This document shows positions 1-64,000 of a stretch of 64,000 nt of DNA, in pieces. A model generated the notes under the pieces. It made no database searches. It was not told where the DNA came from and saw only the letters and a program-made list of their open reading frames with translations. The stretch comes from an uncultured Candidatus Saccharibacteria bacterium (GTDB taxonomy: Bacteria; Patescibacteriota; Minisyncoccia; Phycocordibacterales; Phycocordibacteraceae), in the NCBI GenBank assembly GCA_964507275.1, contig CAZDPG010000001.1, positions 547,555 through 611,554 of the forward strand. Direction: 5' to 3'. The position numbers were made by a program, and so were the translations under genes. Every line of letters begins with the position of its first letter. The first letter of the stretch is position 1.

Positions 1-16
1 TGTTGGCTCAGTTGGT

Positions 17-1600
17 ATGGTCGTTGATAAGAAACACCTCTTGAGTAAAAGGTGGCTCAGTATCTACTTATTCCGTGATGAGTCTGATAATCAAATTAAG
101 ATTGACCTCCGTTCAAAGAAGATTATCTCCGACCCTAAGTCGGTGTTCAACAAAACAAACTGCGCTTACTTGGTTGACTACGCGACTCTAAGCGTGGAAG
201 AACAAAATGTTATTTCTGAAAACACCCTCTACAAAAACAAGGATTCTTTTGTTGGATACGTTACGTCAGGTTCAAACATCAACACCATTAACTTTTCAGT
301 TTTAAGAGATACTGGTGGCGAGGCAAACCAAATATCTGAGGGTTCTGTGCTTAGAACTACGATATATGGCAACGAAACTCTCTATCAGGTGATAAACGGA
401 AACACCAAAGAAGAACACCTTGAGAATTTTGATACTCACGGTTTCGTGGTGGGTATCGCAAGGAAACTCGGTAAATACAACCGAACACTTAAGACGCTGG
501 ACGTTAGCAAGTGGGTTCCCTCCATATACTCACCGTTATTTTTCGCCAATAACGCTGTTGTAACTCCCGCAAAGCTTAGGGAAATTGCCCGAGACTCTGT
601 TGGTAGATTGCCGAACTCAGATTACGAAATACCGATTAACGATATAAATTCTATTGTTACGCACAACACCGCTATCCTAGGCATATTGGGTATCGGTAAG
701 TCGTGCCTTGCATATGAACTCATAAAGCGCGTAACTGACGAAAACATAAAGGTTATCGCCATAGACATAACCAACGAATACAAAAAGGAACTACCGCCTT
801 ATATACCTACAGCGGGCGGGATAGTCTCTGATGATGAAAATGCTTTTAACGACATAAATACCCGTTACGAGTTCATTCATACAGAGGGAGCAGGAGCGGC
901 GGCAAAAGAGAACCCTGATAAAAGCGGTAACCTTGCTGAGTATAAAGTTGCGGTACACAAAGACCTCTGCCAGTTTTTGTTCGGAACAGACGAGGTACCC
1001 GAGAACAAGGACTTTGAAGATACTAAGAAAGTAAGAATTTATAACGTTGACTATCACAAGGCGTCTAGGGGCGAAAAGATTGGCTATAAGGTTCTTACAA
1101 CCGACCTAACTCAAGCTGAAAAGACTAGGGTTATAACCGAGGAGCTTTTCAAAATCCTGATGAAAATTCCGTTGGCAGACGAGAAGAAAGCAAAAGTATT
1201 CGTGGTCTTTGAGGAGGCGCACTCGTTGATACCTGAATGGAATTCAGTCGCAAGTGAGGGGGACAAAACAGCCGTAAACGGAACGGCCAAAGTAATCTTG
1301 CAGGGTCGCAAATACGGTCTCGGAAGTATGGTTATTACCCAAAGAACTGCGAACGTAAGCAAAAGCATTTTGAATCAATGCAATACAGTGTTTGCTCTAC
1401 GCGTCTTTGACGATACGGGAAAGGACTTCTTGGCAAATTACATAGGTAGGGATTACGCAGATACTCTCGCTACTCTTGAGGAAAGGCACGCAATTGCTAT
1501 AGGAAAGGGTTTGAGGCTAAGACAGCCAGTCATTGTTCAGCTTAACCAGAGAGAAAATCTACTTCCCGAACCTACGCCTGAACCCGAGGGAGTAGTCTAG
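17..1600 (+). CDS. HerA/FtsK-like P-loop ATPase (DUF87/AAA-like domain family)
   Basis: 527-aa ORF. Walker A GILGIGKSCLAYEL and Walker B KVFVVFEEAHSLIP are present. C-terminal ITQRTANVSKSILNQCNTVFALRV signature is characteristic of HerA/DUF87 ATPases. Lies in an AT-rich segment unlike the rest of the window. The true N-terminus may lie upstream of the window. Confidence 0.55.
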   Translation: MVVDKKHLLSKRWLSIYLFRDESDNQIKIDLRSKKIISDPKSVFNKTNCAYLVDYATLSVEEQNVISENTLYKNKDSFVGYVTSGSNINTINFSVLRDTGGEANQISEGSVLRTTIYGNETLYQVINGNTKEEHLENFDTHGFVVGIARKLGKYNRTLKTLDVSKWVPSIYSPLFFANNAVVTPAKLREIARDSVGRLPNSDYEIPINDINSIVTHNTAILGILGIGKSCLAYELIKRVTDENIKVIAIDITNEYKKELPPYIPTAGGIVSDDENAFNDINTRYEFIHTEGAGAAAKENPDKSGNLAEYKVAVHKDLCQFLFGTDEVPENKDFEDTKKVRIYNVDYHKASRGEKIGYKVLTTDLTQAEKTRVITEELFKILMKIPLADEKKAKVFVVFEEAHSLIPEWNSVASEGDKTAVNGTAKVILQGRKYGLGSMVITQRTANVSKSILNQCNTVFALRVFDDTGKDFLANYIGRDYADTLATLEERHAIAIGKGLRLRQPVIVQLNQRENLLPEPTPEPEGVV

Positions 1601-1846
1601 GAATTCAGGTCGTAAAAGTGATAAAATAGCTTTGGTTCTACAAGCCTAACCCCTAAGCAATGAGGCCTAGGGTATGGCACATAAATTCCCACGCAAATAG
1701 AAGCGGCCACATAAGCCGACATTCATTTGCGTGGGTCTGTATCCGAAAGGTTACAGGGTAATTTCCGAAAGGGAGTTGCCGTCGGTCTTGTGTGGCCACT
1801 TCTGTTTCCACGCTAGGCTCTTTACTAGAAAACCCACGCAAACAAT

Positions 1847-2092
1847 ATGTTAGACCAAGTAATTATTAGCGGCCTTTCTGGTGCGCTGATTATCGTGTAT
1901 TTTTTTGGACTTGGAATTATCTTTAGGATTTTCCGAGACCACCGAGACAAGGGCTTGAGTTGGAAAGAAAGCTTCAAGAGCAACGTTAAGGGGGTTAGGA
2001 GTTGGATATTCTTCTCTTTTGCCGCTCTCGTTACCTCAGTAATTGTTCTCGGCATTGGAACTTCTATCCTAGATAGTATTGGTTTGATTTAG
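1847..2092 (+). CDS. small two-TM membrane protein (holin-like or toxin-like), hypothetical
   Basis: 81-aa ORF with two hydrophobic helices (GLSGALIIVYFFGLGIIF and IFFSFAALVTSVIVLGIG) separated by a basic loop. AT-rich context. Confidence 0.4.
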   Translation: MLDQVIISGLSGALIIVYFFGLGIIFRIFRDHRDKGLSWKESFKSNVKGVRSWIFFSFAALVTSVIVLGIGTSILDSIGLI

Positions 2093-2097
2093 GTAAA

Positions 2098-2230
2098 GAA
2101 AATGTCGGAAAATGTCTGTTCTGGGAGGTAGAAGATATAGGAAAATATCGGTTTTTGACGCTATAAAAATGGCTGATAATGGCTGTTTTTAGAAACCTCC
2201 AATTGGTGGAAAATGGCGGAATTTTGGTGG
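2098..2230. repeat. iteron-like array, 7 copies of a ~10-11 bp motif AAAATG(T/G)C(G/T)G arranged as three tandem pairs plus one single
   Basis: Copies read directly: GAAAATGTCGG at 2098, GGAAAATGTCTG at 2107, GGAAAATATCGG at 2140, AAAAATGGCTG at 2165, ATAATGGCTG at 2176, GGAAAATGGCGG at 2208, AATTTTGGTGG at 2220. Sits in the AT-rich gap between two convergent small genes. Confidence 0.6.
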
Positions 2231-2244
2231 TATCTCAACACCAT

Positions 2245-2523
2245 TTAGTTACGCGTGTTTTTAAGCAAGCTATGCAAAAGCTGTTCATTATCAACCTCAA
2301 TTGAGGAAACAGCGATATTTATTTCACGCCCCGTCTTTAATTTCAGCTTCTCCATTTTGTTGGAGTAGTAATAAGTTGGTTTTTCTCCCTTTGGCGTACT
2401 TGTTCCGACTATCACCTCTAAACCAGAGCCGAAATCAAAATCACGCTCAAGCTTGGCGATATTTGCCTCAGTAAGAGGTCTTTTATCCTTATTGGCGGTT
2501 CGTTTAAGCTTTGCTGTTTTCAT
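2245..2523 (-). CDS. small basic hypothetical protein (possible DNA-binding protein)
   Basis: 92-aa ORF with Lys/Arg-rich N-terminus (MKTAKLKRTANKDKRPL). AT-rich. No family recognised. Confidence 0.35.
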   Translation of the reverse strand: MKTAKLKRTANKDKRPLTEANIAKLERDFDFGSGLEVIVGTSTPKGEKPTYYYSNKMEKLKLKTGREINIAVSSIEVDNEQLLHSLLKNTRN

Positions 2524-2680
2524 AGCGTTTGTTGGCAGAATTTACCCTGTAGGCGTGAATTCTCCGTATTTGCTTATCAATATCATAGCAAAATAGAACT
2601 AGATTGTGATTGAGGCTTCTCTGGGGGTTCGGGGTATAGAATGATGTCTCACAAAGTTAAAGAGGAGTACCATATGAGGA

Positions 2681-3811
2681 ATGGAACCGCTCGCCGCCAG
2701 GATACGCCCACGGAAAATAGACGATGTCGTCGGACAAGAACATCTTGTGGGCGCAGGGAAACCGCTTCGCATCGCGATAGAGAAGAAGCACAGGTTCTCA
2801 TTTATCCTCTGGGGTCCTCCAGGAACAGGGAAGACAACCATCGCGCGCATCTATGCCCGCGCGCTCGATGCCGAGCTCTTCGAGCTCTCGGCAGTGTCGG
2901 CAGGGAAGGATGATATACGGAAGATCATCTCGACGGCAGCAAACGGAAAAGAAAAAGTCCTCTTTCTCGACGAGATCCACCGATTCAATAAGAGCCAACA
3001 GGACTTCCTCTTGCCGTACGTGGAGAGCGGAGAGCTCACTCTCATCGGTGCGACGACCGAAAATCCGTCATTCGAGGTCATCTCCCCGCTCCTCTCACGT
3101 TGCCGTGTGTTTGTGCTTGAACCGCTCTCTGAGGAGGCGCTCCGAGCCATCACCAAGCGAACCAAGATCAAACTGAAGAAAGATGCCTTCGATTGGCTCA
3201 TGGGGTACGCGAATGGCGATGCGCGCAAAGCGCTCGGCATGATGGAGGGAGCACAGAGCTTGTATGGGGAAGTGACGGTGGTGACACTGAATGAAGCGCT
3301 CGAATCGCCGCATCTGCGTTACGACAAAAAGGGAGAGGAGCACTACGATACCATCAGCGCATTCATTAAGAGCATGCGTGCATCGCAGGCCGATGCGGCG
3401 CTATATTATCTCGCGCGCATGGTCGAAGCAGGGGAGGACCCGCTCTTCATCGCGAGACGCATGGTGGTCTTCGCGTCAGAAGACGTCGGCCTCGCGCAGC
3501 CAACCGCTCTCGTAGTGGCAAATGCCGTTTTCCGCGCATGCGAGACAATCGGGTATCCGGAATGCGCTATCAGCCTCGCCCATGGTGTCGCGTATCTTGC
3601 ACAAGCGAAGAAAGACCGATCTGCGTACGACGCGCTGCGTGCGGTGCAAGCCGATGTACGCACACATGGCAATCTGCCCGTGCCGAAGAAGATACGTAAT
3701 GCCCCGACGAAGCTGCTGAAAGAGCTCGATTACGGCAAAGGATATGAAATGTATGCCGACGTCGAATCATATCTGCCGGACAAATTGAAGAAAAAGAAGT
3801 ATTTGAGATAG
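2681..3811 (+). CDS. rarA: replication-associated recombination protein A (MgsA/RarA AAA+ ATPase)
   Basis: N-terminus LAARIRPRKIDDVVGQEHLVG, Walker A GPPGTGKTT, Walker B LFLDEIHRFNKSQQD and the C-terminal MgsA helical domain. Confidence 0.9.
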   Translation: MEPLAARIRPRKIDDVVGQEHLVGAGKPLRIAIEKKHRFSFILWGPPGTGKTTIARIYARALDAELFELSAVSAGKDDIRKIISTAANGKEKVLFLDEIHRFNKSQQDFLLPYVESGELTLIGATTENPSFEVISPLLSRCRVFVLEPLSEEALRAITKRTKIKLKKDAFDWLMGYANGDARKALGMMEGAQSLYGEVTVVTLNEALESPHLRYDKKGEEHYDTISAFIKSMRASQADAALYYLARMVEAGEDPLFIARRMVVFASEDVGLAQPTALVVANAVFRACETIGYPECAISLAHGVAYLAQAKKDRSAYDALRAVQADVRTHGNLPVPKKIRNAPTKLLKELDYGKGYEMYADVESYLPDKLKKKKYLR

Positions 3812-3835
3812 ATAGCAACCGCAAAAGGCACCGCA

Positions 3836-4582
3836 TTGCGCTCATGGTATTCTCGACATATGTTTCCAACGATTACCCCGGAAATGGCATCTCTCCTCAT
3901 CCCGATTGGCGGGCTTGTCCTTATCTCAGCCGTCGCACGAACTATCCATTTCGAACTCTTTGAGAAATACTTCAAGCTCACGTTCGCGGATGCACCGGTG
4001 TGGTCCCTGTTCTATTTCGGCATATGGACGGCGCTCGTGGCACTCCTCTTCCCGGCGCAGGCACAGGCGCTCTTCGCCGACGTCTCGATCCTCGGATACC
4101 TCGTACTCGCGTTCATGCTCATCGTCGTCTTCCCGATGCTCTACCGCGCACTACGCGAGAGAGACGGAAGCCCTGAGTGGCTCATTGCTCTCTATCCGGA
4201 TGAAGGGATGCTCACACTCGGCGAGCGCTATATCCTGGCGAAGATAGCTGATGTCGCCTTCCAACAGCTCATCAGTGGCATCCTTATCCTTACTCTGTCT
4301 ACGGCCGGTGTATCGTATCCGGCCATCGTTGGAGTGTTCATCGGTCTTTTTGCCGCGGCGCATTTGTATATTTTCCGTACGGACGGTCTCCTCTGGGGTC
4401 TTCATTACACGACCTATGCTGCACTCGGCGGTTTCGCGTTCCCATTCCTGATTCTGTTCGTTCCTGGGGGCATCGTGTACGCCATCCTTATTCATATGTT
4501 CTTCTACGTTTTTTCCGGTATCTTCTTCGCAAAGTTGCCGCGACCAAGTACAACCATCGCCCACGAATTCAGCGGGACCTGA
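3836..4582 (+). CDS. polytopic membrane protein, hypothetical
   Basis: 248 aa with about 6 hydrophobic helices. No recognisable motif. Confidence 0.45.
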   Translation: MRSWYSRHMFPTITPEMASLLIPIGGLVLISAVARTIHFELFEKYFKLTFADAPVWSLFYFGIWTALVALLFPAQAQALFADVSILGYLVLAFMLIVVFPMLYRALRERDGSPEWLIALYPDEGMLTLGERYILAKIADVAFQQLISGILILTLSTAGVSYPAIVGVFIGLFAAAHLYIFRTDGLLWGLHYTTYAALGGFAFPFLILFVPGGIVYAILIHMFFYVFSGIFFAKLPRPSTTIAHEFSGT

Positions 4583-4605
4583 CGTCTAAGAAAGCGACAG
4601 GTAGA

Positions 4606-4643
4606 AACAAACGCGGCGCCAAAAGGCGCCGCGTTTGTTTCTA
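4606..4643. terminator. bidirectional rho-independent terminator (perfect inverted repeat)
   Basis: aaacaaacgcggcgcc-aaaa-ggcgccgcgtttgttt is a 16-bp perfect stem, flanked by T/A runs, between convergent genes (3836..4582 + and hup -). Confidence 0.75.
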
Positions 4644-4657
4644 CGAACTGTCTTACC

Positions 4658-4930
4658 TTATTTGACCGCGTCCTTGAGAGCCTTCGCTGGGCGGAACTTC
4701 GCCGTGCGTGTTGCTGCGATCTGAATCGTCTCGCCAGTGCGGGGATTGCGACCCTGGCGTGCTGGACGTGCCTTCGTCGCGAAGATACCGAGACCAGCGA
4801 TCGAGACTTCGTCACCCGACTTGAGGCCGTGAGTGATGGAATCGATAACAGTCTCAACAGCGCGCTCTGCATCGGCCTTCGTCGAGCCGAGAACGCTGTG
4901 CACCTTATCGACAATATCTGCTTTGTTCAT
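4658..4930 (-). CDS. hup: DNA-binding protein HU
   Basis: 90 aa. MNKADIVDKV...GFGIFATKARPARQGRNPRTGETIQI matches the HU/IHF fold arm region. Confidence 0.9.
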   Translation of the reverse strand: MNKADIVDKVHSVLGSTKADAERAVETVIDSITHGLKSGDEVSIAGLGIFATKARPARQGRNPRTGETIQIAATRTAKFRPAKALKDAVK

Positions 4931-5058
4931 GAGTGTCTGCTACTTGGTAATCCCGCGGACGCGGAGCGCGAGAGCGGTATGCCACAAAGTATAGGAAATG
5001 AGCCATATTGCGCAATAGGGCTTGCCAAGCACGCGTGGATAGCGCGAAATCCTAGAAA

Positions 5059-6588
5059 CTAGCGGGCGAATTCAACAACGCGGTTCTCTCTGATGATGTT
5101 CACCTTGATCTCCCCCGGGTACTTCAGCTCCTCTTGTACGCGTTTCGCGATGTCACGCGCAAGTTTGTGCATCGCGATGTCAGAGATCTTGCCCGGGTTC
5201 ACGAATACTCGTATTTCACGCCCCGCAGCAATCGCATACACCTTCTCGACGCCCTCGAAGGTCGCCGCGAGACGCTCGAGCTCGCCCAATCGCTCGAGAT
5301 AGCGATCGACGGTGTCACGGCGAGCGCCTGGGCGACCACCAGAAATAGCATCCGCCACCTGCACGATGACCGCTTCTGGCGTTTCATAGGGATACTCCTC
5401 GTGATGCGACTGCATTGCGACGATGACGCGCGGGTCGACACCGAACTTCTCGAGAATGCGTCGCCCTATCTCGACGTGCGTACCCTGCACTTCGTGGTCA
5501 ACGGCCTTCCCAATATCGTGCAGGAGCGCTCCAGCGCGTGCGATAGCCACATCAGCACCGAGCTCCGTGGCGAGCATACCGGCGATGTGTGCCATCTCGA
5601 CTGAATGCTGAAGAATATTCTGTCCGAAGCTGGTGCGGAAATGCAGACGCCCCAAAAGAGCGATGAGTTTCGGATCGAGACCGACGACTCCCGCCTCATA
5701 CGCCGCCGCTTCGCCCTTCTGTTGCACGAGCTCGGCTATTTCTGCACGCGTCTTCTCGACGATTTCCTCTATTTTTGCCGGTTGGATACGCCCATCAGCG
5801 ATAAGTTTCTCAAGAGATATCTTCGCGATAGCCCGGCGCAGCGGATCAAACGAGGAGAGGGTAATCCTGTCCGGTACATCATCGATGAGCACGTCGACGC
5901 CAGTCGCTCGCTCGAATGCCTTGATATTGCGACCTTCTTTGCCGATGATCTTTCCCTTCATCTCTTCCGAGGGGATAGTGACCGAGAGCGACATCACATC
6001 GGCATTCACCGCATTCCCGAGACGGTGGATGATCGTGGTGAGAATATCGCGTGCTTTATCCTCGAGGCGTTCCCGACCATTCGCTGCGAGCTTCTGAAGA
6101 CGTAGCAGGATAGATTCTTCGTGAGAGCGCTCAATCTCAGCAAAAAGCTCTTCGCGAGCCTTGTCTTCTGAGAGGTGCGCTATTTTCGCAAGCTCCTTCG
6201 AGCGTTCTGCAGCGAGCCTCTCCGCCTCGCTTCTCGCGCGAGTGGCTTCCTGCTCCCGAACACGCACTTCAGCCTCTTTTTCATCGAGGTCGCGCTGGCG
6301 CGAATCGATGAACTCCTCGCGAAGAGCGAGACGTTCTTCGCGGAGAGAGATCTTTTCCTCCCGTTCCTCGAGTGGTGCAAGCCGTTCAGTTTCTACGACC
6401 GCACTCCGGAATTCCGCATCCGCGAGTATCTTCGCCGCCTGCTCCTTCGCATGGAGCATCTTTTGTTTGATATCGAGCTCAACTGAACCGCGCTGTGCGA
6501 GACCGATGAGGACGCGGAGCACATAGCCGAGTACAATGCCGCCTACGCCCGAGAGCGCCAGCATGATCAATATGATTTTGAGTGACAT
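5059..6588 (-). CDS. rny: ribonuclease Y
   Basis: N-terminal TM helix, long coiled-coil (REEFIDSRQRDLDEKEAE...), KH domain and HD domain (LLHDIGKAVDHEVQGTHVEIG). Confidence 0.9.
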   Translation of the reverse strand: MSLKIILIMLALSGVGGIVLGYVLRVLIGLAQRGSVELDIKQKMLHAKEQAAKILADAEFRSAVVETERLAPLEEREEKISLREERLALREEFIDSRQRDLDEKEAEVRVREQEATRARSEAERLAAERSKELAKIAHLSEDKAREELFAEIERSHEESILLRLQKLAANGRERLEDKARDILTTIIHRLGNAVNADVMSLSVTIPSEEMKGKIIGKEGRNIKAFERATGVDVLIDDVPDRITLSSFDPLRRAIAKISLEKLIADGRIQPAKIEEIVEKTRAEIAELVQQKGEAAAYEAGVVGLDPKLIALLGRLHFRTSFGQNILQHSVEMAHIAGMLATELGADVAIARAGALLHDIGKAVDHEVQGTHVEIGRRILEKFGVDPRVIVAMQSHHEEYPYETPEAVIVQVADAISGGRPGARRDTVDRYLERLGELERLAATFEGVEKVYAIAAGREIRVFVNPGKISDIAMHKLARDIAKRVQEELKYPGEIKVNIIRENRVVEFAR

Positions 6589-6778
6589 ACGCCCGTTTTA
6601 ATTAAGCCCGGCTGTCCTATGACACGCTCGGGGGAAGGATTCTAAAGAAGGAAGAGGGGCAGACAATCGGTCAGAGCGGGTGGGCGGTAGAGCAGTATGG
6701 GGAGACTCTAGCACAAAATCCCGTATGGCGAAGCTGGTAGATTTCTTGCCTGATTTGCATTCCTGATGCGTAGGAGTA

Positions 6779-7720
6779 GTGTTGCATACGGACACCAGAC
6801 CTTTGGTGAATACGGCTTTCGCCGGACATATCAGGAGACTGAACATGAAGTGTACGAGTATATCGACTGGCAGTTCCAGCGACGACCGCCTTACGCTGGA
6901 ACAATTCAGCGGGAGCGAACATGCGGGAACCCCGCTTGGCAAGCTCCTCACCGCTCTCACCGGGGAAGCCGTCTGGTCAAACGACTACACGGTCTACGCT
7001 TCCTTCGGCAGCGGGAAGCCCTTCTTGCAAGTCAATCATCGAACCTTCCTCTCTGAGGAATCGCTCATGATTTACGACGATGCGAAAACCGTCCTGTCTG
7101 TTCACGGCGTGGAGGACGCTGTTCGGGCGCTGATTCGCGACTCGCAAAAGGCGATGCATTCTTCGATCAACCTCTTGCAGTCCCGACGAGACGATCTCGG
7201 CCGTGTATCCGACAAGATCATGTGGGACAAAGCACGGGCGGCAATCGTGGCAGCCTTTCCGCAAGCTGCTGACGCCACACCGAGTCATGTCGGAATGGAG
7301 AATGACCTCTACGCCTTCTCTGCAAACAAGGGCGAACGCAAAGGACCCATCTTCGTCGCGCGAGCAATCGACCGCGAGTTCATCGGCGGCACAGCTTGCG
7401 TCGAGTGCAACGGTTTCGATTGGTACAAGGCCGGTAATGGTGTCGAGAAAGGCCAGCGGCACTATCTCTTCTGGGCGGCACTTGCACGAGCATTTGCCGC
7501 GCATAGGCACGCTATCCCGGAAACGGATCTGCGGTGCGAGAGGGTTTTCGCAAGCGAGAAGCCCTGGGAATTCCCGCAACCCGAGCCGTACATCGTCGAG
7601 AAAGTGGTCTTCGACCTTTTGTGCGAGGACGAGAATGTCGTCATCGAGGTCAATTTCGGAAGCGACAACCTGCCGGAAAGAGCGTTCATCCAGCAGAAGG
7701 AATCTGCCACCAGCATCTGA
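6779..7720 (+). CDS. hypothetical protein (no family recognised)
   Basis: 313-aa ORF followed by its own terminator. Start codon uncertain; the alternative is M at 6845. An overlapping antisense ORF was judged spurious. Confidence 0.45.
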   Translation: MLHTDTRPLVNTAFAGHIRRLNMKCTSISTGSSSDDRLTLEQFSGSEHAGTPLGKLLTALTGEAVWSNDYTVYASFGSGKPFLQVNHRTFLSEESLMIYDDAKTVLSVHGVEDAVRALIRDSQKAMHSSINLLQSRRDDLGRVSDKIMWDKARAAIVAAFPQAADATPSHVGMENDLYAFSANKGERKGPIFVARAIDREFIGGTACVECNGFDWYKAGNGVEKGQRHYLFWAALARAFAAHRHAIPETDLRCERVFASEKPWEFPQPEPYIVEKVVFDLLCEDENVVIEVNFGSDNLPERAFIQQKESATSI

Positions 7721-7741
7721 TCGGCATTCACCGCGCCATTG

Positions 7742-7790
7742 CAAAGGGCGGTTCGCGAGACTTCGCGAACCGCCCTTTTTATTTTCTTGC
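7742..7790 (+). terminator. rho-independent terminator
   Basis: agggcggttcgcgagacttcgcgaaccgccct stem followed by TTTTTATTTT. Confidence 0.7.
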
Positions 7791-7797
7791 TGTCTCC

Positions 7798-8397
7798 TTA
7801 TTTGAACACCTGATCGACAATGCCGTACTTCTTGGCTTCGTCGGCGGTCATGAAGAAGTCACGCTCGACGTCCTTCTCGATCTTCGCGAGCGTCTGGCCG
7901 GTATTCTTCGCGAGAATGCGGTTGAGGTTCGCACGCAGCTTCAGAATCTGCTTCGCGGTGATCTCGATGTCGGTCGCCTGACCCTCGGCACCACCATGCG
8001 GCTGATGAATCATGATCTCAGCATTCGGGAGTGCGAAACGCTTGCCTTTCTGACCGGCAGAAAGGAGAATGGCACCGCCTGATGCCGCCATACCGACGCA
8101 TACGGTCGAGACATGCGGCTTTATATGATTCATCGTGTCCACCATAGCGAGGGTCGCGGTGACCGAGCCGCCCGGAGAATTGATATAGAGTGAGATATCC
8201 TTCTTCGCGTCCTCAGACTCGAGGAAGAGGAGCTGGGCGATGACAAGATTCGCGACATCGTCGTCGATTGGGCCGCCGAGGAAGATGATGCGCTCCTTCA
8301 AGAGGCGAGAGTATATGTCATACGCGCGCTCGCCGAACTGGCTCTTCTCAATGACCATCGGGACCATCATTGAGGATTTCGTCTGGGTGTATTTCAT
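7798..8397 (-). CDS. clpP: ATP-dependent Clp protease proteolytic subunit
   Basis: 199 aa. Contains [12 protein letters not shown] and the catalytic Ser in [14 protein letters not shown], plus MIHQPHGG. Confidence 0.9.
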
Positions 8398-8422
8398 ACG
8401 TAAGGCTTTCTAGGCGATTAAA

Positions 8423-8617
8423 TTACTCTGCCGTTATCGGGGCGAGAAGCTCCTGCTCCTGTGCGATGCGCTTGCCCCACGAATAGAACGCGCCGATTAT
8501 GATCATGAGCACGATGACGACGATTGAGATCATCACGCCCCACTGCTGTTGGCGAACAGAAGGGATACCGGGCTGAGGGGCTTGTTCTCCTGGCATGAGA
8601 AGTTTTTCGTCTTCCAT
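8423..8617 (-). CDS. small single-TM membrane protein, hypothetical
   Basis: Start trimmed to MEDEKLL so that it abuts the ppa stop. Hydrophobic helix MISIVVIVLMIIIGAFYSW. Confidence 0.35.
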   Translation of the reverse strand: MEDEKLLMPGEQAPQPGIPSVRQQQWGVMISIVVIVLMIIIGAFYSWGKRIAQEQELLAPITAE

Positions 8618-8618
8618 A

Positions 8619-9137
8619 TTATTTAGACGCTTCGTACAGCTTCCGGCCCTTCTCAAACGCCGCTTCGGCTTCGGCCCTGCCGTCGAAACCATTTATCGTG
8701 ACTTCCTTGTTCTGAAGCTGCTTGTACGTGGAGTAGAAGTGCTCGATCTCCTTGAGCGTGTGCTTGTTGATATCTGCGAGGTCAGCAACATCCTTCCAGC
8801 GTGGGTCGTCGGCTGGGACTGCAATTACCTTGTCATCCCCCTCGCCGCTATCGATCATGTGCATGATAGCGACCGGACGAGCACGCACCAGGATGCCCGG
8901 CACGAGTGGGTAAGTCGTGAGTAGAATCACATCGAGAGCATCACCATCGTCCCAGAGCGTCTGCGGCACGAAGCCGTAATCAAACGGGAAGCTTTGGGCA
9001 GTGTACGCCACACGATCAAGGGCGATGAGACCCGTCTTCTTGTCGATCTCGTATTTATTATTCGAGCCCTTGTTGATCTCGACGATCACGTTCATTTCTT
9101 CTTTCGTACCCGGATCAATGTCGTGTAGTAGGTTCAT
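8619..9137 (-). CDS. ppa: inorganic pyrophosphatase
   Basis: 172 aa. Family I PPase motifs DGDALDVIL and DDKVIAV. Confidence 0.9.
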   Translation of the reverse strand: MNLLHDIDPGTKEEMNVIVEINKGSNNKYEIDKKTGLIALDRVAYTAQSFPFDYGFVPQTLWDDGDALDVILLTTYPLVPGILVRARPVAIMHMIDSGEGDDKVIAVPADDPRWKDVADLADINKHTLKEIEHFYSTYKQLQNKEVTINGFDGRAEAEAAFEKGRKLYEASK

Positions 9138-9164
9138 ATGATCAGATTATACCGCACCGACGAT

Positions 9165-10529
9165 TTACTCGTCTTTCGCTTTATCGCGATCTTCTTCTCG
9201 ATCCGCGACCGTCTCATCGCTTGCAGGAATGCTGGCGAGCTCCTCCTCTGCAGAGAGTCCGGTTACCTGCGGCGCATCCTCCGTAACGACTTCAATACTC
9301 TCGGTCGGCATGACGCCCGCTGCCTCAGCAGGATCCTCTTCGAGGTCGGCGATAGCGACTGATTCGCCATTCGATTCAGCTACTTCTTCACCCGCGGCAG
9401 AGACAATATCGATGTTCCAGCCGGTAAGTTTGGCAGCGAGACGCACATTCTGTCCGCCGCGACCGATAGCGAGTGATTGTTCATCCTCCGCGACTGTGAC
9501 GGTAGCGCGATGACCTTCCTCATCAAGAACAACTTCGAGCGGCGTAGCAGGGGAGAGTGCTTCCTTCACAAATTCCTTCACATCATCATTCCACTCGATG
9601 ATGTCGATGCGCTCACCACCGAGCTCGCTCATGACCGTCGAGACGCGTACGCCGCGCTGACCAACCAATGAGCCCACTGGATCGACATGCGGATCAATCG
9701 AAGAGAGTGCAATCTTGGTGCGACTACCCGGCTCGCGAGCAAGCGCCTTGATCTCGATGGCTCCAGACGCAAGTTCCGGTGCCTCGAGCTCAAAGAGCTT
9801 CACGACAAATTTCGGATGTGCACGGGAAAGGCGCAGGTAGACGCCGCGGAATCCCTCATCGACGGCATACAGATAGGCACGAATGCGCTCACCCATGCGA
9901 TAGCGCTCGCCTGGAATCTGCTCCTCATAGGGGATGATACCGGTCGTGCGGCCGAGGTCGACGAATATCGCGCCGCGCTCGATGCGCTGCACGATACCAC
10001 CGACGATTTCTCCCTTCTTCTCGCCGAATTCTTCCATCATCGAGAGCTTCTCGGCTTCGCGCACCTTCTGGATGACCACCTGCTTGGCAGTTTGAGCGGC
10101 GATGCGACCGAAGTCGTCCTGCGGCTCAAGCGGGAAGATGATCTCTTCTCCCACCAAAGCACCGCGCTTCATGAGCTTCGCATCAGAAAGGAGGATGTGC
10201 TTTTCGGAGTCGAAACGAGGAAGCTCGCCTTCCGCGAGGTGCTCTTCTTCCGCATGGAATGCATGTGCATGAGGATGATCTTCAACCACGTCTTCTCCTT
10301 CGATAGGAAAGCGCACCGTTGTCTCATCGACAACGGTCTTCACCTGTTCGAAACCGATAGTGCCAGAATTGAGGTCGAGTTTCGCACGGACGACCTGTCC
10401 GCGCTTGCCGTATTCGCGCTTATACGCGGTCGCCATCGCATTCTCGATGGCATCGACCATCGTCGCGCGACTAATACCTCTGTCTTCAAACTCTCCGAGC
10501 ACTGCATTGATGGTTTTCAGGTCAATCAT
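9165..10529 (-). CDS. nusA: transcription termination/antitermination factor NusA (with acidic C-terminal tail)
   Basis: Start set at MIDLKTINAVLGEFEDRGI, the NusA N-terminal domain. S1 and KH regions follow, then an Asp/Glu-rich tail. Confidence 0.85.
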   Translation of the reverse strand: MIDLKTINAVLGEFEDRGISRATMVDAIENAMATAYKREYGKRGQVVRAKLDLNSGTIGFEQVKTVVDETTVRFPIEGEDVVEDHPHAHAFHAEEEHLAEGELPRFDSEKHILLSDAKLMKRGALVGEEIIFPLEPQDDFGRIAAQTAKQVVIQKVREAEKLSMMEEFGEKKGEIVGGIVQRIERGAIFVDLGRTTGIIPYEEQIPGERYRMGERIRAYLYAVDEGFRGVYLRLSRAHPKFVVKLFELEAPELASGAIEIKALAREPGSRTKIALSSIDPHVDPVGSLVGQRGVRVSTVMSELGGERIDIIEWNDDVKEFVKEALSPATPLEVVLDEEGHRATVTVAEDEQSLAIGRGGQNVRLAAKLTGWNIDIVSAAGEEVAESNGESVAIADLEEDPAEAAGVMPTESIEVVTEDAPQVTGLSAEEELASIPASDETVADREEDRDKAKDE

Positions 10530-10686
10530 ATGGAATATGTATGTCGCACTTTTATAAAGAAAGCCCCGAAGGGGCATTCGCTTAGGGGGAAGTATACCAG
10601 AAGCTCTGGGTGCGTCAATAGGATGATTCCCAGAGAAAAGTGCTGCGTCAGCTTTATTCTCATCGCACAACAAGCTTCACAGAATT

Positions 10687-12486
10687 GTGTGCAATGCCCA
10701 CTTCGCACGAGGCGAAGCACGCTATACTCATATGTATATGCACGTTTCAGAAGGGGAACTGAAAGAATTCATCATCGACTCCGGACTCGTCGCAAAGAAG
10801 GAGATTGATGACGCGGCAGTTGAAGCACAGAAGCGAGGTCAGTCGCTTGGCGACATACTTGTCTCGCGCGGATCACTCACCGAAGACGCGCTCCGGCGTA
10901 TCCAGGCTTATGTGCTCGGTATTCCGTTCGTCAGCCTGAAGGACCACCGCATATCGGTCGACGTCCTCTCTCTTATTCCCGAGCCGATCGCCCGGACGCA
11001 CAACATCATCGCCTTCAAGAAATCAGGAGACTCGCTTGAAGTGGCGATGCTTGATGTTGAAGACCTCGCGTCTATCGAGAGCATTAGCAAGAAGACCGGG
11101 CTCAAGATCTTGCCACGATTGACCGATACGGAGAGCATCAAATCTGCGCTTCTTCAGTACCAGAAATCACTCAAGGATGAGTTCGGCGATATTATTTCAG
11201 CCGAAGCAGGGAAGATCCTCGTCGTCGGTGACGCGGGGAAGGATCTCTCGGGTGATGATCTGAAGAAAATGGCCGAGGACCTGCCGATCGTGCGCATCGT
11301 CGACACACTCCTGCGCCATGCGGTCGTGCAGAGCGCTTCCGACATCCATATCGAACCGATGGAGGACCAGGTGCTCGTCCGGTATCGCATCGACGGTATC
11401 CTGCACGATGCGATGACACTCCCGAGATCGGCAGCGGCCGGCATCATAGCGCGTATCAAGGTGCTTTCTAACCTCAAGCTCGATGAGAAGCGTCTTCCTC
11501 AGGATGGCCGTTTCAAGATGGAGACGGAGGCGGATCGTGTCTCATTCCGCGTATCAATCCTACCTACCTTCTTCGGAGAAAAAACTGTTATGCGTCTCTT
11601 GCGCGAGACGGGCGAAGGTTTTACGCTCGAGGGACTCGGATTCCATGGCGAGAATATGGAGCGCATCCACCACGCGCTCAAGCAGACGACCGGTATCATC
11701 CTCATCTCAGGACCAACCGGCTCGGGTAAGACGACAACACTCTATACGATGCTCGATATCTTGAACCGGCCGGACGTAAACATCTCCACCGTCGAAGACC
11801 CTATCGAATATCAGATGAAGCGGATCAATCAAACCCAGGTGAACCCACAGATAGGCTTCACGTTCGCCTCTGGTCTCCGCTCGCTCGTGCGCCAGGACCC
11901 GGACATCATCATGGTTGGCGAGATCCGCGACAGCGAAACCGCTTCGCTCGCAATCAATGCCGCTCTCACCGGCCACCTCGTGCTCTCAACCATCCACACG
12001 AATAGCGCCGCTGGGGCGATACCGCGACTCATTGATATGGGTGTCGAGCCTTTCTTGCTCGTCTCGACCATCCGAATCATCGTCGGCCAGCGACTCGTGC
12101 GCAAGCTCTGCGAGAGTAAAGAAGCCTATTCGCTGAATGCCGCAACACGCGGGAAAATAGCGCCAGCTGCCGAATTCGATATCGCTTTCAAAGCTCTCCA
12201 TGATGAAAAACTAATAAAGGCAGAATCGACGATTGATGATATTCCGTTCTATCATCCTGTTCCGGCAGACGAGTGCGAAGATGGTTACAAGAGCCGCATC
12301 GGCATCCACGAAGTCCTTTCAATATCTCCCGCTATCCGGGAAACCATGCTTCGTTCGAGCACAAGCGACGCCATAGAGGCGCAAGCGAAGAAGGAGGGGA
12401 TGCTCACCATGTTTGAGGATGGCTTATATAAAGCAGCCCGCGGCATCACCAGCCTTGAAGAGGTCCTGCGAGCGGTCAGCGAATAA
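10687..12486 (+). CDS. pilB: type IV pilus assembly ATPase PilB (GspE family)
   Basis: GspE N-terminal domain, Walker A LISGPTGSGKTTTLYT, Asp box and His box. The start may be the M at 10732 or 10738. Confidence 0.85.
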   Translation: MCNAHFARGEARYTHMYMHVSEGELKEFIIDSGLVAKKEIDDAAVEAQKRGQSLGDILVSRGSLTEDALRRIQAYVLGIPFVSLKDHRISVDVLSLIPEPIARTHNIIAFKKSGDSLEVAMLDVEDLASIESISKKTGLKILPRLTDTESIKSALLQYQKSLKDEFGDIISAEAGKILVVGDAGKDLSGDDLKKMAEDLPIVRIVDTLLRHAVVQSASDIHIEPMEDQVLVRYRIDGILHDAMTLPRSAAAGIIARIKVLSNLKLDEKRLPQDGRFKMETEADRVSFRVSILPTFFGEKTVMRLLRETGEGFTLEGLGFHGENMERIHHALKQTTGIILISGPTGSGKTTTLYTMLDILNRPDVNISTVEDPIEYQMKRINQTQVNPQIGFTFASGLRSLVRQDPDIIMVGEIRDSETASLAINAALTGHLVLSTIHTNSAAGAIPRLIDMGVEPFLLVSTIRIIVGQRLVRKLCESKEAYSLNAATRGKIAPAAEFDIAFKALHDEKLIKAESTIDDIPFYHPVPADECEDGYKSRIGIHEVLSISPAIRETMLRSSTSDAIEAQAKKEGMLTMFEDGLYKAARGITSLEEVLRAVSE

Positions 12487-12520
12487 AGATACAGATGTTT
12501 CAAAGCGTCAATAAGAAGTA

Positions 12521-12549
12521 TTGACTTTATATGTGTTTTGTTATATTCT
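12521..12549 (+). promoter_or_regulatory. candidate sigma70-type promoter (TTGACT...TATATT) upstream of the secreted-protein gene
   Basis: TTGACT at 12521, TATATT at 12542 (15-nt spacer) or TATTCT (17-nt spacer). GGAGG ribosome-binding site at about 12599 before the ATG at 12611. Confidence 0.3.
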
Positions 12550-12610
12550 GAAAATGGACTGGAATTTGTCCAAAATGCTGTTTCATTGAAATCAACTGAG
12601 GGAGTCAACC

Positions 12611-13063
12611 ATGAAAAAGAGCATGTTCTTGGCGCTGTTTCTGGCGTTTGTAGCCACTGCCGCGCGTGCCGACGGCGAAGTGTATTTCCAAGGGAACAAC
12701 AGTTTCGGGGCGTCGGTCTTCTCGGCCGGCTCTGCGAACTTCACCTTCGGATCCGCGAATGGCGGACCTGCAGTGTTCTCGGGGAACGCCTTCACCGCGA
12801 CCGGCGTATCGCAGATTCAAGGCTTCATCGGCTTCCAGGCCAATGCTTTCGTGCCGTCTGGCACGGTAGGCACAGCCTCGGCAGGTGGCTACGTGTCGCA
12901 CGTCTTCGGGGCGGGGCATCAGGGTGGGACATCCTATCCGTCCTACAGCACCCAGGTGCAGACGTGGTCCAGTTCGTCCGGCGAGGGGAGCGCGAGCTCC
13001 AATGTGAACATCGGCGGCAACGCTGTGTTCCATCCAGTACAGATGGGCGGCGGGAAGGGCTGA
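12611..13063 (+). CDS. secreted Gly/Ser-rich protein with Sec signal peptide, hypothetical
   Basis: MKKSMFLALFLAFVATAARA|DG signal peptide. Low-complexity G/S/A-rich mature part. Confidence 0.55.
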   Translation: MKKSMFLALFLAFVATAARADGEVYFQGNNSFGASVFSAGSANFTFGSANGGPAVFSGNAFTATGVSQIQGFIGFQANAFVPSGTVGTASAGGYVSHVFGAGHQGGTSYPSYSTQVQTWSSSSGEGSASSNVNIGGNAVFHPVQMGGGKG

Positions 13064-13067
13064 AGAA

Positions 13068-13931
13068 ATGAAAACCCTTACCCTCCTTCTGTCTCTGCTG
13101 GTCGCCTCGCCCGTATGGGCGCAGACGGCCAACAGCACTGGCTCAGCGACATCAGCGTCGGGGAATGTGGTGAACGACCTCGTGACGAATTTCAACTCTT
13201 CGCCAACGCCAGCCGCGCCGATGGTATCGACACCGTCGCTCATGCAACCGCAGATTTTCGGGGCACTGCAACGTACCCCAGTCGGCGCAAGCGTAGGCGT
13301 CACGGCAGGGTATTTGAAAACCTGCCAGGTGAAGTACACCCGAGCGACTCTGCCGGAAGTACGGTCGAGAGAAGGAGGGTCGGGGCACACCACGCTGGTA
13401 TTCGCCCCTCACCCGACATATCTCACTCTCGAAAGGGAGCGGGAGAATGTGCAGGTGGAAGAAGTAACACCACCTACATTTTCTCACGAGGCCGTGCCCA
13501 AGGTCGTATGCCTGGGCACTGTAACGGCCTTCTCGAACGACGGCGCGACAACTGGATTTGAAACCATAGTCGCTGATATCGCGCGGTTCCCCTTCGAACA
13601 CATGCGGGGAATTCGCGAGGTTGTCATCGTCGCGATGCCCGCAGGTATCGCCTCGGCCGGAGGGGTGTCCTCATCTGCAAAGTCGTTTGGCCTCGGTACC
13701 GGCGTGTCGCACGTGATAAGCGCAATGACCGCCGGTGTTATCGCCCCCAGCTTCTCAGGTGGGGGCGGTGAGAGTCGTCCGCAAGAATGGGTCGGCGGAA
13801 CGTTCATCCTCCTCGGCGTTGCTGAGGGCGGAAAGGATATTCTGCCGAGCGACTTCGCGGCACTCTTCAACCCGACGACATCCAACGGCAGCTCCAGCAA
13901 CAACGGAGCGAAAATGGAAGCGGCGAAATAG
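13068..13931 (+). CDS. secreted protein with Sec signal peptide, hypothetical
   Basis: MKTLTLLLSLLVASPVWA|QT signal peptide. 287 aa. Confidence 0.55.
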   Translation: MKTLTLLLSLLVASPVWAQTANSTGSATSASGNVVNDLVTNFNSSPTPAAPMVSTPSLMQPQIFGALQRTPVGASVGVTAGYLKTCQVKYTRATLPEVRSREGGSGHTTLVFAPHPTYLTLERERENVQVEEVTPPTFSHEAVPKVVCLGTVTAFSNDGATTGFETIVADIARFPFEHMRGIREVVIVAMPAGIASAGGVSSSAKSFGLGTGVSHVISAMTAGVIAPSFSGGGGESRPQEWVGGTFILLGVAEGGKDILPSDFAALFNPTTSNGSSSNNGAKMEAAK

Positions 13932-13948
13932 TTCTTGTGTGCCGATTG

Positions 13949-13992
13949 CACGCGCAGTCTTCTTCGAAAGAACTGCGCGTGTTTTGTTTTCT
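13949..13992 (+). terminator. rho-independent terminator
   Basis: CACGCGCAGT..(loop)..ACTGCGCGTG is a 10-bp stem followed by TTTTGTTTTCTT. Confidence 0.7.
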
Positions 13993-14012
13993 TCGTGGTA
14001 CGATTATTTTGA

Positions 14013-15227
14013 ATGAAGTTTCGCGCAACGATACAGAAAGAAGGGGTGCCGAACCAGGAACGAATTATTGAAGCGCCATCGCGTTTTGCTGTCTATGAGC
14101 AGATAGAAAAAGAAGACGAAGTTGTCGTCAACCTTACTGAACTTTCCGGCGCGTTTGCCCTCCCTTCATGGCTTTTCATATCATTCGGTACGGGCATAAA
14201 ACGTTCAGAAATAATCCGCATGGCAAAGAATCTTTCTGCCATGCTCGGCGCAGGACTCTCGCTCGCGCGTGCACTCTCGGTCATTGAGCGTCAATCAGAC
14301 AATAAGCATTTGAAAGCGGTCGCGCTCGGTCTTTCCGAAGCAATCAAACGAGGCGCATCCTTCCATGAAGCTCTCGCGGCATACCCGCATGTATTCTCGG
14401 AATTGTTCATCGCTATGACGAAAGCAGGGGAGGAGTCCGGAGGATTGAACGGAGCGCTGCAGATCGTCGCATTGCAAATGGAACGCTCGGAAGAGCTGGT
14501 CCGTAAGGTCCGCGGGGCGATGATTTACCCAGGAATCATCATCACCGCGGTCGGCATCGTCGGCGTGCTCATGCTCATCTTCGTCGTTCCCACCCTCACG
14601 AGCACGTTCACCGAGCTCGGCGTGGAGATACCGCTCGCTACACGAATGATCGTCAGCCTCTCTGATTTCTTGGCAGCGCACGCATCTCTTGTACTTGCCT
14701 TCATTGCCCTCCTCGGCGTGGGAAGTGTCGCGTTCGTCCGATCAAAAACTGGCGGCAACATCATACTCGCCATTGCCCTCCGAGCACCGGTCATAAAAGA
14801 GCTCGTGCGCGAAACGTACACTGCCCGCGCGGCACGCACTCTCTCGTCCCTTCTTTTCTCCGGTGTGCCGGTGCTTGAAGCGCTTGCCATAACAAAAGAA
14901 GTCGTGCATGCCAGGGTTTTCGCGAATGTGGTTGAAGAAGCATCGACGCATGTGCGGAAAGGAGAGCTTCTATCCGCAGCGTTTTCTAATCATCCAAAAC
15001 TGTATCCTATATTAATGAGCGATATGCTTGCCGTCGGCGAGGAGACAGGGAAAGTCACTGAGATGTTGCAACAAATTGCAGAGTTCTATGAAGAAGATGT
15101 TGCAGAAAAGACAAAGGATCTATCGACCATCATTGAACCAGTGCTCATGATTGTCATCGGTATCGCGGTTGGTATCTTTGCTGTCTCCATGATTTCGCCG
15201 ATATATTCGCTCTCGGGAGCGATATAG
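14013..15227 (+). CDS. pilC: type IV pilus assembly platform protein PilC (GspF family)
   Basis: 404 aa with two GspF domains and three TM segments. Confidence 0.85.
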   Translation: MKFRATIQKEGVPNQERIIEAPSRFAVYEQIEKEDEVVVNLTELSGAFALPSWLFISFGTGIKRSEIIRMAKNLSAMLGAGLSLARALSVIERQSDNKHLKAVALGLSEAIKRGASFHEALAAYPHVFSELFIAMTKAGEESGGLNGALQIVALQMERSEELVRKVRGAMIYPGIIITAVGIVGVLMLIFVVPTLTSTFTELGVEIPLATRMIVSLSDFLAAHASLVLAFIALLGVGSVAFVRSKTGGNIILAIALRAPVIKELVRETYTARAARTLSSLLFSGVPVLEALAITKEVVHARVFANVVEEASTHVRKGELLSAAFSNHPKLYPILMSDMLAVGEETGKVTEMLQQIAEFYEEDVAEKTKDLSTIIEPVLMIVIGIAVGIFAVSMISPIYSLSGAI

Positions 15228-15240
15228 AACTCCTTAAAAA

Positions 15241-17007
15241 CTACCTCACAATCGCGTACGTCCCAGGCAAGACCGCCCACGAACCGCCCGGTCCATTCGA
15301 GAAGCTCGCACTCTGCAATCCGCTCACATACGTTATCGTCGCATTATTCTGCAATTCCAAGCGCTTGGCGGTTACCTGATTCGCCGTCGTGCCATTACTG
15401 ATTTCTATGCCGCCATAGGGCGCGTACAATATGACGCCGGATGTATTGTTCGACATTTCAATAGCTTCTGATCCGGTGTTCGTGCTTATGATCATCGGGA
15501 AGCTGCCTGCGCTTCCATTCCCCTCGATAACGACATTGTTCGAAATGGAGACCCTCCCGGTCGTCGTCGTGGCATTTGTCGCATCGGCAATAAGTACCGC
15601 ACCACTCGTGCCGACGCTTGGCGAGACGAGTAGGGAAGCGTTGTTCGAAAGGAAGATGTTCCCATTCACCCACACCGGGCCTGAGAGAACGAGGGTGGCA
15701 CCGTTCGAAATACTGAGATCTCCATTTATCTTCGCCGGGCCGAGCGTCCGGGAACCTGAGTATGAATACGACCCTGATATCACTTGTCCTGCGGCCGCAG
15801 TTTCCTCCCAGTCTGCAATCTGAGCGTCGGAAATGGGAAGTGGTGCAGGATTGGCGTCGGCAGTTCCCGGATATGAGACCCCCCCAACCGAACAGCTGGA
15901 GATGACCTGATAGGAGGCAGTCCCCCCGACCGAACAGCTGGAAAGCGTGTGTGCCCACGCGTTTCCACCAACAGTCACGCCACTCAGCGAAGTTAATATC
16001 CCATCCCGATAGGTCTTGAACCCGAGGTCACCGGTGATACTCGTCCATGTCGGATTCTGGATGTTCCAGTTACTACTGGATTTTGCGGCTCCTCTCGAGT
16101 ATGAGCCGTTGCTATCGCGCGCCCAGACGAAATAATTGCTCGCATTCACCGATGCAATCGCAATAATCCAATACGTCTGATCCATCGTGAGGGTAGGGGT
16201 GCTGTCGAGGGTCGCTTCAGCAAAGCCGTATGAGGTGGTCACGAGGGACGCAGGAATCGTACCACTCGCAAGTACGGTCGTCCCCGGCTTGCCGCCATTA
16301 TCTGTCACTATTTTCAAGATAAGATTGCTGGGATTCCCTGTTTTCTTCACGTTCAAACTAACTCCTGCGAGTGCTGCGCTCGCCGATGGTTTAAACGATT
16401 GAGCAACGTCCGCGTGCGCCGATGTATCACCTATATTGAAACTGCTGTTCTGCACGGTCATCTGCTGATCCGCAACCGTGTCCGTGCCTACGGCGACAGT
16501 CGCATCGCCGGTTATCGTCCCGCTTCCGGAAACATTGCCATTAGAGAACAGGTTCCCATCTATGCGCGAACCGTTGTTCATAGTCACACCGCCACTCCCT
16601 ATCTGAACGCCATAGCGGAATGAGACGATCGACGAGTTTATCGTCGCGGTCACTCTCACAATTCTCGTAGCAGTCGGATGCACACTGTCTGGAACCGACC
16701 CAGTTACGGTTATGTGTTTCGTATTGCCGTCGACGCTCGCGACCGAGACGCTGAACACACCATTGCCGAGCGGTGTATCAATCTCTCCGGAATAACCGGC
16801 ATCCTGGTTGAGCTCATAAATGGCTTTGTCTATGCCCGCATCGGCAAGCGCCTGCGCTTGCGCCTCAGCGAGCGCGGAGCGTTCAGCATGCACCGCGCTT
16901 CCATAATAGTTGAAGAAGCCGGTTGTAACGGTCATGACAACGGCACTCACAATAAGAGAAAGTATGAGAATGTACCCTTGAGAAAGTGCTGTTGAGTATC
17001 GTTTCAT
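15241..17007 (-). CDS. large minor pilin / pseudopilin-like protein with Asn/Gly-rich β-helix-like repeats
   Basis: The N-terminal hydrophobic segment QGYILILSLIVSAVVM is prepilin-like but lacks Glu5. 588 aa with repetitive NG/SG-rich blocks. Last gene of the pilin operon. Confidence 0.5.
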   Translation of the reverse strand: MKRYSTALSQGYILILSLIVSAVVMTVTTGFFNYYGSAVHAERSALAEAQAQALADAGIDKAIYELNQDAGYSGEIDTPLGNGVFSVSVASVDGNTKHITVTGSVPDSVHPTATRIVRVTATINSSIVSFRYGVQIGSGGVTMNNGSRIDGNLFSNGNVSGSGTITGDATVAVGTDTVADQQMTVQNSSFNIGDTSAHADVAQSFKPSASAALAGVSLNVKKTGNPSNLILKIVTDNGGKPGTTVLASGTIPASLVTTSYGFAEATLDSTPTLTMDQTYWIIAIASVNASNYFVWARDSNGSYSRGAAKSSSNWNIQNPTWTSITGDLGFKTYRDGILTSLSGVTVGGNAWAHTLSSCSVGGTASYQVISSCSVGGVSYPGTADANPAPLPISDAQIADWEETAAAGQVISGSYSYSGSRTLGPAKINGDLSISNGATLVLSGPVWVNGNIFLSNNASLLVSPSVGTSGAVLIADATNATTTTGRVSISNNVVIEGNGSAGSFPMIISTNTGSEAIEMSNNTSGVILYAPYGGIEISNGTTANQVTAKRLELQNNATITYVSGLQSASFSNGPGGSWAVLPGTYAIVR

Positions 17008-17573
17008 AGGTTGCGCAAATAGATGTGTTCACGAAGGTGCGTCTGTATGGTCTCACTCCTCACAATCGCGCTCGTCGTCGCATCGACAATAATGTTTGTC
17101 ACGGAAGGGAAGCTTTGGGTATCGTACACGAAACTGAGTGCACCGAGAACATTCGTTAATCGTTTCTCCCCGGACAGACGACTACTTCCTGGCGCCGCAT
17201 CGATAAGCCGATACGCGACGGTACTCGAAGCGTGGATGCCAATGTAATCATAGGCGCCGGCAATAATAGCGCCCGAGGCATCGACGGAAGGAAGTTCAAA
17301 GAGGACGGTTGTTGTGCTGGAATTATAATTCAAACCGGAAAATGCATGCGTCGCAACAATCTGTCTGGCCTGTGACCCTGCATCACGCACGGCATCCATG
17401 ATGTTATTTCCGCCAAGCGCGACTTCGATTGAGGATTTTTGGGAAATGATGACGCGCCCATACACGACATAGAGCTTCTCAATGGCGAGTATGAGGATCA
17501 CGGAAAGAGCGATGGTGATCAGCACTTCGATGAGCGTAAAAGCGCTATGAGTAGGTATTTTTTTCATACTCAT
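17004..17573 (-). CDS. type IV pilin-like protein (prepilin-type N-terminal domain)
   Basis: THSA|FTLIEVLITIAL is an N-terminal methylation-type motif with Glu5. Confidence 0.65.
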   Translation of the reverse strand: MSMKKIPTHSAFTLIEVLITIALSVILILAIEKLYVVYGRVIISQKSSIEVALGGNNIMDAVRDAGSQARQIVATHAFSGLNYNSSTTTVLFELPSVDASGAIIAGAYDYIGIHASSTVAYRLIDAAPGSSRLSGEKRLTNVLGALSFVYDTQSFPSVTNIIVDATTSAIVRSETIQTHLREHIYLRNL

Positions 17574-17971
17574 ATGCCGCCCGTTCGAGTGATAAGCGTC
17601 GTGAGCGACACGACCCGATCGAGGTTATTGGCACCCCGCCAGGAAACTCCGACCATTACCTGCTTCGTATCCGCGTTCAGAGCGGTCAGGCTCGTGCTTG
17701 CTGTTCCTTGCGGCAAACTCGTCAATTCGGGGACAGAAAAAGAACCTCCTGCAGGGAGCGCCTCATATCCTCCTGCGCGCAGTTCATCAAGTTTCGCACC
17801 TGCAATATGAAATGCGACGCTCTCAAATGCCGCATCGCGAGTGACTTTTATCGTCCCCGTTACGATTGTCACGAATCCGGCCGCCACACTCATGATGAAG
17901 ACCGCAATCAACATCTCGATCAAGGTGAATCCTCTCTTTCTCTGCAGGGGCATCATCTGGAAGTATAGCAA
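17570..17971 (-). CDS. type IV pilin (possible major pilin)
   Basis: Leader MMPLQRKRG|FTLIEMLIAV is a classical prepilin cleavage motif. 133 aa. Confidence 0.7.
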   Translation of the reverse strand: MLYFQMMPLQRKRGFTLIEMLIAVFIMSVAAGFVTIVTGTIKVTRDAAFESVAFHIAGAKLDELRAGGYEALPAGGSFSVPELTSLPQGTASTSLTALNADTKQVMVGVSWRGANNLDRVVSLTTLITRTGGI

Positions 17972-18006
17972 GCTGACAGCTCGACGAACTTGCTATACTA
18001 CACAGC

Positions 18007-18756
18007 ATGCTCATTGTCGCTAACTGGAAAGCCTATATTGAGGACCTGAACAGAGCCAAGAAGCTCTTACTTGCGAGCAAGAGGCTTGCGAGCAAGACGG
18101 GATGCGATATCGTCGTCGCACCTCCTGCTCCTTTCCTCGGTATACTCGCAACAAAAAACAAATCACGAATCGCTTTTTCCGCGCAGGATGTCTCTATCAC
18201 GCTCGGAGGGGCAGAGACCGGCGAAGCAACCGCTGCGATGTTTAAGAGCGCCGGAGCCACGTACGCAATCATCGGCCATTCTGAACGACGAGCGCAGGGC
18301 GATACTAACGCCATCGTCGCAGAAAAGCTCGCGCATGTCCTCGCGCGCGACCTCATTCCTATCCTCTGTGTCGGCGAACAGGAGCGTGATGGCGAAGGTC
18401 GCTATCTTGCCTATGTGCGTGAGGAGATTACCTCCGCTATCGCTCCGCTCACGCCGAAGGAGCGTACGAGAATCATCCTGGCCTATGAACCGCTCTGGGC
18501 AATCGGCAAGACGGCTGATCACGCCATCGGTCAGACTGATCTCACGGAGATGGTCCTTTATATACGCAAGATTCTCGCGGAACTTATCCCCGGCAAGCAC
18601 TCCCAACATGCCCTCGTGCTGTACGGGGGATCTGTCGAGCCTGAAAACATTCGCGATCTCGCGCGTGCCTCGCTCGTTGATGGATTCCTCATCGGACATG
18701 CTTCCGTCGACGAAACCATGCTCGCCGCACTCGCGGGTCAGCTTGCTTCGGCATGA
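18007..18756 (+). CDS. tpiA: triosephosphate isomerase
   Basis: ANWK, IIGHSERR, VGEQE, AYEPLWAIGTG-like and YGGSV motifs. Confidence 0.9.
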   Translation: MLIVANWKAYIEDLNRAKKLLLASKRLASKTGCDIVVAPPAPFLGILATKNKSRIAFSAQDVSITLGGAETGEATAAMFKSAGATYAIIGHSERRAQGDTNAIVAEKLAHVLARDLIPILCVGEQERDGEGRYLAYVREEITSAIAPLTPKERTRIILAYEPLWAIGKTADHAIGQTDLTEMVLYIRKILAELIPGKHSQHALVLYGGSVEPENIRDLARASLVDGFLIGHASVDETMLAALAGQLASA

Positions 18757-19901
18757 GGACGATTCGCGACATCCCTCATTTCGAGAATATCCCGATCCTC
18801 GTACGGACAGCTCTGAATGTCCCTGTCGGAGCAGGGGGTGTCGCAAATGATTACCGTCTGCGACGAGCACTGCCGACAATCCGATTCCTCTCTGAACGCA
18901 ACGCGCGCGTTGTACTCATAAGTCATATCGGAGAAGAGGGGACTGAGACACTCTCCCTAGTTGCAAGCGCGCTCGGGAAGCTTATCCGCCGTGTCTCGTT
19001 CTCAAGTGAGACAATTGGAGAACGGGCCCGTGACGCGGTTCGCAATCTCCTCCCCGGGGAGATTCTCGTGCTTGAGAATTTGCGTCGTCACCGAGGAGAG
19101 AAGATGAATGACCCTTCTTTTGCCCACGAACTCGCAGCGCTCGCTGATATATTCGTCGAGGACTCCTTTGATGCCTGCCACCGAACACATGCTTCCATTG
19201 TCGGCGTCCCGAAACTTCTCCCTTCGTATGCAGGACTCCTCCTTGAAGAAGAGGTTCAGGAACTGAGTAAGGCCCGGACTCCCTCGAAGCCTTCGCTTGC
19301 CGTCATCGGCGGTATGAAATTCAACACGAAAGAACCGGTCGTGCGCGAACTCTTAGCAACGTATGACCATGTGTTCGTCGGTGGTGCGCTCGCGAATGAT
19401 TTCTTCAGAGCGCGAGGGTTAGAAACGGGGAAGTCATTCGTCTCGGGTGCGACGAGTAGTGCGATAGGGGATATTCTCAAGCACCCGAAACTCATAGTGC
19501 CAATAGATTCAATCGTTGTTTCCGCGGAGTATGTCAACGCACCGGATGCTCGCGCTCGAGCGCGCATCACGGATGTCGAACATATACGGACTGATGATGT
19601 CATTCTCGATCATGGGCCGAAAACAAGTGCTCTGCTCAGCAGTCTCGCGCAGGAAGCGAAGACTGTTCTTTGGAATGGCCCTTTGGGAAATTATGAACGC
19701 GGGTTCGTCGATGCGACCGATGCTCTCGCCCAGAGTGTTGCGGCATCTCGCGCGTATTCAGTAGTCGGCGGCGGAGATACGGTCGCGGCAATCGAGCGTC
19801 TCGGGCTTCTCTCACGATTCTCGTTCGTCTCTACGGGCGGCGGCGCGATGCTCGACTTCCTCGCGAAAGGAACCCTCCCCGGCATTGACGCGTTAGGCTA
19901 G
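18753..19901 (+). CDS. pgk: phosphoglycerate kinase
   Basis: 382 aa. PGK N- and C-domain motifs (VVGGGDT, STGGGA). 4-bp overlap with tpiA. Confidence 0.9.
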   Translation: MRTIRDIPHFENIPILVRTALNVPVGAGGVANDYRLRRALPTIRFLSERNARVVLISHIGEEGTETLSLVASALGKLIRRVSFSSETIGERARDAVRNLLPGEILVLENLRRHRGEKMNDPSFAHELAALADIFVEDSFDACHRTHASIVGVPKLLPSYAGLLLEEEVQELSKARTPSKPSLAVIGGMKFNTKEPVVRELLATYDHVFVGGALANDFFRARGLETGKSFVSGATSSAIGDILKHPKLIVPIDSIVVSAEYVNAPDARARARITDVEHIRTDDVILDHGPKTSALLSSLAQEAKTVLWNGPLGNYERGFVDATDALAQSVAASRAYSVVGGGDTVAAIERLGLLSRFSFVSTGGGAMLDFLAKGTLPGIDALG

Positions 19902-20258
19902 TGCGCTACGGAGATTCGTAGCGTTTGTCTCGAGTTCGTTCTTGTCGCCGCGTGCCTTCTCGGGAGAAGGGAATACCCACACGTGCGCATGGGGAACTTC
20001 TTCTCCGATAACCTTCATCTGGACTTCGTCCGTACCAGAGATTTTCTGCAATGCTCGAGCGATTTTCTGCACGACTTTGAAATACGAGCTCGTGTCGGGA
20101 ACATCCCACACCCAGCGATGATGCTCTTTTGGGATGACGAGTGTGTGTCCGGTCGAAAGCGGGCGGATATCGAGAAAGGCGAGGAAGTGTTCGTCTTCAT
20201 AGACCTTATGTGCCGGTATCGAGCCGGAAACTATCTTGCAGAAAATACAGTCATCCAT
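19893..20258 (-). CDS. HIT family hydrolase
   Basis: DCIFCKI...HTLVIPKEH...HAHVWVFP is the histidine-triad motif. Confidence 0.85.
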   Translation of the reverse strand: MDDCIFCKIVSGSIPAHKVYEDEHFLAFLDIRPLSTGHTLVIPKEHHRWVWDVPDTSSYFKVVQKIARALQKISGTDEVQMKVIGEEVPHAHVWVFPSPEKARGDKNELETNATNLRSALA

Positions 20259-20303
20259 TGTCCATAGGATACATCAATCGTTTCCTGATACAATCGGCAG
20301 ACT

Positions 20304-22025
20304 ATGTTCCCGCTTCACAGTCCTCTTGATGAGACACTCCGTACAGAGCTCGCTTCGTATGATGATCTCACTGCGTCACTTCTCGCACGTCGCGGCATTA
20401 TGACGAAGGCGGAGGCAGAAAGATTCCTCAATCCTTCGTACGACGAACATCTCCATGATCCACTTTTGATGATTGACATGCCGAAGGCTGCGCGACGTTT
20501 CGCCGACGCGATAATAAGCGGGGAGAAGATAGCGGTCTGGAGCGATTACGATTGCGATGGCATCCCAGGCGGTGTCATCCTTCATGATTTCTTACAGAAA
20601 GCGGGCGCTGATTTCGAGAACTATATCCCGCACCGACACGATGAAGGGTATGGAGTAAATATCGAAGGTATCGAGAAGCTCGCGAAGGGTGGTGTGACGC
20701 TCATCGTTACGGTCGATTCCGGCATCACTGATGTCGAACCGATCAAGCGCGCGAAAGAACTCGGCATGGATGTCATTGTGACCGATCATCATTTGCCCGG
20801 CACGACATTGCCCGATGCTTTCGCTGTCGTGAATCCGAATGCGCGACCTGATGAGACCTATCCGTTCCACGATCTCTGTGGTTCTGGTATCGCATGGAAG
20901 CTCGTTTGCGCGACGCTTGCTGTGGAGCCGAGCTTGCGCGAGAAGATTCCGGTCGGCTGGGAGAAGTGGCTCCTTGATATGGTCGGGCTTGCGACCGTCG
21001 CCGACATGGTGCCGCTCACCGGAGAGAACCGGCTGCTCGTGACCTATGGACTGCTCGTGATGCGCAAGTCACCACGCATCGGACTGCAGAAGTTGTGCCG
21101 CGGGATGCGTACTGAGCAACGCACCATTACTGAAGACGACATCGGTTTCATGGTGGCTCCACGCGTGAACGCAGCGAGCCGCATGGGTGATGCGAGAGAA
21201 GCGTTCCGCCTCTTCACGACGACGGATGAGGATACTGCTACCGAGCTCGCGAAGAAATTGGAGCGAGCGAACCGACAGAGAAAAGCCGAAGCTGGTGCGA
21301 TAACGCGCGCGGTACATGCGCGACTGAAAGAGCGCGGCGAGGTACGCAGCGTGATAGCGCTCGGGGACCCCGAGTGGCGGCCCGCACTTCTCGGACTCGT
21401 CGCGAACACCATCGCCGATGAATACGAGCGCCCGGTATTCCTGTGGGGGAGAGAGGGGAACTTGCGTCTCAAGGGCTCGATGCGGAGCGGCGGACCAACT
21501 CATGCACTCGAACTCATGCGCGCCACAGAAAATACCTTTGCTGATTTCGGCGGACATAAAGCGGCGGGCGGTTTCACCGTACTCGATGATGCCATCTTCT
21601 TCCTCGAAGATAAGCTCGTTGAGGCACATGCTCGACTTGAAACGAAAGAGAGTGATTCGTTTGCAGCACATGCTGATGCGGTTCTCGCTCCCGAAGATGC
21701 GACACATGCGCTCTTGAAGAAAATTGAGCGCCTCGCCCCGTACGGCATGCAGAACCCGAAGCCGGTATTTCTATTACGTGAGATCGTCGTGCGCGACATC
21801 TCTCGTTTTGGGAAAAGCGAAGAGCATCTGAAATTGAAGATCGACACGAATGAAGGGCAGGGAAGTATCGATGCCGTCATCTTCTTTGTGAAAGGAGCTA
21901 TCGCGCGCGCGACAGAAGCACTCACACAAGGAAGCCGTGCGAACATACTTGTGCATCTTGAGCGCGACACCTTCGCTCGCGGCAACCCGGTACGCCTGCG
22001 ACTTCTTGATATCCGCTTGGTATAG
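20304..22025 (+). CDS. recJ: single-stranded-DNA-specific exonuclease RecJ
   Basis: DHH motifs (DYDCDG, VTDHH) and a DHHA1 domain. 573 aa. Confidence 0.85.
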   Translation: MFPLHSPLDETLRTELASYDDLTASLLARRGIMTKAEAERFLNPSYDEHLHDPLLMIDMPKAARRFADAIISGEKIAVWSDYDCDGIPGGVILHDFLQKAGADFENYIPHRHDEGYGVNIEGIEKLAKGGVTLIVTVDSGITDVEPIKRAKELGMDVIVTDHHLPGTTLPDAFAVVNPNARPDETYPFHDLCGSGIAWKLVCATLAVEPSLREKIPVGWEKWLLDMVGLATVADMVPLTGENRLLVTYGLLVMRKSPRIGLQKLCRGMRTEQRTITEDDIGFMVAPRVNAASRMGDAREAFRLFTTTDEDTATELAKKLERANRQRKAEAGAITRAVHARLKERGEVRSVIALGDPEWRPALLGLVANTIADEYERPVFLWGREGNLRLKGSMRSGGPTHALELMRATENTFADFGGHKAAGGFTVLDDAIFFLEDKLVEAHARLETKESDSFAAHADAVLAPEDATHALLKKIERLAPYGMQNPKPVFLLREIVVRDISRFGKSEEHLKLKIDTNEGQGSIDAVIFFVKGAIARATEALTQGSRANILVHLERDTFARGNPVRLRLLDIRLV

Positions 22026-22456
22026 TGAGCGACATGACTCATTTCACGATCCATGCCGATGGGGGTTCACGAGGCAACCCAGGACCGAGCGGGGCGGGTG
22101 CGATGATACGCGACGAGCACGGTAGCTCGATTGCGAGCGTGTCGCAATTCCTCGGAACACGCACGAACAACTTCGCAGAATACGAAGCGGTGATCCTCGC
22201 ATTCGAGACGCTCGCGAAACTCATCGGGACGAAGAGTGCGAGCACGGCGAGTGTGGAAGTGAAGATGGACAGCGAGCTCGTCGTGAAGCAGATGAAAGGC
22301 GTCTACAAGGTGAAGCACCCGACGATGAAGGCGCAATTCTCACGGCTCATGGAAGCTGCGGCACTCTTCAAGGAAGTGTCATTCACGCACGTCTTCCGCG
22401 CAGAGAACTCAGATGCCGATGCACTTGCGAACGAAGCGATGGATAGGGGTGCATAA
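22025..22456 (+). CDS. rnhA: ribonuclease HI
   Basis: IHADGGSRGNPGPSGAG...NFAEYEA...ENSDADALA are the RNase H catalytic DEDD residues. Confidence 0.85.
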   Translation: MSDMTHFTIHADGGSRGNPGPSGAGAMIRDEHGSSIASVSQFLGTRTNNFAEYEAVILAFETLAKLIGTKSASTASVEVKMDSELVVKQMKGVYKVKHPTMKAQFSRLMEAAALFKEVSFTHVFRAENSDADALANEAMDRGA

Positions 22457-22464
22457 AAAATTAT

Positions 22465-23967
22465 TTGATGGGAGCGCTCATCGCCATCGTATCTGGATTC
22501 GCGAGCGGGATATTTTTCCGCTCGCTTTTTTATTTCGGATGGGAGCTCATCGTGTTCTTGATATTTCTCGCTCTGCTTTTCGGCAGTGCTGCATTCATAA
22601 AACCGCGTGCGCTGTATTCTCTCTGCGCGATCTTCTTCATTTTCGTAGCACTCGGCATGATGCGTTCATCAGCAGCTGACACGCCGTTGCCGGAAACATT
22701 TGCGACACAACTTCGGCATCGCGTGTCATATGACGGAGTCGTGGTATCCGATCCGGATGTGCGCGATGCGAACCAGCGCATCGAAGTGCGTGTCTCGAAT
22801 GAGTACGAATCAACGAACCTGCTCGTCGTCGCACTGCGATCCCAGACCGTTCGCGTTGGTGATCATGTCTCCGTCTCTGGCACGCTTCTCGTACCGGAAC
22901 CTTTCGATACCGAAAGCGGTCGTGTCTTTCGCTACGACAAATATTTAGAGCGCAGCGGCATTCGTTTCATTCTTAATTTCGCATCCATCCGCGTCACACA
23001 ACCGGCGCCATGGTATTCGGTCTCGGCGGCGCTCGCACGAGCGAAGCATGCATTTCAAGACGGACTCGCGCGAACTGTTCCTGAACCCTTCGCATCGCTC
23101 GGCGGCGGTATCGTCATCGGTGGAAAGTCTGGTCTCGGAAACGAATTGAAAGACACTTTCACTCGAGCAGGTCTCATACACATCATCGTCCTCTCGGGCC
23201 ACAACGTGATGGTCGTCGCAGAGTGGATTATGGCGCTTCTCGCTTTTACGAAACTCTCGAGACGCATGAGCTTGGGAGCTGGGGCATTCGCCATCCTCGT
23301 ATTCGTCGGTATCGCGGGAGCGTCAGCGACGGCCATCCGTGCCATGTGTATGGCTCTCATCGCACTCTATGCGCGCGCAACAGGGCGCTCTTATGCGGCT
23401 GGCCGGGCACTCTTTTTCGTCATCTTCCTTATGCTGCTCTGGAATCCGCTCTATCTCGTCTTTGATCCCGGTTTCGGTCTCTCGATTGCCGCGACCGCAG
23501 GACTCATCTGGCTTGCACCACTGTTAGAGACGAAACTTTCTTTCTTGAAAAATGCATTCTGGAAAGACGCCATTTCGACAACACTTGCGGCGCAGATATT
23601 CGTACTTCCCATACTCCTCTATAACACTGGAAATCTTTCTATCGTCTCGATACCAGCAAACCTGCTCGCTGTGCCGGTCGTCGCTGTCTCTATGGGATTC
23701 TCGGCGTTCGCCGGATTCGCGGGGATGCTCTTCGGCACGTTCGCTCCGCTCGTGGGCATCATGCTTTCATTGCCGGCATACGCTGCGAACGCGTACCTAA
23801 TCTATATCGCACAGAAGGCCGCCGAACTCCCGTTCGCGGCCTTCATGCTCCCACCTTTCCCATTCTGGCTCGTACTCGTGAGCTATGCGACGCTCATTTA
23901 TATAGTATCTTCGAAACGCTTCTCGACGACAGACCAATTGAGGTTCGCAAGGAACGCATCGATATAA
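22465..23967 (+). CDS. comEC: ComEC/Rec2 DNA-internalisation channel protein (DUF4131 plus competence domain, lacking the β-lactamase domain)
   Basis: 500 aa with many TM helices. Central GGIVIGGKSGLGNELKDTFTRAGLIHIIVLSGHNV competence-domain motif. Confidence 0.75.
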   Translation: MMGALIAIVSGFASGIFFRSLFYFGWELIVFLIFLALLFGSAAFIKPRALYSLCAIFFIFVALGMMRSSAADTPLPETFATQLRHRVSYDGVVVSDPDVRDANQRIEVRVSNEYESTNLLVVALRSQTVRVGDHVSVSGTLLVPEPFDTESGRVFRYDKYLERSGIRFILNFASIRVTQPAPWYSVSAALARAKHAFQDGLARTVPEPFASLGGGIVIGGKSGLGNELKDTFTRAGLIHIIVLSGHNVMVVAEWIMALLAFTKLSRRMSLGAGAFAILVFVGIAGASATAIRAMCMALIALYARATGRSYAAGRALFFVIFLMLLWNPLYLVFDPGFGLSIAATAGLIWLAPLLETKLSFLKNAFWKDAISTTLAAQIFVLPILLYNTGNLSIVSIPANLLAVPVVAVSMGFSAFAGFAGMLFGTFAPLVGIMLSLPAYAANAYLIYIAQKAAELPFAAFMLPPFPFWLVLVSYATLIYIVSSKRFSTTDQLRFARNASI

Positions 23968-24488
23968 CCCTTCTTTTCAGCGGGCACGTAGTCCACCATG
24001 AATGCGTGTTCCCAGAGATCGAGCGCGAGGATGATAGGGAGCCCAGCGAGCTGGCCGAGCTCATGATCAGCGACAAAGGTGGTGTGCAGTGTACCAGCGC
24101 GGGGATCGGCAAAGACAACGACCCAGCCAATGCCACGACTCCCTGCAACTTCTTTAATATGTGCGATGAAGTTTTCACCGCTGCCGTATTTCTCTTCTGC
24201 AGCCTTTGCGAGCGCTGATTCACGACTTCCTCCTTTCTCCCCCTCGAACTGCTCGAAATAGTATTCGTGCATGCGCATGCCATCGAATTCGAACGCGAAA
24301 CGGCGTCGCAATTCAGCAATAAGGTACGCGTTGCCTTCAGCATCGGCCTCTTTGAGAGCTTGGATCTTCTCCCCAATGAGATTCGTGTGCTTCACGTATC
24401 CTTCATAGAGGGCGAGGTGCACCTTGATCTGCTTTTCCGAGATTCCCTCGAGCACCGGTAGATTGAATGTTTTTGTTGAGTAGGTCAT
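23898..24488 (-). CDS. sodA: Fe/Mn superoxide dismutase
   Basis: Start set at MTYSTKTFNLP. Metal ligand motifs in HHxxHH-like FEFDGMRMHEYYF and DLWEHAF. Overlaps the 3' end of comEC by 70 bp. Confidence 0.9.
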   Translation of the reverse strand: MTYSTKTFNLPVLEGISEKQIKVHLALYEGYVKHTNLIGEKIQALKEADAEGNAYLIAELRRRFAFEFDGMRMHEYYFEQFEGEKGGSRESALAKAAEEKYGSGENFIAHIKEVAGSRGIGWVVVFADPRAGTLHTTFVADHELGQLAGLPIILALDLWEHAFMVDYVPAEKKGYIDAFLANLNWSVVEKRFEDTI

Positions 24489-24497
24489 AGAGATAAA

Positions 24498-25007
24498 ATG
24501 TATCACATGACACGACTGCCGGCCTGGTTCTATCCGACACTTCTCGGCGGGCTCATTGTGGCAAATATCAACATCTATCAGGCGCTCGTCGCACCCTCCG
24601 TCCTCCGGGTAACCGTGCTCGAGGTGGGGAGGGGTAGTGCAGTCCTCCTACGCACGCCGAGAGGGACGACGATACTCGTCGACGCCGGACCAGATGCTGG
24701 CATATTGCGTGCGCTTGGCACAACACTCCCGCCCTGGGAGCGCACGATCAACGCTGTCATCCTCACAAGTACGAAAGCGGCCTTCGCGGGAGGACTTCCG
24801 GATGTCCAGAAGCGCTATACCGTCGCACACTCTTTTCCCTCAGGGTCTCGTTTTGCGGCTGACGGTGTGTCTATCGAGGTGCACTCTGCAGGCGTATTTG
24901 AAATCTCTCACGGCAAAGCATCATTGCGTATCTCGTCTACCACCCCGAAGGGGGATTATGTCTCAGACGGGAGTGTCCTGCAAAAGGAAAACGCCAGCAC
25001 ACCCTAG
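24498..25007 (+). CDS. ComEC-like metallo-β-lactamase-fold fragment, degenerate (metal-binding His motif absent)
   Basis: LRVTVLEVGRGSAVLLRTPRGTTILVDAG resembles the start of the ComEC MBL domain, but no HxHxDH motif is present. 169 aa. Confidence 0.45.
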   Translation: MYHMTRLPAWFYPTLLGGLIVANINIYQALVAPSVLRVTVLEVGRGSAVLLRTPRGTTILVDAGPDAGILRALGTTLPPWERTINAVILTSTKAAFAGGLPDVQKRYTVAHSFPSGSRFAADGVSIEVHSAGVFEISHGKASLRISSTTPKGDYVSDGSVLQKENASTP

Positions 25008-25028
25008 GGTGTGCTGGCGTTTTCCTTT
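24983..25028. terminator. bidirectional terminator hairpin (21-bp perfect stem)
   Basis: AAAGGAAAACGCCAGCACACC-CTAG-GGTGTGCTGGCGTTTTCCTTT lies between convergent genes, and the stop codon of the + ORF sits in the loop. Confidence 0.7.
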
Positions 25029-25030
25029 GA

Positions 25031-25273
25031 TTAGATGACGCCCGCCTTCTTGAGCGACGCGAAAGGACCGTTCTTCTTGAGAGTCTTGAGCCCCTTCATA
25101 GAAAGGTCGACGATGACCGTCTTCCCGAGCTCCGGGACGTAAATGCGACGCTTCTGAAGATTCGCCTTTCGACGGACCTTGCCGGTAGGGTTGAACTGCG
25201 TCGCGCGGACGCGGTTGCTGTAGCGCCCGCCAACTTGCGTGCTCTTTCCAGTGATTTCACAAGCTCGTGCCAT
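25031..25273 (-). CDS. rpmB: 50S ribosomal protein L28
   Basis: MARACEITGKSTQVGGRYSNRVRATQFNPTGKVRRKANLQKRRIYVPELGK. The start was trimmed from the longer ORF. Confidence 0.85.
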   Translation of the reverse strand: MARACEITGKSTQVGGRYSNRVRATQFNPTGKVRRKANLQKRRIYVPELGKTVIVDLSMKGLKTLKKNGPFASLKKAGVI

Positions 25274-25312
25274 AGTCCCCGCATGGTACCATAGGCTACA
25301 AAACGAGCAACT

Positions 25313-25945
25313 ATGGCCATCTTCCTCTCTCTTGTCGTCCTTATCTTGTCTGTTATTGCCCATGAAGTAGCGCACGGCTATGCCGCCGACTCCCTTGGCG
25401 ACCCTACAGCGCGACTCTCTGGGCGACTGACTATGAACCCAGTGCCACATATCGACCCTATGGGGTCTGTCATCATCCCGGCGCTCCTCGTATTTTCCGG
25501 CTCTTCACTGCTCTTCGGCTGGGCGAAACCGGTGCCCTACAATCCCTACAACCTAAGAGGGAAGCGATGGGGAGAAACCTTCGTCGCACTTGCAGGTTCA
25601 GCGACCAATTTGCTCCTTGCTCTCATCTTTGGACTCATTGTTCGCTTCGGTGAAGCCGATCTCCCCGCTGCCGCAATCTCTCTTGCTGCGACAATTACAT
25701 TCGTCAACCTCTTCCTCGGCTTCTTCAATCTCATCCCGTTCCCCCCATTAGACGGCTTCACGGCGCTCCGTTCAGCGCTTCCATGGCATCTCTCCGTAGG
25801 GTTGCAGCGTTTTGAACAGCAAGTCCGCTCCGTAAGCATCCTTTCGCTCATTCTCTTTCTCTTCATGTTCTCCCTTGTCCTGTCGGGGCCATTCGTCAAG
25901 TTCATCGTCTGGATCTTCCGGGTCATCACAGGGGGAGGCGCGTAG
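25313..25945 (+). CDS. site-2 protease family (peptidase M50) membrane metalloprotease
   Basis: HEVAHG HExxH motif inside a TM helix. Polytopic, 210 aa. Confidence 0.75.
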   Translation: MAIFLSLVVLILSVIAHEVAHGYAADSLGDPTARLSGRLTMNPVPHIDPMGSVIIPALLVFSGSSLLFGWAKPVPYNPYNLRGKRWGETFVALAGSATNLLLALIFGLIVRFGEADLPAAAISLAATITFVNLFLGFFNLIPFPPLDGFTALRSALPWHLSVGLQRFEQQVRSVSILSLILFLFMFSLVLSGPFVKFIVWIFRVITGGGA

Positions 25946-25996
25946 CGACATATAGAAAAGGCTCGCCGAAGCGAGCCTTGCAATTCGATTGGACCC

Positions 25997-26221
25997 TCAT
26001 ACGTCGTACTCTTCCGGACCAGCGTGGCACGGGAAAATGTGCCAGAACTGAAGCACGCCGCTTTTGTCTATCGCCGAGAATACGCTGTATTCATTCCGAA
26101 AATCCACCACCTGCCGACAGACCTGGCAGACTTCGGGGCGTTCTCCCGCTTTCGATGCTGTTGGTTGTTCGTTCTCCTCCGGCTTTACTAACACCGGGGG
26201 AAATTTAAGCCTCATGTCCAT
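25997..26221 (-). CDS. small hypothetical protein (CxxC-containing)
   Basis: Weak call. It diverges from the PrgI gene and contains CQVC. Confidence 0.2.
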   Translation of the reverse strand: MDMRLKFPPVLVKPEENEQPTASKAGERPEVCQVCRQVVDFRNEYSVFSAIDKSGVLQFWHIFPCHAGPEEYDV

Positions 26222-26320
26222 GGCGTCTTCCCCCAAACAAAGAGCTCATCTGAGCTGATGTGAGTATATATCACAATCACAGCGTGTTTTCCGTTATGCA
26301 CTACTGCTATACTAGACACG

Positions 26321-26764
26321 ATGGAGTATCACGTACCGCAGTTCATCGAGGTCGAAGATAAGATCATCGGGCCGTTGACCCTGAAGCAATTCATCTATAT
26401 CGCCGGTGTCGTCGGCCTCTGCGTCGTCTTCTTCTCGTATCTGCCGTTTATCTTTGCACTCCTACTCTCACTGCCCATAGCGGCACTTGGTATAGCGCTC
26501 GCTTTCTATAAAGTGAATGGCAAGCCTTTTATTCAAATGCTCGAAGCAGGTTTTAATTACTACATAAGCGAAAAGCTTCTCCTCTGGAAGCAGGAAGCGC
26601 CTTCTCCGCAGGAGAATGGTGCGGCAGCAGCATCAGCCGCCGCAGCAGATGCTGCCGTACTCGCTGCGCGTAACACACCGAAACTTACTCGAGGGAAACT
26701 TTCCGAACTCGCATGGTCGCTCGACGTGAAGTCGGCCGAGGAGGTGACAAAAAAAGAATCATGA
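26321..26764 (+). CDS. PrgI-family T4SS membrane protein
   Basis: MEYHVPQFIEVEDKIIGPLTLKQFIYIAGVV N-terminus and two TM helices typical of PrgI (conjugation/T4SS) family proteins, plus an Ala-rich tail. Confidence 0.55.
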   Translation: MEYHVPQFIEVEDKIIGPLTLKQFIYIAGVVGLCVVFFSYLPFIFALLLSLPIAALGIALAFYKVNGKPFIQMLEAGFNYYISEKLLLWKQEAPSPQENGAAAASAAAADAAVLAARNTPKLTRGKLSELAWSLDVKSAEEVTKKES

Positions 26765-27402
26765 GTACCACTGCAACAGAAGCGGGGAAGACCCAGCAAT
26801 TCGTCCCTATCAAGGAGATTCGCAATGGCGTCATCGTCCTTAAGGACGGAGGATATCGCGGCATACTTATTTGTTCGGCGGTCAACTTCGGCCTCAAGTC
26901 CGCTGATGAGCAACATGCCATCACCGTTGGTTTTCAGAACTTCCTCAACACGCTCGATTTCTCCATCCAGATTGTCATACACTCGCGCAAGATGGACCTG
27001 CGTCCGTATATCGCGCTTCTCGAGGAGAAAGCGCCTGGACAGAAGACCGAGCTCATGCGAATCCAACTTCGGGAATACATTGAGTTCGTCCGCTCCTTCA
27101 CCGATCAGACAAACATTATGACGAAATCATTCTATGTCGTTGTCTCCTACGCGCCACGCATCACGGTCGCGCACGCGACGAGCTTCCTGCGACATGACAG
27201 CACCGCGACGAAGAACGCTGCGAACGAGACCTCGTTCGAGGAAGATCGCGCACAGCTCGAACAGCGCCTTTCACTCGTCATTTCCGGACTTGCCGGTACT
27301 GGCGTTCGTGCAGTTCCGCTTGGCACCGAAGAGGAGATTGAACTCTTCTATCGCTCATTTAACCCAGGGGAGCTCGAGAACCCTATTCGTCTCGATTCAT
27401 AA
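26761..27402 (+). CDS. VirB4/TrbE N-terminal domain protein (separate ORF)
   Basis: Start at MSTTATEAGK, a 4-bp overlap with the PrgI stop. QFVPIKEIRNGVIVLKDGGYRGILICSAVNF matches the N-terminal region of VirB4-type ATPases. Ends 2 nt before the ATPase ORF, in a different frame. Confidence 0.55.
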   Translation: MSTTATEAGKTQQFVPIKEIRNGVIVLKDGGYRGILICSAVNFGLKSADEQHAITVGFQNFLNTLDFSIQIVIHSRKMDLRPYIALLEEKAPGQKTELMRIQLREYIEFVRSFTDQTNIMTKSFYVVVSYAPRITVAHATSFLRHDSTATKNAANETSFEEDRAQLEQRLSLVISGLAGTGVRAVPLGTEEEIELFYRSFNPGELENPIRLDS

Positions 27403-27404
27403 AT

Positions 27405-29225
27405 ATGGCCTTACTTGATTTTCTCAACCGCAAAGATAAAGAGGAAGCGCCAGCAATCATGCCGGTGCTGCCGAAAGATATCTACAAGCAGAGCTCGCTT
27501 GATCTCGTTGATACCATCGCGCCGACAGCGCTCAGAATAAGTTCACGCGAAATCGAACTCGGAGAAAAGTTCGTCCGTACGTTCTACACCGTCTCCTATC
27601 CGCGTTTCCTCTCTGACAGTTGGTTCTCTCCGGTCATCAATCTCGACAAAGTGCTTGATGTCTCTCTGTTCATCCACCCGATTGAGACCGAACAGGCACT
27701 TCGTAGCTTCCAGAAAAAGGTTGCCGAGGTCCAAAGCCAGATAAATGAAAGGGAATCCAAAGGACTCGTCCGCGATCCACTCCTTGATACGGCATACCAA
27801 GATCTCGAGAGTCTTCGCGACAGCCTACAGCAAGCACAGGAGAAGCTTTTCGATGTCGGTCTCTACCTGGCTCTCTACGGCGACACCAAGGAGGACATAT
27901 CGAAAACTGAAGGGGAGATACGCGGCATCCTGGATGCGAAGCTTGTCTATACCAAACCGGCCCTCTTCCAGCAGGAGCAGGGATTCCGTTCTTGCTTACC
28001 GCTCGGCTCCGATGAACTTCTCGTCAATTCGAAATTGAATTCATCGCCGCTCTCATCGATATTCCCCTTCGTTTCCTTCGATCTTACGAGCGATCGCGGC
28101 ATCCTCTACGGCATCAACCGACACAACTCTTCACTCATCTTGTTCGATCGTTTCTCTCTCGAAAACTACAATTCCGTCATCTTCGCAAAGTCCGGCTCGG
28201 GTAAAAGCTATGCGACCAAACTTGAGATCCTGCGTTCACTCATGTTCGGCACCGACATCATCGTCATCGATCCTGAGCGTGAATACGAACAGCTGGCTGA
28301 AGCGACAGGCGGACGCTCTTTCAATATCTCTCTTTCATCACTCAACCACATCAATCCGTTCGATCTCCCGCCGGTCAAGGAAGATGAGGATCCGAAAGAC
28401 ATTCTACGTTCCAATATCATTTCTCTCGTCGGTCTCTTCCGCATCATGCTCGGCGGACTCTCCCCTGAAGAAGATGCAATTATCGATCGTGCTGTCAGCG
28501 AAACGTATGCGCTCAAGGATATAACTGGGGATACTGATTTCACTGGAGCCGAACCGCCGCTTCTTTCAGATTTCGAGCAAGTGCTCTCCGGCATGGAAGG
28601 AAGTGAGTCCCTCATCAAGCGTCTCTCAAAATACACACGCGGGACCTGGTCAGGATTCATGAATCAACCTACGAACATCGACCTGAAGCAACAGTTCGCA
28701 GTGTTCTCCGTACGCGATATGGAAGACGAGCTGAAGCCAATCGCGATGTACATCATCACGCATTACATCTGGAACGCCGTTCGTCATGACATGAAAAAAC
28801 GCCTTCTCATCATCGATGAGGCATGGTGGATGATGAAGAGCGACGACACTGCGTCCTTCCTCTATTCGCTTGCAAAACGCGGACGTAAATACTATCTCGG
28901 AGTCTGTACCATTACTCAGGACGTCGAGGACTTCTTGAAGAGCCCGTATGGGAGGCCGATCCTTACGAACTCCTCTCTGCAACTTCTCCTGAAGCAATCC
29001 CCAACGACGATTGATGTGCTGCAACAGACGTTCAATCTCACAGACGAAGAGAAATACCTCCTGCTTGAGGCAGGGGTGGGGGAGGGGCTCTTCTTCGCCG
29101 GATTAAAGCATGTCGCCATCAAGATCGTCGCGAGCTATACCGAAGACCAGATCATCACGTCCGATCCCTCGCAACTTCTCGCGATAAAGCAAGAGAAGGC
29201 TCGGTATGCCGCAGAACAGAAATAA
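27405..29225 (+). CDS. virB4: VirB4-like type IV secretion ATPase (C-terminal ATPase portion)
   Basis: Walker A FAKSGSGKSYATK, Walker B LLIIDEAWWMM, and the CTITQDVEDF motif. Confidence 0.85.
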   Translation: MALLDFLNRKDKEEAPAIMPVLPKDIYKQSSLDLVDTIAPTALRISSREIELGEKFVRTFYTVSYPRFLSDSWFSPVINLDKVLDVSLFIHPIETEQALRSFQKKVAEVQSQINERESKGLVRDPLLDTAYQDLESLRDSLQQAQEKLFDVGLYLALYGDTKEDISKTEGEIRGILDAKLVYTKPALFQQEQGFRSCLPLGSDELLVNSKLNSSPLSSIFPFVSFDLTSDRGILYGINRHNSSLILFDRFSLENYNSVIFAKSGSGKSYATKLEILRSLMFGTDIIVIDPEREYEQLAEATGGRSFNISLSSLNHINPFDLPPVKEDEDPKDILRSNIISLVGLFRIMLGGLSPEEDAIIDRAVSETYALKDITGDTDFTGAEPPLLSDFEQVLSGMEGSESLIKRLSKYTRGTWSGFMNQPTNIDLKQQFAVFSVRDMEDELKPIAMYIITHYIWNAVRHDMKKRLLIIDEAWWMMKSDDTASFLYSLAKRGRKYYLGVCTITQDVEDFLKSPYGRPILTNSSLQLLLKQSPTTIDVLQQTFNLTDEEKYLLLEAGVGEGLFFAGLKHVAIKIVASYTEDQIITSDPSQLLAIKQEKARYAAEQK

Positions 29226-29844
29226 CACAAAGCCGCCTGAGGCGATGACATGGTCGAAAGCGGCGCCAATGATTGTTGTCGCTGGTGTCTTTGATCTCGT
29301 GCGAATCTTTTTTGAAATGTTCTGGTTCTTCGGCCCAGCGCTCGTCGCAGTATATTGCTCCATGAGCGTGGGCGACTGGGTCGGGTCTTTATGGGGACTG
29401 ACTGAAGCTGCGTGTACGACGGCTGCCGGTATCGCTGGTTTCTATGGTGCGGCGATAACCATACCGTTCGGAACGACGATGGCGATGGCCACCGGCCTTT
29501 TTGGCTACCTTACACTTGGGTTGTGGATTCTCATGAAGAACCCGCGGATATTCATAGCCAACGCGAGCGGATCGCTCTGGCTTGCTGGCAGCTTCGGCGT
29601 GAGTGTCGTTCCACTTATTGGCGCAATACCGGCCTTTTCGCTCGTTCTCTGGCGCCTGTACCGGACACAGATACACGTCGAGAAGGCGGCGTTAAAGAAA
29701 TGGGAGAAGGAACACGCCTCGGAGAAGCTTCAGGAACGACAGAAACAAACGGCTGAATTCATGCGTATGCAGCAAGAGGCGGCACATGCTGCCGAATATG
29801 AGCAGGATGACGAAATCCCCGAAGAAGTGCGTAGCGCTGCGTAA
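29206..29844 (+). CDS. polytopic membrane protein, T4SS-associated (possible VirB6/TrbL-like)
   Basis: 4-5 TM helices with an acidic C-terminal tail. Embedded in the T4SS-like operon. Confidence 0.4.
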   Translation: MPQNRNNTKPPEAMTWSKAAPMIVVAGVFDLVRIFFEMFWFFGPALVAVYCSMSVGDWVGSLWGLTEAACTTAAGIAGFYGAAITIPFGTTMAMATGLFGYLTLGLWILMKNPRIFIANASGSLWLAGSFGVSVVPLIGAIPAFSLVLWRLYRTQIHVEKAALKKWEKEHASEKLQERQKQTAEFMRMQQEAAHAAEYEQDDEIPEEVRSAA

Positions 29845-29873
29845 ACACCATCCAGAGGCTATATACTAGGAGC

Positions 29874-30869
29874 ATGCGTTCTAGCCTCCTCATCATCTTC
29901 GCTTTCATACTTTTATCGCCGCTTACGGCAATGGCTCAGTCGCTCGATAGTTTGACCGGAAGCGGCGAGCCTTTCTCCGTGTCAATAAACCCTCGCTATC
30001 CAACTCCCTATAGCCAGGCGACCATCTCATTACTTTCGTCTACGCTCGACCTCACAAACGCCACTCTGAATGTCTCGATGGGGAGTAAGCGCGTATACCA
30101 GGGGAACGTGAAGCCAGTCGCCATTCCGCTCGGTAGGGCAGGAAGTGTCGCTTCGGTGTCGGTAACTGTGACCATCGACGGAACGCCATATTCGCAGTCA
30201 TTCGTGATACAGCCTCAAGACGTCGCTCTTGTCATCGAACCGAAAGCATCGGCACCTATCCTCTATCGAGGAAAGCCTCTTATCCCGCTCGAGGGAAGTA
30301 CGCGCGTGGTCTCGATGGCGAACATGCGGGATGCGGGGGGGAAAATAATCCCATCATCATCACTCGCGTACACATGGACGGTCGATGGTACCCAGATAGC
30401 GAGTGCTTCGGGTATCGGCAAGGAAGCTCTTATCGTCGCTTCACCGCTTCAATATCGAGATCGCTCCGTTTCGGTCGTTGTTAGGAGCCAGAACGGATTA
30501 CTCGTAGGAGGAGCCTCCATTTCTTTCTCTCCAGCCGATCCAATGGTGCGGGTATATAAGAACGATCCGCTACTCGGCATCCTTTTCGATCATGCTCTTT
30601 CTGGTACCTATACGATAGCCGACACGGAGGCGACGATCTATGGAGTTCCGTATTCTTTCCCGCTTCTGAGTGGTACACCTCGAATCCAATGGTTCCTGAA
30701 CGGCAACCTCGCGCAGACCGGCGATTCAATAACCCTGCGTCCATCCGGTAACGGGGAAGGGAATGCTTCTCTCTCGGTTAGCGCCTCAGCCGGTACGTCA
30801 GCGAGTGCCGTGACGGAACTGTTGCTTTCTTTTGGTGCGAAAAAGTCATTTAACTTCTTTGGCTTATGA
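29874..30869 (+). CDS. secreted protein with signal peptide, hypothetical
   Basis: MRSSLLIIFAFILLSPLTAMA|QS signal peptide. β-rich, repetitive. Confidence 0.5.
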   Translation: MRSSLLIIFAFILLSPLTAMAQSLDSLTGSGEPFSVSINPRYPTPYSQATISLLSSTLDLTNATLNVSMGSKRVYQGNVKPVAIPLGRAGSVASVSVTVTIDGTPYSQSFVIQPQDVALVIEPKASAPILYRGKPLIPLEGSTRVVSMANMRDAGGKIIPSSSLAYTWTVDGTQIASASGIGKEALIVASPLQYRDRSVSVVVRSQNGLLVGGASISFSPADPMVRVYKNDPLLGILFDHALSGTYTIADTEATIYGVPYSFPLLSGTPRIQWFLNGNLAQTGDSITLRPSGNGEGNASLSVSASAGTSASAVTELLLSFGAKKSFNFFGL

Positions 30870-31501
30870 AAAAAATAATCATTCTGAGCGTTTTAGCATT
30901 CTTCGGCTTCGCGGCGCACACGCTCGCAGCAGAAGGATTCACGGCGCTCGCTCCTATCACCGGACTCACTGATGCCGGAGCGACAAGCGTCATAGACGCG
31001 GACTCGCTCGCTAACTTCTTCAATAATCTCTATAAATACCTCATTGGACTCGCCGCGACGCTCGCCGTCATTGAGATCATCTGGGGCGGGCTCGAGATAT
31101 CAACGAAGGATTCCGTCAGCAAGCAGAGTGACGGCAAAGAACGCATCACCCAAGCCATATTCGGCCTCATACTCGTCCTGTCACCGGTACTCGTCTTCTC
31201 CATTATCAATCCAAGTATCCTGAACCTTTCTCTTAATCTTCCCCCGCTTGATACCAAGGCCGGAACGTTCACCGGACCAGCTCCAGAAACCTCAGGGACG
31301 GCGACTGGTCCTTCATTCCCAACATCCTCCTTTCAACAAAACTGCGCCCAGTATAATGACTCAAGTCACAGTATAATATCTCCGCCATCCTCAGACAGTT
31401 GTTCTAAATATGGCGGAACGGATATTGATGTTGCCTGCTGCTTTCCTAATGGAGGAGTTGATACAAGTAAATTCCACTGTTGCGTGACACCCAAACAATA
31501 G
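30866..31501 (+). CDS. candidate T4SS pilin (VirB2/TrbC-like topology) with Cys-rich C-terminal extension
   Basis: Signal peptide MKKIIILSVLAFFGFAAHTLAA, then two hydrophobic helices (LIGLAATLAVIEIIWGGL and AIFGLILVLSPVLVFSII), then a tail containing 6 Cys. Confidence 0.4.
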   Translation: MKKIIILSVLAFFGFAAHTLAAEGFTALAPITGLTDAGATSVIDADSLANFFNNLYKYLIGLAATLAVIEIIWGGLEISTKDSVSKQSDGKERITQAIFGLILVLSPVLVFSIINPSILNLSLNLPPLDTKAGTFTGPAPETSGTATGPSFPTSSFQQNCAQYNDSSHSIISPPSSDSCSKYGGTDIDVACCFPNGGVDTSKFHCCVTPKQ

Positions 31502-31503
31502 CC

Positions 31504-32712
31504 ATGCGCCGATCACTCATCATCTCCATCGTCGTGCTCGTCCTCATCACGCTCAGTGCGGGTGTATACGTCTATCTTTCAACAACCTCAGCTGGTATCA
31601 CGGTCGCACCGGTCGGGGACACCAGCTTCCCTGTAGCGGGGCAGCAGGGTTCTCCGAGCACCAGCACTGGAGCGTCTGATGCGACCGATACTCTTCCCGG
31701 AGCACCCGTCTCCGTCTCTACGCGACTGGTACAGATAAGTGCTGGGCCCGTTGTACCAGGAGCGGTCGTTGTCGACATGAAAGCGAAAGACGCGAGCTCG
31801 ACGCCGGAAGTTGCCGTGAATTATATCGAACGGGGAAGCGGGAATGTCTTTTCCTACCTCACCCGAGCGAAGACGCTTACCCGAGTGAACAACAAGACCA
31901 TTCCAGGGATACAATCTGCACAGTGGCTTCCAAACGGGTCGTTCTCATTCGTACGCTATCTTTCAGGGAGTGATTTCTCGACTATCAATACCTACGCGCT
32001 TGCGGCGACGAGCTCAAGCGGCTTCTTCCTTCCCCAAAATCTCGCTGACATTGCTGTTTCTGCCTCTGGGGTCCTCACGCTTTCCTCAGGCGTGAATGGA
32101 TCTGTCGTTTCGCTCTCAAGGGTCGATGGTACGCGAACGACGACACTATTCACCACACCACTCTCATCGCTCCGCGTTTCTTTCTTGGGCAAGAATCAGT
32201 ATCTCGCTTTTACGAAACCTTCGGGAACCCTTTCGGGGCATGCTTTTATCGTCGATAGCGCCGGGCATTTCTCCCGTATCGCCGGTCCAGAGAACGGTCT
32301 CGTCGCCCTCGCGAGCCCATCAGGGAAGTGGGTGCTCGTAAGCTCTACGAAAGGAAGCTTGATGCAGTTGGAGCTCATCGACACTACAACCGGCAGCTCA
32401 CTCGCCCTTCCGATTGCGACCATTGCTGACAAATGCGTATGGGCAGCTGACGATGCTTCTGTTTATTGCGGTGTTCCTGTAAACCCGGATTCGGCATATG
32501 TGTATCCTGATGATTGGTATCAGGGTGCCGCACATTTCTCTGACCGCATATGGAAGATACAGGTCGTGGGACGGTATGCGCAGCTCGTACTTGATTTTTC
32601 TGAGGCGAAGAGCGGCAATCTCGATGTTGAGTCAATTGCCATCGACCCAGCTGGAGCGGCGCTCGTCTTCACTAATAGGAACGATGGTTCCCTTTGGAGT
32701 TACTCGATCTGA
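31504..32712 (+). CDS. membrane-anchored β-propeller-like protein, hypothetical
   Basis: N-terminal TM anchor LIISIVVLVLITLSAGVYVYL. Repeated SPSGKWVLVS-type blades. Confidence 0.45.
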   Translation: MRRSLIISIVVLVLITLSAGVYVYLSTTSAGITVAPVGDTSFPVAGQQGSPSTSTGASDATDTLPGAPVSVSTRLVQISAGPVVPGAVVVDMKAKDASSTPEVAVNYIERGSGNVFSYLTRAKTLTRVNNKTIPGIQSAQWLPNGSFSFVRYLSGSDFSTINTYALAATSSSGFFLPQNLADIAVSASGVLTLSSGVNGSVVSLSRVDGTRTTTLFTTPLSSLRVSFLGKNQYLAFTKPSGTLSGHAFIVDSAGHFSRIAGPENGLVALASPSGKWVLVSSTKGSLMQLELIDTTTGSSLALPIATIADKCVWAADDASVYCGVPVNPDSAYVYPDDWYQGAAHFSDRIWKIQVVGRYAQLVLDFSEAKSGNLDVESIAIDPAGAALVFTNRNDGSLWSYSI

Positions 32713-33440
32713 TGAGGACTATCAGTGATAATCGTGCGGCGGACGTGCCACTCCTGAAGTGAACCAGCGAGGTTCGTAGCGATGAAATAGAGCGCAACAG
32801 CGCCTGACGTCGTGTAGGAAATAGCGGCAATAAGGAACGGGAAGACGTATTTGAGTTGCAGGCCGATAATCCTCTGGAAATCTCCTTGCATGCCACCGTT
32901 TTGTGACGGTTTCATTGTGCCCTTGAGCGCCATATGCGCTTGAAGCAATTGCGTGAGGCCGGCGCATGCCGCTAAGAAAATACTCTTGCCAGTGACTGAG
33001 ATGATTCCGAGGAATTCAAGGGATATGGTATGCGGGACGGGCGTGAGCGCATAGAGCCGTGCGAGGTTTATAGCCGGAAATGGCTCGTAGTAGAAGACCC
33101 AGTAGAGTGCGAGGAGGATAGGAATTTGGATGAAAACCATAAGGATGCTCGCGAATGGATTTACTTCCGCTTCCTTATAGAGAGCAAGTGTTTCAAGAGC
33201 TTCTTTCTCCTTATCTCCCTTGTGTGTCTCCTTCAGAGCTTTTATCTTCGGTTCGAGCTCCTTCATCGTGCGCTGTGTGCGGGCTGCGGAAAGGGAGAAG
33301 GGGAGGAGGAGGAGGCGAATCAGAATCGTCAGGATAATAACCGCGATACCGACGTCAGAGCCTGGGACAAGAGCGACAAGAGCGACAAGAGCATTGTAGA
33401 TCGGATTATAGAAAACAGTGTGAAAGAAAGCTGAAATCAC
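32700..33440 (-). CDS. yidC: membrane protein insertase YidC/Oxa1 (short form)
   Basis: 246 aa with 5 TM helices and the conserved IQIPILLALYW region. Confidence 0.85.
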   Translation of the reverse strand: MISAFFHTVFYNPIYNALVALVALVPGSDVGIAVIILTILIRLLLLPFSLSAARTQRTMKELEPKIKALKETHKGDKEKEALETLALYKEAEVNPFASILMVFIQIPILLALYWVFYYEPFPAINLARLYALTPVPHTISLEFLGIISVTGKSIFLAACAGLTQLLQAHMALKGTMKPSQNGGMQGDFQRIIGLQLKYVFPFLIAAISYTTSGAVALYFIATNLAGSLQEWHVRRTIITDSPHQIE

Positions 33441-33451
33441 AGGTGGGGTAG

Positions 33452-33763
33452 TTAGTCTTTTATACTTGAAACAAGGTTTATAAGCTCAACCTTGAGGTCT
33501 TGGTATCTTACACTACTTGCGGTTGATCGTGGGAATACAATCAAAGAGGGAGGGAGTGGAAGTGTGCGTAGTACCTCAAGCACTTGGCGCTTCAGGCGAT
33601 GCCTTCCAGACGAAAGTCGGATGACTTTCTTAGGTATAACGACTGCATACCCATGAGCTTCTTCGGGAAGCACTATAACAAAATGGGGTGAGGAGAATCT
33701 CCTACCAGCCTTGAGGGCGGCCGGGAATTGGGCGCGAGAGAGCCGTTCTCGACGTGAGAACAC
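33452..33763 (-). CDS. rnpA: ribonuclease P protein component
   Basis: 103 aa, basic, with an RLKRQ motif. Sits between rpmH and yidC. Confidence 0.75.
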   Translation of the reverse strand: MFSRRERLSRAQFPAALKAGRRFSSPHFVIVLPEEAHGYAVVIPKKVIRLSSGRHRLKRQVLEVLRTLPLPPSLIVFPRSTASSVRYQDLKVELINLVSSIKD

Positions 33764-33769
33764 AGAAAA

Positions 33770-33910
33770 TCAGACGGCGAGGCTTGCCCTCCCCACGCGA
33801 CGACGCTTTTGGATGATTTTTCGGCCGGAAGCCGTCTCTGAACGCGAGAGAAACCCGTGAGTTGTGGCGCGTTTACGCTTTTTTGGTTGATAGGTTCTTT
33901 TCGTTGCCAT
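33770..33910 (-). CDS. rpmH: 50S ribosomal protein L34
   Basis: Hand-translated (not in the ORF track): [46 protein letters not shown]. Confidence 0.85.
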
Positions 33911-34006
33911 ACAGGATGGAAATTAGGTTGTACCCATGATACTAACAGTTTCTCCACGAAACGCCAGTGTGCGGTAGATTCTGAATGAGCGTATACTCCA
34001 AGGAAT

Positions 34007-35359
34007 ATGGACAAGGGAAATACGCGTGAACTCTGGGAACACATACTGACCCAAATCGAACTTTCGATATCGCCCGCGAATTTCAACACCTGGTTTAGAA
34101 ACAGCTTTATCGTAAAGATAGGAGAAGATGGTGTTGTCTATATCGGTGTGCCGAGTCAGTTCTTCAAGGATTGGTATCTTAAGAAATTCCATACACTCCT
34201 TCTCAAGATCGTTCGTGAAGTATCATATGAATTCCGCAATATCGAATATCTCATCGTGAAAGATGAGCATCGAAAAGTTCCAAAAGAGAATAAGGTCACA
34301 CGGGGAGCACTTGAGCTCCCGCTTGAGGATTTCTATATAAACAAGAGCGATAATCTGAACCCTCGCTATACCTTCGACACATTCGTTATTGGTTCTTTCA
34401 ATAATCTCGCCTATGTGGCTGCACAAGCAGCTTTGAACCGCCCAGGAATCACCTACAACCCTCTTTTCATCTACGGCGATACCGGCCGCGGTAAGACACA
34501 CCTTATTCAAGCAATCGGGAATCAATTCAAGAAGCAGTATCAGGGTAGGAAGGTTTTCTATCTCACCTCGGAAAAGTTCGCTATCGACTATACCGATTCC
34601 GTACAGGCAGGAACGGCGAACCGTTTCAAGGATAAATATCGCCAATATGATCTTCTCATTATGGATGATGTGCAGTTTCTTTCGAAGAAAGACAAGACCC
34701 AGGAAGAACTCTTTCATCTCTTCAATGCACTCTATGACACGAATAAACAAATTATATTCTCCTCTGATCGCTCCCCAGCATCGATTCCTGATATCGCTGA
34801 ACGACTAAAGAGCCGTCTTGGAAGCGGTATGGCGGTCGATATTAGCGAACCAGACCCTGAATCCCGTATGGCCATTGTGCAGAAAAAGGCTGCGTTGCAC
34901 GGTATTATCCTGTCGGATGAGGTTATTGAATATGTTGCAACAACACTTTCGGGATCAATTCGCGAACTGGAAGGTATGGTGAATAGTATTGTTTGTCATG
35001 CACAAGTGAAAGGGAGTGCTCCTGATATCGCTGAAGTACGACAATCCCTTCGATCATTCACTCGTCCTCAGAAGAATATTTCTGTGAAGAATGTAGTTGA
35101 TAAGGTCGCTGAATTCTATGGGATTGATGAAGAGAGTATTTATGAAAAGACTCGAAGGAGGGAAGTGGTCCGTCCTCGACAGATCATTATGTACATCCTT
35201 CGTGAAGATTTTAATATTTCCTATCCGACGATTGGTTCGAAACTTGGTGGACGCGATCATACGACAGTTATCCACTCCTGTGAGAAGATAAAGCGGGAAA
35301 TAGTTGTTGATAACGATCTTTCAAAAGAGATTCAAGATATTCGCAGCCTCCTTGTATGA
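34007..35359 (+). CDS. dnaA: chromosomal replication initiator DnaA
   Basis: N-terminal LWEHILTQIE, AAA+ Walker A GDTGRGKTHL, and a C-terminal domain IV helix-turn-helix. Confidence 0.95.
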   Translation: MDKGNTRELWEHILTQIELSISPANFNTWFRNSFIVKIGEDGVVYIGVPSQFFKDWYLKKFHTLLLKIVREVSYEFRNIEYLIVKDEHRKVPKENKVTRGALELPLEDFYINKSDNLNPRYTFDTFVIGSFNNLAYVAAQAALNRPGITYNPLFIYGDTGRGKTHLIQAIGNQFKKQYQGRKVFYLTSEKFAIDYTDSVQAGTANRFKDKYRQYDLLIMDDVQFLSKKDKTQEELFHLFNALYDTNKQIIFSSDRSPASIPDIAERLKSRLGSGMAVDISEPDPESRMAIVQKKAALHGIILSDEVIEYVATTLSGSIRELEGMVNSIVCHAQVKGSAPDIAEVRQSLRSFTRPQKNISVKNVVDKVAEFYGIDEESIYEKTRRREVVRPRQIIMYILREDFNISYPTIGSKLGGRDHTTVIHSCEKIKREIVVDNDLSKEIQDIRSLLV

Positions 35360-35471
35360 TGTTTACTAAACACTTATCAACAAGTTTTAGTAACTCATAC
35401 AAGGAAATAATCCTTTCATTTACTCATCATTTCAGCTTATCCCCATTACCAACACCCCTAATAAGAATCGT
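35360..35471. other. candidate oriC (AT-rich dnaA-dnaN intergenic region with DnaA-box-like 9-mers)
   Basis: TTATCAACA at 35375 and TTATCCCCA at 35447, each one mismatch from TTATCCACA. TTATCCACT at 35268 lies just inside the dnaA 3' end. The region is strongly AT-rich. Confidence 0.5.
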
Positions 35472-36572
35472 ATGAATATTTTAATTGAAAAAAAAGAATT
35501 CTCTGAAGCTGTGCATATCGTCTCACGATTTGCGGAACGAAAGAGTGCAACGCTTCCAGCACTTTCTTCCATTCTTATTATTGCGGGTGATGATGGTATT
35601 AAGTTGCGCGCTACAAATCTTGAGACAGGTATTGATCTAAAACTCTCAGGGAAAATAACAACTCATGGTGTCGTTGCTATTCCAGCGACAATACTTCAGC
35701 AAATAGCTGGTTCATTCACTCAAGAGGGAGATATAACCCTCGAACATACGGGAGATATTGTTTCTATAGTGAGCGGTACAGGGAAAAGCTCAATAAAGAC
35801 CGTCCCATATGATGATTTTCCCTCAATCCCTTTCCCAGAGAATCCTAAGAACAGAATAGTTATTCCAGGAATACTTCTTAAAAACCTATTCACTTCAATA
35901 GCTTCTTGCGCCTCTACATCAACCGTCAGACCTGAGCTTTCAAGTATTTATATATCAATAGAGGGAAGTGTTCTTACTGCGGTTGCAACTGATTCGTTCA
36001 GACTTGCAGAAAAGAAAGTACCTCTTTCAAATAAAGGGACGCAAGGAAAGTTCCTTATTCCAGCGAAGAATGCGCTCGATATAGCGCAAGCGCTTCCGGA
36101 TAATGAGATAATTATGTCGTTCGATGAGCATCAGTGTGCATTCGTTGGTGAGATGGGAATGCTCGTCTCTCGGCTTACGAATGCTGTCTATCCTGATTAC
36201 CGCCAGATCATACCAAAAGAATCAGTTGTGGAAGCAATTATCCTACGAAAGGATTTTGAAACCGCCCTAAAGAGAACGACAATATTCTCTGATTCATTTC
36301 AAAAAGTGCGTATGAGTTTTGATCCAAAAAAGAATCTCTTTGCATTCTTTGCGCGGAATGTCGACATAGGAGAATCATCAGAAACACTTCCAGCGCGCGT
36401 ATCGGGGAGTGCTCTTGATCTCTCATTTAACCATCGATACCTTTCTGCTGTCCTCTCCCTCACTTCTGCCGAAAGCCTCTCATTGACTGCCGCTGGCATA
36501 GGACGACCACTTATTATAAAAGGGGTCGGAGATACTTCTCTCCTCTATCTTGTTTCTCCAATGAACCAATAA
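35472..36572 (+). CDS. dnaN: DNA polymerase III β sliding clamp
   Basis: 366 aa with a three-domain β-clamp pattern (MNILIEKKEFSEAV...). Confidence 0.9.
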   Translation: MNILIEKKEFSEAVHIVSRFAERKSATLPALSSILIIAGDDGIKLRATNLETGIDLKLSGKITTHGVVAIPATILQQIAGSFTQEGDITLEHTGDIVSIVSGTGKSSIKTVPYDDFPSIPFPENPKNRIVIPGILLKNLFTSIASCASTSTVRPELSSIYISIEGSVLTAVATDSFRLAEKKVPLSNKGTQGKFLIPAKNALDIAQALPDNEIIMSFDEHQCAFVGEMGMLVSRLTNAVYPDYRQIIPKESVVEAIILRKDFETALKRTTIFSDSFQKVRMSFDPKKNLFAFFARNVDIGESSETLPARVSGSALDLSFNHRYLSAVLSLTSAESLSLTAAGIGRPLIIKGVGDTSLLYLVSPMNQ

Positions 36573-36575
36573 CGC

Positions 36576-38735
36576 TTAGAATACTGAATCCGAAACAGGA
36601 GCTGATTTCAAAAGAGTCCCAAAAAATAATTCAGGATGAGAGGCGTACCACGCCGCGATACCATACTCCCAGTAGGCGAATTGGGGATCTTGACTAGGGT
36701 TTGCGAGAGCTGGGCCGCGTGGGTCATTCTTGTTCGTCCAATACAATAAGGAGTGAGGGGTGTAGATACCGATACTATCAGGTATACGCCACTCTGCTCG
36801 GAATATAGGTGATACCGAGGACGGAATTGTACTCGGTTCTCCGAAATAAGTCCGTGGGTATTTTGAGAGCGCATAGGCCATGATTTCATGCCACATAGGA
36901 GCAGCGATGAATCCAGCCACTGATTTCACCATGGGAGAATTATCGTTATTACCAGCCCACACGCCGATTGCGATGGAGGGGCTATACCCGACAATCCACG
37001 CATCACGAGTATCATCGGTCGTACCGGTCTTCACTGCGACGTCATATCCAGGGAAGGAAAGAGGGGAATTAAGAGGATATTCAGGCAAGCGTGCGACCGC
37101 ATCAGAGAGCATTGCGGATATATCGTTGGCTATAAGCTCTGGGAGCACCCGTGAAGATTCTTGTGTGTAACGAGCAATGATACCTCCTTGGGGATCATTG
37201 ATTTCAAGGATGCCAGTCGGCGTGTTGCGCTCGCCACTATTTGCGAAGACAGAATACGCACCAACAAGATCAAGGAGGCGTACTTCGCCACCGCCGAGCA
37301 CGATCGTCAGTCCGTATTGAGAGGCACTTCCTAATGTGCTGAGACCGAATGATTTTGCGAGACTTATGACATTACTCACACCAGCCAAGTAAAGGACTTT
37401 AAGGGCCGGTATGTTGATAGACTGCGCAAGCGCCGTTTCGAATGTCATTGGCCCGCGGAAGGCACCATCGTAGTTCATAGGTGCGTAGCAGGGAGAGGCA
37501 TTGTTCGCCGTCTCTGACGGCCTGCAGGCCGTTGAGAACTGTGTCGGAACGTCGAATATGACCGTATCACGCGTATAGCCGTGCATAAGCGCCGTTGCGT
37601 AGGCAAAAGGCTTCATCGTAGAACCAGGCTGTCGAAGCGCTAGACTGGCATTGTATTGGCCATCAATAGCGGTATCGAAGAAATCACGAGAACCCACCAT
37701 CGCGAGGATCTGTCCGGTCGATGGCTCAACTGCCGCGAGCGCGGCGTTCGAGGCGTTGAACTTCTCGACATTTTCAAGCGCGAAGCGATTCAAGATGGAT
37801 TCCGCCTTCACCTGAAGGTCAGCATCGAGCGTGGTTATGACCTTCATACCGGTGGTAAGAGCTTTTGGACCGTAGGTATTCTCAAGTTGTTTGAGGATGT
37901 AGAAGACAAAGTGCGGTGCGATGATGGACGTATGTCCTGCCGGGGCGAAATCCACCTGTTCATTCTTCGCACTCGTATATGAAGCTTCATCGATGAAGCC
38001 GAGCGTATGCATCCGATCAAGCACGAGATTTTTTCGCGCATCAAGCTCCTTCCGATGGGTGCCGTTTGGTGAATAGAAGGAAGGAGCTTGTGTCATAGCG
38101 GCGAGATATGCTGATTCTGCAAGGGAAAGGTCTTTTGAGGGGATACCGAAATAAGCCTCAGACGCCGCTTCTATGCCGTACAGAGTGCCGCCATACGGAA
38201 TGTTATTCAAATAAGCCTCAATAATCTGGTCCTTTGAATAGATTTGTTCGAGTTTTATTGCAAGCATCCATTCATGAATCTTACGGGTGATACTTTTCTC
38301 GTTGGTGAGAAGCGTATTTTTCACGACTTGCTGCGTAATGGTTGATCCTCCCTGAGCGAGTGCGCCGCCGAGCGCATCGACAATTATTGCGCGAATGATA
38401 GATGTGAAGCGAATACCACCATGCTCATAGAAGCTCGAGTCCTCAATAGCTATCGTTGCATGGACGGCATTCGGCGCTATCGAAGCGAGGGGGACTATTT
38501 CGCGTTTCGCGTCTCGATTGTAATCATAGAGAAGGACTTGTCCGGTGCGGTCATATATTTTTGTCGATTGATCTACCTGTCGGCTCGCAAATGAGCTTAT
38601 ATCCGGTACAGGAGCTATCGCGACAGCAACAATCACACCACCGGCGGCTATACAAGCGATGCCGAGGACGACGAGCAGGGAAGCGATGAGGGTGTGCCGC
38701 CGTAGTAATTGCGGACGATGGACCATGATATCCAT
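36576..38735 (-). CDS. class A penicillin-binding protein (transglycosylase/transpeptidase, PBP1A)
   Basis: GT51 motifs (EDSSFYEHGG, GGSTITQQ), transpeptidase SxxK (STMKP), and an N-terminal TM anchor. Confidence 0.9.
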   Translation of the reverse strand: MDIMVHRPQLLRRHTLIASLLVVLGIACIAAGGVIVAVAIAPVPDISSFASRQVDQSTKIYDRTGQVLLYDYNRDAKREIVPLASIAPNAVHATIAIEDSSFYEHGGIRFTSIIRAIIVDALGGALAQGGSTITQQVVKNTLLTNEKSITRKIHEWMLAIKLEQIYSKDQIIEAYLNNIPYGGTLYGIEAASEAYFGIPSKDLSLAESAYLAAMTQAPSFYSPNGTHRKELDARKNLVLDRMHTLGFIDEASYTSAKNEQVDFAPAGHTSIIAPHFVFYILKQLENTYGPKALTTGMKVITTLDADLQVKAESILNRFALENVEKFNASNAALAAVEPSTGQILAMVGSRDFFDTAIDGQYNASLALRQPGSTMKPFAYATALMHGYTRDTVIFDVPTQFSTACRPSETANNASPCYAPMNYDGAFRGPMTFETALAQSINIPALKVLYLAGVSNVISLAKSFGLSTLGSASQYGLTIVLGGGEVRLLDLVGAYSVFANSGERNTPTGILEINDPQGGIIARYTQESSRVLPELIANDISAMLSDAVARLPEYPLNSPLSFPGYDVAVKTGTTDDTRDAWIVGYSPSIAIGVWAGNNDNSPMVKSVAGFIAAPMWHEIMAYALSKYPRTYFGEPSTIPSSVSPIFRAEWRIPDSIGIYTPHSLLYWTNKNDPRGPALANPSQDPQFAYWEYGIAAWYASHPELFFGTLLKSAPVSDSVF

Positions 38736-39004
38736 ATGCTAACATGGCCGGTCTCGTTTTTAGCGAGACCGGCCATGTTTCTTCCATTCTTGTTTTCTAG
38801 AAGTCAGCCTCAGGCTCAAATTCGTCAGCTTCTTCTTCAAGAAGCTCGTCGTCTTCGCCACTATCGGCCAGTACTAAATCCTTATCATCGAATTCATCTT
38901 CGTTCATAGAGATACGGTCTACATTATGAGTTAATCCCCGCGGGGACCGTTCTATTTGAGCAAAAATCATACGTAATGCAAGTACTCTCACGCCGAGATG
39001 GGGA

Positions 39005-39481
39005 TTAGTGCTTCCTCGGTCCTGATGCAAGTGCGCTGATGCCAACCGCTATAGCGTCCAGTTCATCATCGAGACGCTTCTTCTCTGGAAGTGTCAGCAG
39101 ACGCGGCAGCATCTTTGCAACCGCTGATTTGTCCGCATTTCCATATCCAGTTACGGCGAGTTTCACCTGCTGAGGAGAGCATTCTATAACTGGGAGACCA
39201 GCGATCCCTGCTGCGGCAAGTACGACGCCGCGCGCTTCGGCAACACCGAGTGCTGTTGTTTTGTTCGCGCCGAAGAAAAGCGTCTCAATAGCGAGTGCAT
39301 CTGGCGCATAGGTGCTGATGGTATCTGTAATAGCACGCGATATATGTGCAAGACGTTTTTCGGGAGTTCCTTTCTCTGGGAGTACACAATCGCTCCAGAC
39401 AAGCACTGGTTTCGAAGGATTCCCTTCGACAACAGCGATACCGAGCCGATCGTAGCCCGGATCAATCGCCAGTATCCTCAT
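39005..39481 (-). CDS. ruvC: crossover junction endodeoxyribonuclease RuvC
   Basis: Start at MRILAIDPG. Catalytic D/E residues. 158 aa. Confidence 0.85.
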   Translation of the reverse strand: MRILAIDPGYDRLGIAVVEGNPSKPVLVWSDCVLPEKGTPEKRLAHISRAITDTISTYAPDALAIETLFFGANKTTALGVAEARGVVLAAAGIAGLPVIECSPQQVKLAVTGYGNADKSAVAKMLPRLLTLPEKKRLDDELDAIAVGISALASGPRKH

Positions 39482-40016
39482 AGCCACGCGCATTAGTGAA
39501 GACCTGTTGCACGTCTTCGTGCTCATCGAGTGCATCGAGGATGGTCATGAGCTTCTCCTCGTCAGCGCCAGCGATTTCATTCAGAGGCTCGTTCGGGATA
39601 TAGGCGTTGCCGACCTTAGCGAAGGCCCAGCTTGCCGCTCCCGGGGCAGATACCTCGACACCTTGCTTCGAGAGGAGGTGCTTTATTTCCGGCGTCGTCC
39701 GGTTCTTATTATCAGTGAGGGCATCAATAATGATGGCAACACCATTCGGGCCGTACGCCTCGTAGACGACCTGTTCGAGGTTACCAGAGTCTTTTGAAGC
39801 ACCTTTTGCGACAGCGCGTTCGATATTCTCCTTCGGCATATTCTCAGCTTTCGCGCGGGCGATAGCTGCCGAGAGTCCTGGGGCAGTGAGGATACCATTT
39901 GCTTTCTTCGCTTCAAGAGAGATCAGGCGTGCGTAGCGTGAGAAGACACGGCTCCGGGCGGCATCGGTAACACCTTTCTGCCGTTTGATCTGGGACCATT
40001 TACTATGTCCTGACAT
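39462..40016 (-). CDS. yebC: YebC/PmpR family DNA-binding transcriptional regulator
   Basis: MSGHSKWSQIKRQKG N-terminus. 184 aa, shorter than the usual ~240. Confidence 0.8.
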   Translation of the reverse strand: MSGHSKWSQIKRQKGVTDAARSRVFSRYARLISLEAKKANGILTAPGLSAAIARAKAENMPKENIERAVAKGASKDSGNLEQVVYEAYGPNGVAIIIDALTDNKNRTTPEIKHLLSKQGVEVSAPGAASWAFAKVGNAYIPNEPLNEIAGADEEKLMTILDALDEHEDVQQVFTNARGYEDTGD

Positions 40017-40101
40017 GCCTGCACTATAGCAAAAGGAGATTATAAAAGAAAAAGCCTGCGACGAGCGCAGGCTACCAGCAAGCTGGGTTTAAAAGAACGA
40101 T

Positions 40102-41109
40102 TCAGTCGATGATCTTGAACTTCCCCGTGGCGACAAGGGCGTCCGCCTCGGCTTTGGTGATCAACCACCTGAAGCCCCCGTGGTAGCCGATCTTTCCATC
40201 GACAGAAGACCAGAACGTCACATTTCCGAATCGAACGAACATCTCATCACCGATCTTTGACGTGACAGTGGTGAGGCCGCATTCCATCCGATTACTCTGG
40301 AGGAAGCAGGCCTGTGCCAGCCCGGCGCTGATAGGTTGGATCTTTGAGATCTTTCCGTGGATGAGCCGGGAGCCTTCGTACTCGTCGGTATACATCAGCA
40401 AGCGATTGGCTTCACCTCTGGTTGTCTTGATTCCATGCGCGCCGCCTTCGTGAGTCGTGTAGATGGCGATTTCTTCACTCCTCTCGCTTTCATCTCGCTC
40501 ATTGAGCGCCGCAAAGAGGAAAGCAAAGCCGACGATGACAAAGAGGATTGCCGCTAACGTTAACAGCCCACCAAGGTGACGTTTTTTCCACCAGAAAGCG
40601 AAACGCAGGCGCCAGTCTTCGGACAGTGCTTCGAGAAGCTTTTCTTCCGCGAACTCCTTCGGGTCTCGGGGTTTGGTGAAAAACTCTTCTTGCTCAGTGA
40701 ACGACATGAGACCCTCGGAGGTGAAGGGGACAAACAGCTCGCAATTCTTCTCCTGCTGAGCGGCATTCGAAAGTCCATGCTTTACATATCCGGATCGATA
40801 CTTCGACTCACGGTTGGAAAACACCAGAGTGTCTTGAACCCTGATCTTTCCCCCGATCGCATCACCGTACTCTTTCGCATCCTCGAAGTCGCTGCGTGCA
40901 CAGACCGCGAACGTGTCGCCGACGTCATTCCAGATGAAGAGGGGCGTCTGCAGTTTTTCGTCGACTCGGTTTATGACCTTAATCACCACGACGATAATCA
41001 CCGCGAGCGCAATCCATACAATCAATAACATCGTTGCCATTTCGTTCTCCTCGAAACTTTCAAAGAAATACTCAGCCCCTTTTCCCGTGGGAAACGACTG
41101 AATAATCAA
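40102..41109 (-). CDS. hypothetical membrane protein with two TM segments
   Basis: 335 aa. Possibly starts at MATMLLIVW (41040). No family recognised. Confidence 0.45.
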   Translation of the reverse strand: MIIQSFPTGKGAEYFFESFEENEMATMLLIVWIALAVIIVVVIKVINRVDEKLQTPLFIWNDVGDTFAVCARSDFEDAKEYGDAIGGKIRVQDTLVFSNRESKYRSGYVKHGLSNAAQQEKNCELFVPFTSEGLMSFTEQEEFFTKPRDPKEFAEEKLLEALSEDWRLRFAFWWKKRHLGGLLTLAAILFVIVGFAFLFAALNERDESERSEEIAIYTTHEGGAHGIKTTRGEANRLLMYTDEYEGSRLIHGKISKIQPISAGLAQACFLQSNRMECGLTTVTSKIGDEMFVRFGNVTFWSSVDGKIGYHGGFRWLITKAEADALVATGKFKIID

Positions 41110-41167
41110 GCAAGCCGTAGCAAGCGAGACGAGCGTATTCTACAAAATATGATGAATATGTCAAGTC

Positions 41168-41208
41168 TAAAAGAAAAAGGGGGACCGAAGTCCCCCTTGT
41201 GATCATCG
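41168..41208 (-). terminator. rho-independent terminator downstream of ruvB
   Basis: The minus strand reads CAAGGGGGACTTCGGTCCCCC followed by TTTTTCTTTT. Confidence 0.65.
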
Positions 41209-41446
41209 TTTGTGCCGCAGGAAAAGGCTTTTCCGTATAACCCGACTCGTGTCTTCTGTGACATCGAGTCGGTCAGGGGTTTCTAGCCCCATCAACAGAT
41301 TTTCCTTTCGACTTGTACCTGCCGTCCTTTGCTCGGTAAGACGCACCGTTATGTAGCTGTTATCAGCGCATACGTTTCTCCTCCTTCACATTACTCAGCC
41401 AACAATCTATAACACGTAAACGCAAATGTCAAGCACTCCATGGAGT

Positions 41447-42427
41447 CTAGCTCTGGAGATAATCGAGACCTCGTTTGGTAAGGACTCGCCCGCGCGGGGA
41501 GCGCTCGATGAAGCCGAGGCGGAGTAGATACGGCTCATACACGCTCTCCATAGTATCGGGCTCCTCATGGAGTGCTGCTGCGAGCGCCCGTACACCCGCT
41601 GGTCCGCCGTGGAAGCTCTTCTGAAGCGTATCGAGATAGCGTCGGTCGTCTTTGGTGAGACCGAAACTGTCGATGCCGAAGAGCTCACAAGCTTCATCAA
41701 GAAGCTCTGTCGAAAGGTTGCGTTCATGCACCTCAGAAAAATCACGGATACGCTTCAGAAGTGCATTGGCGATGCGTGGAGTTGCACGGCTGCGCGCAGC
41801 GATACTCTCGATGACCTCATCGGGGGCATTAAGATTAAGAAGACCTGCCGAACGGCGGATGATGTCTCGCAAATCTTCATCACTATAGAAATCGAGCTGG
41901 AACGTGCCGCCACCGAAGCGCGAGCGGAGCGGTCCGGAGAGGTTCGCGACGCGAGTGGTCGCACCGACGAGTGTGAAAGGGGGGAGCGCGAGCTCGACTG
42001 TACGTGCAGAGGGACCTTTACCAAGGATGATGTCGAGATGTCCAGACTCAAGTGCGGGGTAGAGGAGCTCCTCAATCTTGTGCGAGAGACGATGGATCTC
42101 GTCGATGAAGAGGACAGTATTCGGCTCGAGGTTCGTAAGGATGGCAGCAAGATCGGCAGCGCGCTCAATGGCGACGCCCGACGTGCTCTTCAGAGGGGAT
42201 TCGAGCGTCGTAGCGACGAGATACGCGAGCGTGGTCTTCCCGACGCCAGGTGGGCCATAGAAGAGGATGTGCTCAGGCATGCTCCCGCGTTTCTTTGCGG
42301 CATCAATAGCGATGCGCACGTTCGCTTTTATCTGTTTTTGACCGACATAGTCGTCCCATCGGCTCGGACGGAGCGCCGCATCAAGCTCGACAGGAAGTGA
42401 AGAGATTGCGTCGGATGGGGTTGACAT
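41447..42427 (-). CDS. ruvB: Holliday junction branch migration helicase RuvB
   Basis: Walker A GPPGVGKTTLA, Walker B LFIDEIHRL, sensor and winged-helix domains. Confidence 0.9.
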   Translation of the reverse strand: MSTPSDAISSLPVELDAALRPSRWDDYVGQKQIKANVRIAIDAAKKRGSMPEHILFYGPPGVGKTTLAYLVATTLESPLKSTSGVAIERAADLAAILTNLEPNTVLFIDEIHRLSHKIEELLYPALESGHLDIILGKGPSARTVELALPPFTLVGATTRVANLSGPLRSRFGGGTFQLDFYSDEDLRDIIRRSAGLLNLNAPDEVIESIAARSRATPRIANALLKRIRDFSEVHERNLSTELLDEACELFGIDSFGLTKDDRRYLDTLQKSFHGGPAGVRALAAALHEEPDTMESVYEPYLLRLGFIERSPRGRVLTKRGLDYLQS

Positions 42428-42660
42428 AAAAATGGGACAGTGCTAGCATACTAGCATAGTTTCTTGATCCTGTTCATACTCCTCTAGGCAAGGCTTGACG
42501 GCTTCGGGCGTTTCCCCAAGGACTTTCTGGTTCAGTACTTCGGTATTGTCGCTGGGAATCTCCTCAGGTGTCTCGTCCACCCAGCATTTATGCTGGTTTT
42601 GCCTTGAGGATTATGGACGGGATTTTCTGTTTTATACAAAAAACTAAAAAGCGAGCGAGC

Positions 42661-44331
42661 TTATCGTGGAAGGTCGACGGTCGCGAGGACTTCTGAGAGT
42701 GAGGTCACGCCAGCGAGAGCTTTCAGGATGCCGTCCTGCGCCATGGTGAGATACCCCTGCTTAGCGGCAAGTCTCTTTATGTCGTTTGCGGGCGGATTGT
42801 CACGGAGGAAGGTAGCGAGTTCGTCGTCCATGAAGATCGCTTCATAGAGCCCGACACGACCTTTATACCCGGTCTCATCTTCATCGGTCGGAGCAGGCTC
42901 CCAGACCGTTTCTATCTTCTCAGGGATCAAAGTCTTGTCCGTAAGCGATTCGAATACCTTTGCAATCATCGCCTTCTCATCGTCTGTGAGCGGGCGCTCT
43001 TTTTTCTTATCTGGATCAAGTCGGCGCAAGAGGCGCTGTGCCATGGAAACTGAGAGTGCCGAACCGAACGACTTCGGATCAGCACCGAGGTCGACCAGGC
43101 GGGGGAACGTGCCGGCGGCATCGTTCGTGTGGAGCGTCGAGAAGACGAAGTGGCCGGTGAGCGCGGCTTGGATAGCGATATTCGCAGTATCGCCGTCGCG
43201 GATCTCGCCGACCATGATGATGTCCGGGTCCTGGCGCACAATTGATTTGAGCCCTTCAGCAAAAGTGTATTTCTCCCCCTCGACTTGCGTCTGCACGATA
43301 CCATCGAGGTGGTATTCAATCGGGTCTTCTATCGTGATGATTTTTATCTCCGGCGCGTGGATCTCGCGCAAGAATGAATACAGCGTCGTCGTCTTGCCCG
43401 AGCCGGTCGGACCGGTGGTGAGTAGCATGCCGTTCGGTCGCCGTATCTCTGCCTCAAGTCGTGCAAGGAGTTTCGGATGGATGCCGAGCTCTTTGTAAGA
43501 GACTTTCGTCGATTCAGGATCGAGGATACGCATCACGATTGACTCGCCGTAATTGCCAGGGATGAAGGAGACGCGCATCTCAATCTCGCCCGTTGCCCGC
43601 GTGATGCTGAAGCGCCCATCCTGCGCGCGGTTCGTGACGTTCAGTTTCGCACCGGAGAGAAGCTTAATGCGGGCATTTAGCTGGTGGTACGTCTCCGCAT
43701 CAAATAGGTAAGCGTCAGCGAGGAGTCCGTCTATGCGTAGGCGCAAGAGAACACCATCTTCTCTTGGTTCGAAGTGTATGTCGGAGGAACGGAGGGCGAA
43801 TGCGCCCGCGAGGAGAACTTCGAGTATGTGCGAAACACGAGTCAGCGATTTTTCGGCGTTTGCGGCATCAAGTTCTCTTTTAAGAGCGCTTCGCGCGGCC
43901 CCTCGTTCGGTCAATTTCGTGTAGGTCTCATCGATGATGGAAAAGACGCCAGCCCTCGACTCGGTCGAGAGGGAGAGTTCACTGTACCGATCAAGCGCTT
44001 TCGCAAGACTCTTCCCAGAAACAAGAAACTGCTGCACGTTAAATCCGCGCTCCTGGAGATCCTCGATGAGTTTCGCGAGCGCAGGATTCTCGGGGCTGTG
44101 GACGGCGAGAGAAAGCTCTTTCGACGTCTTTGCGAAAGCTGCGGCTTGGGCAAGTCGCGCCTGCGGCTCAGGGATGATACGAAGAGCATCGCTATCAATC
44201 TCCTTAAGTGAGAGATCGACATACGTCATCCCATATTTCCCCGAGAGTATCTGGGCGACGTCTTCTTCTTCGCGCTCGCGTACTTCAGAGAGTTTCGAGT
44301 CAGTATTTTCAGTATCGAATGGCAATGGCAT
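42661..44331 (-). CDS. second GspE/PilB-family secretion ATPase (paralog)
   Basis: Start trimmed to MPLPFDTEN. GspE N-domain, Walker A TTGPTGSGKTTTLYSF. No tetra-Cys motif. Confidence 0.8.
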   Translation of the reverse strand: MPLPFDTENTDSKLSEVREREEEDVAQILSGKYGMTYVDLSLKEIDSDALRIIPEPQARLAQAAAFAKTSKELSLAVHSPENPALAKLIEDLQERGFNVQQFLVSGKSLAKALDRYSELSLSTESRAGVFSIIDETYTKLTERGAARSALKRELDAANAEKSLTRVSHILEVLLAGAFALRSSDIHFEPREDGVLLRLRIDGLLADAYLFDAETYHQLNARIKLLSGAKLNVTNRAQDGRFSITRATGEIEMRVSFIPGNYGESIVMRILDPESTKVSYKELGIHPKLLARLEAEIRRPNGMLLTTGPTGSGKTTTLYSFLREIHAPEIKIITIEDPIEYHLDGIVQTQVEGEKYTFAEGLKSIVRQDPDIIMVGEIRDGDTANIAIQAALTGHFVFSTLHTNDAAGTFPRLVDLGADPKSFGSALSVSMAQRLLRRLDPDKKKERPLTDDEKAMIAKVFESLTDKTLIPEKIETVWEPAPTDEDETGYKGRVGLYEAIFMDDELATFLRDNPPANDIKRLAAKQGYLTMAQDGILKALAGVTSLSEVLATVDLPR

Positions 44332-44434
44332 GTGCCCATGATAGCTGAGAAGTGGCGGGAAGAGCAGGGGGATTGACAAAATGGTGTAAATAGTGGTATT
44401 ATTTTTCCTAGGATACCACTCACAGGAGACAGAA

Positions 44435-44779
44435 ATGAAAACCACAATAGCTCTTTTCATCGCGGCATTGGTTGCCGCTGGTTGCTCCTCGCTCCCTCCG
44501 TCTGGGGGAACCTATGTGGGGACGTATCAGGAGCCGGTCGGGAAGGTGTGCGATCAGACGGGCTGGTGGTGTCAGCCGGTCTACGCACCGGTACAACCAG
44601 CTCAACCGCAAAAGAAAAATGATGAGAAACCGTCGTCGAATGTGCCGGCACAAGCCCCGGTATCGTCGACGTCGACCGTCATTTATTTCCAGTCAATCTG
44701 GTCAACTCCTCCGTTCTACTACACACCATCATCCAGCTCGTGCTGCTGGAACGGGAACAAGAAATGGTGGCGTTGGTAG
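44435..44779 (+). CDS. small lipoprotein, hypothetical
   Basis: MKTTIALFIAALVAAGC lipobox. Pro/Gln-rich, with a CCW C-terminus. Confidence 0.45.
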   Translation: MKTTIALFIAALVAAGCSSLPPSGGTYVGTYQEPVGKVCDQTGWWCQPVYAPVQPAQPQKKNDEKPSSNVPAQAPVSSTSTVIYFQSIWSTPPFYYTPSSSSCCWNGNKKWWRW

Positions 44780-44843
44780 TCCAGAGCCACACAGGCGCTC
44801 ATCCTTACCGGGTGAGCGCGCTTTCATTTTCAGCGGTACAATT

Positions 44844-45290
44844 ATGTCCATAATGGAAAAGACGGTCAGAACGCTTACAGAATTTGAGGAGGAAGCGGCG
44901 CGTTTCGCAATGTCGCTTTCGAAGTGTACGGCAGGAGCTACGCTCGTGACGCTCTCCGGAGAGCTTGGAGCGGGGAAGACTGCGTTCGTGAAAGCGGTCG
45001 CCCGAGCGTGGGGCATCAGAGAGATAGTAAACAGCCCGACATTCGTGCTTGAGAAGGTATATCTGCTTAATAATGGCGAACCATTCGAACGACTCGTCCA
45101 CATCGACGCCTACCGTCTTGAGTCAGGAGAAAGCATGAAAGCGCTTGGGTTCGATGCACTCATGCAGGACAGAGGGAATGTCATTATGCTCGAATGGCCA
45201 GAACGGGTACAGGATTCACTTCAAGAACCAACCATCCGGATTTCTATTGAAACGCATCCAGATGATTCCCGCACGATTTCCTATGGCTAA
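44844..45290 (+). CDS. tsaE: tRNA threonylcarbamoyladenosine biosynthesis protein TsaE
   Basis: P-loop LSGELGAGKTAFVKAVA plus SPTFVL and HIDAYRL motifs. Confidence 0.8.
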   Translation: MSIMEKTVRTLTEFEEEAARFAMSLSKCTAGATLVTLSGELGAGKTAFVKAVARAWGIREIVNSPTFVLEKVYLLNNGEPFERLVHIDAYRLESGESMKALGFDALMQDRGNVIMLEWPERVQDSLQEPTIRISIETHPDDSRTISYG

Positions 45291-47676
45291 GAAACTCTCG
45301 GCAAGAAAGCGCATCGTACTGCTTGATAATCACGCGATCATTCATCGTGCGTATCATGCACTCGCAGCCGCGGAGCTGACGGGTCCGACTGGCGCACCTG
45401 TTGGAGCACTCTACGGTCTTGTTTCAATGCTTTTGAAGATCGTCACTGATCTCAAACCTGATTACATCGCCGCATGCTACGACCTGCCGAAACCGACCAT
45501 CCGTCACGAAGCTTACGAAGGATATAAGGGGACGCGGATAAAGACCGAGGATGCACTCGTTATGCAGCTCAAAGAGTCTCGGAAAGTATTCGAGGCATTT
45601 TCAATACCAATGTATGAGCGAGAAGGGTTCGAAGCTGATGACCTGCTTGGTACCATCGCGCACGAGCTCAAGGAAAATAAAGACGTCGATGTCATCATCG
45701 CCTCGGGTGATATGGACACGCTACAGCTTGTCGATGACGAGCGCGTCCGCGTGTATACCCTGAAGAAGGGGATACAGGATACGATCCTGTATGACGAGAA
45801 GGCGGTCGTCGCCCGATTCGGATTCTCGCCCGCGCTCATTCCTGATTGGAAAGGCTTGCGTGGGGATCCGTCAGACAACATCAAGGGCGTTCCTGGCATC
45901 GGTGAAAAGACAGCGACGGAGCTCGTCACGAAGTTCGGCACTGTCGAGAAGATTTATGCCACTCTTGAGAAGGGCGACGAGGCCTTCCTTGCGGCAGGCG
46001 TGAAAGCGCGAATGATTGCTCTCCTGCGAGAACATGAAGAAGAGGCACGGCTCAGCAAGGCGATTGCAACCATTCGTCTTGATGCACCAATCGCTTTCGC
46101 CCTTCCCGAGAGTAAATGGCATGAACATGTCGATGCACAGAAGATGCTCGCCATGTGCGACGAGTTCGGGTTCAGATCGCTCAAAGAGCGCATCAAGACA
46201 TTATTTGAAGCGCAATTCGATGGTTCGCGGGAGCGTGCACCGCGCGAGCCCGTGCAAGAAGAAGAGATCGACGACACGCGTTTCTCGGAAGCTCAAGCGA
46301 TGCTCTGGCTCATATCCTCAGAATTCACGAACCCGTCACTCGACGACATTCTCGCGTTCACGAAAGAGCGGACATTTGCCACCGCGTATACGACGCTTGA
46401 AACGAAACTCGCCGAGCTCGATCGCGTGCAGGATGTATACGAGCACATCGAGAAGCCGCTTATTCAGGTCGTACGGAAGATGGAATCACGCGGCGTTCTC
46501 GTCGATCCTTCTGTGCTCGATTCGCTTGCACAGAAATATCGAGCTGAACTCGAGAAGATTGAAAAAGATATCTACGAAGCCGCAGGGCATGAGTTCAATG
46601 TAAGTTCGCCGAAACAGATGGGTGTTGTGCTGTTCGACGAGCTCAAGATCATCCCTGAAAAGCAGAAGAAGACGGCGGGAGGGCAGCGCTCGACGCGTGA
46701 GAGTGAACTCGAGAAGATTCGCGATGCGCATCCTATCGTAAATAATATTCTCGAATACCGCGAGTTGAAGAAACTCCTCTCGACCTATATCGAGAACCTT
46801 CCGCCGCTCCTCGATGCTGAGCATCGCTTGCACGCGGAATTCCTTCAGACCGGGACGACAACTGGCCGCATGGCTTCCCAGAATCCGAACCTGCAGAATA
46901 TCCCGCTCCATTCTGTGCGCGGGCAAGCGATACGGCATGCGTTCGTCGCCCCTTCAGGGTTTACGCTCGTGTCGCTCGATTACTCTCAGATAGAATTGCG
47001 TCTTGCTGCAATCCTCTCAGGTGATGAAAAGCTCTGTGCGATATTCCGGAGTGGTCGAGATGTGCATAGGGAAGTCGCTGCGCGAGTGTTCCATGTCGAG
47101 CCTGAAGCGGTCGATGCTGAGATGCGTCGCCGGGCGAAGGTTATCAACTTCGGCATCCTCTATGGCATGGGTGTGAATGCGCTCCGCGCTCAGCTTGGTA
47201 CCACGACTGCCGAAGCCCACCAGTTCCTCGAGGAATACTTCTCGACATTCTCGACGCTTGCCGAATATCTCGAGAGTACGCGGGGATTTGCGCGCAAGAA
47301 CGGATACACTGAGACCTTGTTCGGCCGCCGCCGACAGTTCCCAGAGATGAAATCGACGCTACCGTATGTGCGGGCGCAAGCGGAGCGTATGGCCATCAAT
47401 GCGCCCTTGCAGGGCACTCAGGCGGATATCATCAAACTTGCGATGGTACGCGTCAATCAGATGCTCGAAAAGGAATCCGCATCGACAGACGCATATCTGT
47501 TGCTGCAGGTGCACGACGAGCTCGTGTATGAGATTCGTGATACGCGCATTAGTGGCCTGAGCGAGAAGATACGAGAAATCATGGAATCTGTTCTTGTCGA
47601 TAAGGAGACGCATGAGGTGCCAGTCATCGCTACGATGAAGTCAGGACGAGATTGGGGTAACATGCACGAGCTATGA
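45283..47676 (+). CDS. polA: DNA polymerase I
   Basis: Start at MAKKLSARKRIVLLD. 5'-3' exonuclease domain, pol motif A (RRRAKVINFGILYGMG) and motif C (LLQVHDELVYE). Confidence 0.9.
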   Translation: MAKKLSARKRIVLLDNHAIIHRAYHALAAAELTGPTGAPVGALYGLVSMLLKIVTDLKPDYIAACYDLPKPTIRHEAYEGYKGTRIKTEDALVMQLKESRKVFEAFSIPMYEREGFEADDLLGTIAHELKENKDVDVIIASGDMDTLQLVDDERVRVYTLKKGIQDTILYDEKAVVARFGFSPALIPDWKGLRGDPSDNIKGVPGIGEKTATELVTKFGTVEKIYATLEKGDEAFLAAGVKARMIALLREHEEEARLSKAIATIRLDAPIAFALPESKWHEHVDAQKMLAMCDEFGFRSLKERIKTLFEAQFDGSRERAPREPVQEEEIDDTRFSEAQAMLWLISSEFTNPSLDDILAFTKERTFATAYTTLETKLAELDRVQDVYEHIEKPLIQVVRKMESRGVLVDPSVLDSLAQKYRAELEKIEKDIYEAAGHEFNVSSPKQMGVVLFDELKIIPEKQKKTAGGQRSTRESELEKIRDAHPIVNNILEYRELKKLLSTYIENLPPLLDAEHRLHAEFLQTGTTTGRMASQNPNLQNIPLHSVRGQAIRHAFVAPSGFTLVSLDYSQIELRLAAILSGDEKLCAIFRSGRDVHREVAARVFHVEPEAVDAEMRRRAKVINFGILYGMGVNALRAQLGTTTAEAHQFLEEYFSTFSTLAEYLESTRGFARKNGYTETLFGRRRQFPEMKSTLPYVRAQAERMAINAPLQGTQADIIKLAMVRVNQMLEKESASTDAYLLLQVHDELVYEIRDTRISGLSEKIREIMESVLVDKETHEVPVIATMKSGRDWGNMHEL

Positions 47677-48362
47677 TCTATCTTTTTTACGGCACGGACA
47701 CTGAGCGAGTTCGCACCAAAGCATTTGAATGGGTCGCGAAAGCGCAGGAGAAAGAACCAAATCTCGCCTATGTGCGGCTCGCGCGCGAGGAGCTCACGGA
47801 TGCTACGCTCGAAGACGCCGCGCTTTCAGGCGGCCTCTTTGTGAAGAGGCTTTTGATACTTATCGATGACCCGTTCCCGTCGGCTCGTGCGGCGACCGAA
47901 GAGGATGTGGGTGAAGAAGAGGGAGTGACAAATGTTTTCGAAGAGCATATTGAAGCACTTGCTGCGTCCGATAACGCGATTGTCATCTTGGCGCCGAAGC
48001 TCGCTGCGGCCAAGGCAAAGAAGCTCTCAGCGAAGGCAAAGGTCGAATATAAATTCGATGCTCCTGCCGCACGCGAAACAACGCGCGGCTTTAACGGGAA
48101 CTTAGTTAATGCGCTCGCCGCTCGCTCGCGCGCGAACCTTTGGCTCGAAGTCAATCGTGCGCTCGCCGCCGGTGATGCGCCTGAAATGCTCCACGGTCTC
48201 CTGCACTGGAAAGCGCGCGATCTCATGGAGAAGGGGAGTCGAACATGGAAACCAGAGGAGACACGCCGCCTCTCGCTCAATCTTATCGAACTCCTGCAGG
48301 CGTCTCGTCGCGGCGGCCTCGATCTTCCACTGGCACTTGAGAAGTTCGCGTTGTCTATCTGA
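47673..48362 (+). CDS. possible DNA polymerase III δ subunit-like protein (short)
   Basis: MIYLFYGTDTERV resembles the HolA N-terminus. It is only 229 aa, so this is weak. Confidence 0.3.
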   Translation: MIYLFYGTDTERVRTKAFEWVAKAQEKEPNLAYVRLAREELTDATLEDAALSGGLFVKRLLILIDDPFPSARAATEEDVGEEEGVTNVFEEHIEALAASDNAIVILAPKLAAAKAKKLSAKAKVEYKFDAPAARETTRGFNGNLVNALAARSRANLWLEVNRALAAGDAPEMLHGLLHWKARDLMEKGSRTWKPEETRRLSLNLIELLQASRRGGLDLPLALEKFALSI

Positions 48363-48816
48363 TCAAATCAAGGTTTCCATCCAAGAGCACTGGCTTCACG
48401 CCATAAATTTCTTGCTTGTAGGAAAGCTCAGAAGAAATAGGATTCAAAATATAAATAATCTTTTTCAAGTAGAACGCGAGGCCGATCTCAATAAGGGTAT
48501 TTCCGCCGATATATCCTTCCACTCCTCGCTTCTCGCGGTTCATAACGATGATGGCGTCAGCCCATTCTATTTTCTTGAAGTGCTCGTTGAGAGCGTCGTG
48601 TTTCGCCGTCCAGATCGGGTCGTGCGGAGGGAAGGCGTCAATACCGCCATTATTCTCAATGTATTCCATGAAGTTAATCTTCAGGTCATTACTATATTGA
48701 GGGACGATTTTATCGAGACGCGGGATGGCGACTTCATGTTTTCGTGTCTCGAGTTCTTCCTTAAGCTTTTCGATTTCAGGGTAGAACGCGATACTACCGC
48801 AAACAGTTATTTTCAT
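48355..48816 (-). CDS. nucleoside 2-deoxyribosyltransferase-like protein
   Basis: MKITVCGS...EWADAIIVMN...YIGGNTLIEIGLAFYLKKIIYIL matches the NDT-like fold pattern. AT-rich compared with its neighbours. Directly abuts tRNA-Lys. Confidence 0.45.
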   Translation of the reverse strand: MKITVCGSIAFYPEIEKLKEELETRKHEVAIPRLDKIVPQYSNDLKINFMEYIENNGGIDAFPPHDPIWTAKHDALNEHFKKIEWADAIIVMNREKRGVEGYIGGNTLIEIGLAFYLKKIIYILNPISSELSYKQEIYGVKPVLLDGNLDLIR

Positions 48817-48819
48817 AGG

Positions 48820-48900
48820 TGCGCCCGGCAGGGAACGATCCTGCGACCTTCTCCTTAAAAGGGAGCTGCTCTACCAGCTGAGCTACGGGCGCGTGTATCT
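48820..48900 (-). tRNA. tRNA-Lys (anticodon TTT)
   Basis: Cloverleaf read from the reverse complement: GCGCCCG acceptor, anticodon loop CTTTTAA, T-arm GGATCGTTCC. No encoded CCA. Confidence 0.8.
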
Positions 48901-48926
48901 AACTTACTCTTTTTGCTCTCTTTTTT

Positions 48927-49880
48927 CTAGTAGCCGAAAGCATCTACGGTCTTGCCGCTCGCATCAAGGAGCTTCACGATCTCGTGCCGTGTGCGCCACA
49001 TTGAGTTCGATCGGTTGAGGTAAATACGCCATGCGTCTCCCTTGAAGTCGACGTCTTTCTGATGTGCTTCCATGCACCCGTTGTAATTGAGGTATTTAAT
49101 CATGAAGTCCTGGCACGATCCAGAAGCACTGACAGGAGGCGAAAGTGCAACTTGGCAGCGTGAGAGTTTATTCACGTACTCAATACACGCCACGTCACGA
49201 ACATAACCGGCACCATAGAGTGAGGTGAGCTCGTCAGACGGCATCGGACAGTTCTCGGGGAGTGGCGGATAGAACTTCTGGAAACTGCTGAAATAGCCGA
49301 TGCACTTATTTTCTCTGAATGAGGCACCAATCGGCGAACGGCCTGAGATGATGATTGCCCGAGTGCCGCCGCTAAGGAGGATGTTTTCAGAAGCGTTTAT
49401 GGTTCCTGAGATAGGCACCTCAGTGCCTTTCGGCAGGGTGACGGAATTTCCCGTTGCATCGCTCTTGATCGTCCATCCAGAGAGATTGATAGGGCTTCCT
49501 GCATTTCCCGAGACGCGGAGCTCAATGTATTCATTCTGAGGATCTTCCGATCCCGCGCCGGAGACGTAATGATTCATCGTTACCACACCGCGATATGGTG
49601 AGATGACGCCAAATGCCGTACCGCTTATAAGGGAAGGATAGGTCGTATCCACTCCTCCTATCGCTCCACCGCCGCTTGTGGATCCAGGGAGCGAGACATT
49701 CGTTCCTCCTATGCCAAATGGCGCTCGCGGAAGCGAGAGATACGTGCCGCCGCCGAGCTCCTCAGGTTGTGCCAGTTTCGGTCCAGAAAATGCGAGCGGG
49801 TGTATTGGGCCGCCGGTGGCGATCCATATAAGGAAGATAAAGACGAAGACGCCTATGAAAAACCACGCATCATGCTCCAT
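48927..49880 (-). CDS. membrane-anchored lamin-tail-domain (LTD)-like protein
   Basis: N-terminal TM, then NEYIELRVSGNAGSPINLSGWTIKS...RIYLNRS...EIVKLLDASGKTVD, which resembles an LTD fold. Confidence 0.45.
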   Translation of the reverse strand: MEHDAWFFIGVFVFIFLIWIATGGPIHPLAFSGPKLAQPEELGGGTYLSLPRAPFGIGGTNVSLPGSTSGGGAIGGVDTTYPSLISGTAFGVISPYRGVVTMNHYVSGAGSEDPQNEYIELRVSGNAGSPINLSGWTIKSDATGNSVTLPKGTEVPISGTINASENILLSGGTRAIIISGRSPIGASFRENKCIGYFSSFQKFYPPLPENCPMPSDELTSLYGAGYVRDVACIEYVNKLSRCQVALSPPVSASGSCQDFMIKYLNYNGCMEAHQKDVDFKGDAWRIYLNRSNSMWRTRHEIVKLLDASGKTVDAFGY

Positions 49881-49892
49881 ACGGGAATAGTA

Positions 49893-51221
49893 TCAAACTT
49901 CTCTAAGAAGTCGCTCAAGTTCCTCGCGGACAACCTGCGCATCGCTCCAGGGTACTTTCGACCCTTTTGGCCCCATGATGAAAGGATCAGTACCTTTACC
50001 AGAAATCAGGACGGCAATGCCCTGATTCCCAGCATCCCGAGCAGGGCCGAGAGATTGCGCACTCTTCGACATGCTCAGGGCAAGCCGCAGTGCCGCGCGG
50101 ATAGCAAATCGACGGTCCAGAATAATCTCTGGTGCGCGCTTCATTCCTGCTGCCATCGCATCGACTATTTTCTGAGGGTCTTCATCGTAGGGGTCTTCAT
50201 CAGTGAGGAATACCTTGTCACAAGCGTCGTCGGCAATGCGCCCCATTTCCGGGCGTTTCCAGGTATCACGGCCGCCTCCTGTGTTCCCGAGCACGCAGAT
50301 TTTCCGCCGCTTCGGAAAGGCGCTATAGAGTGCAGCGAGGGAGTCGGGCGTATGAGCGTAATCGACGATGGCAAGAAAATCTTGTCCAGCGAGAATGCTC
50401 TCGACACGGCCCCGCACAACAGGAAGCTGTGCGAGTGTTACCGCCGCCGTCTCAAGCGGCACGCCAAATGCTCCACAAAGCTTCACTGCGGCGAGTGCAT
50501 TCATCGCGTTGAATGTGCCCGGGATAGGGAGGGAGAAGTGCATTCCGGCATAATCGAAATGGACACTTGTATCATCTCCGGAGACATTTTCCAGTTCACG
50601 AGCGCCAAATCCAATTATCAGCGTGGCTGGGACAGAGAGAAGTGTTCGGCATTCAGGAATGTCTTCGTTCACAACGAGGACGCGCGTGCGTTTCGACGAG
50701 CGGGCAAGCGCGGTAACAATGACTTTTTTTGCAGCGACATATTTCTCGAATGAGCCATGGCTCTCAATATGTTCACGCTGAATGTTCGTTACAACGAGCC
50801 CATCGAGATTAAGAAACCAGTGGCGGTATTGCAGCACGCTTTCAGAGGTCACTTCGATAACGATGTGAGTACAACCCGCTCGAAGCGCTTTGCGCATGAA
50901 TGCCTGTGTAAAGCCGCGACCCTGGAGCGTCATCTTGTAGCGATTCGGCTCAGACGCATCCTCGATTGCGAAGCGTATGGTCGAAAGGAGGGCAGTCTTG
51001 TGTCCGGCGGCGCGTAGGATGGCGAAGAGCATTTCAGCGGTCGTCGATTTGCCTTTCGTACCGGTGACGCCGAGGACGACGAGCTTCCGAGCAGGGAAGC
51101 CATAGACAAGCGCCATGAGGAAAGCGAGTCCTGCGTGGTAGAGCGGTCGAAACGGTCGTACGACTGGCTCAGGCACGATCTTTTTCAGTATGCGGATGAT
51201 GCGATCTATAACTTCATACAT
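49893..51221 (-). CDS. Mur ligase family protein (MurE/MurF-like)
   Basis: GVTGTKGKSTT P-loop, a Mur ligase middle domain and a C-terminal domain. 442 aa. Confidence 0.7.
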   Translation of the reverse strand: MYEVIDRIIRILKKIVPEPVVRPFRPLYHAGLAFLMALVYGFPARKLVVLGVTGTKGKSTTAEMLFAILRAAGHKTALLSTIRFAIEDASEPNRYKMTLQGRGFTQAFMRKALRAGCTHIVIEVTSESVLQYRHWFLNLDGLVVTNIQREHIESHGSFEKYVAAKKVIVTALARSSKRTRVLVVNEDIPECRTLLSVPATLIIGFGARELENVSGDDTSVHFDYAGMHFSLPIPGTFNAMNALAAVKLCGAFGVPLETAAVTLAQLPVVRGRVESILAGQDFLAIVDYAHTPDSLAALYSAFPKRRKICVLGNTGGGRDTWKRPEMGRIADDACDKVFLTDEDPYDEDPQKIVDAMAAGMKRAPEIILDRRFAIRAALRLALSMSKSAQSLGPARDAGNQGIAVLISGKGTDPFIMGPKGSKVPWSDAQVVREELERLLREV

Positions 51222-51224
51222 ATC

Positions 51225-51770
51225 TTACTGTCGAGCAGAGAGCGCTGCTTTGAGTCGATCTTCTTTCCCCATAATACTTTCTGGGATTCCTTGCAGCGCT
51301 TTGCGCGATTCGCGTTCGGTGTATCCGAGCGCGACAAGCGTATCAAATACTTCATCATCGGTGCTGTCATGTGCGCGCGGTCCGACCTTGTCGGCGAGCT
51401 CAACGAGCATTTTCTCAGCGCTCTTCTTGCCGAGCCCGACGACTTTAGTGAGATAATTCAGATCGCGCTTGCCGATAGCCCCTTCAAGCGCCTCGCGCGG
51501 CGCGCGGCGCAGCACGGAGAGTGCGGTCTTCGGCCCGACGCCTGAGACGGTGAGAATGAGCTCAAAGAAGTCGCGGTCGGCGGGGTCAGCGAAGCCATAG
51601 AGCTCGATACCGTCCTGTTTGAGCACCATGTGCGTCGCAAGCGTTGCCTCAGAGCCGACAGAGAGAGCTTCCGGTGTGCTCGTGCGCACGTCGATGCCGA
51701 AACCAGCGACTTCGATGACAGCGCTTATCGGGCTGAGCGAAAGTACTTTCCCGCGGATCTGTCGAATCAT
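51225..51770 (-). CDS. ruvA: Holliday junction DNA helicase RuvA
   Basis: MIRQIRGKV, helix-hairpin-helix motifs (VSGVGPKTA), and a C-terminal domain III. Confidence 0.9.
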   Translation of the reverse strand: MIRQIRGKVLSLSPISAVIEVAGFGIDVRTSTPEALSVGSEATLATHMVLKQDGIELYGFADPADRDFFELILTVSGVGPKTALSVLRRAPREALEGAIGKRDLNYLTKVVGLGKKSAEKMLVELADKVGPRAHDSTDDEVFDTLVALGYTERESRKALQGIPESIMGKEDRLKAALSARQ

Positions 51771-51828
51771 GGGTCTATGGTACTACCATTTGCCAGCGAG
51801 CGGGAGATAGCGTATATATAGGAGACAT

Positions 51829-52095
51829 ATGGCAATAACCAGTTCAGCAAAGAAAGCAATCCGTTCATCGGCGAAGAAGCATGTCTTCAACCTGCGCCGC
51901 AAGGACGCTATGAAGGATACGACCAAGTCACTCACCAAGGCGCTTACCGCCAAGGATGTGAAGTCAGCCGAGAACCTCCTCCCGAAGGCGTATGCCGCGA
52001 TTGATAAAGCAAAGAAGCGCGGTGTCATCAAGGCGAATACTGCCGCTCGCAAGAAGAGCCGTCTCGCTCTCGCAATCAAGAAAGCGAAGGCATAA
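51829..52095 (+). CDS. rpsT: 30S ribosomal protein S20
   Basis: 88 aa, Lys/Ala-rich (AITSSAKKAIRSSAKK...). Confidence 0.9.
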   Translation: MAITSSAKKAIRSSAKKHVFNLRRKDAMKDTTKSLTKALTAKDVKSAENLLPKAYAAIDKAKKRGVIKANTAARKKSRLALAIKKAKA

Positions 52096-52102
52096 GGAAA
52101 AG

Positions 52103-52137
52103 AAAAACACGCGCCACTCCGGCGCGTGTTTTTCTTT
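52103..52137 (+). terminator. rho-independent terminator after rpsT
   Basis: AAAAACACGCGCC-actcc-GGCGCGTGTTTTTCTTTT. Confidence 0.7.
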
Positions 52138-52140
52138 TAG

Positions 52141-52212
52141 TGCCCTCGACAGGAATCGAACCTGTACCACCTCCTTCGGAGGGAGGTATTGTATCCATTC
52201 AACTACGAGGGC
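52141..52212 (-). tRNA. tRNA-Arg (anticodon CCG)
   Basis: Reverse complement GCCCTCG...CCTCC-CTCCGAA-GGAGG...TTCGATT...CGAGGGCA forms a complete cloverleaf. Confidence 0.75.
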
Positions 52213-52257
52213 AATGCAATCCCGAACACCATAATCCTAACCCTAAAATCGATTTAG

Positions 52258-52329
52258 TGCCCCCGCGAGGAATCGAACCTCGATTACGAACTCCGCAAGC
52301 TCGCGTCCTATCCGTTGAACGACGGGGGC
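52258..52329 (-). tRNA. tRNA-Arg (anticodon read as GCG; unusual, needs confirmation)
   Basis: Reverse complement GCCCCCG...CGAGC-TTGCGGA-GTTCG...TTCGATT...CGGGGGCA. Confidence 0.6.
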
Positions 52330-52345
52330 AGTACCTACCTGTATA

Positions 52346-52819
52346 TCAGAATCCGAGCCACGCCGCTACCAGGTCAGGGAATGAGTGGTGGTGCTCGAGC
52401 TCATCAACATGCTGTACTAAATATCCGTAGACGACATCGACATCGACTCCTTCGAGGGGAATCATTAGGTGCGGCGAGTGCCATGTCTCGGTTTTTATAG
52501 AGAGTACAGGGGGAAGTTTCCCCTCAATATCCTCCAGGACAGAGAATGACATCATGCGTTCGAAGGGATGAAGCGCGTCGCCGATCATGAGTCCGGTCTC
52601 GACGATGCGGAAGCGGTGGACCGGAGGTTTTTTGGTCGCGTGGAGCGCCATCGCCGCGACGGCGATGATGATAAGAATCGCAAAGAGGTAATTGCCGAAA
52701 AGTGTGGCAGCGACCGCGCCGGCGACAGCGACTATGCCGAGCGTCCAGTACCAATCAGAATCCTTCGGCTCGTGATCGTATTCGCGCCCCTCCCATTCGA
52801 TAATGACGTTCTGTGCCAT
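52346..52819 (-). CDS. hypothetical membrane protein
   Basis: 157 aa with two TM helices and a His-rich C-terminus. Confidence 0.45.
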   Translation of the reverse strand: MAQNVIIEWEGREYDHEPKDSDWYWTLGIVAVAGAVAATLFGNYLFAILIIIAVAAMALHATKKPPVHRFRIVETGLMIGDALHPFERMMSFSVLEDIEGKLPPVLSIKTETWHSPHLMIPLEGVDVDVVYGYLVQHVDELEHHHSFPDLVAAWLGF

Positions 52820-52865
52820 ACAGGAAGTATATCACCGTGCATATGCACGGTGATGAAATAAAGTG

Positions 52866-52952
52866 CGGAGAGGGTGGGATTCGAACCCACGGTCCCGTTT
52901 CCGAGACTCCAGTTTTCAAGACTGGTGCATTCGACCGCTCTGCCACCTCTCC
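52866..52952 (-). tRNA. tRNA-Ser (anticodon TGA), type II with long variable arm
   Basis: Reverse complement GGAGAGGTGGCAGAGCGGTCGAATGC...CTTGAAA...GGTTCGAATCC...CTCTCCG. Confidence 0.85.
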
Positions 52953-52963
52953 AGGTTTTTTAG

Positions 52964-53266
52964 TTACGCCTTCGCTGATGAATCATGCGCAGGCGCATGA
53001 GACGAGTGCGAGCGGCGTCGCGCATGAGGGGAGCTGGGTCGGAACCAGACGAGATAGATGATTTCGACGATTCCGAGCGTGTTGAGGATAAGGAGGGCAA
53101 TGAACCACTCTTTCTGGCTGCTACGGGCAGCATGCCAGAGAGCGAATCCTTTGAGGACGGTAGTCCAGATAGCCACGATGATGAGGAAGGGAAGGACCGC
53201 GCTCATGAATCCAAACGCAAAAGGAGACTGCGCTGCAGAGGAGTAGAAGGGCGAAAGGTAGTGCAT
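52964..53266 (-). CDS. small hypothetical membrane protein
   Basis: 100 aa with two TM helices. Confidence 0.4.
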   Translation of the reverse strand: MHYLSPFYSSAAQSPFAFGFMSAVLPFLIIVAIWTTVLKGFALWHAARSSQKEWFIALLILNTLGIVEIIYLVWFRPSSPHARRRSHSSHAPAHDSSAKA

Positions 53267-53295
53267 ATGCGCGGATTATACCATACACTGCAACC

Positions 53296-53709
53296 ATGCG
53301 GTATCTCGGTATTGATTATGGGAGTTCGAAAATCGGCCTCGCAATCTCTGATGAGGCGGGTACGATGGGGTTTCCGCACTCAATTGTATCGAATACGCCG
53401 CGCGTCGCTGATGAGCTCTGTGCCCTTATCGCGCGAGAGCATATCGGCACGGCAGTTATTGGTGAATCGCGGAACCTGGCGGGCGGTGAGAATCCAATCG
53501 CAGAAGATGCTCGCGTCCTCGGTTCCCTGATTGCCGAGCGTTCTGGCATACCGGTAGCGTATGAATCAGAAGTGTTCACGAGTGCTGAGGCACGTCGCGC
53601 GCCGGAGAAGCAGATGAAGTCGCGTGCGCCGAAAGTGCACAGGAACGTAGATGCATCAGCGGCAGCCCTTATTCTTACTAGTTATCTTTCACATACCGAT
53701 CATGAATAA
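53296..53709 (+). CDS. ruvX: putative pre-16S rRNA nuclease / Holliday junction resolvase-like YqgF (RuvX)
   Basis: MRYLGIDYGSSKIGLAISD RNase H-like N-terminus. 137 aa. Confidence 0.85.
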   Translation: MRYLGIDYGSSKIGLAISDEAGTMGFPHSIVSNTPRVADELCALIAREHIGTAVIGESRNLAGGENPIAEDARVLGSLIAERSGIPVAYESEVFTSAEARRAPEKQMKSRAPKVHRNVDASAAALILTSYLSHTDHE

Positions 53710-54040
53710 GCCGAAGATTTCAATAGACGAATTCAGTAAGATAGAAGTGAGTATCGGCACCGTGCGTTCGGCTGAGCGAGTACCCGAGACAGACAAGCTT
53801 ATTAAATGCATCGTCGATTTTGGTGAGGAGAGTGGCTCGCGCACTATCGTCTCCGGTGTTGCGGAGTACACTATGGCTGAAGACCTTGTTGGCCGACAGC
53901 TCGCCTATGTCACGAATCTCGAGCCACGCGTTATCAAAGGGATCGAGTCGAACGGCATGCTTTTTGCTGTCGGATCAGGCGAGTCTTTTGCGTTTCTCAC
54001 ACCCGATAGGGAGGTACCTCCCGGCACGAGTGCACATTAA
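53702..54040 (+). CDS. tRNA-binding protein (CsaA/EMAP-like OB fold)
   Basis: Start at MNKPKISIDEFSKIEV. VGTVRSAERVPETDKLIKCIVDFGEE is the Myf/CsaA-type tRNA-binding domain. Confidence 0.7.
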   Translation: MNKPKISIDEFSKIEVSIGTVRSAERVPETDKLIKCIVDFGEESGSRTIVSGVAEYTMAEDLVGRQLAYVTNLEPRVIKGIESNGMLFAVGSGESFAFLTPDREVPPGTSAH

Positions 54041-54078
54041 TCGCATCAAGGTGCACTCACGCGCGTTATACTGAATAC

Positions 54079-55173
54079 ATGTCTCCCGTGTTCAGTGAAC
54101 GATTGCGCGCAGCATTTGCTCCGCCGCAGTACATAGCACTTCCGCTCTCCGGAATCGACCTCTCGACAAGCGGTGTCAAAGCCGTGCGTCTTTCCGCCGG
54201 CGTGCATGGTCTCACTCTCGCGAGCTACAACGAAGCACGGTTACCGGCAGGAGCGTTCACTGACGGCGATATTATCGATCGCGAAGCAGTTACCGAGGCG
54301 ATTACTATCGCTGCGGAAGCAGCTGGTATAGACGCGGCGAATGTCGCCTTGCCTGAATCAAAATCATATCTATTCGAAACCGCCGTACCAGGTGATCGGA
54401 AGGCCGAGTGGCGCACGTCCATTGAGCAGAAACTCGATGAGTTCATACCACTCCCGCCGTCGGAGATCGCTTTCGACTTCGTCACTACCGGACGTTCTGA
54501 ACGCGGGGAAGCTCTCATTGCCGGTGTGGGTCTCGCGCAGCGCATCGTCGGCGAAACGCTCTCAATATTCGATGCGGCTGATATTAATGTCCGCTCCCTT
54601 GAAGGGGAGACATTCGCTTCCTCGCGCGCGCTTCTTCCGTATGGCGACGAGTCGACCGTGCTCATCATCGATGTCGGTAAGACGACGACGAAGATAGCCA
54701 TCGTTTCTGCGCGCATACCGCGTTTCGCGACGACGATCAACATCGGCGGGCATGCACTCACGCTCGCCGTCCAGAAATATTTCGGTGTAACCGAAGCAGA
54801 GGCTCGAAAAGTGAAATCAGAACGCGGCATTGTGCCAACAGTAGGGAATGAGGAATATCTCGCTGCCATGCTCTCGACAGTCTCTGCCATCCGCGACGAA
54901 ATCTCTCGGCACCTCAACTACTGGCAGGGACGATCTCTGCCGAAGGGCATTCACGAACCGGTGTCCCACGCTATTCTGGTCGGTGGCAATGCGTCAGTCC
55001 GCGGACTCCCTGAATATCTGGAAGGTTCACTAGGTATACCGGTTACGCCCGGCGATGTGTTTACGAATCTCGCGTCACGCGATACATGGGTCCCGTCGCT
55101 TGACTACACAGAGTCGCTCGCGTATGCCACCGCAATCGGCCTCGCATTGCGTGATCATATCCCGTATGTCTGA
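54079..55173 (+). CDS. pilM: type IV pilus assembly protein PilM (actin-like ATPase)
   Basis: 364 aa with an actin/FtsA-like fold. Precedes the pilN and pilO candidates. Confidence 0.75.
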   Translation: MSPVFSERLRAAFAPPQYIALPLSGIDLSTSGVKAVRLSAGVHGLTLASYNEARLPAGAFTDGDIIDREAVTEAITIAAEAAGIDAANVALPESKSYLFETAVPGDRKAEWRTSIEQKLDEFIPLPPSEIAFDFVTTGRSERGEALIAGVGLAQRIVGETLSIFDAADINVRSLEGETFASSRALLPYGDESTVLIIDVGKTTTKIAIVSARIPRFATTINIGGHALTLAVQKYFGVTEAEARKVKSERGIVPTVGNEEYLAAMLSTVSAIRDEISRHLNYWQGRSLPKGIHEPVSHAILVGGNASVRGLPEYLEGSLGIPVTPGDVFTNLASRDTWVPSLDYTESLAYATAIGLALRDHIPYV

Positions 55174-55720
55174 CGAGCTTACCAATCTGCTTCCTTTTGA
55201 GCGTAGCCACGCAGTGTCCCGTGACTATCATTTCCGGCTTGGTGTCGTGGCATTGGTGTTCGCCATCGCTCTTATCTTTACGGCCGCACTGCTTCTCGTC
55301 CCAACCTATGTATTTCTAACAGGAAGCGCAAAAATAAAAGGAACGCAGCTTGCGCATATAAAAGCGACCCTTTCGGCTTCAGACGAGACTGCGCTCTCTG
55401 CGCGTCTCTCGGCACTTTCGAATGATGCCAAGGCGCTCATTGCACTCTCGAATAAGCCTGCGGTGAGCAAGCTGGTGAGTTCCGCGCTTGGTATCCCGCG
55501 GCCCGGAATCGCCCTTTCTAGTCTCACGTATACACCGGCGGCAGGGAAGAATCCTTCGATGCTCGCTCTATCGGGTACAGCGGCCACTCGAGATGCTCTG
55601 CGTAACTACCAACTCGCGCTCCAGGACGCTCCCATCGCGAGCGCGGCGAATGTGCCGGTTTCAGCCTATGCGAAAGATACGAATATATCCTTCACCGTCA
55701 CCATACTGCTCACACCATGA
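55166..55720 (+). CDS. pilN: PilN-like inner-membrane pilus assembly protein
   Basis: Start MSDELTNLLPF overlaps the pilM stop. Single TM, then a periplasmic domain. Confidence 0.55.
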   Translation: MSDELTNLLPFERSHAVSRDYHFRLGVVALVFAIALIFTAALLLVPTYVFLTGSAKIKGTQLAHIKATLSASDETALSARLSALSNDAKALIALSNKPAVSKLVSSALGIPRPGIALSSLTYTPAAGKNPSMLALSGTAATRDALRNYQLALQDAPIASAANVPVSAYAKDTNISFTVTILLTP

Positions 55721-56247
55721 AATCTCCCACCATACATCTGCTGATAGCTCTCGCTGCAACGGTTATTGCACTTTCGGGATATACCGTCTGGTATGGAGCC
55801 GTTTCCGATAAGAGCAGGGAAGTAGCCGGTCTACAGAATCAGATCCTAGCGGCGTCTGAGACGGTGAGCCGCGTCGCGTCGGCGCGCGCGGCGCTTACTG
55901 AGATCGCCGGCGACGAGATGAAGGTGCGGAGCTACTTCGTGCCGGAGTCGGGTGTTGTCGCCTTCATTAACGATCTTGAAGCCCGCAGTATCGCTCAGGG
56001 ATCGACAATCGACGTCTCCTCGGTCTCGACCGGGGGAACCCCATCGCGTCCGGCGCTCATGCTCTCCATTACTGTTAAAGGTACGTTCGATTCAGTCATG
56101 AGGACCGTCGGTTCGATAGAGTATGCCCCCTACGACGTTCTCGTGTCGTCATTCTCGATTCGACAGGATGTCGAGGGTGTCTGGAGCGCTAGCCTCGGAC
56201 TACGGGTCGGTTCCGTGCCTATAAAATCGGCAACCAGCACACCATGA
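55717..56247 (+). CDS. pilO: PilO-like pilus assembly protein
   Basis: N-terminal TM, coiled-coil, then a β domain. 4-bp overlap with pilN. Confidence 0.5.
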   Translation: MKSPTIHLLIALAATVIALSGYTVWYGAVSDKSREVAGLQNQILAASETVSRVASARAALTEIAGDEMKVRSYFVPESGVVAFINDLEARSIAQGSTIDVSSVSTGGTPSRPALMLSITVKGTFDSVMRTVGSIEYAPYDVLVSSFSIRQDVEGVWSASLGLRVGSVPIKSATSTP

Positions 56248-56552
56248 ACTTTTCTCACCTTCTCGATGCTTTCTTCCGGCGCGCGCGATCATTCTCGGGC
56301 ATTGATCCCGCCCGTGATTGGCTCTTCTTGCTTATAAGCTCAACGCTCGTTCTCTCAGGCATCATCGTATGGAATGCGTGGGCATTCGACACTGTCGCAA
56401 GCGGCGGGACCATCGGCTCGTCGGCAACGAGCACCGCTCCCATCTTCGACCAGGCTTCACTTGAAACCATCCATGTTATTTTTGCCGAGCGTGCTGCTGA
56501 AGAAGAGAAGTATATGTCGGGTGTCTATCAGTACGCCGACCCTTCGCAATAA
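56244..56552 (+). CDS. small membrane protein co-transcribed with pilMNO, hypothetical
   Basis: 102 aa with one TM helix. 4-bp overlap with pilO. Confidence 0.4.
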   Translation: MNFSHLLDAFFRRARSFSGIDPARDWLFLLISSTLVLSGIIVWNAWAFDTVASGGTIGSSATSTAPIFDQASLETIHVIFAERAAEEEKYMSGVYQYADPSQ

Positions 56553-56584
56553 GCGGACACATGCGCTAGGCTAAAGAGGTGCGC

Positions 56585-56656
56585 GCCCCGATAGTTCAAT
56601 GGATAGAACAGCGGACTTCTAAGCCGTTGATGTAGGTCCGATTCCTGCTCGGGGCA
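56585..56656 (+). tRNA. tRNA-Arg (anticodon TCT)
   Basis: GCCCCGA...GCGGA-CTTCTAA-GCCGT...TCCGATT...TCGGGGCA. Confidence 0.75.
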
Positions 56657-56677
56657 CAGCTGGCATTTGCGAGCAGC

Positions 56678-56759
56678 GGGCATGTGGCGGAATTGGTATA
56701 CGCGTACGTCTCAGAAGCGTATGTCGCAAGACTTGGGAGTTCGAGTCTCCCCATGCCCA
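56678..56759 (+). tRNA. tRNA-Leu (anticodon CAG), type II
   Basis: GGGCATG...TACGT-CTCAGAA-GCGTA, long variable arm, GGGAGTTCGAGTCTCCC, CATGCCCA. Confidence 0.8.
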
Positions 56760-56783
56760 CTAAGTGTTGTATGATGCGAGAGC

Positions 56784-56856
56784 GCACCCTTAGCTCAGTT
56801 GGTAGAGCAACTCATTTACACTGAGAAGGTCGGGGGTTCGAGTCCCTCAGGGTGCA
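56784..56856 (+). tRNA. tRNA-Val (anticodon TAC)
   Basis: GCACCCTTAGCTCAGTTGGTAGAGC...ACTCA-TTTACAC-TGAGA...GGGGGTTCGAGTCCCTC...AGGGTGCA. Confidence 0.8.
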
Positions 56857-56895
56857 CTTGAAACGAAACGAGATTAGCCTTAGTTTCTTATAGAT

Positions 56896-57582
56896 ATGAA
56901 CGAAGCTTCGGGAGCCGCTTGCGTGGGCATTATCATGGATGGGAATCGTCGCTGGGCGCGAGCGCACAGTCTCCCTGTCTTTGAGGGGCACGCCGAGGGC
57001 TATAAAAAGCTCCAAGAAGTATTGCGCTGGTCGCGCGAGGCTCACATTGAGCACGTCGTCGCCTATGCGTTCTCCACGGAGAATTGGCAGCGTCCTGAAG
57101 AAGAGATTGGCTACCTGATGGGACTGCTCCGCTCCATTCTCGAGAAAGAGACGAAGAAGATGGTTGATGAACGAGTGCGCGTTCGTTTCATCGGCGACCT
57201 GACGCGCTTCAATGATGACGTCCAGACACTCATGGCGGATATGGAAAGAGAAACAGCCAAGGTGTATGACATCACACTCTACCTTTTGATGTCGTATGGC
57301 GGTCGCGCCGAAATCGTCGCGGCAACAAACGCACTTCTGGCCGAAGGAGCGGCTTCGGTCACCGAAGATGTTCTGGAAAAGAAATTCTGGTCGTTTCCGA
57401 TGCCCGATCCTGATCTCATCATCCGTACGGGAGGCGACAAGCGTCTGTCGAACTTTCTTCCCTGGCAATCGATCTATAGCGAACTGTTCTTCAGCGACTC
57501 GTTCTGGCCTGACTTTTCGCGTGGAGAATTCGATTCAATCCTTGCGGAGTTTAGTGCTCGCGAGCGTCGACATGGCAAGTAG
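56896..57582 (+). CDS. uppS: undecaprenyl diphosphate synthase (isoprenyl transferase)
   Basis: IIMDGNRRWA and ENWQRP cis-prenyltransferase motifs, plus RLSNFLPWQS. Confidence 0.9.
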   Translation: MNEASGAACVGIIMDGNRRWARAHSLPVFEGHAEGYKKLQEVLRWSREAHIEHVVAYAFSTENWQRPEEEIGYLMGLLRSILEKETKKMVDERVRVRFIGDLTRFNDDVQTLMADMERETAKVYDITLYLLMSYGGRAEIVAATNALLAEGAASVTEDVLEKKFWSFPMPDPDLIIRTGGDKRLSNFLPWQSIYSELFFSDSFWPDFSRGEFDSILAEFSARERRHGK

Positions 57583-57602
57583 GGAAGTGTACGCTTGAGG
57601 TA

Positions 57603-58346
57603 ATGGAACCATCTCTTATTTATGAGGACGAGAATGTTCTCGTTCTCAATAAGCCCGCTGGGCTTATTGTGCATAGCGACGGACGGACGGAGGAGTCATC
57701 AGTGGCAGGATGGGTCACCAAGCATTATCCGGCACTCGAGCAGGTTGGCGAGTCGTGGACGAGTCCGCAAGGGGAAATCATTCCTCGTCCAGGCATCGTG
57801 CACCGGCTCGACCGCGACACTTCTGGTGTGATGATCCTGGCAAAGACATCCGAGGCCTACGCTTTCCTCAAGGAGCAATTCCAAGACCGAACGACCGAGA
57901 AGACTTATCAGGCTTTCGTCTACGGACACCCCTCAAGGGATCGTGGCACGATTGAAGCGGAGATTGTGCGACTTCGCACCGTACCGCCGCGCTGGGGCGT
58001 TGCACGCGCAGGGGAGAATAAGAAACATCGTGTGGCCGTAACCGATTGGCGGGTGCTCTCCCGAGCCATCGATCCGGAGACAGGTCAAAAGATCACCTAT
58101 GTAGAAGCACGCCCCAAGACCGGCCGCACGCACCAGATCCGTGTGCACTTCAAACATCTCGGTTACCCGGTTGTCTGTGACAAGCTCTATGCGGCTACTC
58201 GCCCTTGCCTCCTTGGTTTCTCGCGCCAGGCGCTTCACGCTTCCTCGCTCGCTATCACACTTCCTTCGGGCGAACGCCACACCTTCGAGGCTCCGCTCCC
58301 TGGCGATTTCACTGTCGCCCTCGAGTCTCTCGGCGTGGCTGGCTAA
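57603..58346 (+). CDS. RluA-family 23S rRNA/tRNA pseudouridine synthase
   Basis: Catalytic motif HRLDRDTSGVMILAK. 247 aa. Confidence 0.85.
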   Translation: MEPSLIYEDENVLVLNKPAGLIVHSDGRTEESSVAGWVTKHYPALEQVGESWTSPQGEIIPRPGIVHRLDRDTSGVMILAKTSEAYAFLKEQFQDRTTEKTYQAFVYGHPSRDRGTIEAEIVRLRTVPPRWGVARAGENKKHRVAVTDWRVLSRAIDPETGQKITYVEARPKTGRTHQIRVHFKHLGYPVVCDKLYAATRPCLLGFSRQALHASSLAITLPSGERHTFEAPLPGDFTVALESLGVAG

Positions 58347-58389
58347 GGATTTGCCCTCCCGTGGGGTGCATGCTACAGTGCGCGCACAT

Positions 58390-58878
58390 ATGCAGAAGAT
58401 CATAACTCCAGTTAATGCTGAAGGGCGCGCGAAGCTCGGTATCCGATCGGGTGATACGGTGCGTGTCGTTCAGAACATTGTCGAACTCAAGAAGGGTCGC
58501 GGTACCGACAAGAAAGAGAAGACCACGAAGAGCACGCGCAAGCAGGTGTTCGAGGGTCTCGTACTCTCGACGAAGCATGGTACCGAGAGCGGCGCGATGT
58601 TCACGGTGCGCGCAACGCTTTCCGGTATCGGTGTCGAAAAGACATTTCCGCTGTACACGCCCTCCATCGACTCGATCGAGATTGTGAAGCGTTCCGAGGT
58701 TCGCCGCTCGAAGTTATACTTCATTCGCGAGAAGGCTGCGAAGGCCGTCCGCCGCCAGCTGCGCAATGCGCGTATGCTGCACCTGAAGAGCGACGAGACG
58801 ATTGCTCCTGTCGAAGTCGAAGCAGAGGCAGAAGCAGTCGCGACGGTCGCTGAGGAGAAAACAGAAGCTGTGGTATAG
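58390..58878 (+). CDS. rplS: 50S ribosomal protein L19 (with Ala/Glu-rich C-terminal extension)
   Basis: Start at MQKIITPV. GDTVRV...FEGLVLS...FTVR...GVEKTFPLYTPSIDSIEIVKRSEVRRSKLYF. Confidence 0.85.
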   Translation: MQKIITPVNAEGRAKLGIRSGDTVRVVQNIVELKKGRGTDKKEKTTKSTRKQVFEGLVLSTKHGTESGAMFTVRATLSGIGVEKTFPLYTPSIDSIEIVKRSEVRRSKLYFIREKAAKAVRRQLRNARMLHLKSDETIAPVEVEAEAEAVATVAEEKTEAVV

Positions 58879-58889
58879 TGTGCTTTCTT

Positions 58890-58977
58890 GCGCAGGTGGC
58901 GAAATTGGTAGACGCACTACCTTGAGGTGGTAGCTCCCGTTAAGGGAATGGAGGTTCAAGTCCTCTCCTGCGCACCA
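58890..58977 (+). tRNA. tRNA-Leu (anticodon GAG), type II, CCA encoded
   Basis: GCGCAGG...CTACC-TTGAGGT-GGTAG, long variable arm, GGAGGTTCAAGTCCTCT, CCTGCGCACCA. Confidence 0.85.
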
Positions 58978-60602
58978 GAGTTCCGTTTTTGACCCCTTTC
59001 TAGCAAGGCCGCGAATCCGTCGCGTGCTTTATAGCTTTTGAGGGATCTGTTCTCAAACACGAGTTCGGTAAACATTTGTGCTACTAGATCGCGCTTCTCA
59101 TTATCGAGCGCGTGGCTGAAGTATCTGCTCGCGTTGTGTGCCAGCTCCGAAAAGGTTAGGACATAGCGCAGCATACCCTTAGCGGACTCCCCGTGAGCCC
59201 GTATATCGTTCTGTACGGCCGCTATGGAGCCATTCAGGCGCTCTGACTCGGTCCTAATCTCATCGGCCGTCATATCCCCGGTGCGGAGCAGGGTGATGCG
59301 GTTCTCGGTAATGTAGGCAAGGTCGGCGGTGAGCTTCTGCTGCCTTCCGTGAAGATCTCCAAGCTCTCGGTCGCGCCGTGCTGCGATCTCCTCGATCTGG
59401 CTCTTCCCTCGCGCCTCAATGTCGCGCAGCTCATCCGGTGTGAACGAAATGCCATCCATGAGTTTCTGCACTGCCGCATCAACCTCGGTGCTGTTAAGGT
59501 TCGGATCGCAGTTTTCGCACGACTCAGAGCACCGGCTGCGGTAGTAGATGATCCCTTTCTTCGTGTAGGGCGAATACAGTCGGCCACAAGAGCACCGTAG
59601 GAGCTCGCGGTAGGTGTAGAACTCTTCTTCGTCATAGTGCATCGATAGCGTGCGGGTTTTTAAGACGCGCTGAACCTTGTTGAACAGTTCCGTATCGATA
59701 AGAGACTGATGAACATTGCTCCTGCGCCACTCGCCGGAAACGAGTTTCATCTCGCCCAAGTAGAAGCGGTTGCGCAGTACGAGCTCGATAGTTTTACGGT
59801 CCACGGGGCGCGCCGCTTGTGGCATACTATCCGCCTCAACATTGTTCGCGAGCTCCTCTTTCGTACGGTTGCGACGGCGCGGCTTCTTTGTAAGCCCTTG
59901 TCCGACGGCCCACTCGGCAAGATCGGTGAAGCTCCACTCACCGGTGGAATACAGGTCGAATATCCTCTTAACTATGGGCGCGCGTAATGGATCAAGCGGC
60001 TTGTCGCTCGATCCATTGTCCATATAGCCAATCGGTGTGAGTTGGGTGCACTTGCCCTCGTCGTGCAGCTTCTTATATGCCTTGTGTACTCCGTCAGAAA
60101 TAACGCGCGAGTAGTGTCGAGCAAAGGCACCATCCATGTCCTTATGGAAGTCGCCGGTACTCCCATCGTCGTAGCGTGCCTCCGTAAACCAGATCTCACA
60201 ACCAAGGCGCTCAAGCTTTTTTATGATCATGTCATCGTGCTCGTTGCGGCTGGCTCGGTGCCAGCAGAGGAATATGACGCCCTTAATCTTCTTCTCTTTA
60301 AGCAGTTGTATCAGCTGGGCAAACTTCGGGCGCAAGATTCGATACTGCGTGGCGCCATCCGGCAAGAGAATGAATTCGTCCTCTTCTTTGAAGGCTGAAT
60401 GGCTCTCGTCGATGATGCCGTTCGTGCACAGGCCCGGAATAGTCAGCTTTGCTATAGTGAATCCCTCCCTCGCGGCATATTCGACGTTTCGCTGGCGCTG
60501 ATACGCGAGTGAATTCTGCTGGTTCACCGCATCATCGGTGCTTCGGCGGTTATATATCAGGTAATCGTTTTCGTACTCACGCTTGATCGCTTCTATAGTC
60601 AT
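58956..60602 (-). CDS. large serine recombinase (integrase)
   Basis: N-terminal resolvase domain with catalytic YNRRSTDD...Q, recombinase domain, Cys-rich zinc ribbon (CSCG...C..C.NC), and a C-terminal coiled-coil. Its last ~7 codons overlap the 3' end of tRNA-Leu. Confidence 0.85.
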   Translation of the reverse strand: MTIEAIKREYENDYLIYNRRSTDDAVNQQNSLAYQRQRNVEYAAREGFTIAKLTIPGLCTNGIIDESHSAFKEEDEFILLPDGATQYRILRPKFAQLIQLLKEKKIKGVIFLCWHRASRNEHDDMIIKKLERLGCEIWFTEARYDDGSTGDFHKDMDGAFARHYSRVISDGVHKAYKKLHDEGKCTQLTPIGYMDNGSSDKPLDPLRAPIVKRIFDLYSTGEWSFTDLAEWAVGQGLTKKPRRRNRTKEELANNVEADSMPQAARPVDRKTIELVLRNRFYLGEMKLVSGEWRRSNVHQSLIDTELFNKVQRVLKTRTLSMHYDEEEFYTYRELLRCSCGRLYSPYTKKGIIYYRSRCSESCENCDPNLNSTEVDAAVQKLMDGISFTPDELRDIEARGKSQIEEIAARRDRELGDLHGRQQKLTADLAYITENRITLLRTGDMTADEIRTESERLNGSIAAVQNDIRAHGESAKGMLRYVLTFSELAHNASRYFSHALDNEKRDLVAQMFTELVFENRSLKSYKARDGFAALLERGQKRNSGAQERT

Positions 60603-60624
60603 TTTTATTGTAGTTAAGGAACGG

Positions 60625-60831
60625 TTAATTAATGGAGACCGTAGCGTCTTTACTCGCTGTGTCTGCTGGTCGAGTCGTAGGGGCCTTAATGGTCTCTCGC
60701 GTAATCTCGTATCCTTCGATTGCTAGGCGCGTATGTATTCGCTTCAACGTGTCGAAGAACTTGGTAAAGTTTCCTATCTGCCCATCGGTGAAGATCTGTT
60801 CTCGCTGTTTCTGAACCTGCTCTGCTTCCAT
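60625..60831 (-). CDS. small hypothetical protein downstream of the recombinase (possible excisionase or regulator)
   Basis: ORF trimmed to MEAEQVQKQ. Weak. Confidence 0.25.
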   Translation of the reverse strand: MEAEQVQKQREQIFTDGQIGNFTKFFDTLKRIHTRLAIEGYEITRETIKAPTTRPADTASKDATVSIN

Positions 60832-61332
60832 AAAGTCATGTCTTCTTGGGCGCGGGGGACTGCGTGCATTCGCTCGATTGCGCATCCGCGCTAATAAATT
60901 TCATCGCCGTACAGGCGGGGGGACAAAAATGCGGACGACCGCCAGGCAAAGAAAAAGGCCCCTGCTAGCGAAAAGAGTCGTGGCTTACCACTCCTTTCGT
61001 TACTAGGGGCGCTTGTTCCGTCTGCGGTATGCAAACGTTGGTGGGATTCTAGCGACCGATTCACCACCTCTATTCAAAAAATTTAACAGTCTAGTAGTAG
61101 AACGATGCGGTCGGCAGTCCCGCACAAGGCCATTGTGCTCTTCTGGTACCCCAAGTCAACCCCTGTAGACAGGAAGAACAGGTATTACAGGCATTGTGGG
61201 TAGCTTGCAGGCACAAGCTCTCAATCCATCTGTTAGTAAAGAAGTAAGGGTAGAGGAGGTGTGTGCCCGCTTCGCCTGTGGCGCATCCTTCGGTTCACAC
61301 CCACAAGACTTCTATAACGCCTGTAATGCCTG

Positions 61333-63516
61333 TTACGCTACCTTGCGGATTGTCACTCCGCGCCCTTCGCGCTCGATGAGGTAGCCCAGCTCTTCGAACG
61401 GCGTCTTGAGGCGGTTGAGCTCGCGCATAAGAGTCGAAGGATTAGCCGGAAGTCTATTGTCCGCAATCTTCTCGTCCAAAGCGCGATCCTTAAACGCCTT
61501 GAACAGCTGCGAGGGACTATCGCACGAGAACATTCCGTCATGCACATCCACGATATCGCGCAGGAGCATTGCAACTGTGTTGTCATCGATCAGCTCGCTG
61601 CTCTGGTGGTTGATGTTGCGAAGGTATGCATCCATGAAGGCTTTCTGACCTATACCAAGCGCCTCAGCGATGGCGCAACCCCACAGTGCGAAGTCGGCCA
61701 TGCGTGGCAGTTCGTCTACCTCGATTGACGGCCTTAGAGCCATTGCCTTCGCGACAACGTCGAAGACGGCACCAAGAATTCTCGGGCGCGCTAGCTCGAA
61801 GTCGGTCATGAGCTTGTGCTCGCTCTTGCGTTCTTTCATCCGCTCGAGTTTTAGCAAGAGGCAGCGCTCAAGCAAGTCGGGTCGGTTTGAAGCAAGGTTA
61901 ATCCCGTTTATAGCTATACGGGACAAGATGAAACGAATGACGTCGTTGTCGTTGGAATACAACTCACGTTTTGAAAAACCGCCACCAGTTATCGCACGAC
62001 AGAGCAAGTCTGCGACCGTGTTAGTTACCTCCGATACATTGTCAAACGATAGGAAGGCGTGGTGGCCGAGCTGCTGCGCAAGCTCCTCTTCTTTTTTTGT
62101 CAGGCTCACCACCTCTATGCGCGACGGGTCGATCAGCATGCGATCAATTCTGCTTAGCGTTGACTTGGCTGATCCCTGCGTTCCGTACACGTACAAAGCC
62201 GGGTGAGCCCATCCTTCAAGAAACGAAGCGACGAGGTGTACGCGAAAAAGAATCTTCTGATCTTCCTCGGTTATATTAACGAACCGCAACACCTCATCTA
62301 CTGAACCACCTCGTACTGGTTCTACCTGTGGGGCTAGATGCGAGAAGCGACGGAATAGTAACGGGACGTCCGTTTCTATGCTCCATCCTTCTTGTGTTAT
62401 TCGGACAGCGCGCCATTCACTGTCGGCGAGGTCGTACCACACAGCATCAGGTGTCTGTGCTATGCGATTAAAGAGTCGATGTTCTTCGCACTCGTTGATG
62501 GCGCGGCCTTCGAGCAAACCCACGGCGTCCTTAATGCTTTCGCGCGAGGCGACGGTTTTGCCTTTAGTGATGCGGTAGAATTCGCTGCCGATCCATCGTA
62601 TGAACGCCGTGCTGTCGCATGGCCAAACTTCCTTGTGACAGCTCACGGGGAACTGCGCGTGCGCTACCGAGTATTCGTCTCGGAACAGAGTAATTTCTCG
62701 GTTGCCAGACACCATGTTAACGATCCGAGTGGCTAGTGAGAGGCCTTTGTCTTCATTGTTTTTGCTGTCGGCGTGGGCCCCCGTTCTCTGTAGAATTTCT
62801 GTGGAGGTTCTTGCAGGTGTGTTAACCGATGCCAAGAGATGCATGGTAGTGCCATCAGGCAATGGGTGTAGGGCGTTCTCTATCTCCGTTGCCTCCCCGC
62901 AGCCGACACGCTCGTCAAAGACTTCTCGTAGCTCCTCCTCATCATACGGAACCACGACTGCTATCGATGCTACGAAATCATCGATCGGGGTGCCGTCGTA
63001 GTTCGCATTCCACCGCTGGAATTTGCTCCACAGCGATGCTTTTGATTCCTTGCCATTGTGAGGAATTGCCTTAAGCAGTTCGTCCAGGAACTGCTCCGCG
63101 GCAGCTTCTCGCACTACCTCCGGAGGATTTGAGATCTCAAACTTCGGATCTTTGGCGATGAGGCGTATCTCCTTATCGGAGAGGTGGGCATAGTCCCAGT
63201 CGTTTGGTTCTGTAATCCATTCACCTTCACGAGAGGGTATTACGACGAGATCGTTTTCCCCGTAAACGTCAGTGAGCGGAAGAACCTCCTTCGCGCTTGG
63301 TACAGTCACGAACTTGCAGGATGGGAAGCCGGGATGCCAGTAGATGAAGTATGTGCCTCCATCCGATGCCTTGAACTCCACGGTGGAGGGCCATTTGCTT
63401 ACATCACCGCCCGGTCTCACATGTATTGCGATGAGGCCTGACCTTCTGCCTGTTTTAATTTCTTTCTTATCAATTGGAGAGCTGTTCTGTTCATGCACGT
63501 TAGCTGCGGTGTTCAT
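61333..63516 (-). CDS. primase/helicase-like replication protein with P-loop NTPase domain (phage/plasmid type)
   Basis: 727 aa. C-terminal P-loop YVYGTQGSAKSTLS followed by an NTPase region, with a large N-terminal domain. The gene class is typical of integrative-element replication modules. The family assignment is tentative. Confidence 0.45.
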   Translation of the reverse strand: MNTAANVHEQNSSPIDKKEIKTGRRSGLIAIHVRPGGDVSKWPSTVEFKASDGGTYFIYWHPGFPSCKFVTVPSAKEVLPLTDVYGENDLVVIPSREGEWITEPNDWDYAHLSDKEIRLIAKDPKFEISNPPEVVREAAAEQFLDELLKAIPHNGKESKASLWSKFQRWNANYDGTPIDDFVASIAVVVPYDEEELREVFDERVGCGEATEIENALHPLPDGTTMHLLASVNTPARTSTEILQRTGAHADSKNNEDKGLSLATRIVNMVSGNREITLFRDEYSVAHAQFPVSCHKEVWPCDSTAFIRWIGSEFYRITKGKTVASRESIKDAVGLLEGRAINECEEHRLFNRIAQTPDAVWYDLADSEWRAVRITQEGWSIETDVPLLFRRFSHLAPQVEPVRGGSVDEVLRFVNITEEDQKILFRVHLVASFLEGWAHPALYVYGTQGSAKSTLSRIDRMLIDPSRIEVVSLTKKEEELAQQLGHHAFLSFDNVSEVTNTVADLLCRAITGGGFSKRELYSNDNDVIRFILSRIAINGINLASNRPDLLERCLLLKLERMKERKSEHKLMTDFELARPRILGAVFDVVAKAMALRPSIEVDELPRMADFALWGCAIAEALGIGQKAFMDAYLRNINHQSSELIDDNTVAMLLRDIVDVHDGMFSCDSPSQLFKAFKDRALDEKIADNRLPANPSTLMRELNRLKTPFEELGYLIEREGRGVTIRKVA

Positions 63517-64000
63517 AACAATAAAAGGTAATGCCCACAGAAGGATGGCGAGGCGATATGTGCAGTAACTCCGTCAAGAGCTCGGTCGCCACCCTTCACT
63601 AGGCGCTACCAATTATTTTTTATTTACTCTTGACGGAGGAAGCACATATGCTTCTGCATCCAGCTGTGGATGACTGCACGAGCGTAGCTCGTGGTGTCTT
63701 CGATTCAAGGCCGCGAGAGCGCGGCAGCAGGTGGCTAGAGAGACTAATGATTACCGAACCCTGCTAGCGATTTGCATTTGCATTTGAGGTGCCTGACGTG
63801 GAACTGTGTCCGTCGCCCGCCCATTACATCCCACGCTACCACAGTTCTTCTCATCCTGTCAAGTGGTCTTCGTAGTTCGTTATAAAAGCCATGCACAGCG
63901 AGGATATCAGTGCTGAAACTCCTCTTCTTGCGGATATCAATGATGCCAGTTCAGTACCGGAACTGGATGTATTTTCTGATATGCATGGGGTCCTTGCAGT

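Follow-up and report, generated by a model that had tools for sequence, protein, structure and literature searches.

A type IV pilus locus of Candidatus Kaiserbacteria with a predicted ComZ-like tip pilin and a separable cassette for two predicted secreted proteins

The window analysed here is a single stretch of DNA of 64,000 nucleotides. The genome, that of an ultra-small bacterium, was placed within Candidatus Kaiserbacteria (CPR) from the names of the homologues, which are given as Candidatus Kaiserbacteria or Paceibacterota. This is in good agreement with the CPR organism that had been guessed in the first-pass annotation. The seven ORFs first noted between positions 10687 and 17971 were verified at their coordinates, and the claim of a type IV pilus locus was confirmed by strong family matches of PilB and PilC. 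Loci used for comparison carry L numbers. The features of the locus are the following:

10687..12486, + strand: pilB, type IV pilus extension ATPase (T2SSE E 5.4e-127, MshEN E 1.3e-14)
12521..12549, + strand: promoter-like site 5' of A-B, found in a consensus scan (TTGACT and TATTCT, separated by 17 nt)
12556..12571, + strand: small 5'-UTR hairpin GGAC-N8-GTCC, kept in the window, L001 and L005
12598-12604, + strand: RBS GAGGGAG of gene A, following the 5' hairpin
12611..13063, + strand: gene A, 150 aa; product rich in Gly/Ser/Ala/Asn/Phe, predicted to be secreted by way of a Sec-type signal peptide (ARA/DG), with GKG at the C-terminus
13068..13931, + strand: gene B, 287 aa; product likewise predicted to be secreted by way of a Sec-type signal peptide (VWA/QT)
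13948..13995, + strand: intrinsic terminator that closes the A-B cassette (a stem-loop at 13948-13982, then a U-run to 13995)
13996..14004, + strand: possible extended -10 element TGGTACGAT, 8 nt 5' of the pilC ATG
14013..15227, + strand: pilC, inner-membrane platform protein (T2SSF, PF00482, two stretches, E 9e-55)
15241..17007, - strand: 588-aa modular minor pilin, proposed for the GspK/PilX position, ComZ-like by prediction, leader SQG/YILIL
17004..17573, - strand: 189-aa minor pilin, leader HSA/FTLIEV (N_methyl E 4.5e-5)
17570..17971, - strand: 133-aa pilin, leader RKRG/FTLIEM (N_methyl E 3.8e-9)

PilB contains the T2SSE ATPase domain (PF00437) together with an N-terminal MshEN/GSPII-type domain (PF05157), at the E-values listed. 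Against TIGR02538 it scored 540.7 bits, which is under the equivalog cutoff of 675.65, and the protein is therefore assigned to the superfamily and not to the certified PilB equivalogs. The ORF opens at GTG 10687. Since its orthologues (86-88 % identity) measure 582-584 aa, the true start is probably ATG 10732 or ATG 10738. PilC displayed the two T2SSF domains of a PilC/GspF platform protein, and the GspF and PilC models gave it 239-283 bits, values under their equivalog cutoffs.

Convergent to pilC lies an operon of three pilin-like genes, joined by 4-bp start/stop overlaps. The 133-aa protein, for which TTG 17971, ATG 17956 and ATG 17953 are candidate starts, shows all the features of a class III signal peptide: Gly at -1, Phe at +1, Glu at +5, a basic leader and a hydrophobic alpha1. 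Its profile matches were PilV (4.5e-8, residues 13-66), GspH (6.2e-7) and GspI (3.5e-3), while the major-pilin models GspG, PilA and ComGC matched the leader only (0.002-0.03). The protein had at first been taken for a possible major pilin. On the basis of these matches, and of its coupling to two minor pilins, a minor pilin of the PilV/GspH/GspI kind is the more likely identity. That it is nevertheless the major subunit, with the three genes encoding the whole filament as in Com or T2SS pseudopilus operons, is unlikely. The canonical leader, the small size and the first position in the operon would suit such a role, and no further prepilin motif was found within the 64-kb window. However, the profiles that reach past the leader are those of minor pilins, and the 4-bp overlap with the next gene suggests that both products are made in similar amounts, where a large excess would be expected of a major subunit. 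Moreover, the survey spans 64 kb of a contig of ~673 kb, and the major pilin may be encoded elsewhere, as are the TM7x pilA genes, which lie in other loci (PMC11623550).

The second pilin has 189 aa, and the SA/FTLIE leader initially read in it was found as described. All pilin features are present save for the Ala at -1; Gly occupies this position in four of the five orthologues examined and Ala in L005. Its gene overlaps each neighbour by 4 bp. From gene order and size, the GspJ/PilW position is proposed for this protein. The GspI and GspJ assignments of the 133-aa and 189-aa proteins draw on gene order, size and weak profile matches. Against PDB sequences, the 133-aa pilin returned the leader helix only and the 189-aa pilin nothing.

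The third and largest protein, of 588 aa, carries Gly at -1 and Leu at +5, thus lacking Glu5, and gave no N_methyl (PF07963) match. The missing Glu5 is a known exception pattern of GspK/PilX-type subunits. In five of six orthologue N-termini the Gly is kept and Glu5 is missing; the L005 call begins downstream of the leader. In an alignment of 54 sequences the leader Gly is conserved in more than 90 %. PilX_N matches nine of these 54 family members, the window protein itself not being among them, and against the GspK profile the latter reached 18 bits for a cutoff of 130. It is thus under the curated cutoffs of both the GspK and PilX families. The length of ~588 aa is kept across most of the 120 best-scoring clusters. 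Ser, Thr, Gly and Asn account for 13, 10, 11 and 7 % of the residues, respectively. The family is acidic, with a mean pI of ~4.8 and a net charge of ~-9, and only 6 Lys+Arg are present among the 253 residues of the stretch 336-588.

The predicted structure of the 588-aa protein is ordered and contains a beta-solenoid, in line with the initial reading of a beta-helical protein without Glu5. It consists of an alpha1 helix (7-68), a pilin sheet (74-124), a beta-solenoid (~134-187 and 336-560) interrupted by an inserted beta-sandwich (~188-335), and conserved C-terminal strands (576-587). Residues 190-323 match choice-of-anchor R (NF041539) with 39.7 bits for a cutoff of 30, and NCBI already labels the orthologues under this name. 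The sandwich is a discrete insertion, as versions of 427 and 444 aa exist without it. As the choice-of-anchor naming goes, such domains belong to proteins that end in a sorting signal; in the present case the domain sits within a pilin instead. Whole-chain fold searches also returned CBM-like and PHR domains and many phage tail/baseplate proteins, over stretches of ~110-190 residues, and these matches are tentatively attributed to the inserted sandwich.

The closest known counterpart, ComZ (PDB 6QVI), is a tip pilin of Thermus thermophilus associated with competence. It combines a GspK-like pilin domain with a triangular beta-solenoid like that of ice-binding proteins and fits only at the tip (PMC6561018). 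The 588-aa protein shares the pilin domain and the solenoid of this type, at the level of the fold only, the identity in the structural alignment being ~14 %. A profile of 54 orthologues searched against PDB chains found nothing at E <= 10, ComZ and GspK included. In ComZ the solenoid is inserted after the penultimate beta-strand of the pilin fold, just ahead of the last one, and strands 576-587 of the 588-aa protein, which follow the solenoid, fit this topology. Unlike ComZ, the Kaiserbacteria protein is acidic and bears the extra choice-of-anchor-R sandwich inside the solenoid. A CPR bacterium, moreover, very likely has no outer membrane, in contrast to the diderm Thermus. GspK of the GspI-J-K (PilV-W-X) tip complex has an alpha-helical insertion, in contrast to the beta-solenoid predicted here. 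A beta-solenoid fold resembling that of Thermus ComZ is confidently predicted for the 588-aa pilin, and a place at the tip is proposed for it.

A second comparison is offered by the TM7x strain of Nanosynbacter lyticus, a member of the Saccharibacteria, whose large minor pilins PilX1 and PilX2 have accessory domains and no predicted PilD signal, PilX2 being needed for efficient host binding (PMC11623550). Like these, the 588-aa protein is a large patescibacterial minor pilin with a non-canonical leader and, by prediction, an accessory binding domain. Compared by description, the TM7x domains are a beta-jelly-roll and a seven-bladed beta-propeller, and those found here a beta-solenoid and a choice-of-anchor-R sandwich. 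From one phylum of Patescibacteria to another, pilins reportedly show hardly any conservation.

Genes A and B separate pilB from pilC. The gene A product begins with MKKSMFLALFLAFVATAARA, followed after the predicted cleavage site by DGEVY; in the gene B product the corresponding sequences are MKTLTLLLSLLVASPVWA and QTANS. Read by eye, both N-termini have n, h and c regions and an AxA-type site that is kept in the homologues, and neither has a Cys at +1 or a prepilin motif. No hydrophobic segment is present beyond the N-terminal one. The C-terminal half of the gene B product is Gly-rich, and two of its Cys residues are invariant across seven close homologues. Homologues of gene B were found in 7 clusters by a word-indexed search and as 78 representatives by an exhaustive profile search. 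Directly upstream of every close B homologue sits a homologue of gene A (47-93 % identity), which in L007 is an uncalled ORF at 4234-4716.

Neither product matched a family in Pfam or NCBIfam. When 48 members of the B family were searched, Pfam gave nothing and NCBIfam three isolated single-member matches (E 0.0015-0.005). The B profile returned noise only from PDB sequences, nothing being better than E 0.4. No profile match was obtained for A or B with known families, among them curli/Fap-type amyloid, S-layer and pilus accessory proteins. Internal repeats in A did not exceed what its composition gives (best offset 19, z 2.7). An AF2 model of B, built on a 7-sequence alignment, had a pLDDT of 40 and was unfit for a fold search.

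The pair is framed by signals of its own. Taken alone, the site at 12521 agrees only weakly with the promoter consensus; the region contains 10 sites of this kind, where shuffles gave 5.2 +/- 1.8. The -35 element of the 12521 site, (G)TATTGAC(A/T), recurs at the same position 5' of gene A in each of the six related loci, in differing genomic contexts, which bears out the internal promoter suggested at first. The 5' hairpin has a variant GGATC...GGTCC in L008 and is replaced in L007 by a different hairpin at the same place; in L003 no clear equivalent was seen. The hairpin may serve mRNA stabilisation or regulation. The strong terminator reported at 13949 was likewise recovered, with a stability of -23.1 kcal/mol (z -2.7), and a GC-rich hairpin with a T-run stands 3' of gene B in the eight loci examined, without exception. 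Every A-B copy found has its own conserved TTGACA promoter, RBS and intrinsic terminator, and most also have the 5' hairpin. Such a set of signals is suggestive of a secreted or cell-surface pair with abundant expression.

A and B stay together in all loci, in surroundings that vary. They lie between pilB and pilC in three lineages, represented by the window with L017, by L005/L006 and by L008. In L001/L002 they follow pilB, with no pilC, and are accompanied by a toxin-antitoxin pair and an IS200 transposase. They are flanked by an MFS transporter and RNase HII in L003 (in L003/L004 they are away from pilus genes), by PBP1 and dnaN in L007, and they adjoin housekeeping genes in L012 and L013, the latter a Yonathbacteria contig. 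Synteny is otherwise equal in L018, L009 and L010, from which the pair is missing; L018 is a close relative, with a PilC 85 % identical. The synteny check that accompanied the original proposal therefore gave a divided answer: the pair recurs at the pilB-pilC junction in L017, L005/L006 and L008, and is absent from three relatives. A further locus search with a close B alignment found only the loci already known.

That A and B are integral to the pilus locus is a view that their own promoter and terminator and their housekeeping contexts in L003/L004, L007, L012 and L013 do not sustain. Because a conserved pair with its own signals is missing in syntenic relatives and also occurs among housekeeping genes, sequence comparison indicates that the A-B cassette is self-contained and autonomous; it does not count as a demonstrated component of the pilus, the link to which is positional only. 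The position just downstream of pilB in four of six lineages can be explained by shared ancestry, but may also reflect a functional link. The cassette has diverged (B 63-72 % identical) about as far as housekeeping genes have (~67-70 %), which fits an ancestral cassette with later losses as well as its spread through homologous recombination. The GC content of the cassette (57 %, flanks 52-55 %) was considered as a sign of transfer and dropped, as it reflects Gly/Ala codons. When the flanks of the cassette were searched for target-site duplications or terminal repeats, only short, likely chance matches turned up, such as AAAGATACAGA at 12485 with AACGATACAGA at 14027, and no transposition mechanism is claimed.

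At the 3' boundary of the cassette, TGGTACGAT is followed by the pilC ATG with no Shine-Dalgarno between them. The motif TGnTACGAT is found 7-8 nt ahead of this ATG in the window, L017, L005/L006 and L008, the remaining spacer varying among these lineages. From its sequence and position, TGGTACGAT is a candidate promoter of a leaderless pilC mRNA. The basis of this idea is a motif of 9 nt in three lineages. In the loci without the cassette, pilC starts 1-2 nt past the pilB stop (L009, L018) or 77 nt past it (L010). The cassette would have split a pilB-pilC operon, bringing its own promoter, hairpin, RBS and terminator, and where it is present pilC would be served by TGnTACGAT, 7-8 nt before the ATG, giving a leaderless mRNA.

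We consider it likely that the locus consists of two separable parts, a type IV pilus core with a ComZ-like tip subunit and the autonomous A-B cassette. In the first part, the three minor pilins would probably assemble into a priming complex like GspI/GspJ/GspK (PilV/W/X), ending at the pilus tip. Gene order, coupling and mature sizes of ~120, 178 and 577 aa are in keeping with such a trimer. The bulk of the 588-aa protein would fit at the tip only, as has been argued for ComZ, and this protein would most likely be the ligand-binding head of the pilus. Binding to a host cell or to another surface (glycan) is favoured over binding to DNA.

There is a small chance that the 588-aa pilin is instead a ComZ-type DNA receptor, on a competence pilus that feeds ComEC and does not serve adhesion. 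Its best structural match is ComZ, which binds DNA at the pilus tip (PMC6561018). In addition, comEC is encoded ~5 kb away (22465-23967), and the neighbourhood from RecJ to ComEC is kept in L009, L010, L017 and L018. This linkage, however, is loose and lies among housekeeping genes. The acidic pI of ~4.8 argues weakly against DNA binding, as does the scarcity of Lys and Arg in residues 336-588, and the DNA-binding lysines of ComZ cannot be mapped on a protein that has no sequence similarity to it. The inserted sandwich, for its part, resembles carbohydrate-binding and phage receptor-binding modules.

It is distinctly unlikely that A and B are pilus-associated host-attachment factors, coupled to and co-expressed with pilB and pilC. 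They do occupy the pilB-pilC junction in three divergent lineages (B 63-66 %, PilC ~69 % identity), they also follow pilB in L001/L002, and both are conserved and predicted to be exported. Against this stand the conserved promoter and terminator of the pair, its absence from L018, L009 and L010, its location away from any pilus gene in L003/L004, L007, L012 and L013, and the lack of a pilin motif or known domain in either protein. A very doubtful proposal, retained as speculation, is that A-B is an unrecognised secreted two-protein system of Parcubacteria that builds a surface fibre or matrix and that, in Kaiserbacteria, works with the type IV pilus at host contact. Here A would be the small Gly/Ser/Asn/Phe-rich subunit and B its conserved partner of ~290 aa. 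If true, this would explain both why several lineages have kept A-B within the pilB-pilC operon and how pilC came by its proposed leaderless promoter.

Finally, it is highly improbable that the 588-aa protein is a surface beta-helix adhesin held by an uncleaved N-terminal signal-anchor and no pilin, since the absence of an N_methyl match and of Glu5, the single N-terminal hydrophobic segment (residues 5-33) and a choice-of-anchor domain, which typifies surface proteins with other anchors, are set against a Gly-1 conserved ahead of the hydrophobic helix, orthologues that match PilX_N, and an operon whose coupling with two bona fide prepilins is kept in every relative, in either orientation.

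Two consequences follow for the second part of the locus, the A-B cassette. The two secreted proteins encoded here with pilus genes should not be presumed to be pilus factors, and A-B, as an independent and probably highly expressed module scattered across Parcubacteria, is worth following in metaproteomes. Few surface machines are conserved in CPR/Patescibacteria; type IV pili belong to these and are thought to serve host attachment and DNA scavenging. The binding subunits of these pili have so far been known for Saccharibacteria only. In the predicted ComZ-like pilin, with its added receptor-binding-like sandwich, the locus offers a tip-subunit candidate for the Kaiserbacteria pilus that has a confident structural basis.

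All seven open reading frames that the first-pass annotation had assigned to the pilus locus were found at its coordinates, and the pilus core is ordinary. The genes are:

10687-12486: pilB (T2SSE, E 5e-127, and an MshEN domain)
12611-13063: A, 150 aa, between pilB and pilC, signal peptide ending ARA↓DG
13068-13931: B, 287 aa, between pilB and pilC, signal peptide ending VWA↓QT
14013-15227: pilC (two T2SSF stretches)
15241-17971, convergent to pilC: operon for three pilin-like proteins of 133 aa (RKRG↓FTLIEM), 189 aa (HSA↓FTLIEV) and 588 aa (SQG↓YILIL, no Glu5)

The pilC stop lies 13 bp from the pilin operon, whose genes are joined by stop/start overlaps of 4 bp. In the related loci L005 (3387-5681), L008 (3255-5549) and L006 the operon is on the same strand, directly 3' of pilC, whereas it is convergent in the window; it was therefore inverted in one lineage. 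The organism was correctly guessed to be a CPR bacterium, since homologues of the 588-aa protein carry the names Candidatus Kaiserbacteria or Paceibacterota. The PilB N-terminus (10765-10900, residues ~27-72) shows a sub-threshold MshE-type cyclic-di-GMP-binding motif (NF053729, 27.5 bits vs cutoff 38). A second PilB-type ATPase paralogue (42661-44460, -; 599 aa, T2SSE E 6.5e-100, MshEN) has no pilin or pilC gene adjoining, and its presence suggests that the organism, like Saccharibacteria, has two pilus systems or motors. At 54079-56552 (+) lie pilM (PilM_2, E 3.7e-34) and, downstream of it, three small genes for single-pass membrane proteins, which look like pilN and pilO. With this additional site, pilus genes occupy at least three separate places of the window.

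The following features were also found in the window:

17-1600 (+): second HerA/DUF87-type ATPase
1643-1780 (+): match to Rfam LOOT RNA (RF03000), 66.1 bits vs gathering score 46.4
26321-32712 (+): conjugation or type IV secretion-like cluster, with a PrgI-family protein (26321-26764, +), a VirB4/TraG P-loop ATPase (27405-29225, +), a T4SS pilin-domain protein (30866-31501, +) and, interspersed, several ORFs without assignment
32700-33440 (-): yidC, beside dnaA and dnaN
34007-35359: dnaA
35472-36572: dnaN
48927-49880 (-): 317-aa protein with a lamin-tail domain (LTD, E 4.3e-9), adjoining tRNA-Lys
58956-60602 (-): large serine recombinase (Resolvase and Recombinase domains), abutting and slightly overlapping tRNA-Leu(gag) at 58890-58977
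61333-63516 (-): 727-aa protein after the recombinase, matching no family

The stretch 32000-36600 is probably the replication origin region; GC content falls to 42 % between 34 and 36 kb, and cumulative GC skew reaches its minimum at ~30-32 kb. The recombinase/tRNA-Leu region may mark the boundary of an integrated element.

A and B both start with an n-h-c signal peptide, as read by eye, and sequence inspection revealed no lipobox, prepilin motif or further hydrophobic segment. B is rare. A word-indexed search returned 7 clusters, genome and metagenome scans gave nothing beyond the loci already found, and an exhaustive profile search yielded 78 representative proteins, all unnamed and lacking any Pfam domain. 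Each close B gene has an A gene ahead of it, which in L007 is an uncalled ORF, and a small secreted Gly/Ser-rich gene is likewise upstream of two distant B homologues (30-34 % identity), one of them on a Yonathbacteria contig. The pair was found in these contexts:

pilB-A-B-pilC: the window, L017 (90 % DNA identity to the window), L005/L006, L008
pilB, toxin-antitoxin pair, (IS200 transposase), A-B, gene for an unrelated 868-aa protein: L001/L002
MFS transporter, A-B, RNase HII: L003/L004
PBP1, A-B, dnaN: L007 (in the window the PBP1-dnaN junction is empty, without A-B)
housekeeping neighbourhoods: L012, L013

L009 and L010 are without the cassette, yet keep the synteny of the window from ClpP through NusA, pilB, pilC, the three pilins, TIM, PGK, HIT and RecJ to ComEC; the pilB stop is separated from the pilC start by 1 nt in L009 and 77 nt in L010. 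It is also absent from the close relative L018 (comEC to partial pilB; PilC 85 %, PilB C-terminus 94 %, RecJ 95 %), where the junction reads TAG-GC-ATG. The 77-bp spacer of L010 (~11983-12058) holds a perfect 14-bp inverted repeat, CCCCGTATGACAAC...GTTGTCATACGGGG, which could be a regulatory hairpin or an insertion/excision scar.

Upstream of A, a (G)TATTGAC(A/T) -35 element, a -10-like hexamer and a Shine-Dalgarno sequence were present in all six close loci; in most of these, the 5' UTR also begins with a small hairpin. A GC-rich hairpin with a T-run follows B in 8/8 loci. These conserved signals of its own, together with the varying context and the relatives without the pair, indicate that A-B is an autonomous transcription unit, and on the same grounds its proposed functional coupling to the pilus was not supported. 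The strong expression signals suggest that A and B may be an abundant secreted or surface pair. In the window lineage the cassette occupies precisely the interval from the pilB stop to the pilC start. In all pilB-pilC loci that carry the cassette, TGnTACGAT falls in the 20 nt preceding pilC, at a distance of 7-8 nt from its ATG, and this stretch contains no Shine-Dalgarno sequence. The motif may be an extended -10 promoter yielding a leaderless pilC mRNA, which would replace the tight pilB-pilC junction of L009 and L018. Cassette divergence tracks housekeeping divergence; the cassette may accordingly either be ancestral, with later losses, or have spread by homologous recombination.

The 133-aa protein had been suggested as the major pilin. 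This is the less likely reading, as PilV (4.5e-8, residues 13-66), GspH and GspI outscore every major-pilin model, and the latter cover only the leader. Prepilin motifs in the whole window were confined to the leaders of the 133-aa and 189-aa proteins; the window covers only 64 of the ~673 kb of the contig, so the major pilin may lie elsewhere. The 189-aa protein gave matches at leader level only. Based on gene order, sizes and coupling to a subunit in the GspK position, the three pilins would form a GspI/J/K-like (PilV/W/X-like) tip or priming complex.

The 588-aa protein belongs to a family of 304 proteins (E <= 0.001), the best 120 of which share 48-95 % identity, most of them differing in length from 588 aa by only a few residues. 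Among the orthologues, conservation of Gly-1 exceeds 90 %, and those whose leader is present carry Leu or Ile at +5; judged from sequence, Gly-1 without Glu5 is the GspK/PilX pattern. PilX_N was matched in 9/54 orthologues, and some homologues are already labelled PilX by JGI. An AF2 model built on the alignment of these 54 orthologues was confident (pLDDT 84.4, pTM 0.69) and comprised, in order:

N-terminus: 60-residue helix
residues 74-124: four-stranded sheet
thereafter: short-stranded beta-solenoid turns
residues ~188-335: beta-sandwich
residues 394-407: single helix
to residue ~560: further solenoid
C-terminal end: highly conserved pair of strands

The sandwich scored above the cutoff of the NCBIfam choice-of-anchor R model. 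It represents a discrete insertion, since the 427- and 444-aa versions of L005 and L008 lack residues ~168-343 but align with the sequence on either side; the absence of the sandwich explains why the third pilin has only 427-444 aa in L005/L006 and L008. Whole-chain fold searches also returned carbohydrate-binding-like and PHR domains, and a viral fold library returned dozens of phage tail, baseplate and fibre proteins (best 17-24 % identity over ~150-190 residues); we attribute these matches to the sandwich. ComZ, the competence-associated tip pilin of Thermus thermophilus, ranked second in the Foldseek search. The family profile matched no PDB sequence, so the likeness to ComZ is confined to the fold. 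Of the first-pass reading, the observation itself and the idea of a beta-helical tip pilin hold, the model showing a beta-solenoid with ComZ as a precise structural analogue, whereas the major-pilin label and the secreted-protein coupling are not supported.

ComZ combines a pilin domain resembling that of GspK with a triangular solenoid like that of ice-binding proteins, and its sequence shows no recognisable pilin motifs; the ComZ authors argued that such a subunit fits only at the pilus tip (PMC6561018), and their three comparisons recur here. In Saccharibacteria strain TM7x, large minor pilins carry accessory domains and non-canonical leaders, and efficient host binding needs PilX2 (PMC11623550). 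No literature was found on pili in this CPR lineage (Kaiserbacteria). A DNA receptor is an unlikely role for the 588-aa pilin. It would suit the position of comEC (22465-23967, +; Competence and DUF4131 domains), only ~5 kb from the pilus genes in a TIM-PGK-HIT-RecJ-RNase H-ComEC neighbourhood conserved in L009, L010, L017 and L018, but the sandwich is receptor-binding-like and the surface acidic (family pI ~4.8, net charge ~-9, very few basic residues in the C-terminal solenoid). For these two reasons an adhesin role is favoured. The putative tip subunit belongs to the known modular minor pilins, with ComZ, GspK, CofB and PilX1/PilX2 of TM7x; new here is that a ComZ-type solenoid occurs together with an inserted choice-of-anchor-R sandwich, and does so in a CPR lineage.

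Follow-up and report, generated by a model that had tools for sequence, protein, structure and literature searches.

A probable non-conjugative type IV secretion locus with a tailed pilin beside dnaA in a Kaiserbacteria-like Paceibacterium

A type IV secretion system (T4SS) made up of PrgI, TrsD, VirB4 and pilin genes, and without a relaxase, has been described beside dnaA/dnaN across the Patescibacteria (Wang 2023, PMC10633639; Quinonero-Coronel 2025, PMC12102498). In Southlakia epibionticum, where the T4SS locus is SEML1_0005-0019, Tn-seq showed that the T4SS is essential for epibiotic growth, and the pilin genes are among those that are essential (Wang et al. 2023, PMC10633639). A survey of 3,035 genomes by Quinonero-Coronel et al. 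found that in Paceibacteria, as in several further classes, a site near dnaA/dnaN is common, with ABY1 differing, that TrsD is the most abundant partner of VirB4 in Patescibacteria and that only a minority of the genomes have a VirB6 homologue; the system was proposed to import DNA or other macromolecules (PMC12102498). Tubular structures, possibly T4SS pili, have been reported at the parasite-host interface in a 2026 preprint, and in preprint work parasitism in the Minisyncoccota was linked to host RNA acquisition and the monophyly of VirB4 was shown.

The locus analysed here lies in a 64-kb stretch of DNA, referred to below as the window. It is a typical copy of the known Patescibacteria T4SS and its core is not new; only the outer parts are undescribed, namely a pilin with swappable Cys-rich ends, a secreted protein and a membrane-anchored beta-propeller. 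A preliminary description had proposed a non-conjugative, T4SS-like apparatus in an episymbiont, and this proposal is supported by the family matches and by the fixed chromosomal position, in agreement with the literature on Patescibacteria T4SSs (PMC12102498, PMC10633639, PMC12857230). The reading that we favour, at a probability of roughly 0.72, is that the locus encodes a chromosomal, non-conjugative Patescibacteria (CPR) T4SS of a groundwater Kaiserbacteria-like Paceibacterium, with a pilus and an outer host-contact module.

Gene layout and the PrgI-TrsD-VirB4 core

The locus (26321-32712) consists of seven tightly packed genes on the + strand, g1 to g7 (Table 1). All seven open reading frames of the preliminary description were recovered at its coordinates, and its list of families (PrgI, VirB4, polytopic membrane protein, secreted protein, VirB2-like pilin and beta-propeller) was upheld. 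An overlap that it gave at 31480/31501 is not real: the start of g7 was placed at ATG 31504 rather than TTG 31480 because orthologues align from M9 of the TTG 31480 reading frame, in a column that is invariant, and gene callers give a protein of 402 aa whose ATG is 2 nt past the g6 stop. Overlaps of the ATGA type occur at g1/g2 and g5/g6; g2 and g3 are separated by 2 nt, g3 and g4 overlap by 20 nt and a gap of 29 nt separates g4 from g5.

Table 1 Genes and promoter-like boxes of the locus
Feature	Position	Strand	Basis
Extended -10 promoter-like box TGcTATACT	26305..26313	+	Read from sequence; ends 7 nt before g1 ATG
g1, PrgI/VirB3-like small membrane protein, 147 aa	26321..26764	+	PF12666 match, one strong hydrophobic helix
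g2, TrsD/TraC-like protein, 213 aa	26761..27402	+	NCBIfam VirB4 N-terminal and TrsD matches
g3, VirB4-family ATPase without the usual N-terminal domain, 606 aa	27405..29225	+	NF045971
g4, small polytopic membrane protein with charged C-terminal tail, 212 aa	29206..29844	+	Hydropathy
Second promoter-like box TATACT	29862..29867	+	6 nt before g5 ATG, within the g4-g5 gap
g5, secreted protein, 331 aa	29874..30869	+	N-terminal signal-like segment
g6, VirB2-like T4SS pilin, 211 aa	30866..31501	+	PF18895, hydropathy
g7, membrane-anchored 7-bladed beta-propeller, 402 aa	31504..32712	+	Predicted structure

The product of g1 matched Pfam PrgI with an E of 3.7e-10 (40.6 bits, cut-off 27), and its orthologues in relatives are 56-73% identical. 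That of g3 matched the VirB4 CD1110 family (conju_CD1110) with 379 bits (cut-off 325) over profile positions 181-733, and Pfam P-loop_TraG with an E of 3e-25; its residues 38-566 align with residues 228-772 of pCF10 PrgJ (26% identity, E 3e-44). Both the Walker A (AKSGSGKS) and the Walker B (LLIIDEAW) motifs are intact in the translation. VirB4 identity of 84-94% across Kaiserbacteria-like genomes indicates strong purifying selection. The protein encoded by g2 matched the same VirB4 profile at N-terminal positions 1-164 only, so that g2 and g3 cover it colinearly, the N-terminal part followed by the C-terminal part. Further NCBIfam matches of g2 were to the Mbov_0397 VirB4 family (positions 100-234) and to TrsD (NF041427), and a TraC-like assignment (PF26593) is precomputed on an identical protein in the database and on relatives. 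The g2 product thus appears to be the VirB4 N-terminal domain made as a separate polypeptide. The preliminary description had called this a split VirB4; the two reading frames stand, but they are a conserved TrsD and VirB4 pair and not a broken gene, as g2 is a separate reading frame of 209-218 aa in 60/60 related loci.

Hydropathy analysis gave three to five hydrophobic segments for the g4 product, which has no family match in Pfam, NCBIfam or PHROGs. Comparison with VirB6, TrbL and PrgH gave no match either, in a profile-versus-single-sequence format of little power in which the control, g1 against PrgI, also failed. Its 96 homologues are all from Paceibacteria or Kaiserbacteria-like genomes; locus L087 has a 143-aa form (E 5e-12), and none was found in the related loci L088 and L090. 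As g4 overlaps the virB4 stop by 20-23 nt in 49/61 loci, its translation is probably coupled to that of VirB4, and it could have the role of VirB6, the membrane channel.

The box ahead of g1, as cTGcTATACT(N7)ATG, is kept in nearly all of 45 Kaiserbacteria loci, and that ahead of g5, as TATATACTAG(N4)ATG, in nearly all loci compared, 29 nt being the commonest g4-g5 spacing. TATACT also precedes the ATG of several further genes in the window by 5-10 nt, dnaA included. The boxes are therefore candidate promoters, with leaderless-type starts predicted for g1-g4 and g5-g7. The close packing of the tight operon proposed in the preliminary description is confirmed, but instead of a single unit there are probably two transcription units, g1-g4 and g5-g7. 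The gene spacing suggests translational coupling within each: the g5/g6 overlap is ATGA in 36/71 loci, and in 93% of loci the spacer between g6 and g7 does not exceed 10 nt.

The tailed pilin and the accessory proteins

The g6 product matched T4SS_pilin (PF18895) with 35.3 bits (cut-off 26.6); no match to PF04956 was obtained at E<=1. Hydrophobic segments at 4-22, resembling a signal peptide, and at 58-76 and 97-115, two helices, give the VirB2/TrbC-like topology that had been claimed earlier for this protein. The two-helix core (approximately residues 25-122) is highly conserved among relatives and is followed by a C-terminal tail of 89 residues with six Cys. In relatives the tails range from 11 to 330 aa and the Cys count is even in 68/69 species. 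The 68 tails from the 69 Kaiserbacteria species that were long enough for comparison fall into about 24 unrelated sequence classes, whose distribution tracks phylogeny only weakly; the class of the g6 tail is shared only with locus L036 (50% identity). At 211 aa, and up to 512 aa in relatives, these proteins are much bigger than classical VirB2. By homology g6 is likely to encode a VirB2-type pilin, for which filament formation is predicted.

The C-terminal part of the g5 product is BiPBP_C-like, with a weak match to PF06832 (E 1e-4, below cut-off) that is precomputed on 3 of its homologues, and its C-terminal end (...FGL) is conserved. There are 676 homologues, and in distant loci they occupy the same position (E 1e-37 to 1e-53). 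No internal repeats were detectable, and no relative was found among PDB sequences.

An AF2 model of the g7 product (pLDDT 91) showed a transmembrane helix (2-27), a disordered linker (29-63) and a 7-bladed beta-propeller (75-401). A Cys pair and a YPDxWYQG motif are conserved. The best structural matches were other 7-bladed propellers, with 7-15% sequence identity, and the family comprises >3,400 clusters at 50% identity with no Pfam model. The main text of the 2025 survey does not use the word 'propeller' (PMC12102498). Identification as TolB of the Tol-Pal system was not supported by the domain layout or by the 7-bladed best matches: TolB has an N-terminal alpha/beta domain and a six-bladed propeller binding Pal, neither of which is seen in the model. 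Unlike TolB/PD40/WD40 propellers, the g7 product has on its N-terminal side a helix and a linker and no globular domain; its sequence similarity to TolB is only marginal and no Pal-like gene was seen in the seven-gene operon.

Neither g5 nor g7 has a homologue among the pCF10 Prg proteins. The earlier view of the accessory proteins as lacking counterparts in model T4SSs thus held for g4, g5 and g7 as far as tested, with no significant match in searches covering Pfam, NCBIfam, PHROGs, PDB sequences and the pCF10 Prg proteins.

Chromosomal position and conservation in relatives

Among 80 species-level genomes, every locus of sufficient length has the seven genes in this order, and this recurrence places the arrangement far beyond chance. 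Directly downstream are yidC, rnpA, rpmH, dnaA and dnaN, with four DnaA-box-like sites at 35268-35445, and the locus adjoins yidC-rnpA-rpmH-dnaA-dnaN in all relatives, a fixed chromosomal position. Whether the accessory genes co-occur with VirB4 in other genomes had been raised in the preliminary description; g5, the pilin gene and g7 are kept beside it across relatives, distant lineages included, and stay directly behind PrgI, the TraC-like gene and VirB4 where the identity of g7 is only 27-30%. Operon structure and synteny therefore suggest that g5 and g7 are tied to the T4SS, but their co-occurrence could be inherited rather than functional, because the yidC-rnpA-dnaA-dnaN region is itself conserved.

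On the other side, recJ and comEC (22465-23967) lie 2-6 kb upstream; the loci in which this neighbourhood was seen are the Kaiserbacteria-like ones examined on their upstream side, and only those.

That the window lacks a relaxase and VirD4, as noted earlier from the sequence, was borne out: in Pfam, NCBIfam and PHROGs scans of the operon and of the large unassigned open reading frames, no match to a relaxase family or to a VirD4/TcpA-type coupling protein (T4CP) was found. Within these reading frames of the 64-kb window there was no nearby relaxase/T4CP module of the kind that would have marked an ordinary conjugative element; a T4CP may be encoded elsewhere in the genome. The only other DUF87 ATPase (17-1600) is HerA-like. 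The one PF00437 (T2SSE) ATPase scanned, at 42661-44460, carries an MshEN domain, which is typical of PilB-type pilus ATPases; a second PilB-like reading frame is present at 10687-12486. Within g1-g7 there is no cell-wall hydrolase (PrgK/CwlT) or VirB8-like (PrgL) domain and no similarity to PrgK or PrgL. The GC content of the locus is close to that of its flanks. A large serine recombinase abuts tRNA-Leu 26 kb away, outside the conserved block.

Proposed function, alternatives and comparison with known systems

By homology, PrgI, TrsD (the VirB4 N-domain in trans) and the VirB4 ATPase form the energising complex at the cytoplasmic membrane. Coupled to the g4 product, the VirB4 complex may extract pilin from the membrane and polymerise it to build a filament or conduit on the cell surface. 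Both ends of the pilin point outward in the VirB2 topology, which would place the variable, disulfide-rich tail on the exterior of the filament, where it could set host specificity. The g5 and g7 products, whose genes are presumably transcribed together with the pilin gene from a leaderless-type promoter of their own, would most likely act as an extracytoplasmic scaffold or adhesion module that in Paceibacteria replaces the VirB6, VirB8 and adhesin parts that can be recognised in other T4SSs. By analogy with Southlakia the machine would mediate contact with the host cell and transfer of macromolecules.

It is rather unlikely that g6 encodes only a two-helix anchor displaying a variable Cys-rich adhesin, with VirB4 serving as a channel or secretion ATPase and no pilus being formed. 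In favour of this reading, the protein is 2-5 times longer than VirB2 of the classical kind and in some relatives bears C- or N-terminal domains of 200-330 aa; this VirB4, too, derives from Gram-positive MPF-FATA systems, which lack a pilus (PMC12102498). The PF18895 match above cut-off and the topology argue instead for a pilin, as do the high conservation of the core, which is expected for packing between subunits, the tubular structures of the 2026 preprint and the essential pilin genes of Southlakia (PMC10633639). A narrower T4SS, restricted to g1-g4 and the pilin, is unlikely; g5 and g7 would then encode envelope proteins that have nothing to do with it, such as a Tol-like or cell-wall scaffold, in a frozen neighbourhood close to oriC. 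Consistent with this are the promoter-like box of g5 and its conserved 29-nt gap from g4, the lack of T4SS family matches for both proteins, and the yidC/dnaA genes adjoining g7 in each context sampled, which makes synteny inseparable from ancestry. The annotation tables for the Southlakia T4SS locus also contain no propeller or TolB term (PMC10633639). However, the pilin gene sits between g5 and g7, closely linked to each by the junctions described above, and the order of the three genes survives even in loci that have lost g4 and acquired large genes upstream.

A machine for import of DNA or other nucleic acid, like ComB or Ced and working with the nearby ComEC, is a still less probable function. 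The proximity of comEC and recJ, weak partial matches of VirB4 to CedB and CedD, the import proposed in the 2025 survey (PMC12102498) and the preprint findings on host RNA acquisition and VirB4 monophyly are in its favour. The recJ-comEC neighbourhood was, however, seen only in the inspected Kaiserbacteria-like loci, so that the proximity lacks independent support; the Ced matches cover the P-loop region only and are far below cut-off; and growth of Southlakia requires the T4SS but not comEC, competence there depending on type IV pili (PMC10633639, PMC12857230). A decayed or cryptic integrative conjugative element is a highly improbable reading. The VirB4 family of the locus was typed on conjugative elements of Firmicutes and a large serine recombinase lies 26 kb away, but position and flanks are identical in all long-enough loci of the 80 species-level genomes, and more distant lineages agree. 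Neither a relaxase nor a T4CP or integrase was found nearby, the GC content is close to that of the flanks, VirB4 is 84-94% conserved, and the recombinase is beyond the conserved block.

With the locus read as a Patescibacteria T4SS, we suggest tentatively, and at less than even odds, that in Paceibacteria the tailed pilin, the secreted protein and the 7-bladed propeller constitute a distinct, undescribed extracellular T4SS module with its own promoter, the classes of tail being determinants of host specificity and the propeller family a new T4SS component. Few machines have been shown to be essential for the epibiotic life of CPR bacteria, and the T4SS is among them. Nothing is added to its known core by this locus, but in Paceibacteria, which form the largest CPR class, the host-facing parts differ from the Saccharimonadia model in having one cassette-tailed pilin, a conserved secreted partner and a propeller of a very large unannotated family. 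If these are true components, the pilin tails, the g5 protein and the propeller are natural candidates for host recognition and would offer handles for tagging, antibodies and host-range prediction in lineages not yet cultured.

Among known systems, ComB of Helicobacter and Ced of the Sulfolobales resemble the locus in having a VirB4-type ATPase without a relaxase, and an import role has been proposed for the Patescibacteria too; the similarity to CedB/CedD is marginal and other ComB/Ced components were not detected. The likeness to the MPF-FATA systems Prg/Pcf of pCF10 and TrsC-TrsD-TrsE of pGO1 extends to the order of PrgI and then VirB4 and to a CD1110-type VirB4, and the pGO1 subclass also has the VirB4 N-domain as a separate TrsD protein (PMC12102498). 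In contrast to these systems the locus has no relaxase, PcfC, PrgK-type hydrolase, PrgH, PrgL or LPXTG adhesins, and it has a VirB2-like pilin, which the Gram-positive systems lack. With the conjugative pilins VirB2, TrbC and TraA the g6 product shares a signal peptide ahead of two hydrophobic helices, together with the T4SS_pilin match; it differs in its 89-residue, Cys-paired C-terminal extension, which in relatives belongs to many unrelated classes.

The closest likeness is to the T4SS of the Patescibacteria clade: PrgI/VirB3, a separate TrsD, an MPF-FATA-derived VirB4 and a PF18895 pilin are shared, as are the lack of a relaxase and T4CP in the vicinity and the site adjoining dnaA, dnaN, rnpA and rpmH. 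The Southlakia and surveyed systems have an array of short, divergent pilins; the present locus has a single pilin, whose Cys-rich tail is long and variable. No VirB6-like giant protein, NTF2/VirB8-like protein or lysozyme was recognised among the seven genes, and in their stead the locus encodes the 212-aa polytopic protein, the 331-aa secreted protein and the membrane-anchored 7-bladed propeller.

Gene content and proposed transcription units

Seven genes (g1 to g7) lie between 26321 and 32712 on the plus strand. The first encodes a PrgI/VirB3-family protein of 147 aa (PF12666, 40.6 bits against a cut-off of 27) and the third a CD1110-family VirB4 ATPase of 606 aa (NF045971, 379 bits against a cut-off of 325). 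The g3 protein covers only positions 181-733 of NF045971; positions 1-164 are covered by the 213-aa product of g2, which also matches TrsD, and the precomputed Pfam family on an identical copy of g2 and on its relatives is the TraC-like PF26593. Residues 38-566 of g3 aligned with residues 228-772 of PrgJ from pCF10 at 26% identity, and the g2 profile weakly matched PrgJ 55-141. The preliminary description had called this a split VirB4. The two ORFs are real but no decay is involved: g2 is a separate ORF of 209-218 aa in all 60 loci that contain it, so the TrsD and VirB4 pair is a stable two-gene arrangement. A VirB4 pseudogene was ruled out, both genes being separate, full-length and kept in 60/60 loci, in agreement with the published arrangement of TrsD and VirB4.

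The junctions read earlier were confirmed from the sequence except that between g6 and g7, for which a TTG start of g7 had been proposed; apart from this one coordinate, the description of the locus stood. Orthologues of g7 align from Met9 of the TTG ORF, an invariant column, and gene callers give a protein of 402 aa. Therefore g7 starts at the ATG at 31504, 2 nt past the g6 stop. The spacing is kept across the loci: g1, g2 and g3 are 1-5 nt apart, g3 and g4 overlap by 20-23 nt, g5 and g6 share an ATGA overlap, g6 and g7 are 1-5 nt apart, and a gap of 29 nt separates g4 from g5. This gap carries a TATATACTAG box (TATACT at 29862-29867) that ends 6 nt before the ATG of g5, and a cTGcTATACT box (TATACT at 26308-26313) ends 7 nt before the ATG of g1; both boxes are also kept. 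Given the conserved spacing and the boxes upstream of g1 and g5, the locus probably comprises two leaderless-type transcription units, g1-g4 and g5-g7. Several genes of the window have the -10-like TATACT 5-10 nt ahead of their ATG (g1, g5, dnaA (33990-33995), 10738, 18007 and 54079, and on the minus strand 52819, 17956 and 9137), and this recurrence suggests that leaderless or very-short-leader mRNAs are widely used by the organism.

Pilin tails and accessory proteins

The 211-aa product of g6 matches T4SS_pilin (PF18895, 35.3 bits against a cut-off of 26.6). A signal-like segment and two hydrophobic helices precede its tail of 89 residues, six of which are cysteines. The pilin core is highly conserved (FxPLAPIPGLT ... 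NNLYKYLIGLAA ... GLVLVLSPVLVFSIINPSILNLS). The tail ranges from 11 to 330 residues, and in 68 of the 69 species its cysteines are even in number. Single-linkage clustering of the tails without composition correction merged almost all of them via low-complexity linkers, and stricter criteria were used instead; these gave 24 sequence classes among the 68 tails long enough to compare. The class of the window's tail is common to one related locus only (L036, 50% identity), and the tail class was the same as that of the nearest g7 neighbour in 26 of 69 species, against 21% by chance. In some relatives a Cys-rich insert also separates the signal peptide from the core. In VirB2 both termini point outward, and therefore the tail and insert domains would be surface-exposed and disulfide-bonded.

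The g7 protein carries a single TM helix, at its N-terminus, and belongs to a large family. When 1.84 billion representatives were searched with its profile, 3416 matched at E<=1e-3, of which 1222 reached E<=1e-30; almost every match was a protein of some 400-430 aa and aligned from end to end. Pfam contains no model of this family, and all that appears is weak, scattered matches to PD40, WD40, DUF5050 and DPPIV_N, besides TolB at E 0.004. An AF2 model built from 29 close homologues was poor (pLDDT 54) and was superseded by one from an alignment of 121 diverse representatives (pLDDT 91.1, pTM 0.81), which predicts a TM helix (2-27), a disordered linker (29-63) and a propeller (75-401).

The polytopic g4 (212 aa) has 96 detectable homologues and no family match. 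Its orthologue in the related locus L060 (5752-7524, 590 aa) joins the conserved membrane part through a Pro-rich linker to a C-terminal domain of about 250 aa, which g4 of the window lacks. The g5 protein (29874-30869, 331 aa, 676 homologues) has an N-terminal signal-like segment as its sole hydrophobic feature, and its C-terminal part is BiPBP_C-like, below threshold. A reading of g5 as three Ig-like repeats was unsupported, as hhalign between its thirds gave probabilities of 1-3% and no internal repeats were detectable. Its last residues, F329-G330-L331, are near-invariant in Kaiserbacteria orthologues, and the distant homologue in L087 lacks them; this FGL may be a docking or sorting motif. 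Profiles of g4, g5 and g7 found nothing significant among PDB sequences, the best match being TolB (E 0.004), obtained with the deeper profile of g7. The g4-g7 profiles gave no match to the pCF10 Prg proteins by hhalign or hmmsearch, a comparison of little power, as the positive control of g1 against PrgI was missed too.

Conservation and chromosomal context

The 80 species-level loci that a genome scan with the g7 alignment yielded were all Kaiserbacteria-like. Wherever the locus is long enough, the order g1-g7 is kept, adjoining yidC-rnpA-dnaA-dnaN. Their proteins are identical to those of the window at 84-94% of positions for VirB4, 64-86% for TrsD, 47-73% for PrgI, 27-52% for g4, 48-65% for g5 and 51-72% for g7. 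Beyond Kaiserbacteria the analysis covered five distant g7 representatives, three of which (g7 about 27-30% identical) were checked with the locus profiles. All three have the order PrgI, TraC-like, VirB4, g5 homologue (E 1e-37 to 1e-53), pilin (233-557 aa) and g7, followed by yidC, rnpA, dnaA and dnaN where the contig continues. One of them has g4; the other two have genes of 900-1080 aa upstream of PrgI instead. The fourth, L094, has the same layout according to its Pfam annotation, its VirB4 being interrupted by an intein, and the fifth contig, L093, ends just upstream of g7.

The VirB4 of L094, a related Paceibacteria genome, has 1266 aa (3633-7433), and the intein inside it includes a LAGLIDADG homing endonuclease. 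Pfam also flagged 23S_rRNA_IVP/bAvd genes three times in this T4SS locus (1493-1864, 3234-3590 and 11376-11741). Several relatives (L007 at 3517-4339, L048, L053 and L059) have about 0.9 kb extra between TrsD and VirB4, an insertion not present in the window; that of L007 holds a 155-aa ORF and a 124-aa ORF, the latter resembling the 23S_rRNA_IVP/bAvd four-helix-bundle genes.

The window comes from a groundwater Paceibacterota MAG, and the features around the locus are listed in the table.

Features of the window outside the T4SS locus
Feature	Position	Strand	Remarks
HerA-like DUF87 ATPase	17-1600		best matches anti-phage-associated HerA
LOOT RNA (RF03000)	1643-1780		directly downstream of ORF 17-1600; 66 bits, gathering score 46.4
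Putative PilB-like ORF	10687-12486		read from ORF listing
Putative PilC-like ORF	14013-15227		read from ORF listing
588-aa ORF	15241-17007	-	weak GspK pseudopilin similarity
Putative prepilin-like ORF	17004-17971	-	read from ORF listing
recJ, RNase H, comEC, sodA, rpmB, M50 protease		sodA -	upstream of locus
yidC, rnpA, rpmH			downstream, converging on g7
rpmH (L34)	33772-33909	-	between rnpA and dnaA; shorter than ORF-length cut-off, read by eye
dnaA, dnaN			beyond yidC-rnpA-rpmH
T2SSE/MshEN (PF00437) ATPase	42661-44460	-	MshEN domain as in PilB-type pilus ATPases
tRNA-Leu(gag)	58890-58977		3' end overlapped by recombinase
Large serine recombinase	58956-60602	-	Resolvase and Recombinase domains; PHROG integrase E 9e-45
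727-aa ORF	61333-63516	-	next after recombinase; no match in Pfam, NCBIfam or PHROGs

The replication origin is probably at 32000-35500. The window has eight DnaA-box-like sites, and four of them cluster at 35268-35445, where dnaA ends and the dnaA-dnaN spacer follows; the GC content drops to 41.7% between 34 and 36 kb, and the minimum of the cumulative GC skew is near 32 kb. Both T4SS units lie to the left of this putative origin on the plus strand and are transcribed toward it, head-on to the leftward fork, an orientation not expected of genes with a proposed benefit from origin-proximal dosage.

Type IV pilus-type genes (10687-17971 and 42661-44460) share the window with the T4SS. At positions 1-4000, where the HerA-like ATPase lies, the GC content is only 43.5% (about 54% elsewhere), and this stretch could be a defence or mobile island; an integrated element probably has its edge at 58890-63516.

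Interpretation and published systems

By homology, PrgI, TrsD and VirB4 form a membrane ATPase complex and g6 is a VirB2-type pilin. VirB4 and g4, its predicted translationally coupled membrane partner, would dislocate and polymerise the pilin, the variable tails of which would decorate the filament and mediate host recognition, and g5 and g7, probably co-transcribed with the pilin, would form an extracytoplasmic scaffold or adhesion module. Less likely alternatives are that g5 and g7 are unrelated to the T4SS, beside which they are retained even in the distant loci, or that g6, for all its pilin match, is a non-polymerising anchor.

As had been stated from the sequence, none of the large unassigned ORFs in the 64-kb window matched a relaxase or VirD4. 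The other DUF87 ATPase was ruled out as a coupling protein by its best matches to anti-phage/repair HerA. That the locus is an ICE remnant is effectively excluded, because its chromosomal context is fixed in the relatives; in addition, no relaxase, T4CP or integrase lies nearby. The locus might instead act in DNA import together with ComEC, encoded upstream; in Southlakia, Tn-seq found the T4SS genes essential for epibiotic growth and comEC not (Wang et al. 2023, PMC10633639).

The reading of the locus as a non-conjugative, T4SS-like apparatus is supported, yet it coincides with published work. VirB4 is present in 2,417 of 3,035 Patescibacteria genomes, in a clade nested in MPF-FATA, with TrsD as its commonest partner and with PrgI/VirB3 and PF18895/VirB2-like pilins nearby; relaxases are almost absent, T4CPs, where present, are far from virB4, and in Paceibacteria and several other classes the T4SS is near dnaA, dnaN, rnpA and rpmH (Quinonero-Coronel et al. 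2025, PMC12102498). The main text of that survey contains neither "propeller" nor "Kaiserbacteria" and does not discuss pilin extensions. The essential Southlakia set includes PrgI, a TrsD-like gene, VirB4, a VirB6-like gene and a pilin array, and the T4SS locus tables list an essential exported Ig-like/PEGA protein, lysozymes, an NTF2-like protein and giant VirB6-like proteins, with no propeller or TolB term (PMC10633639). Compared with these systems, the core is as already published; as far as the two papers were searched, what is new is the putative outer module, specific to Paceibacteria, and the modularity of the pilin tails.
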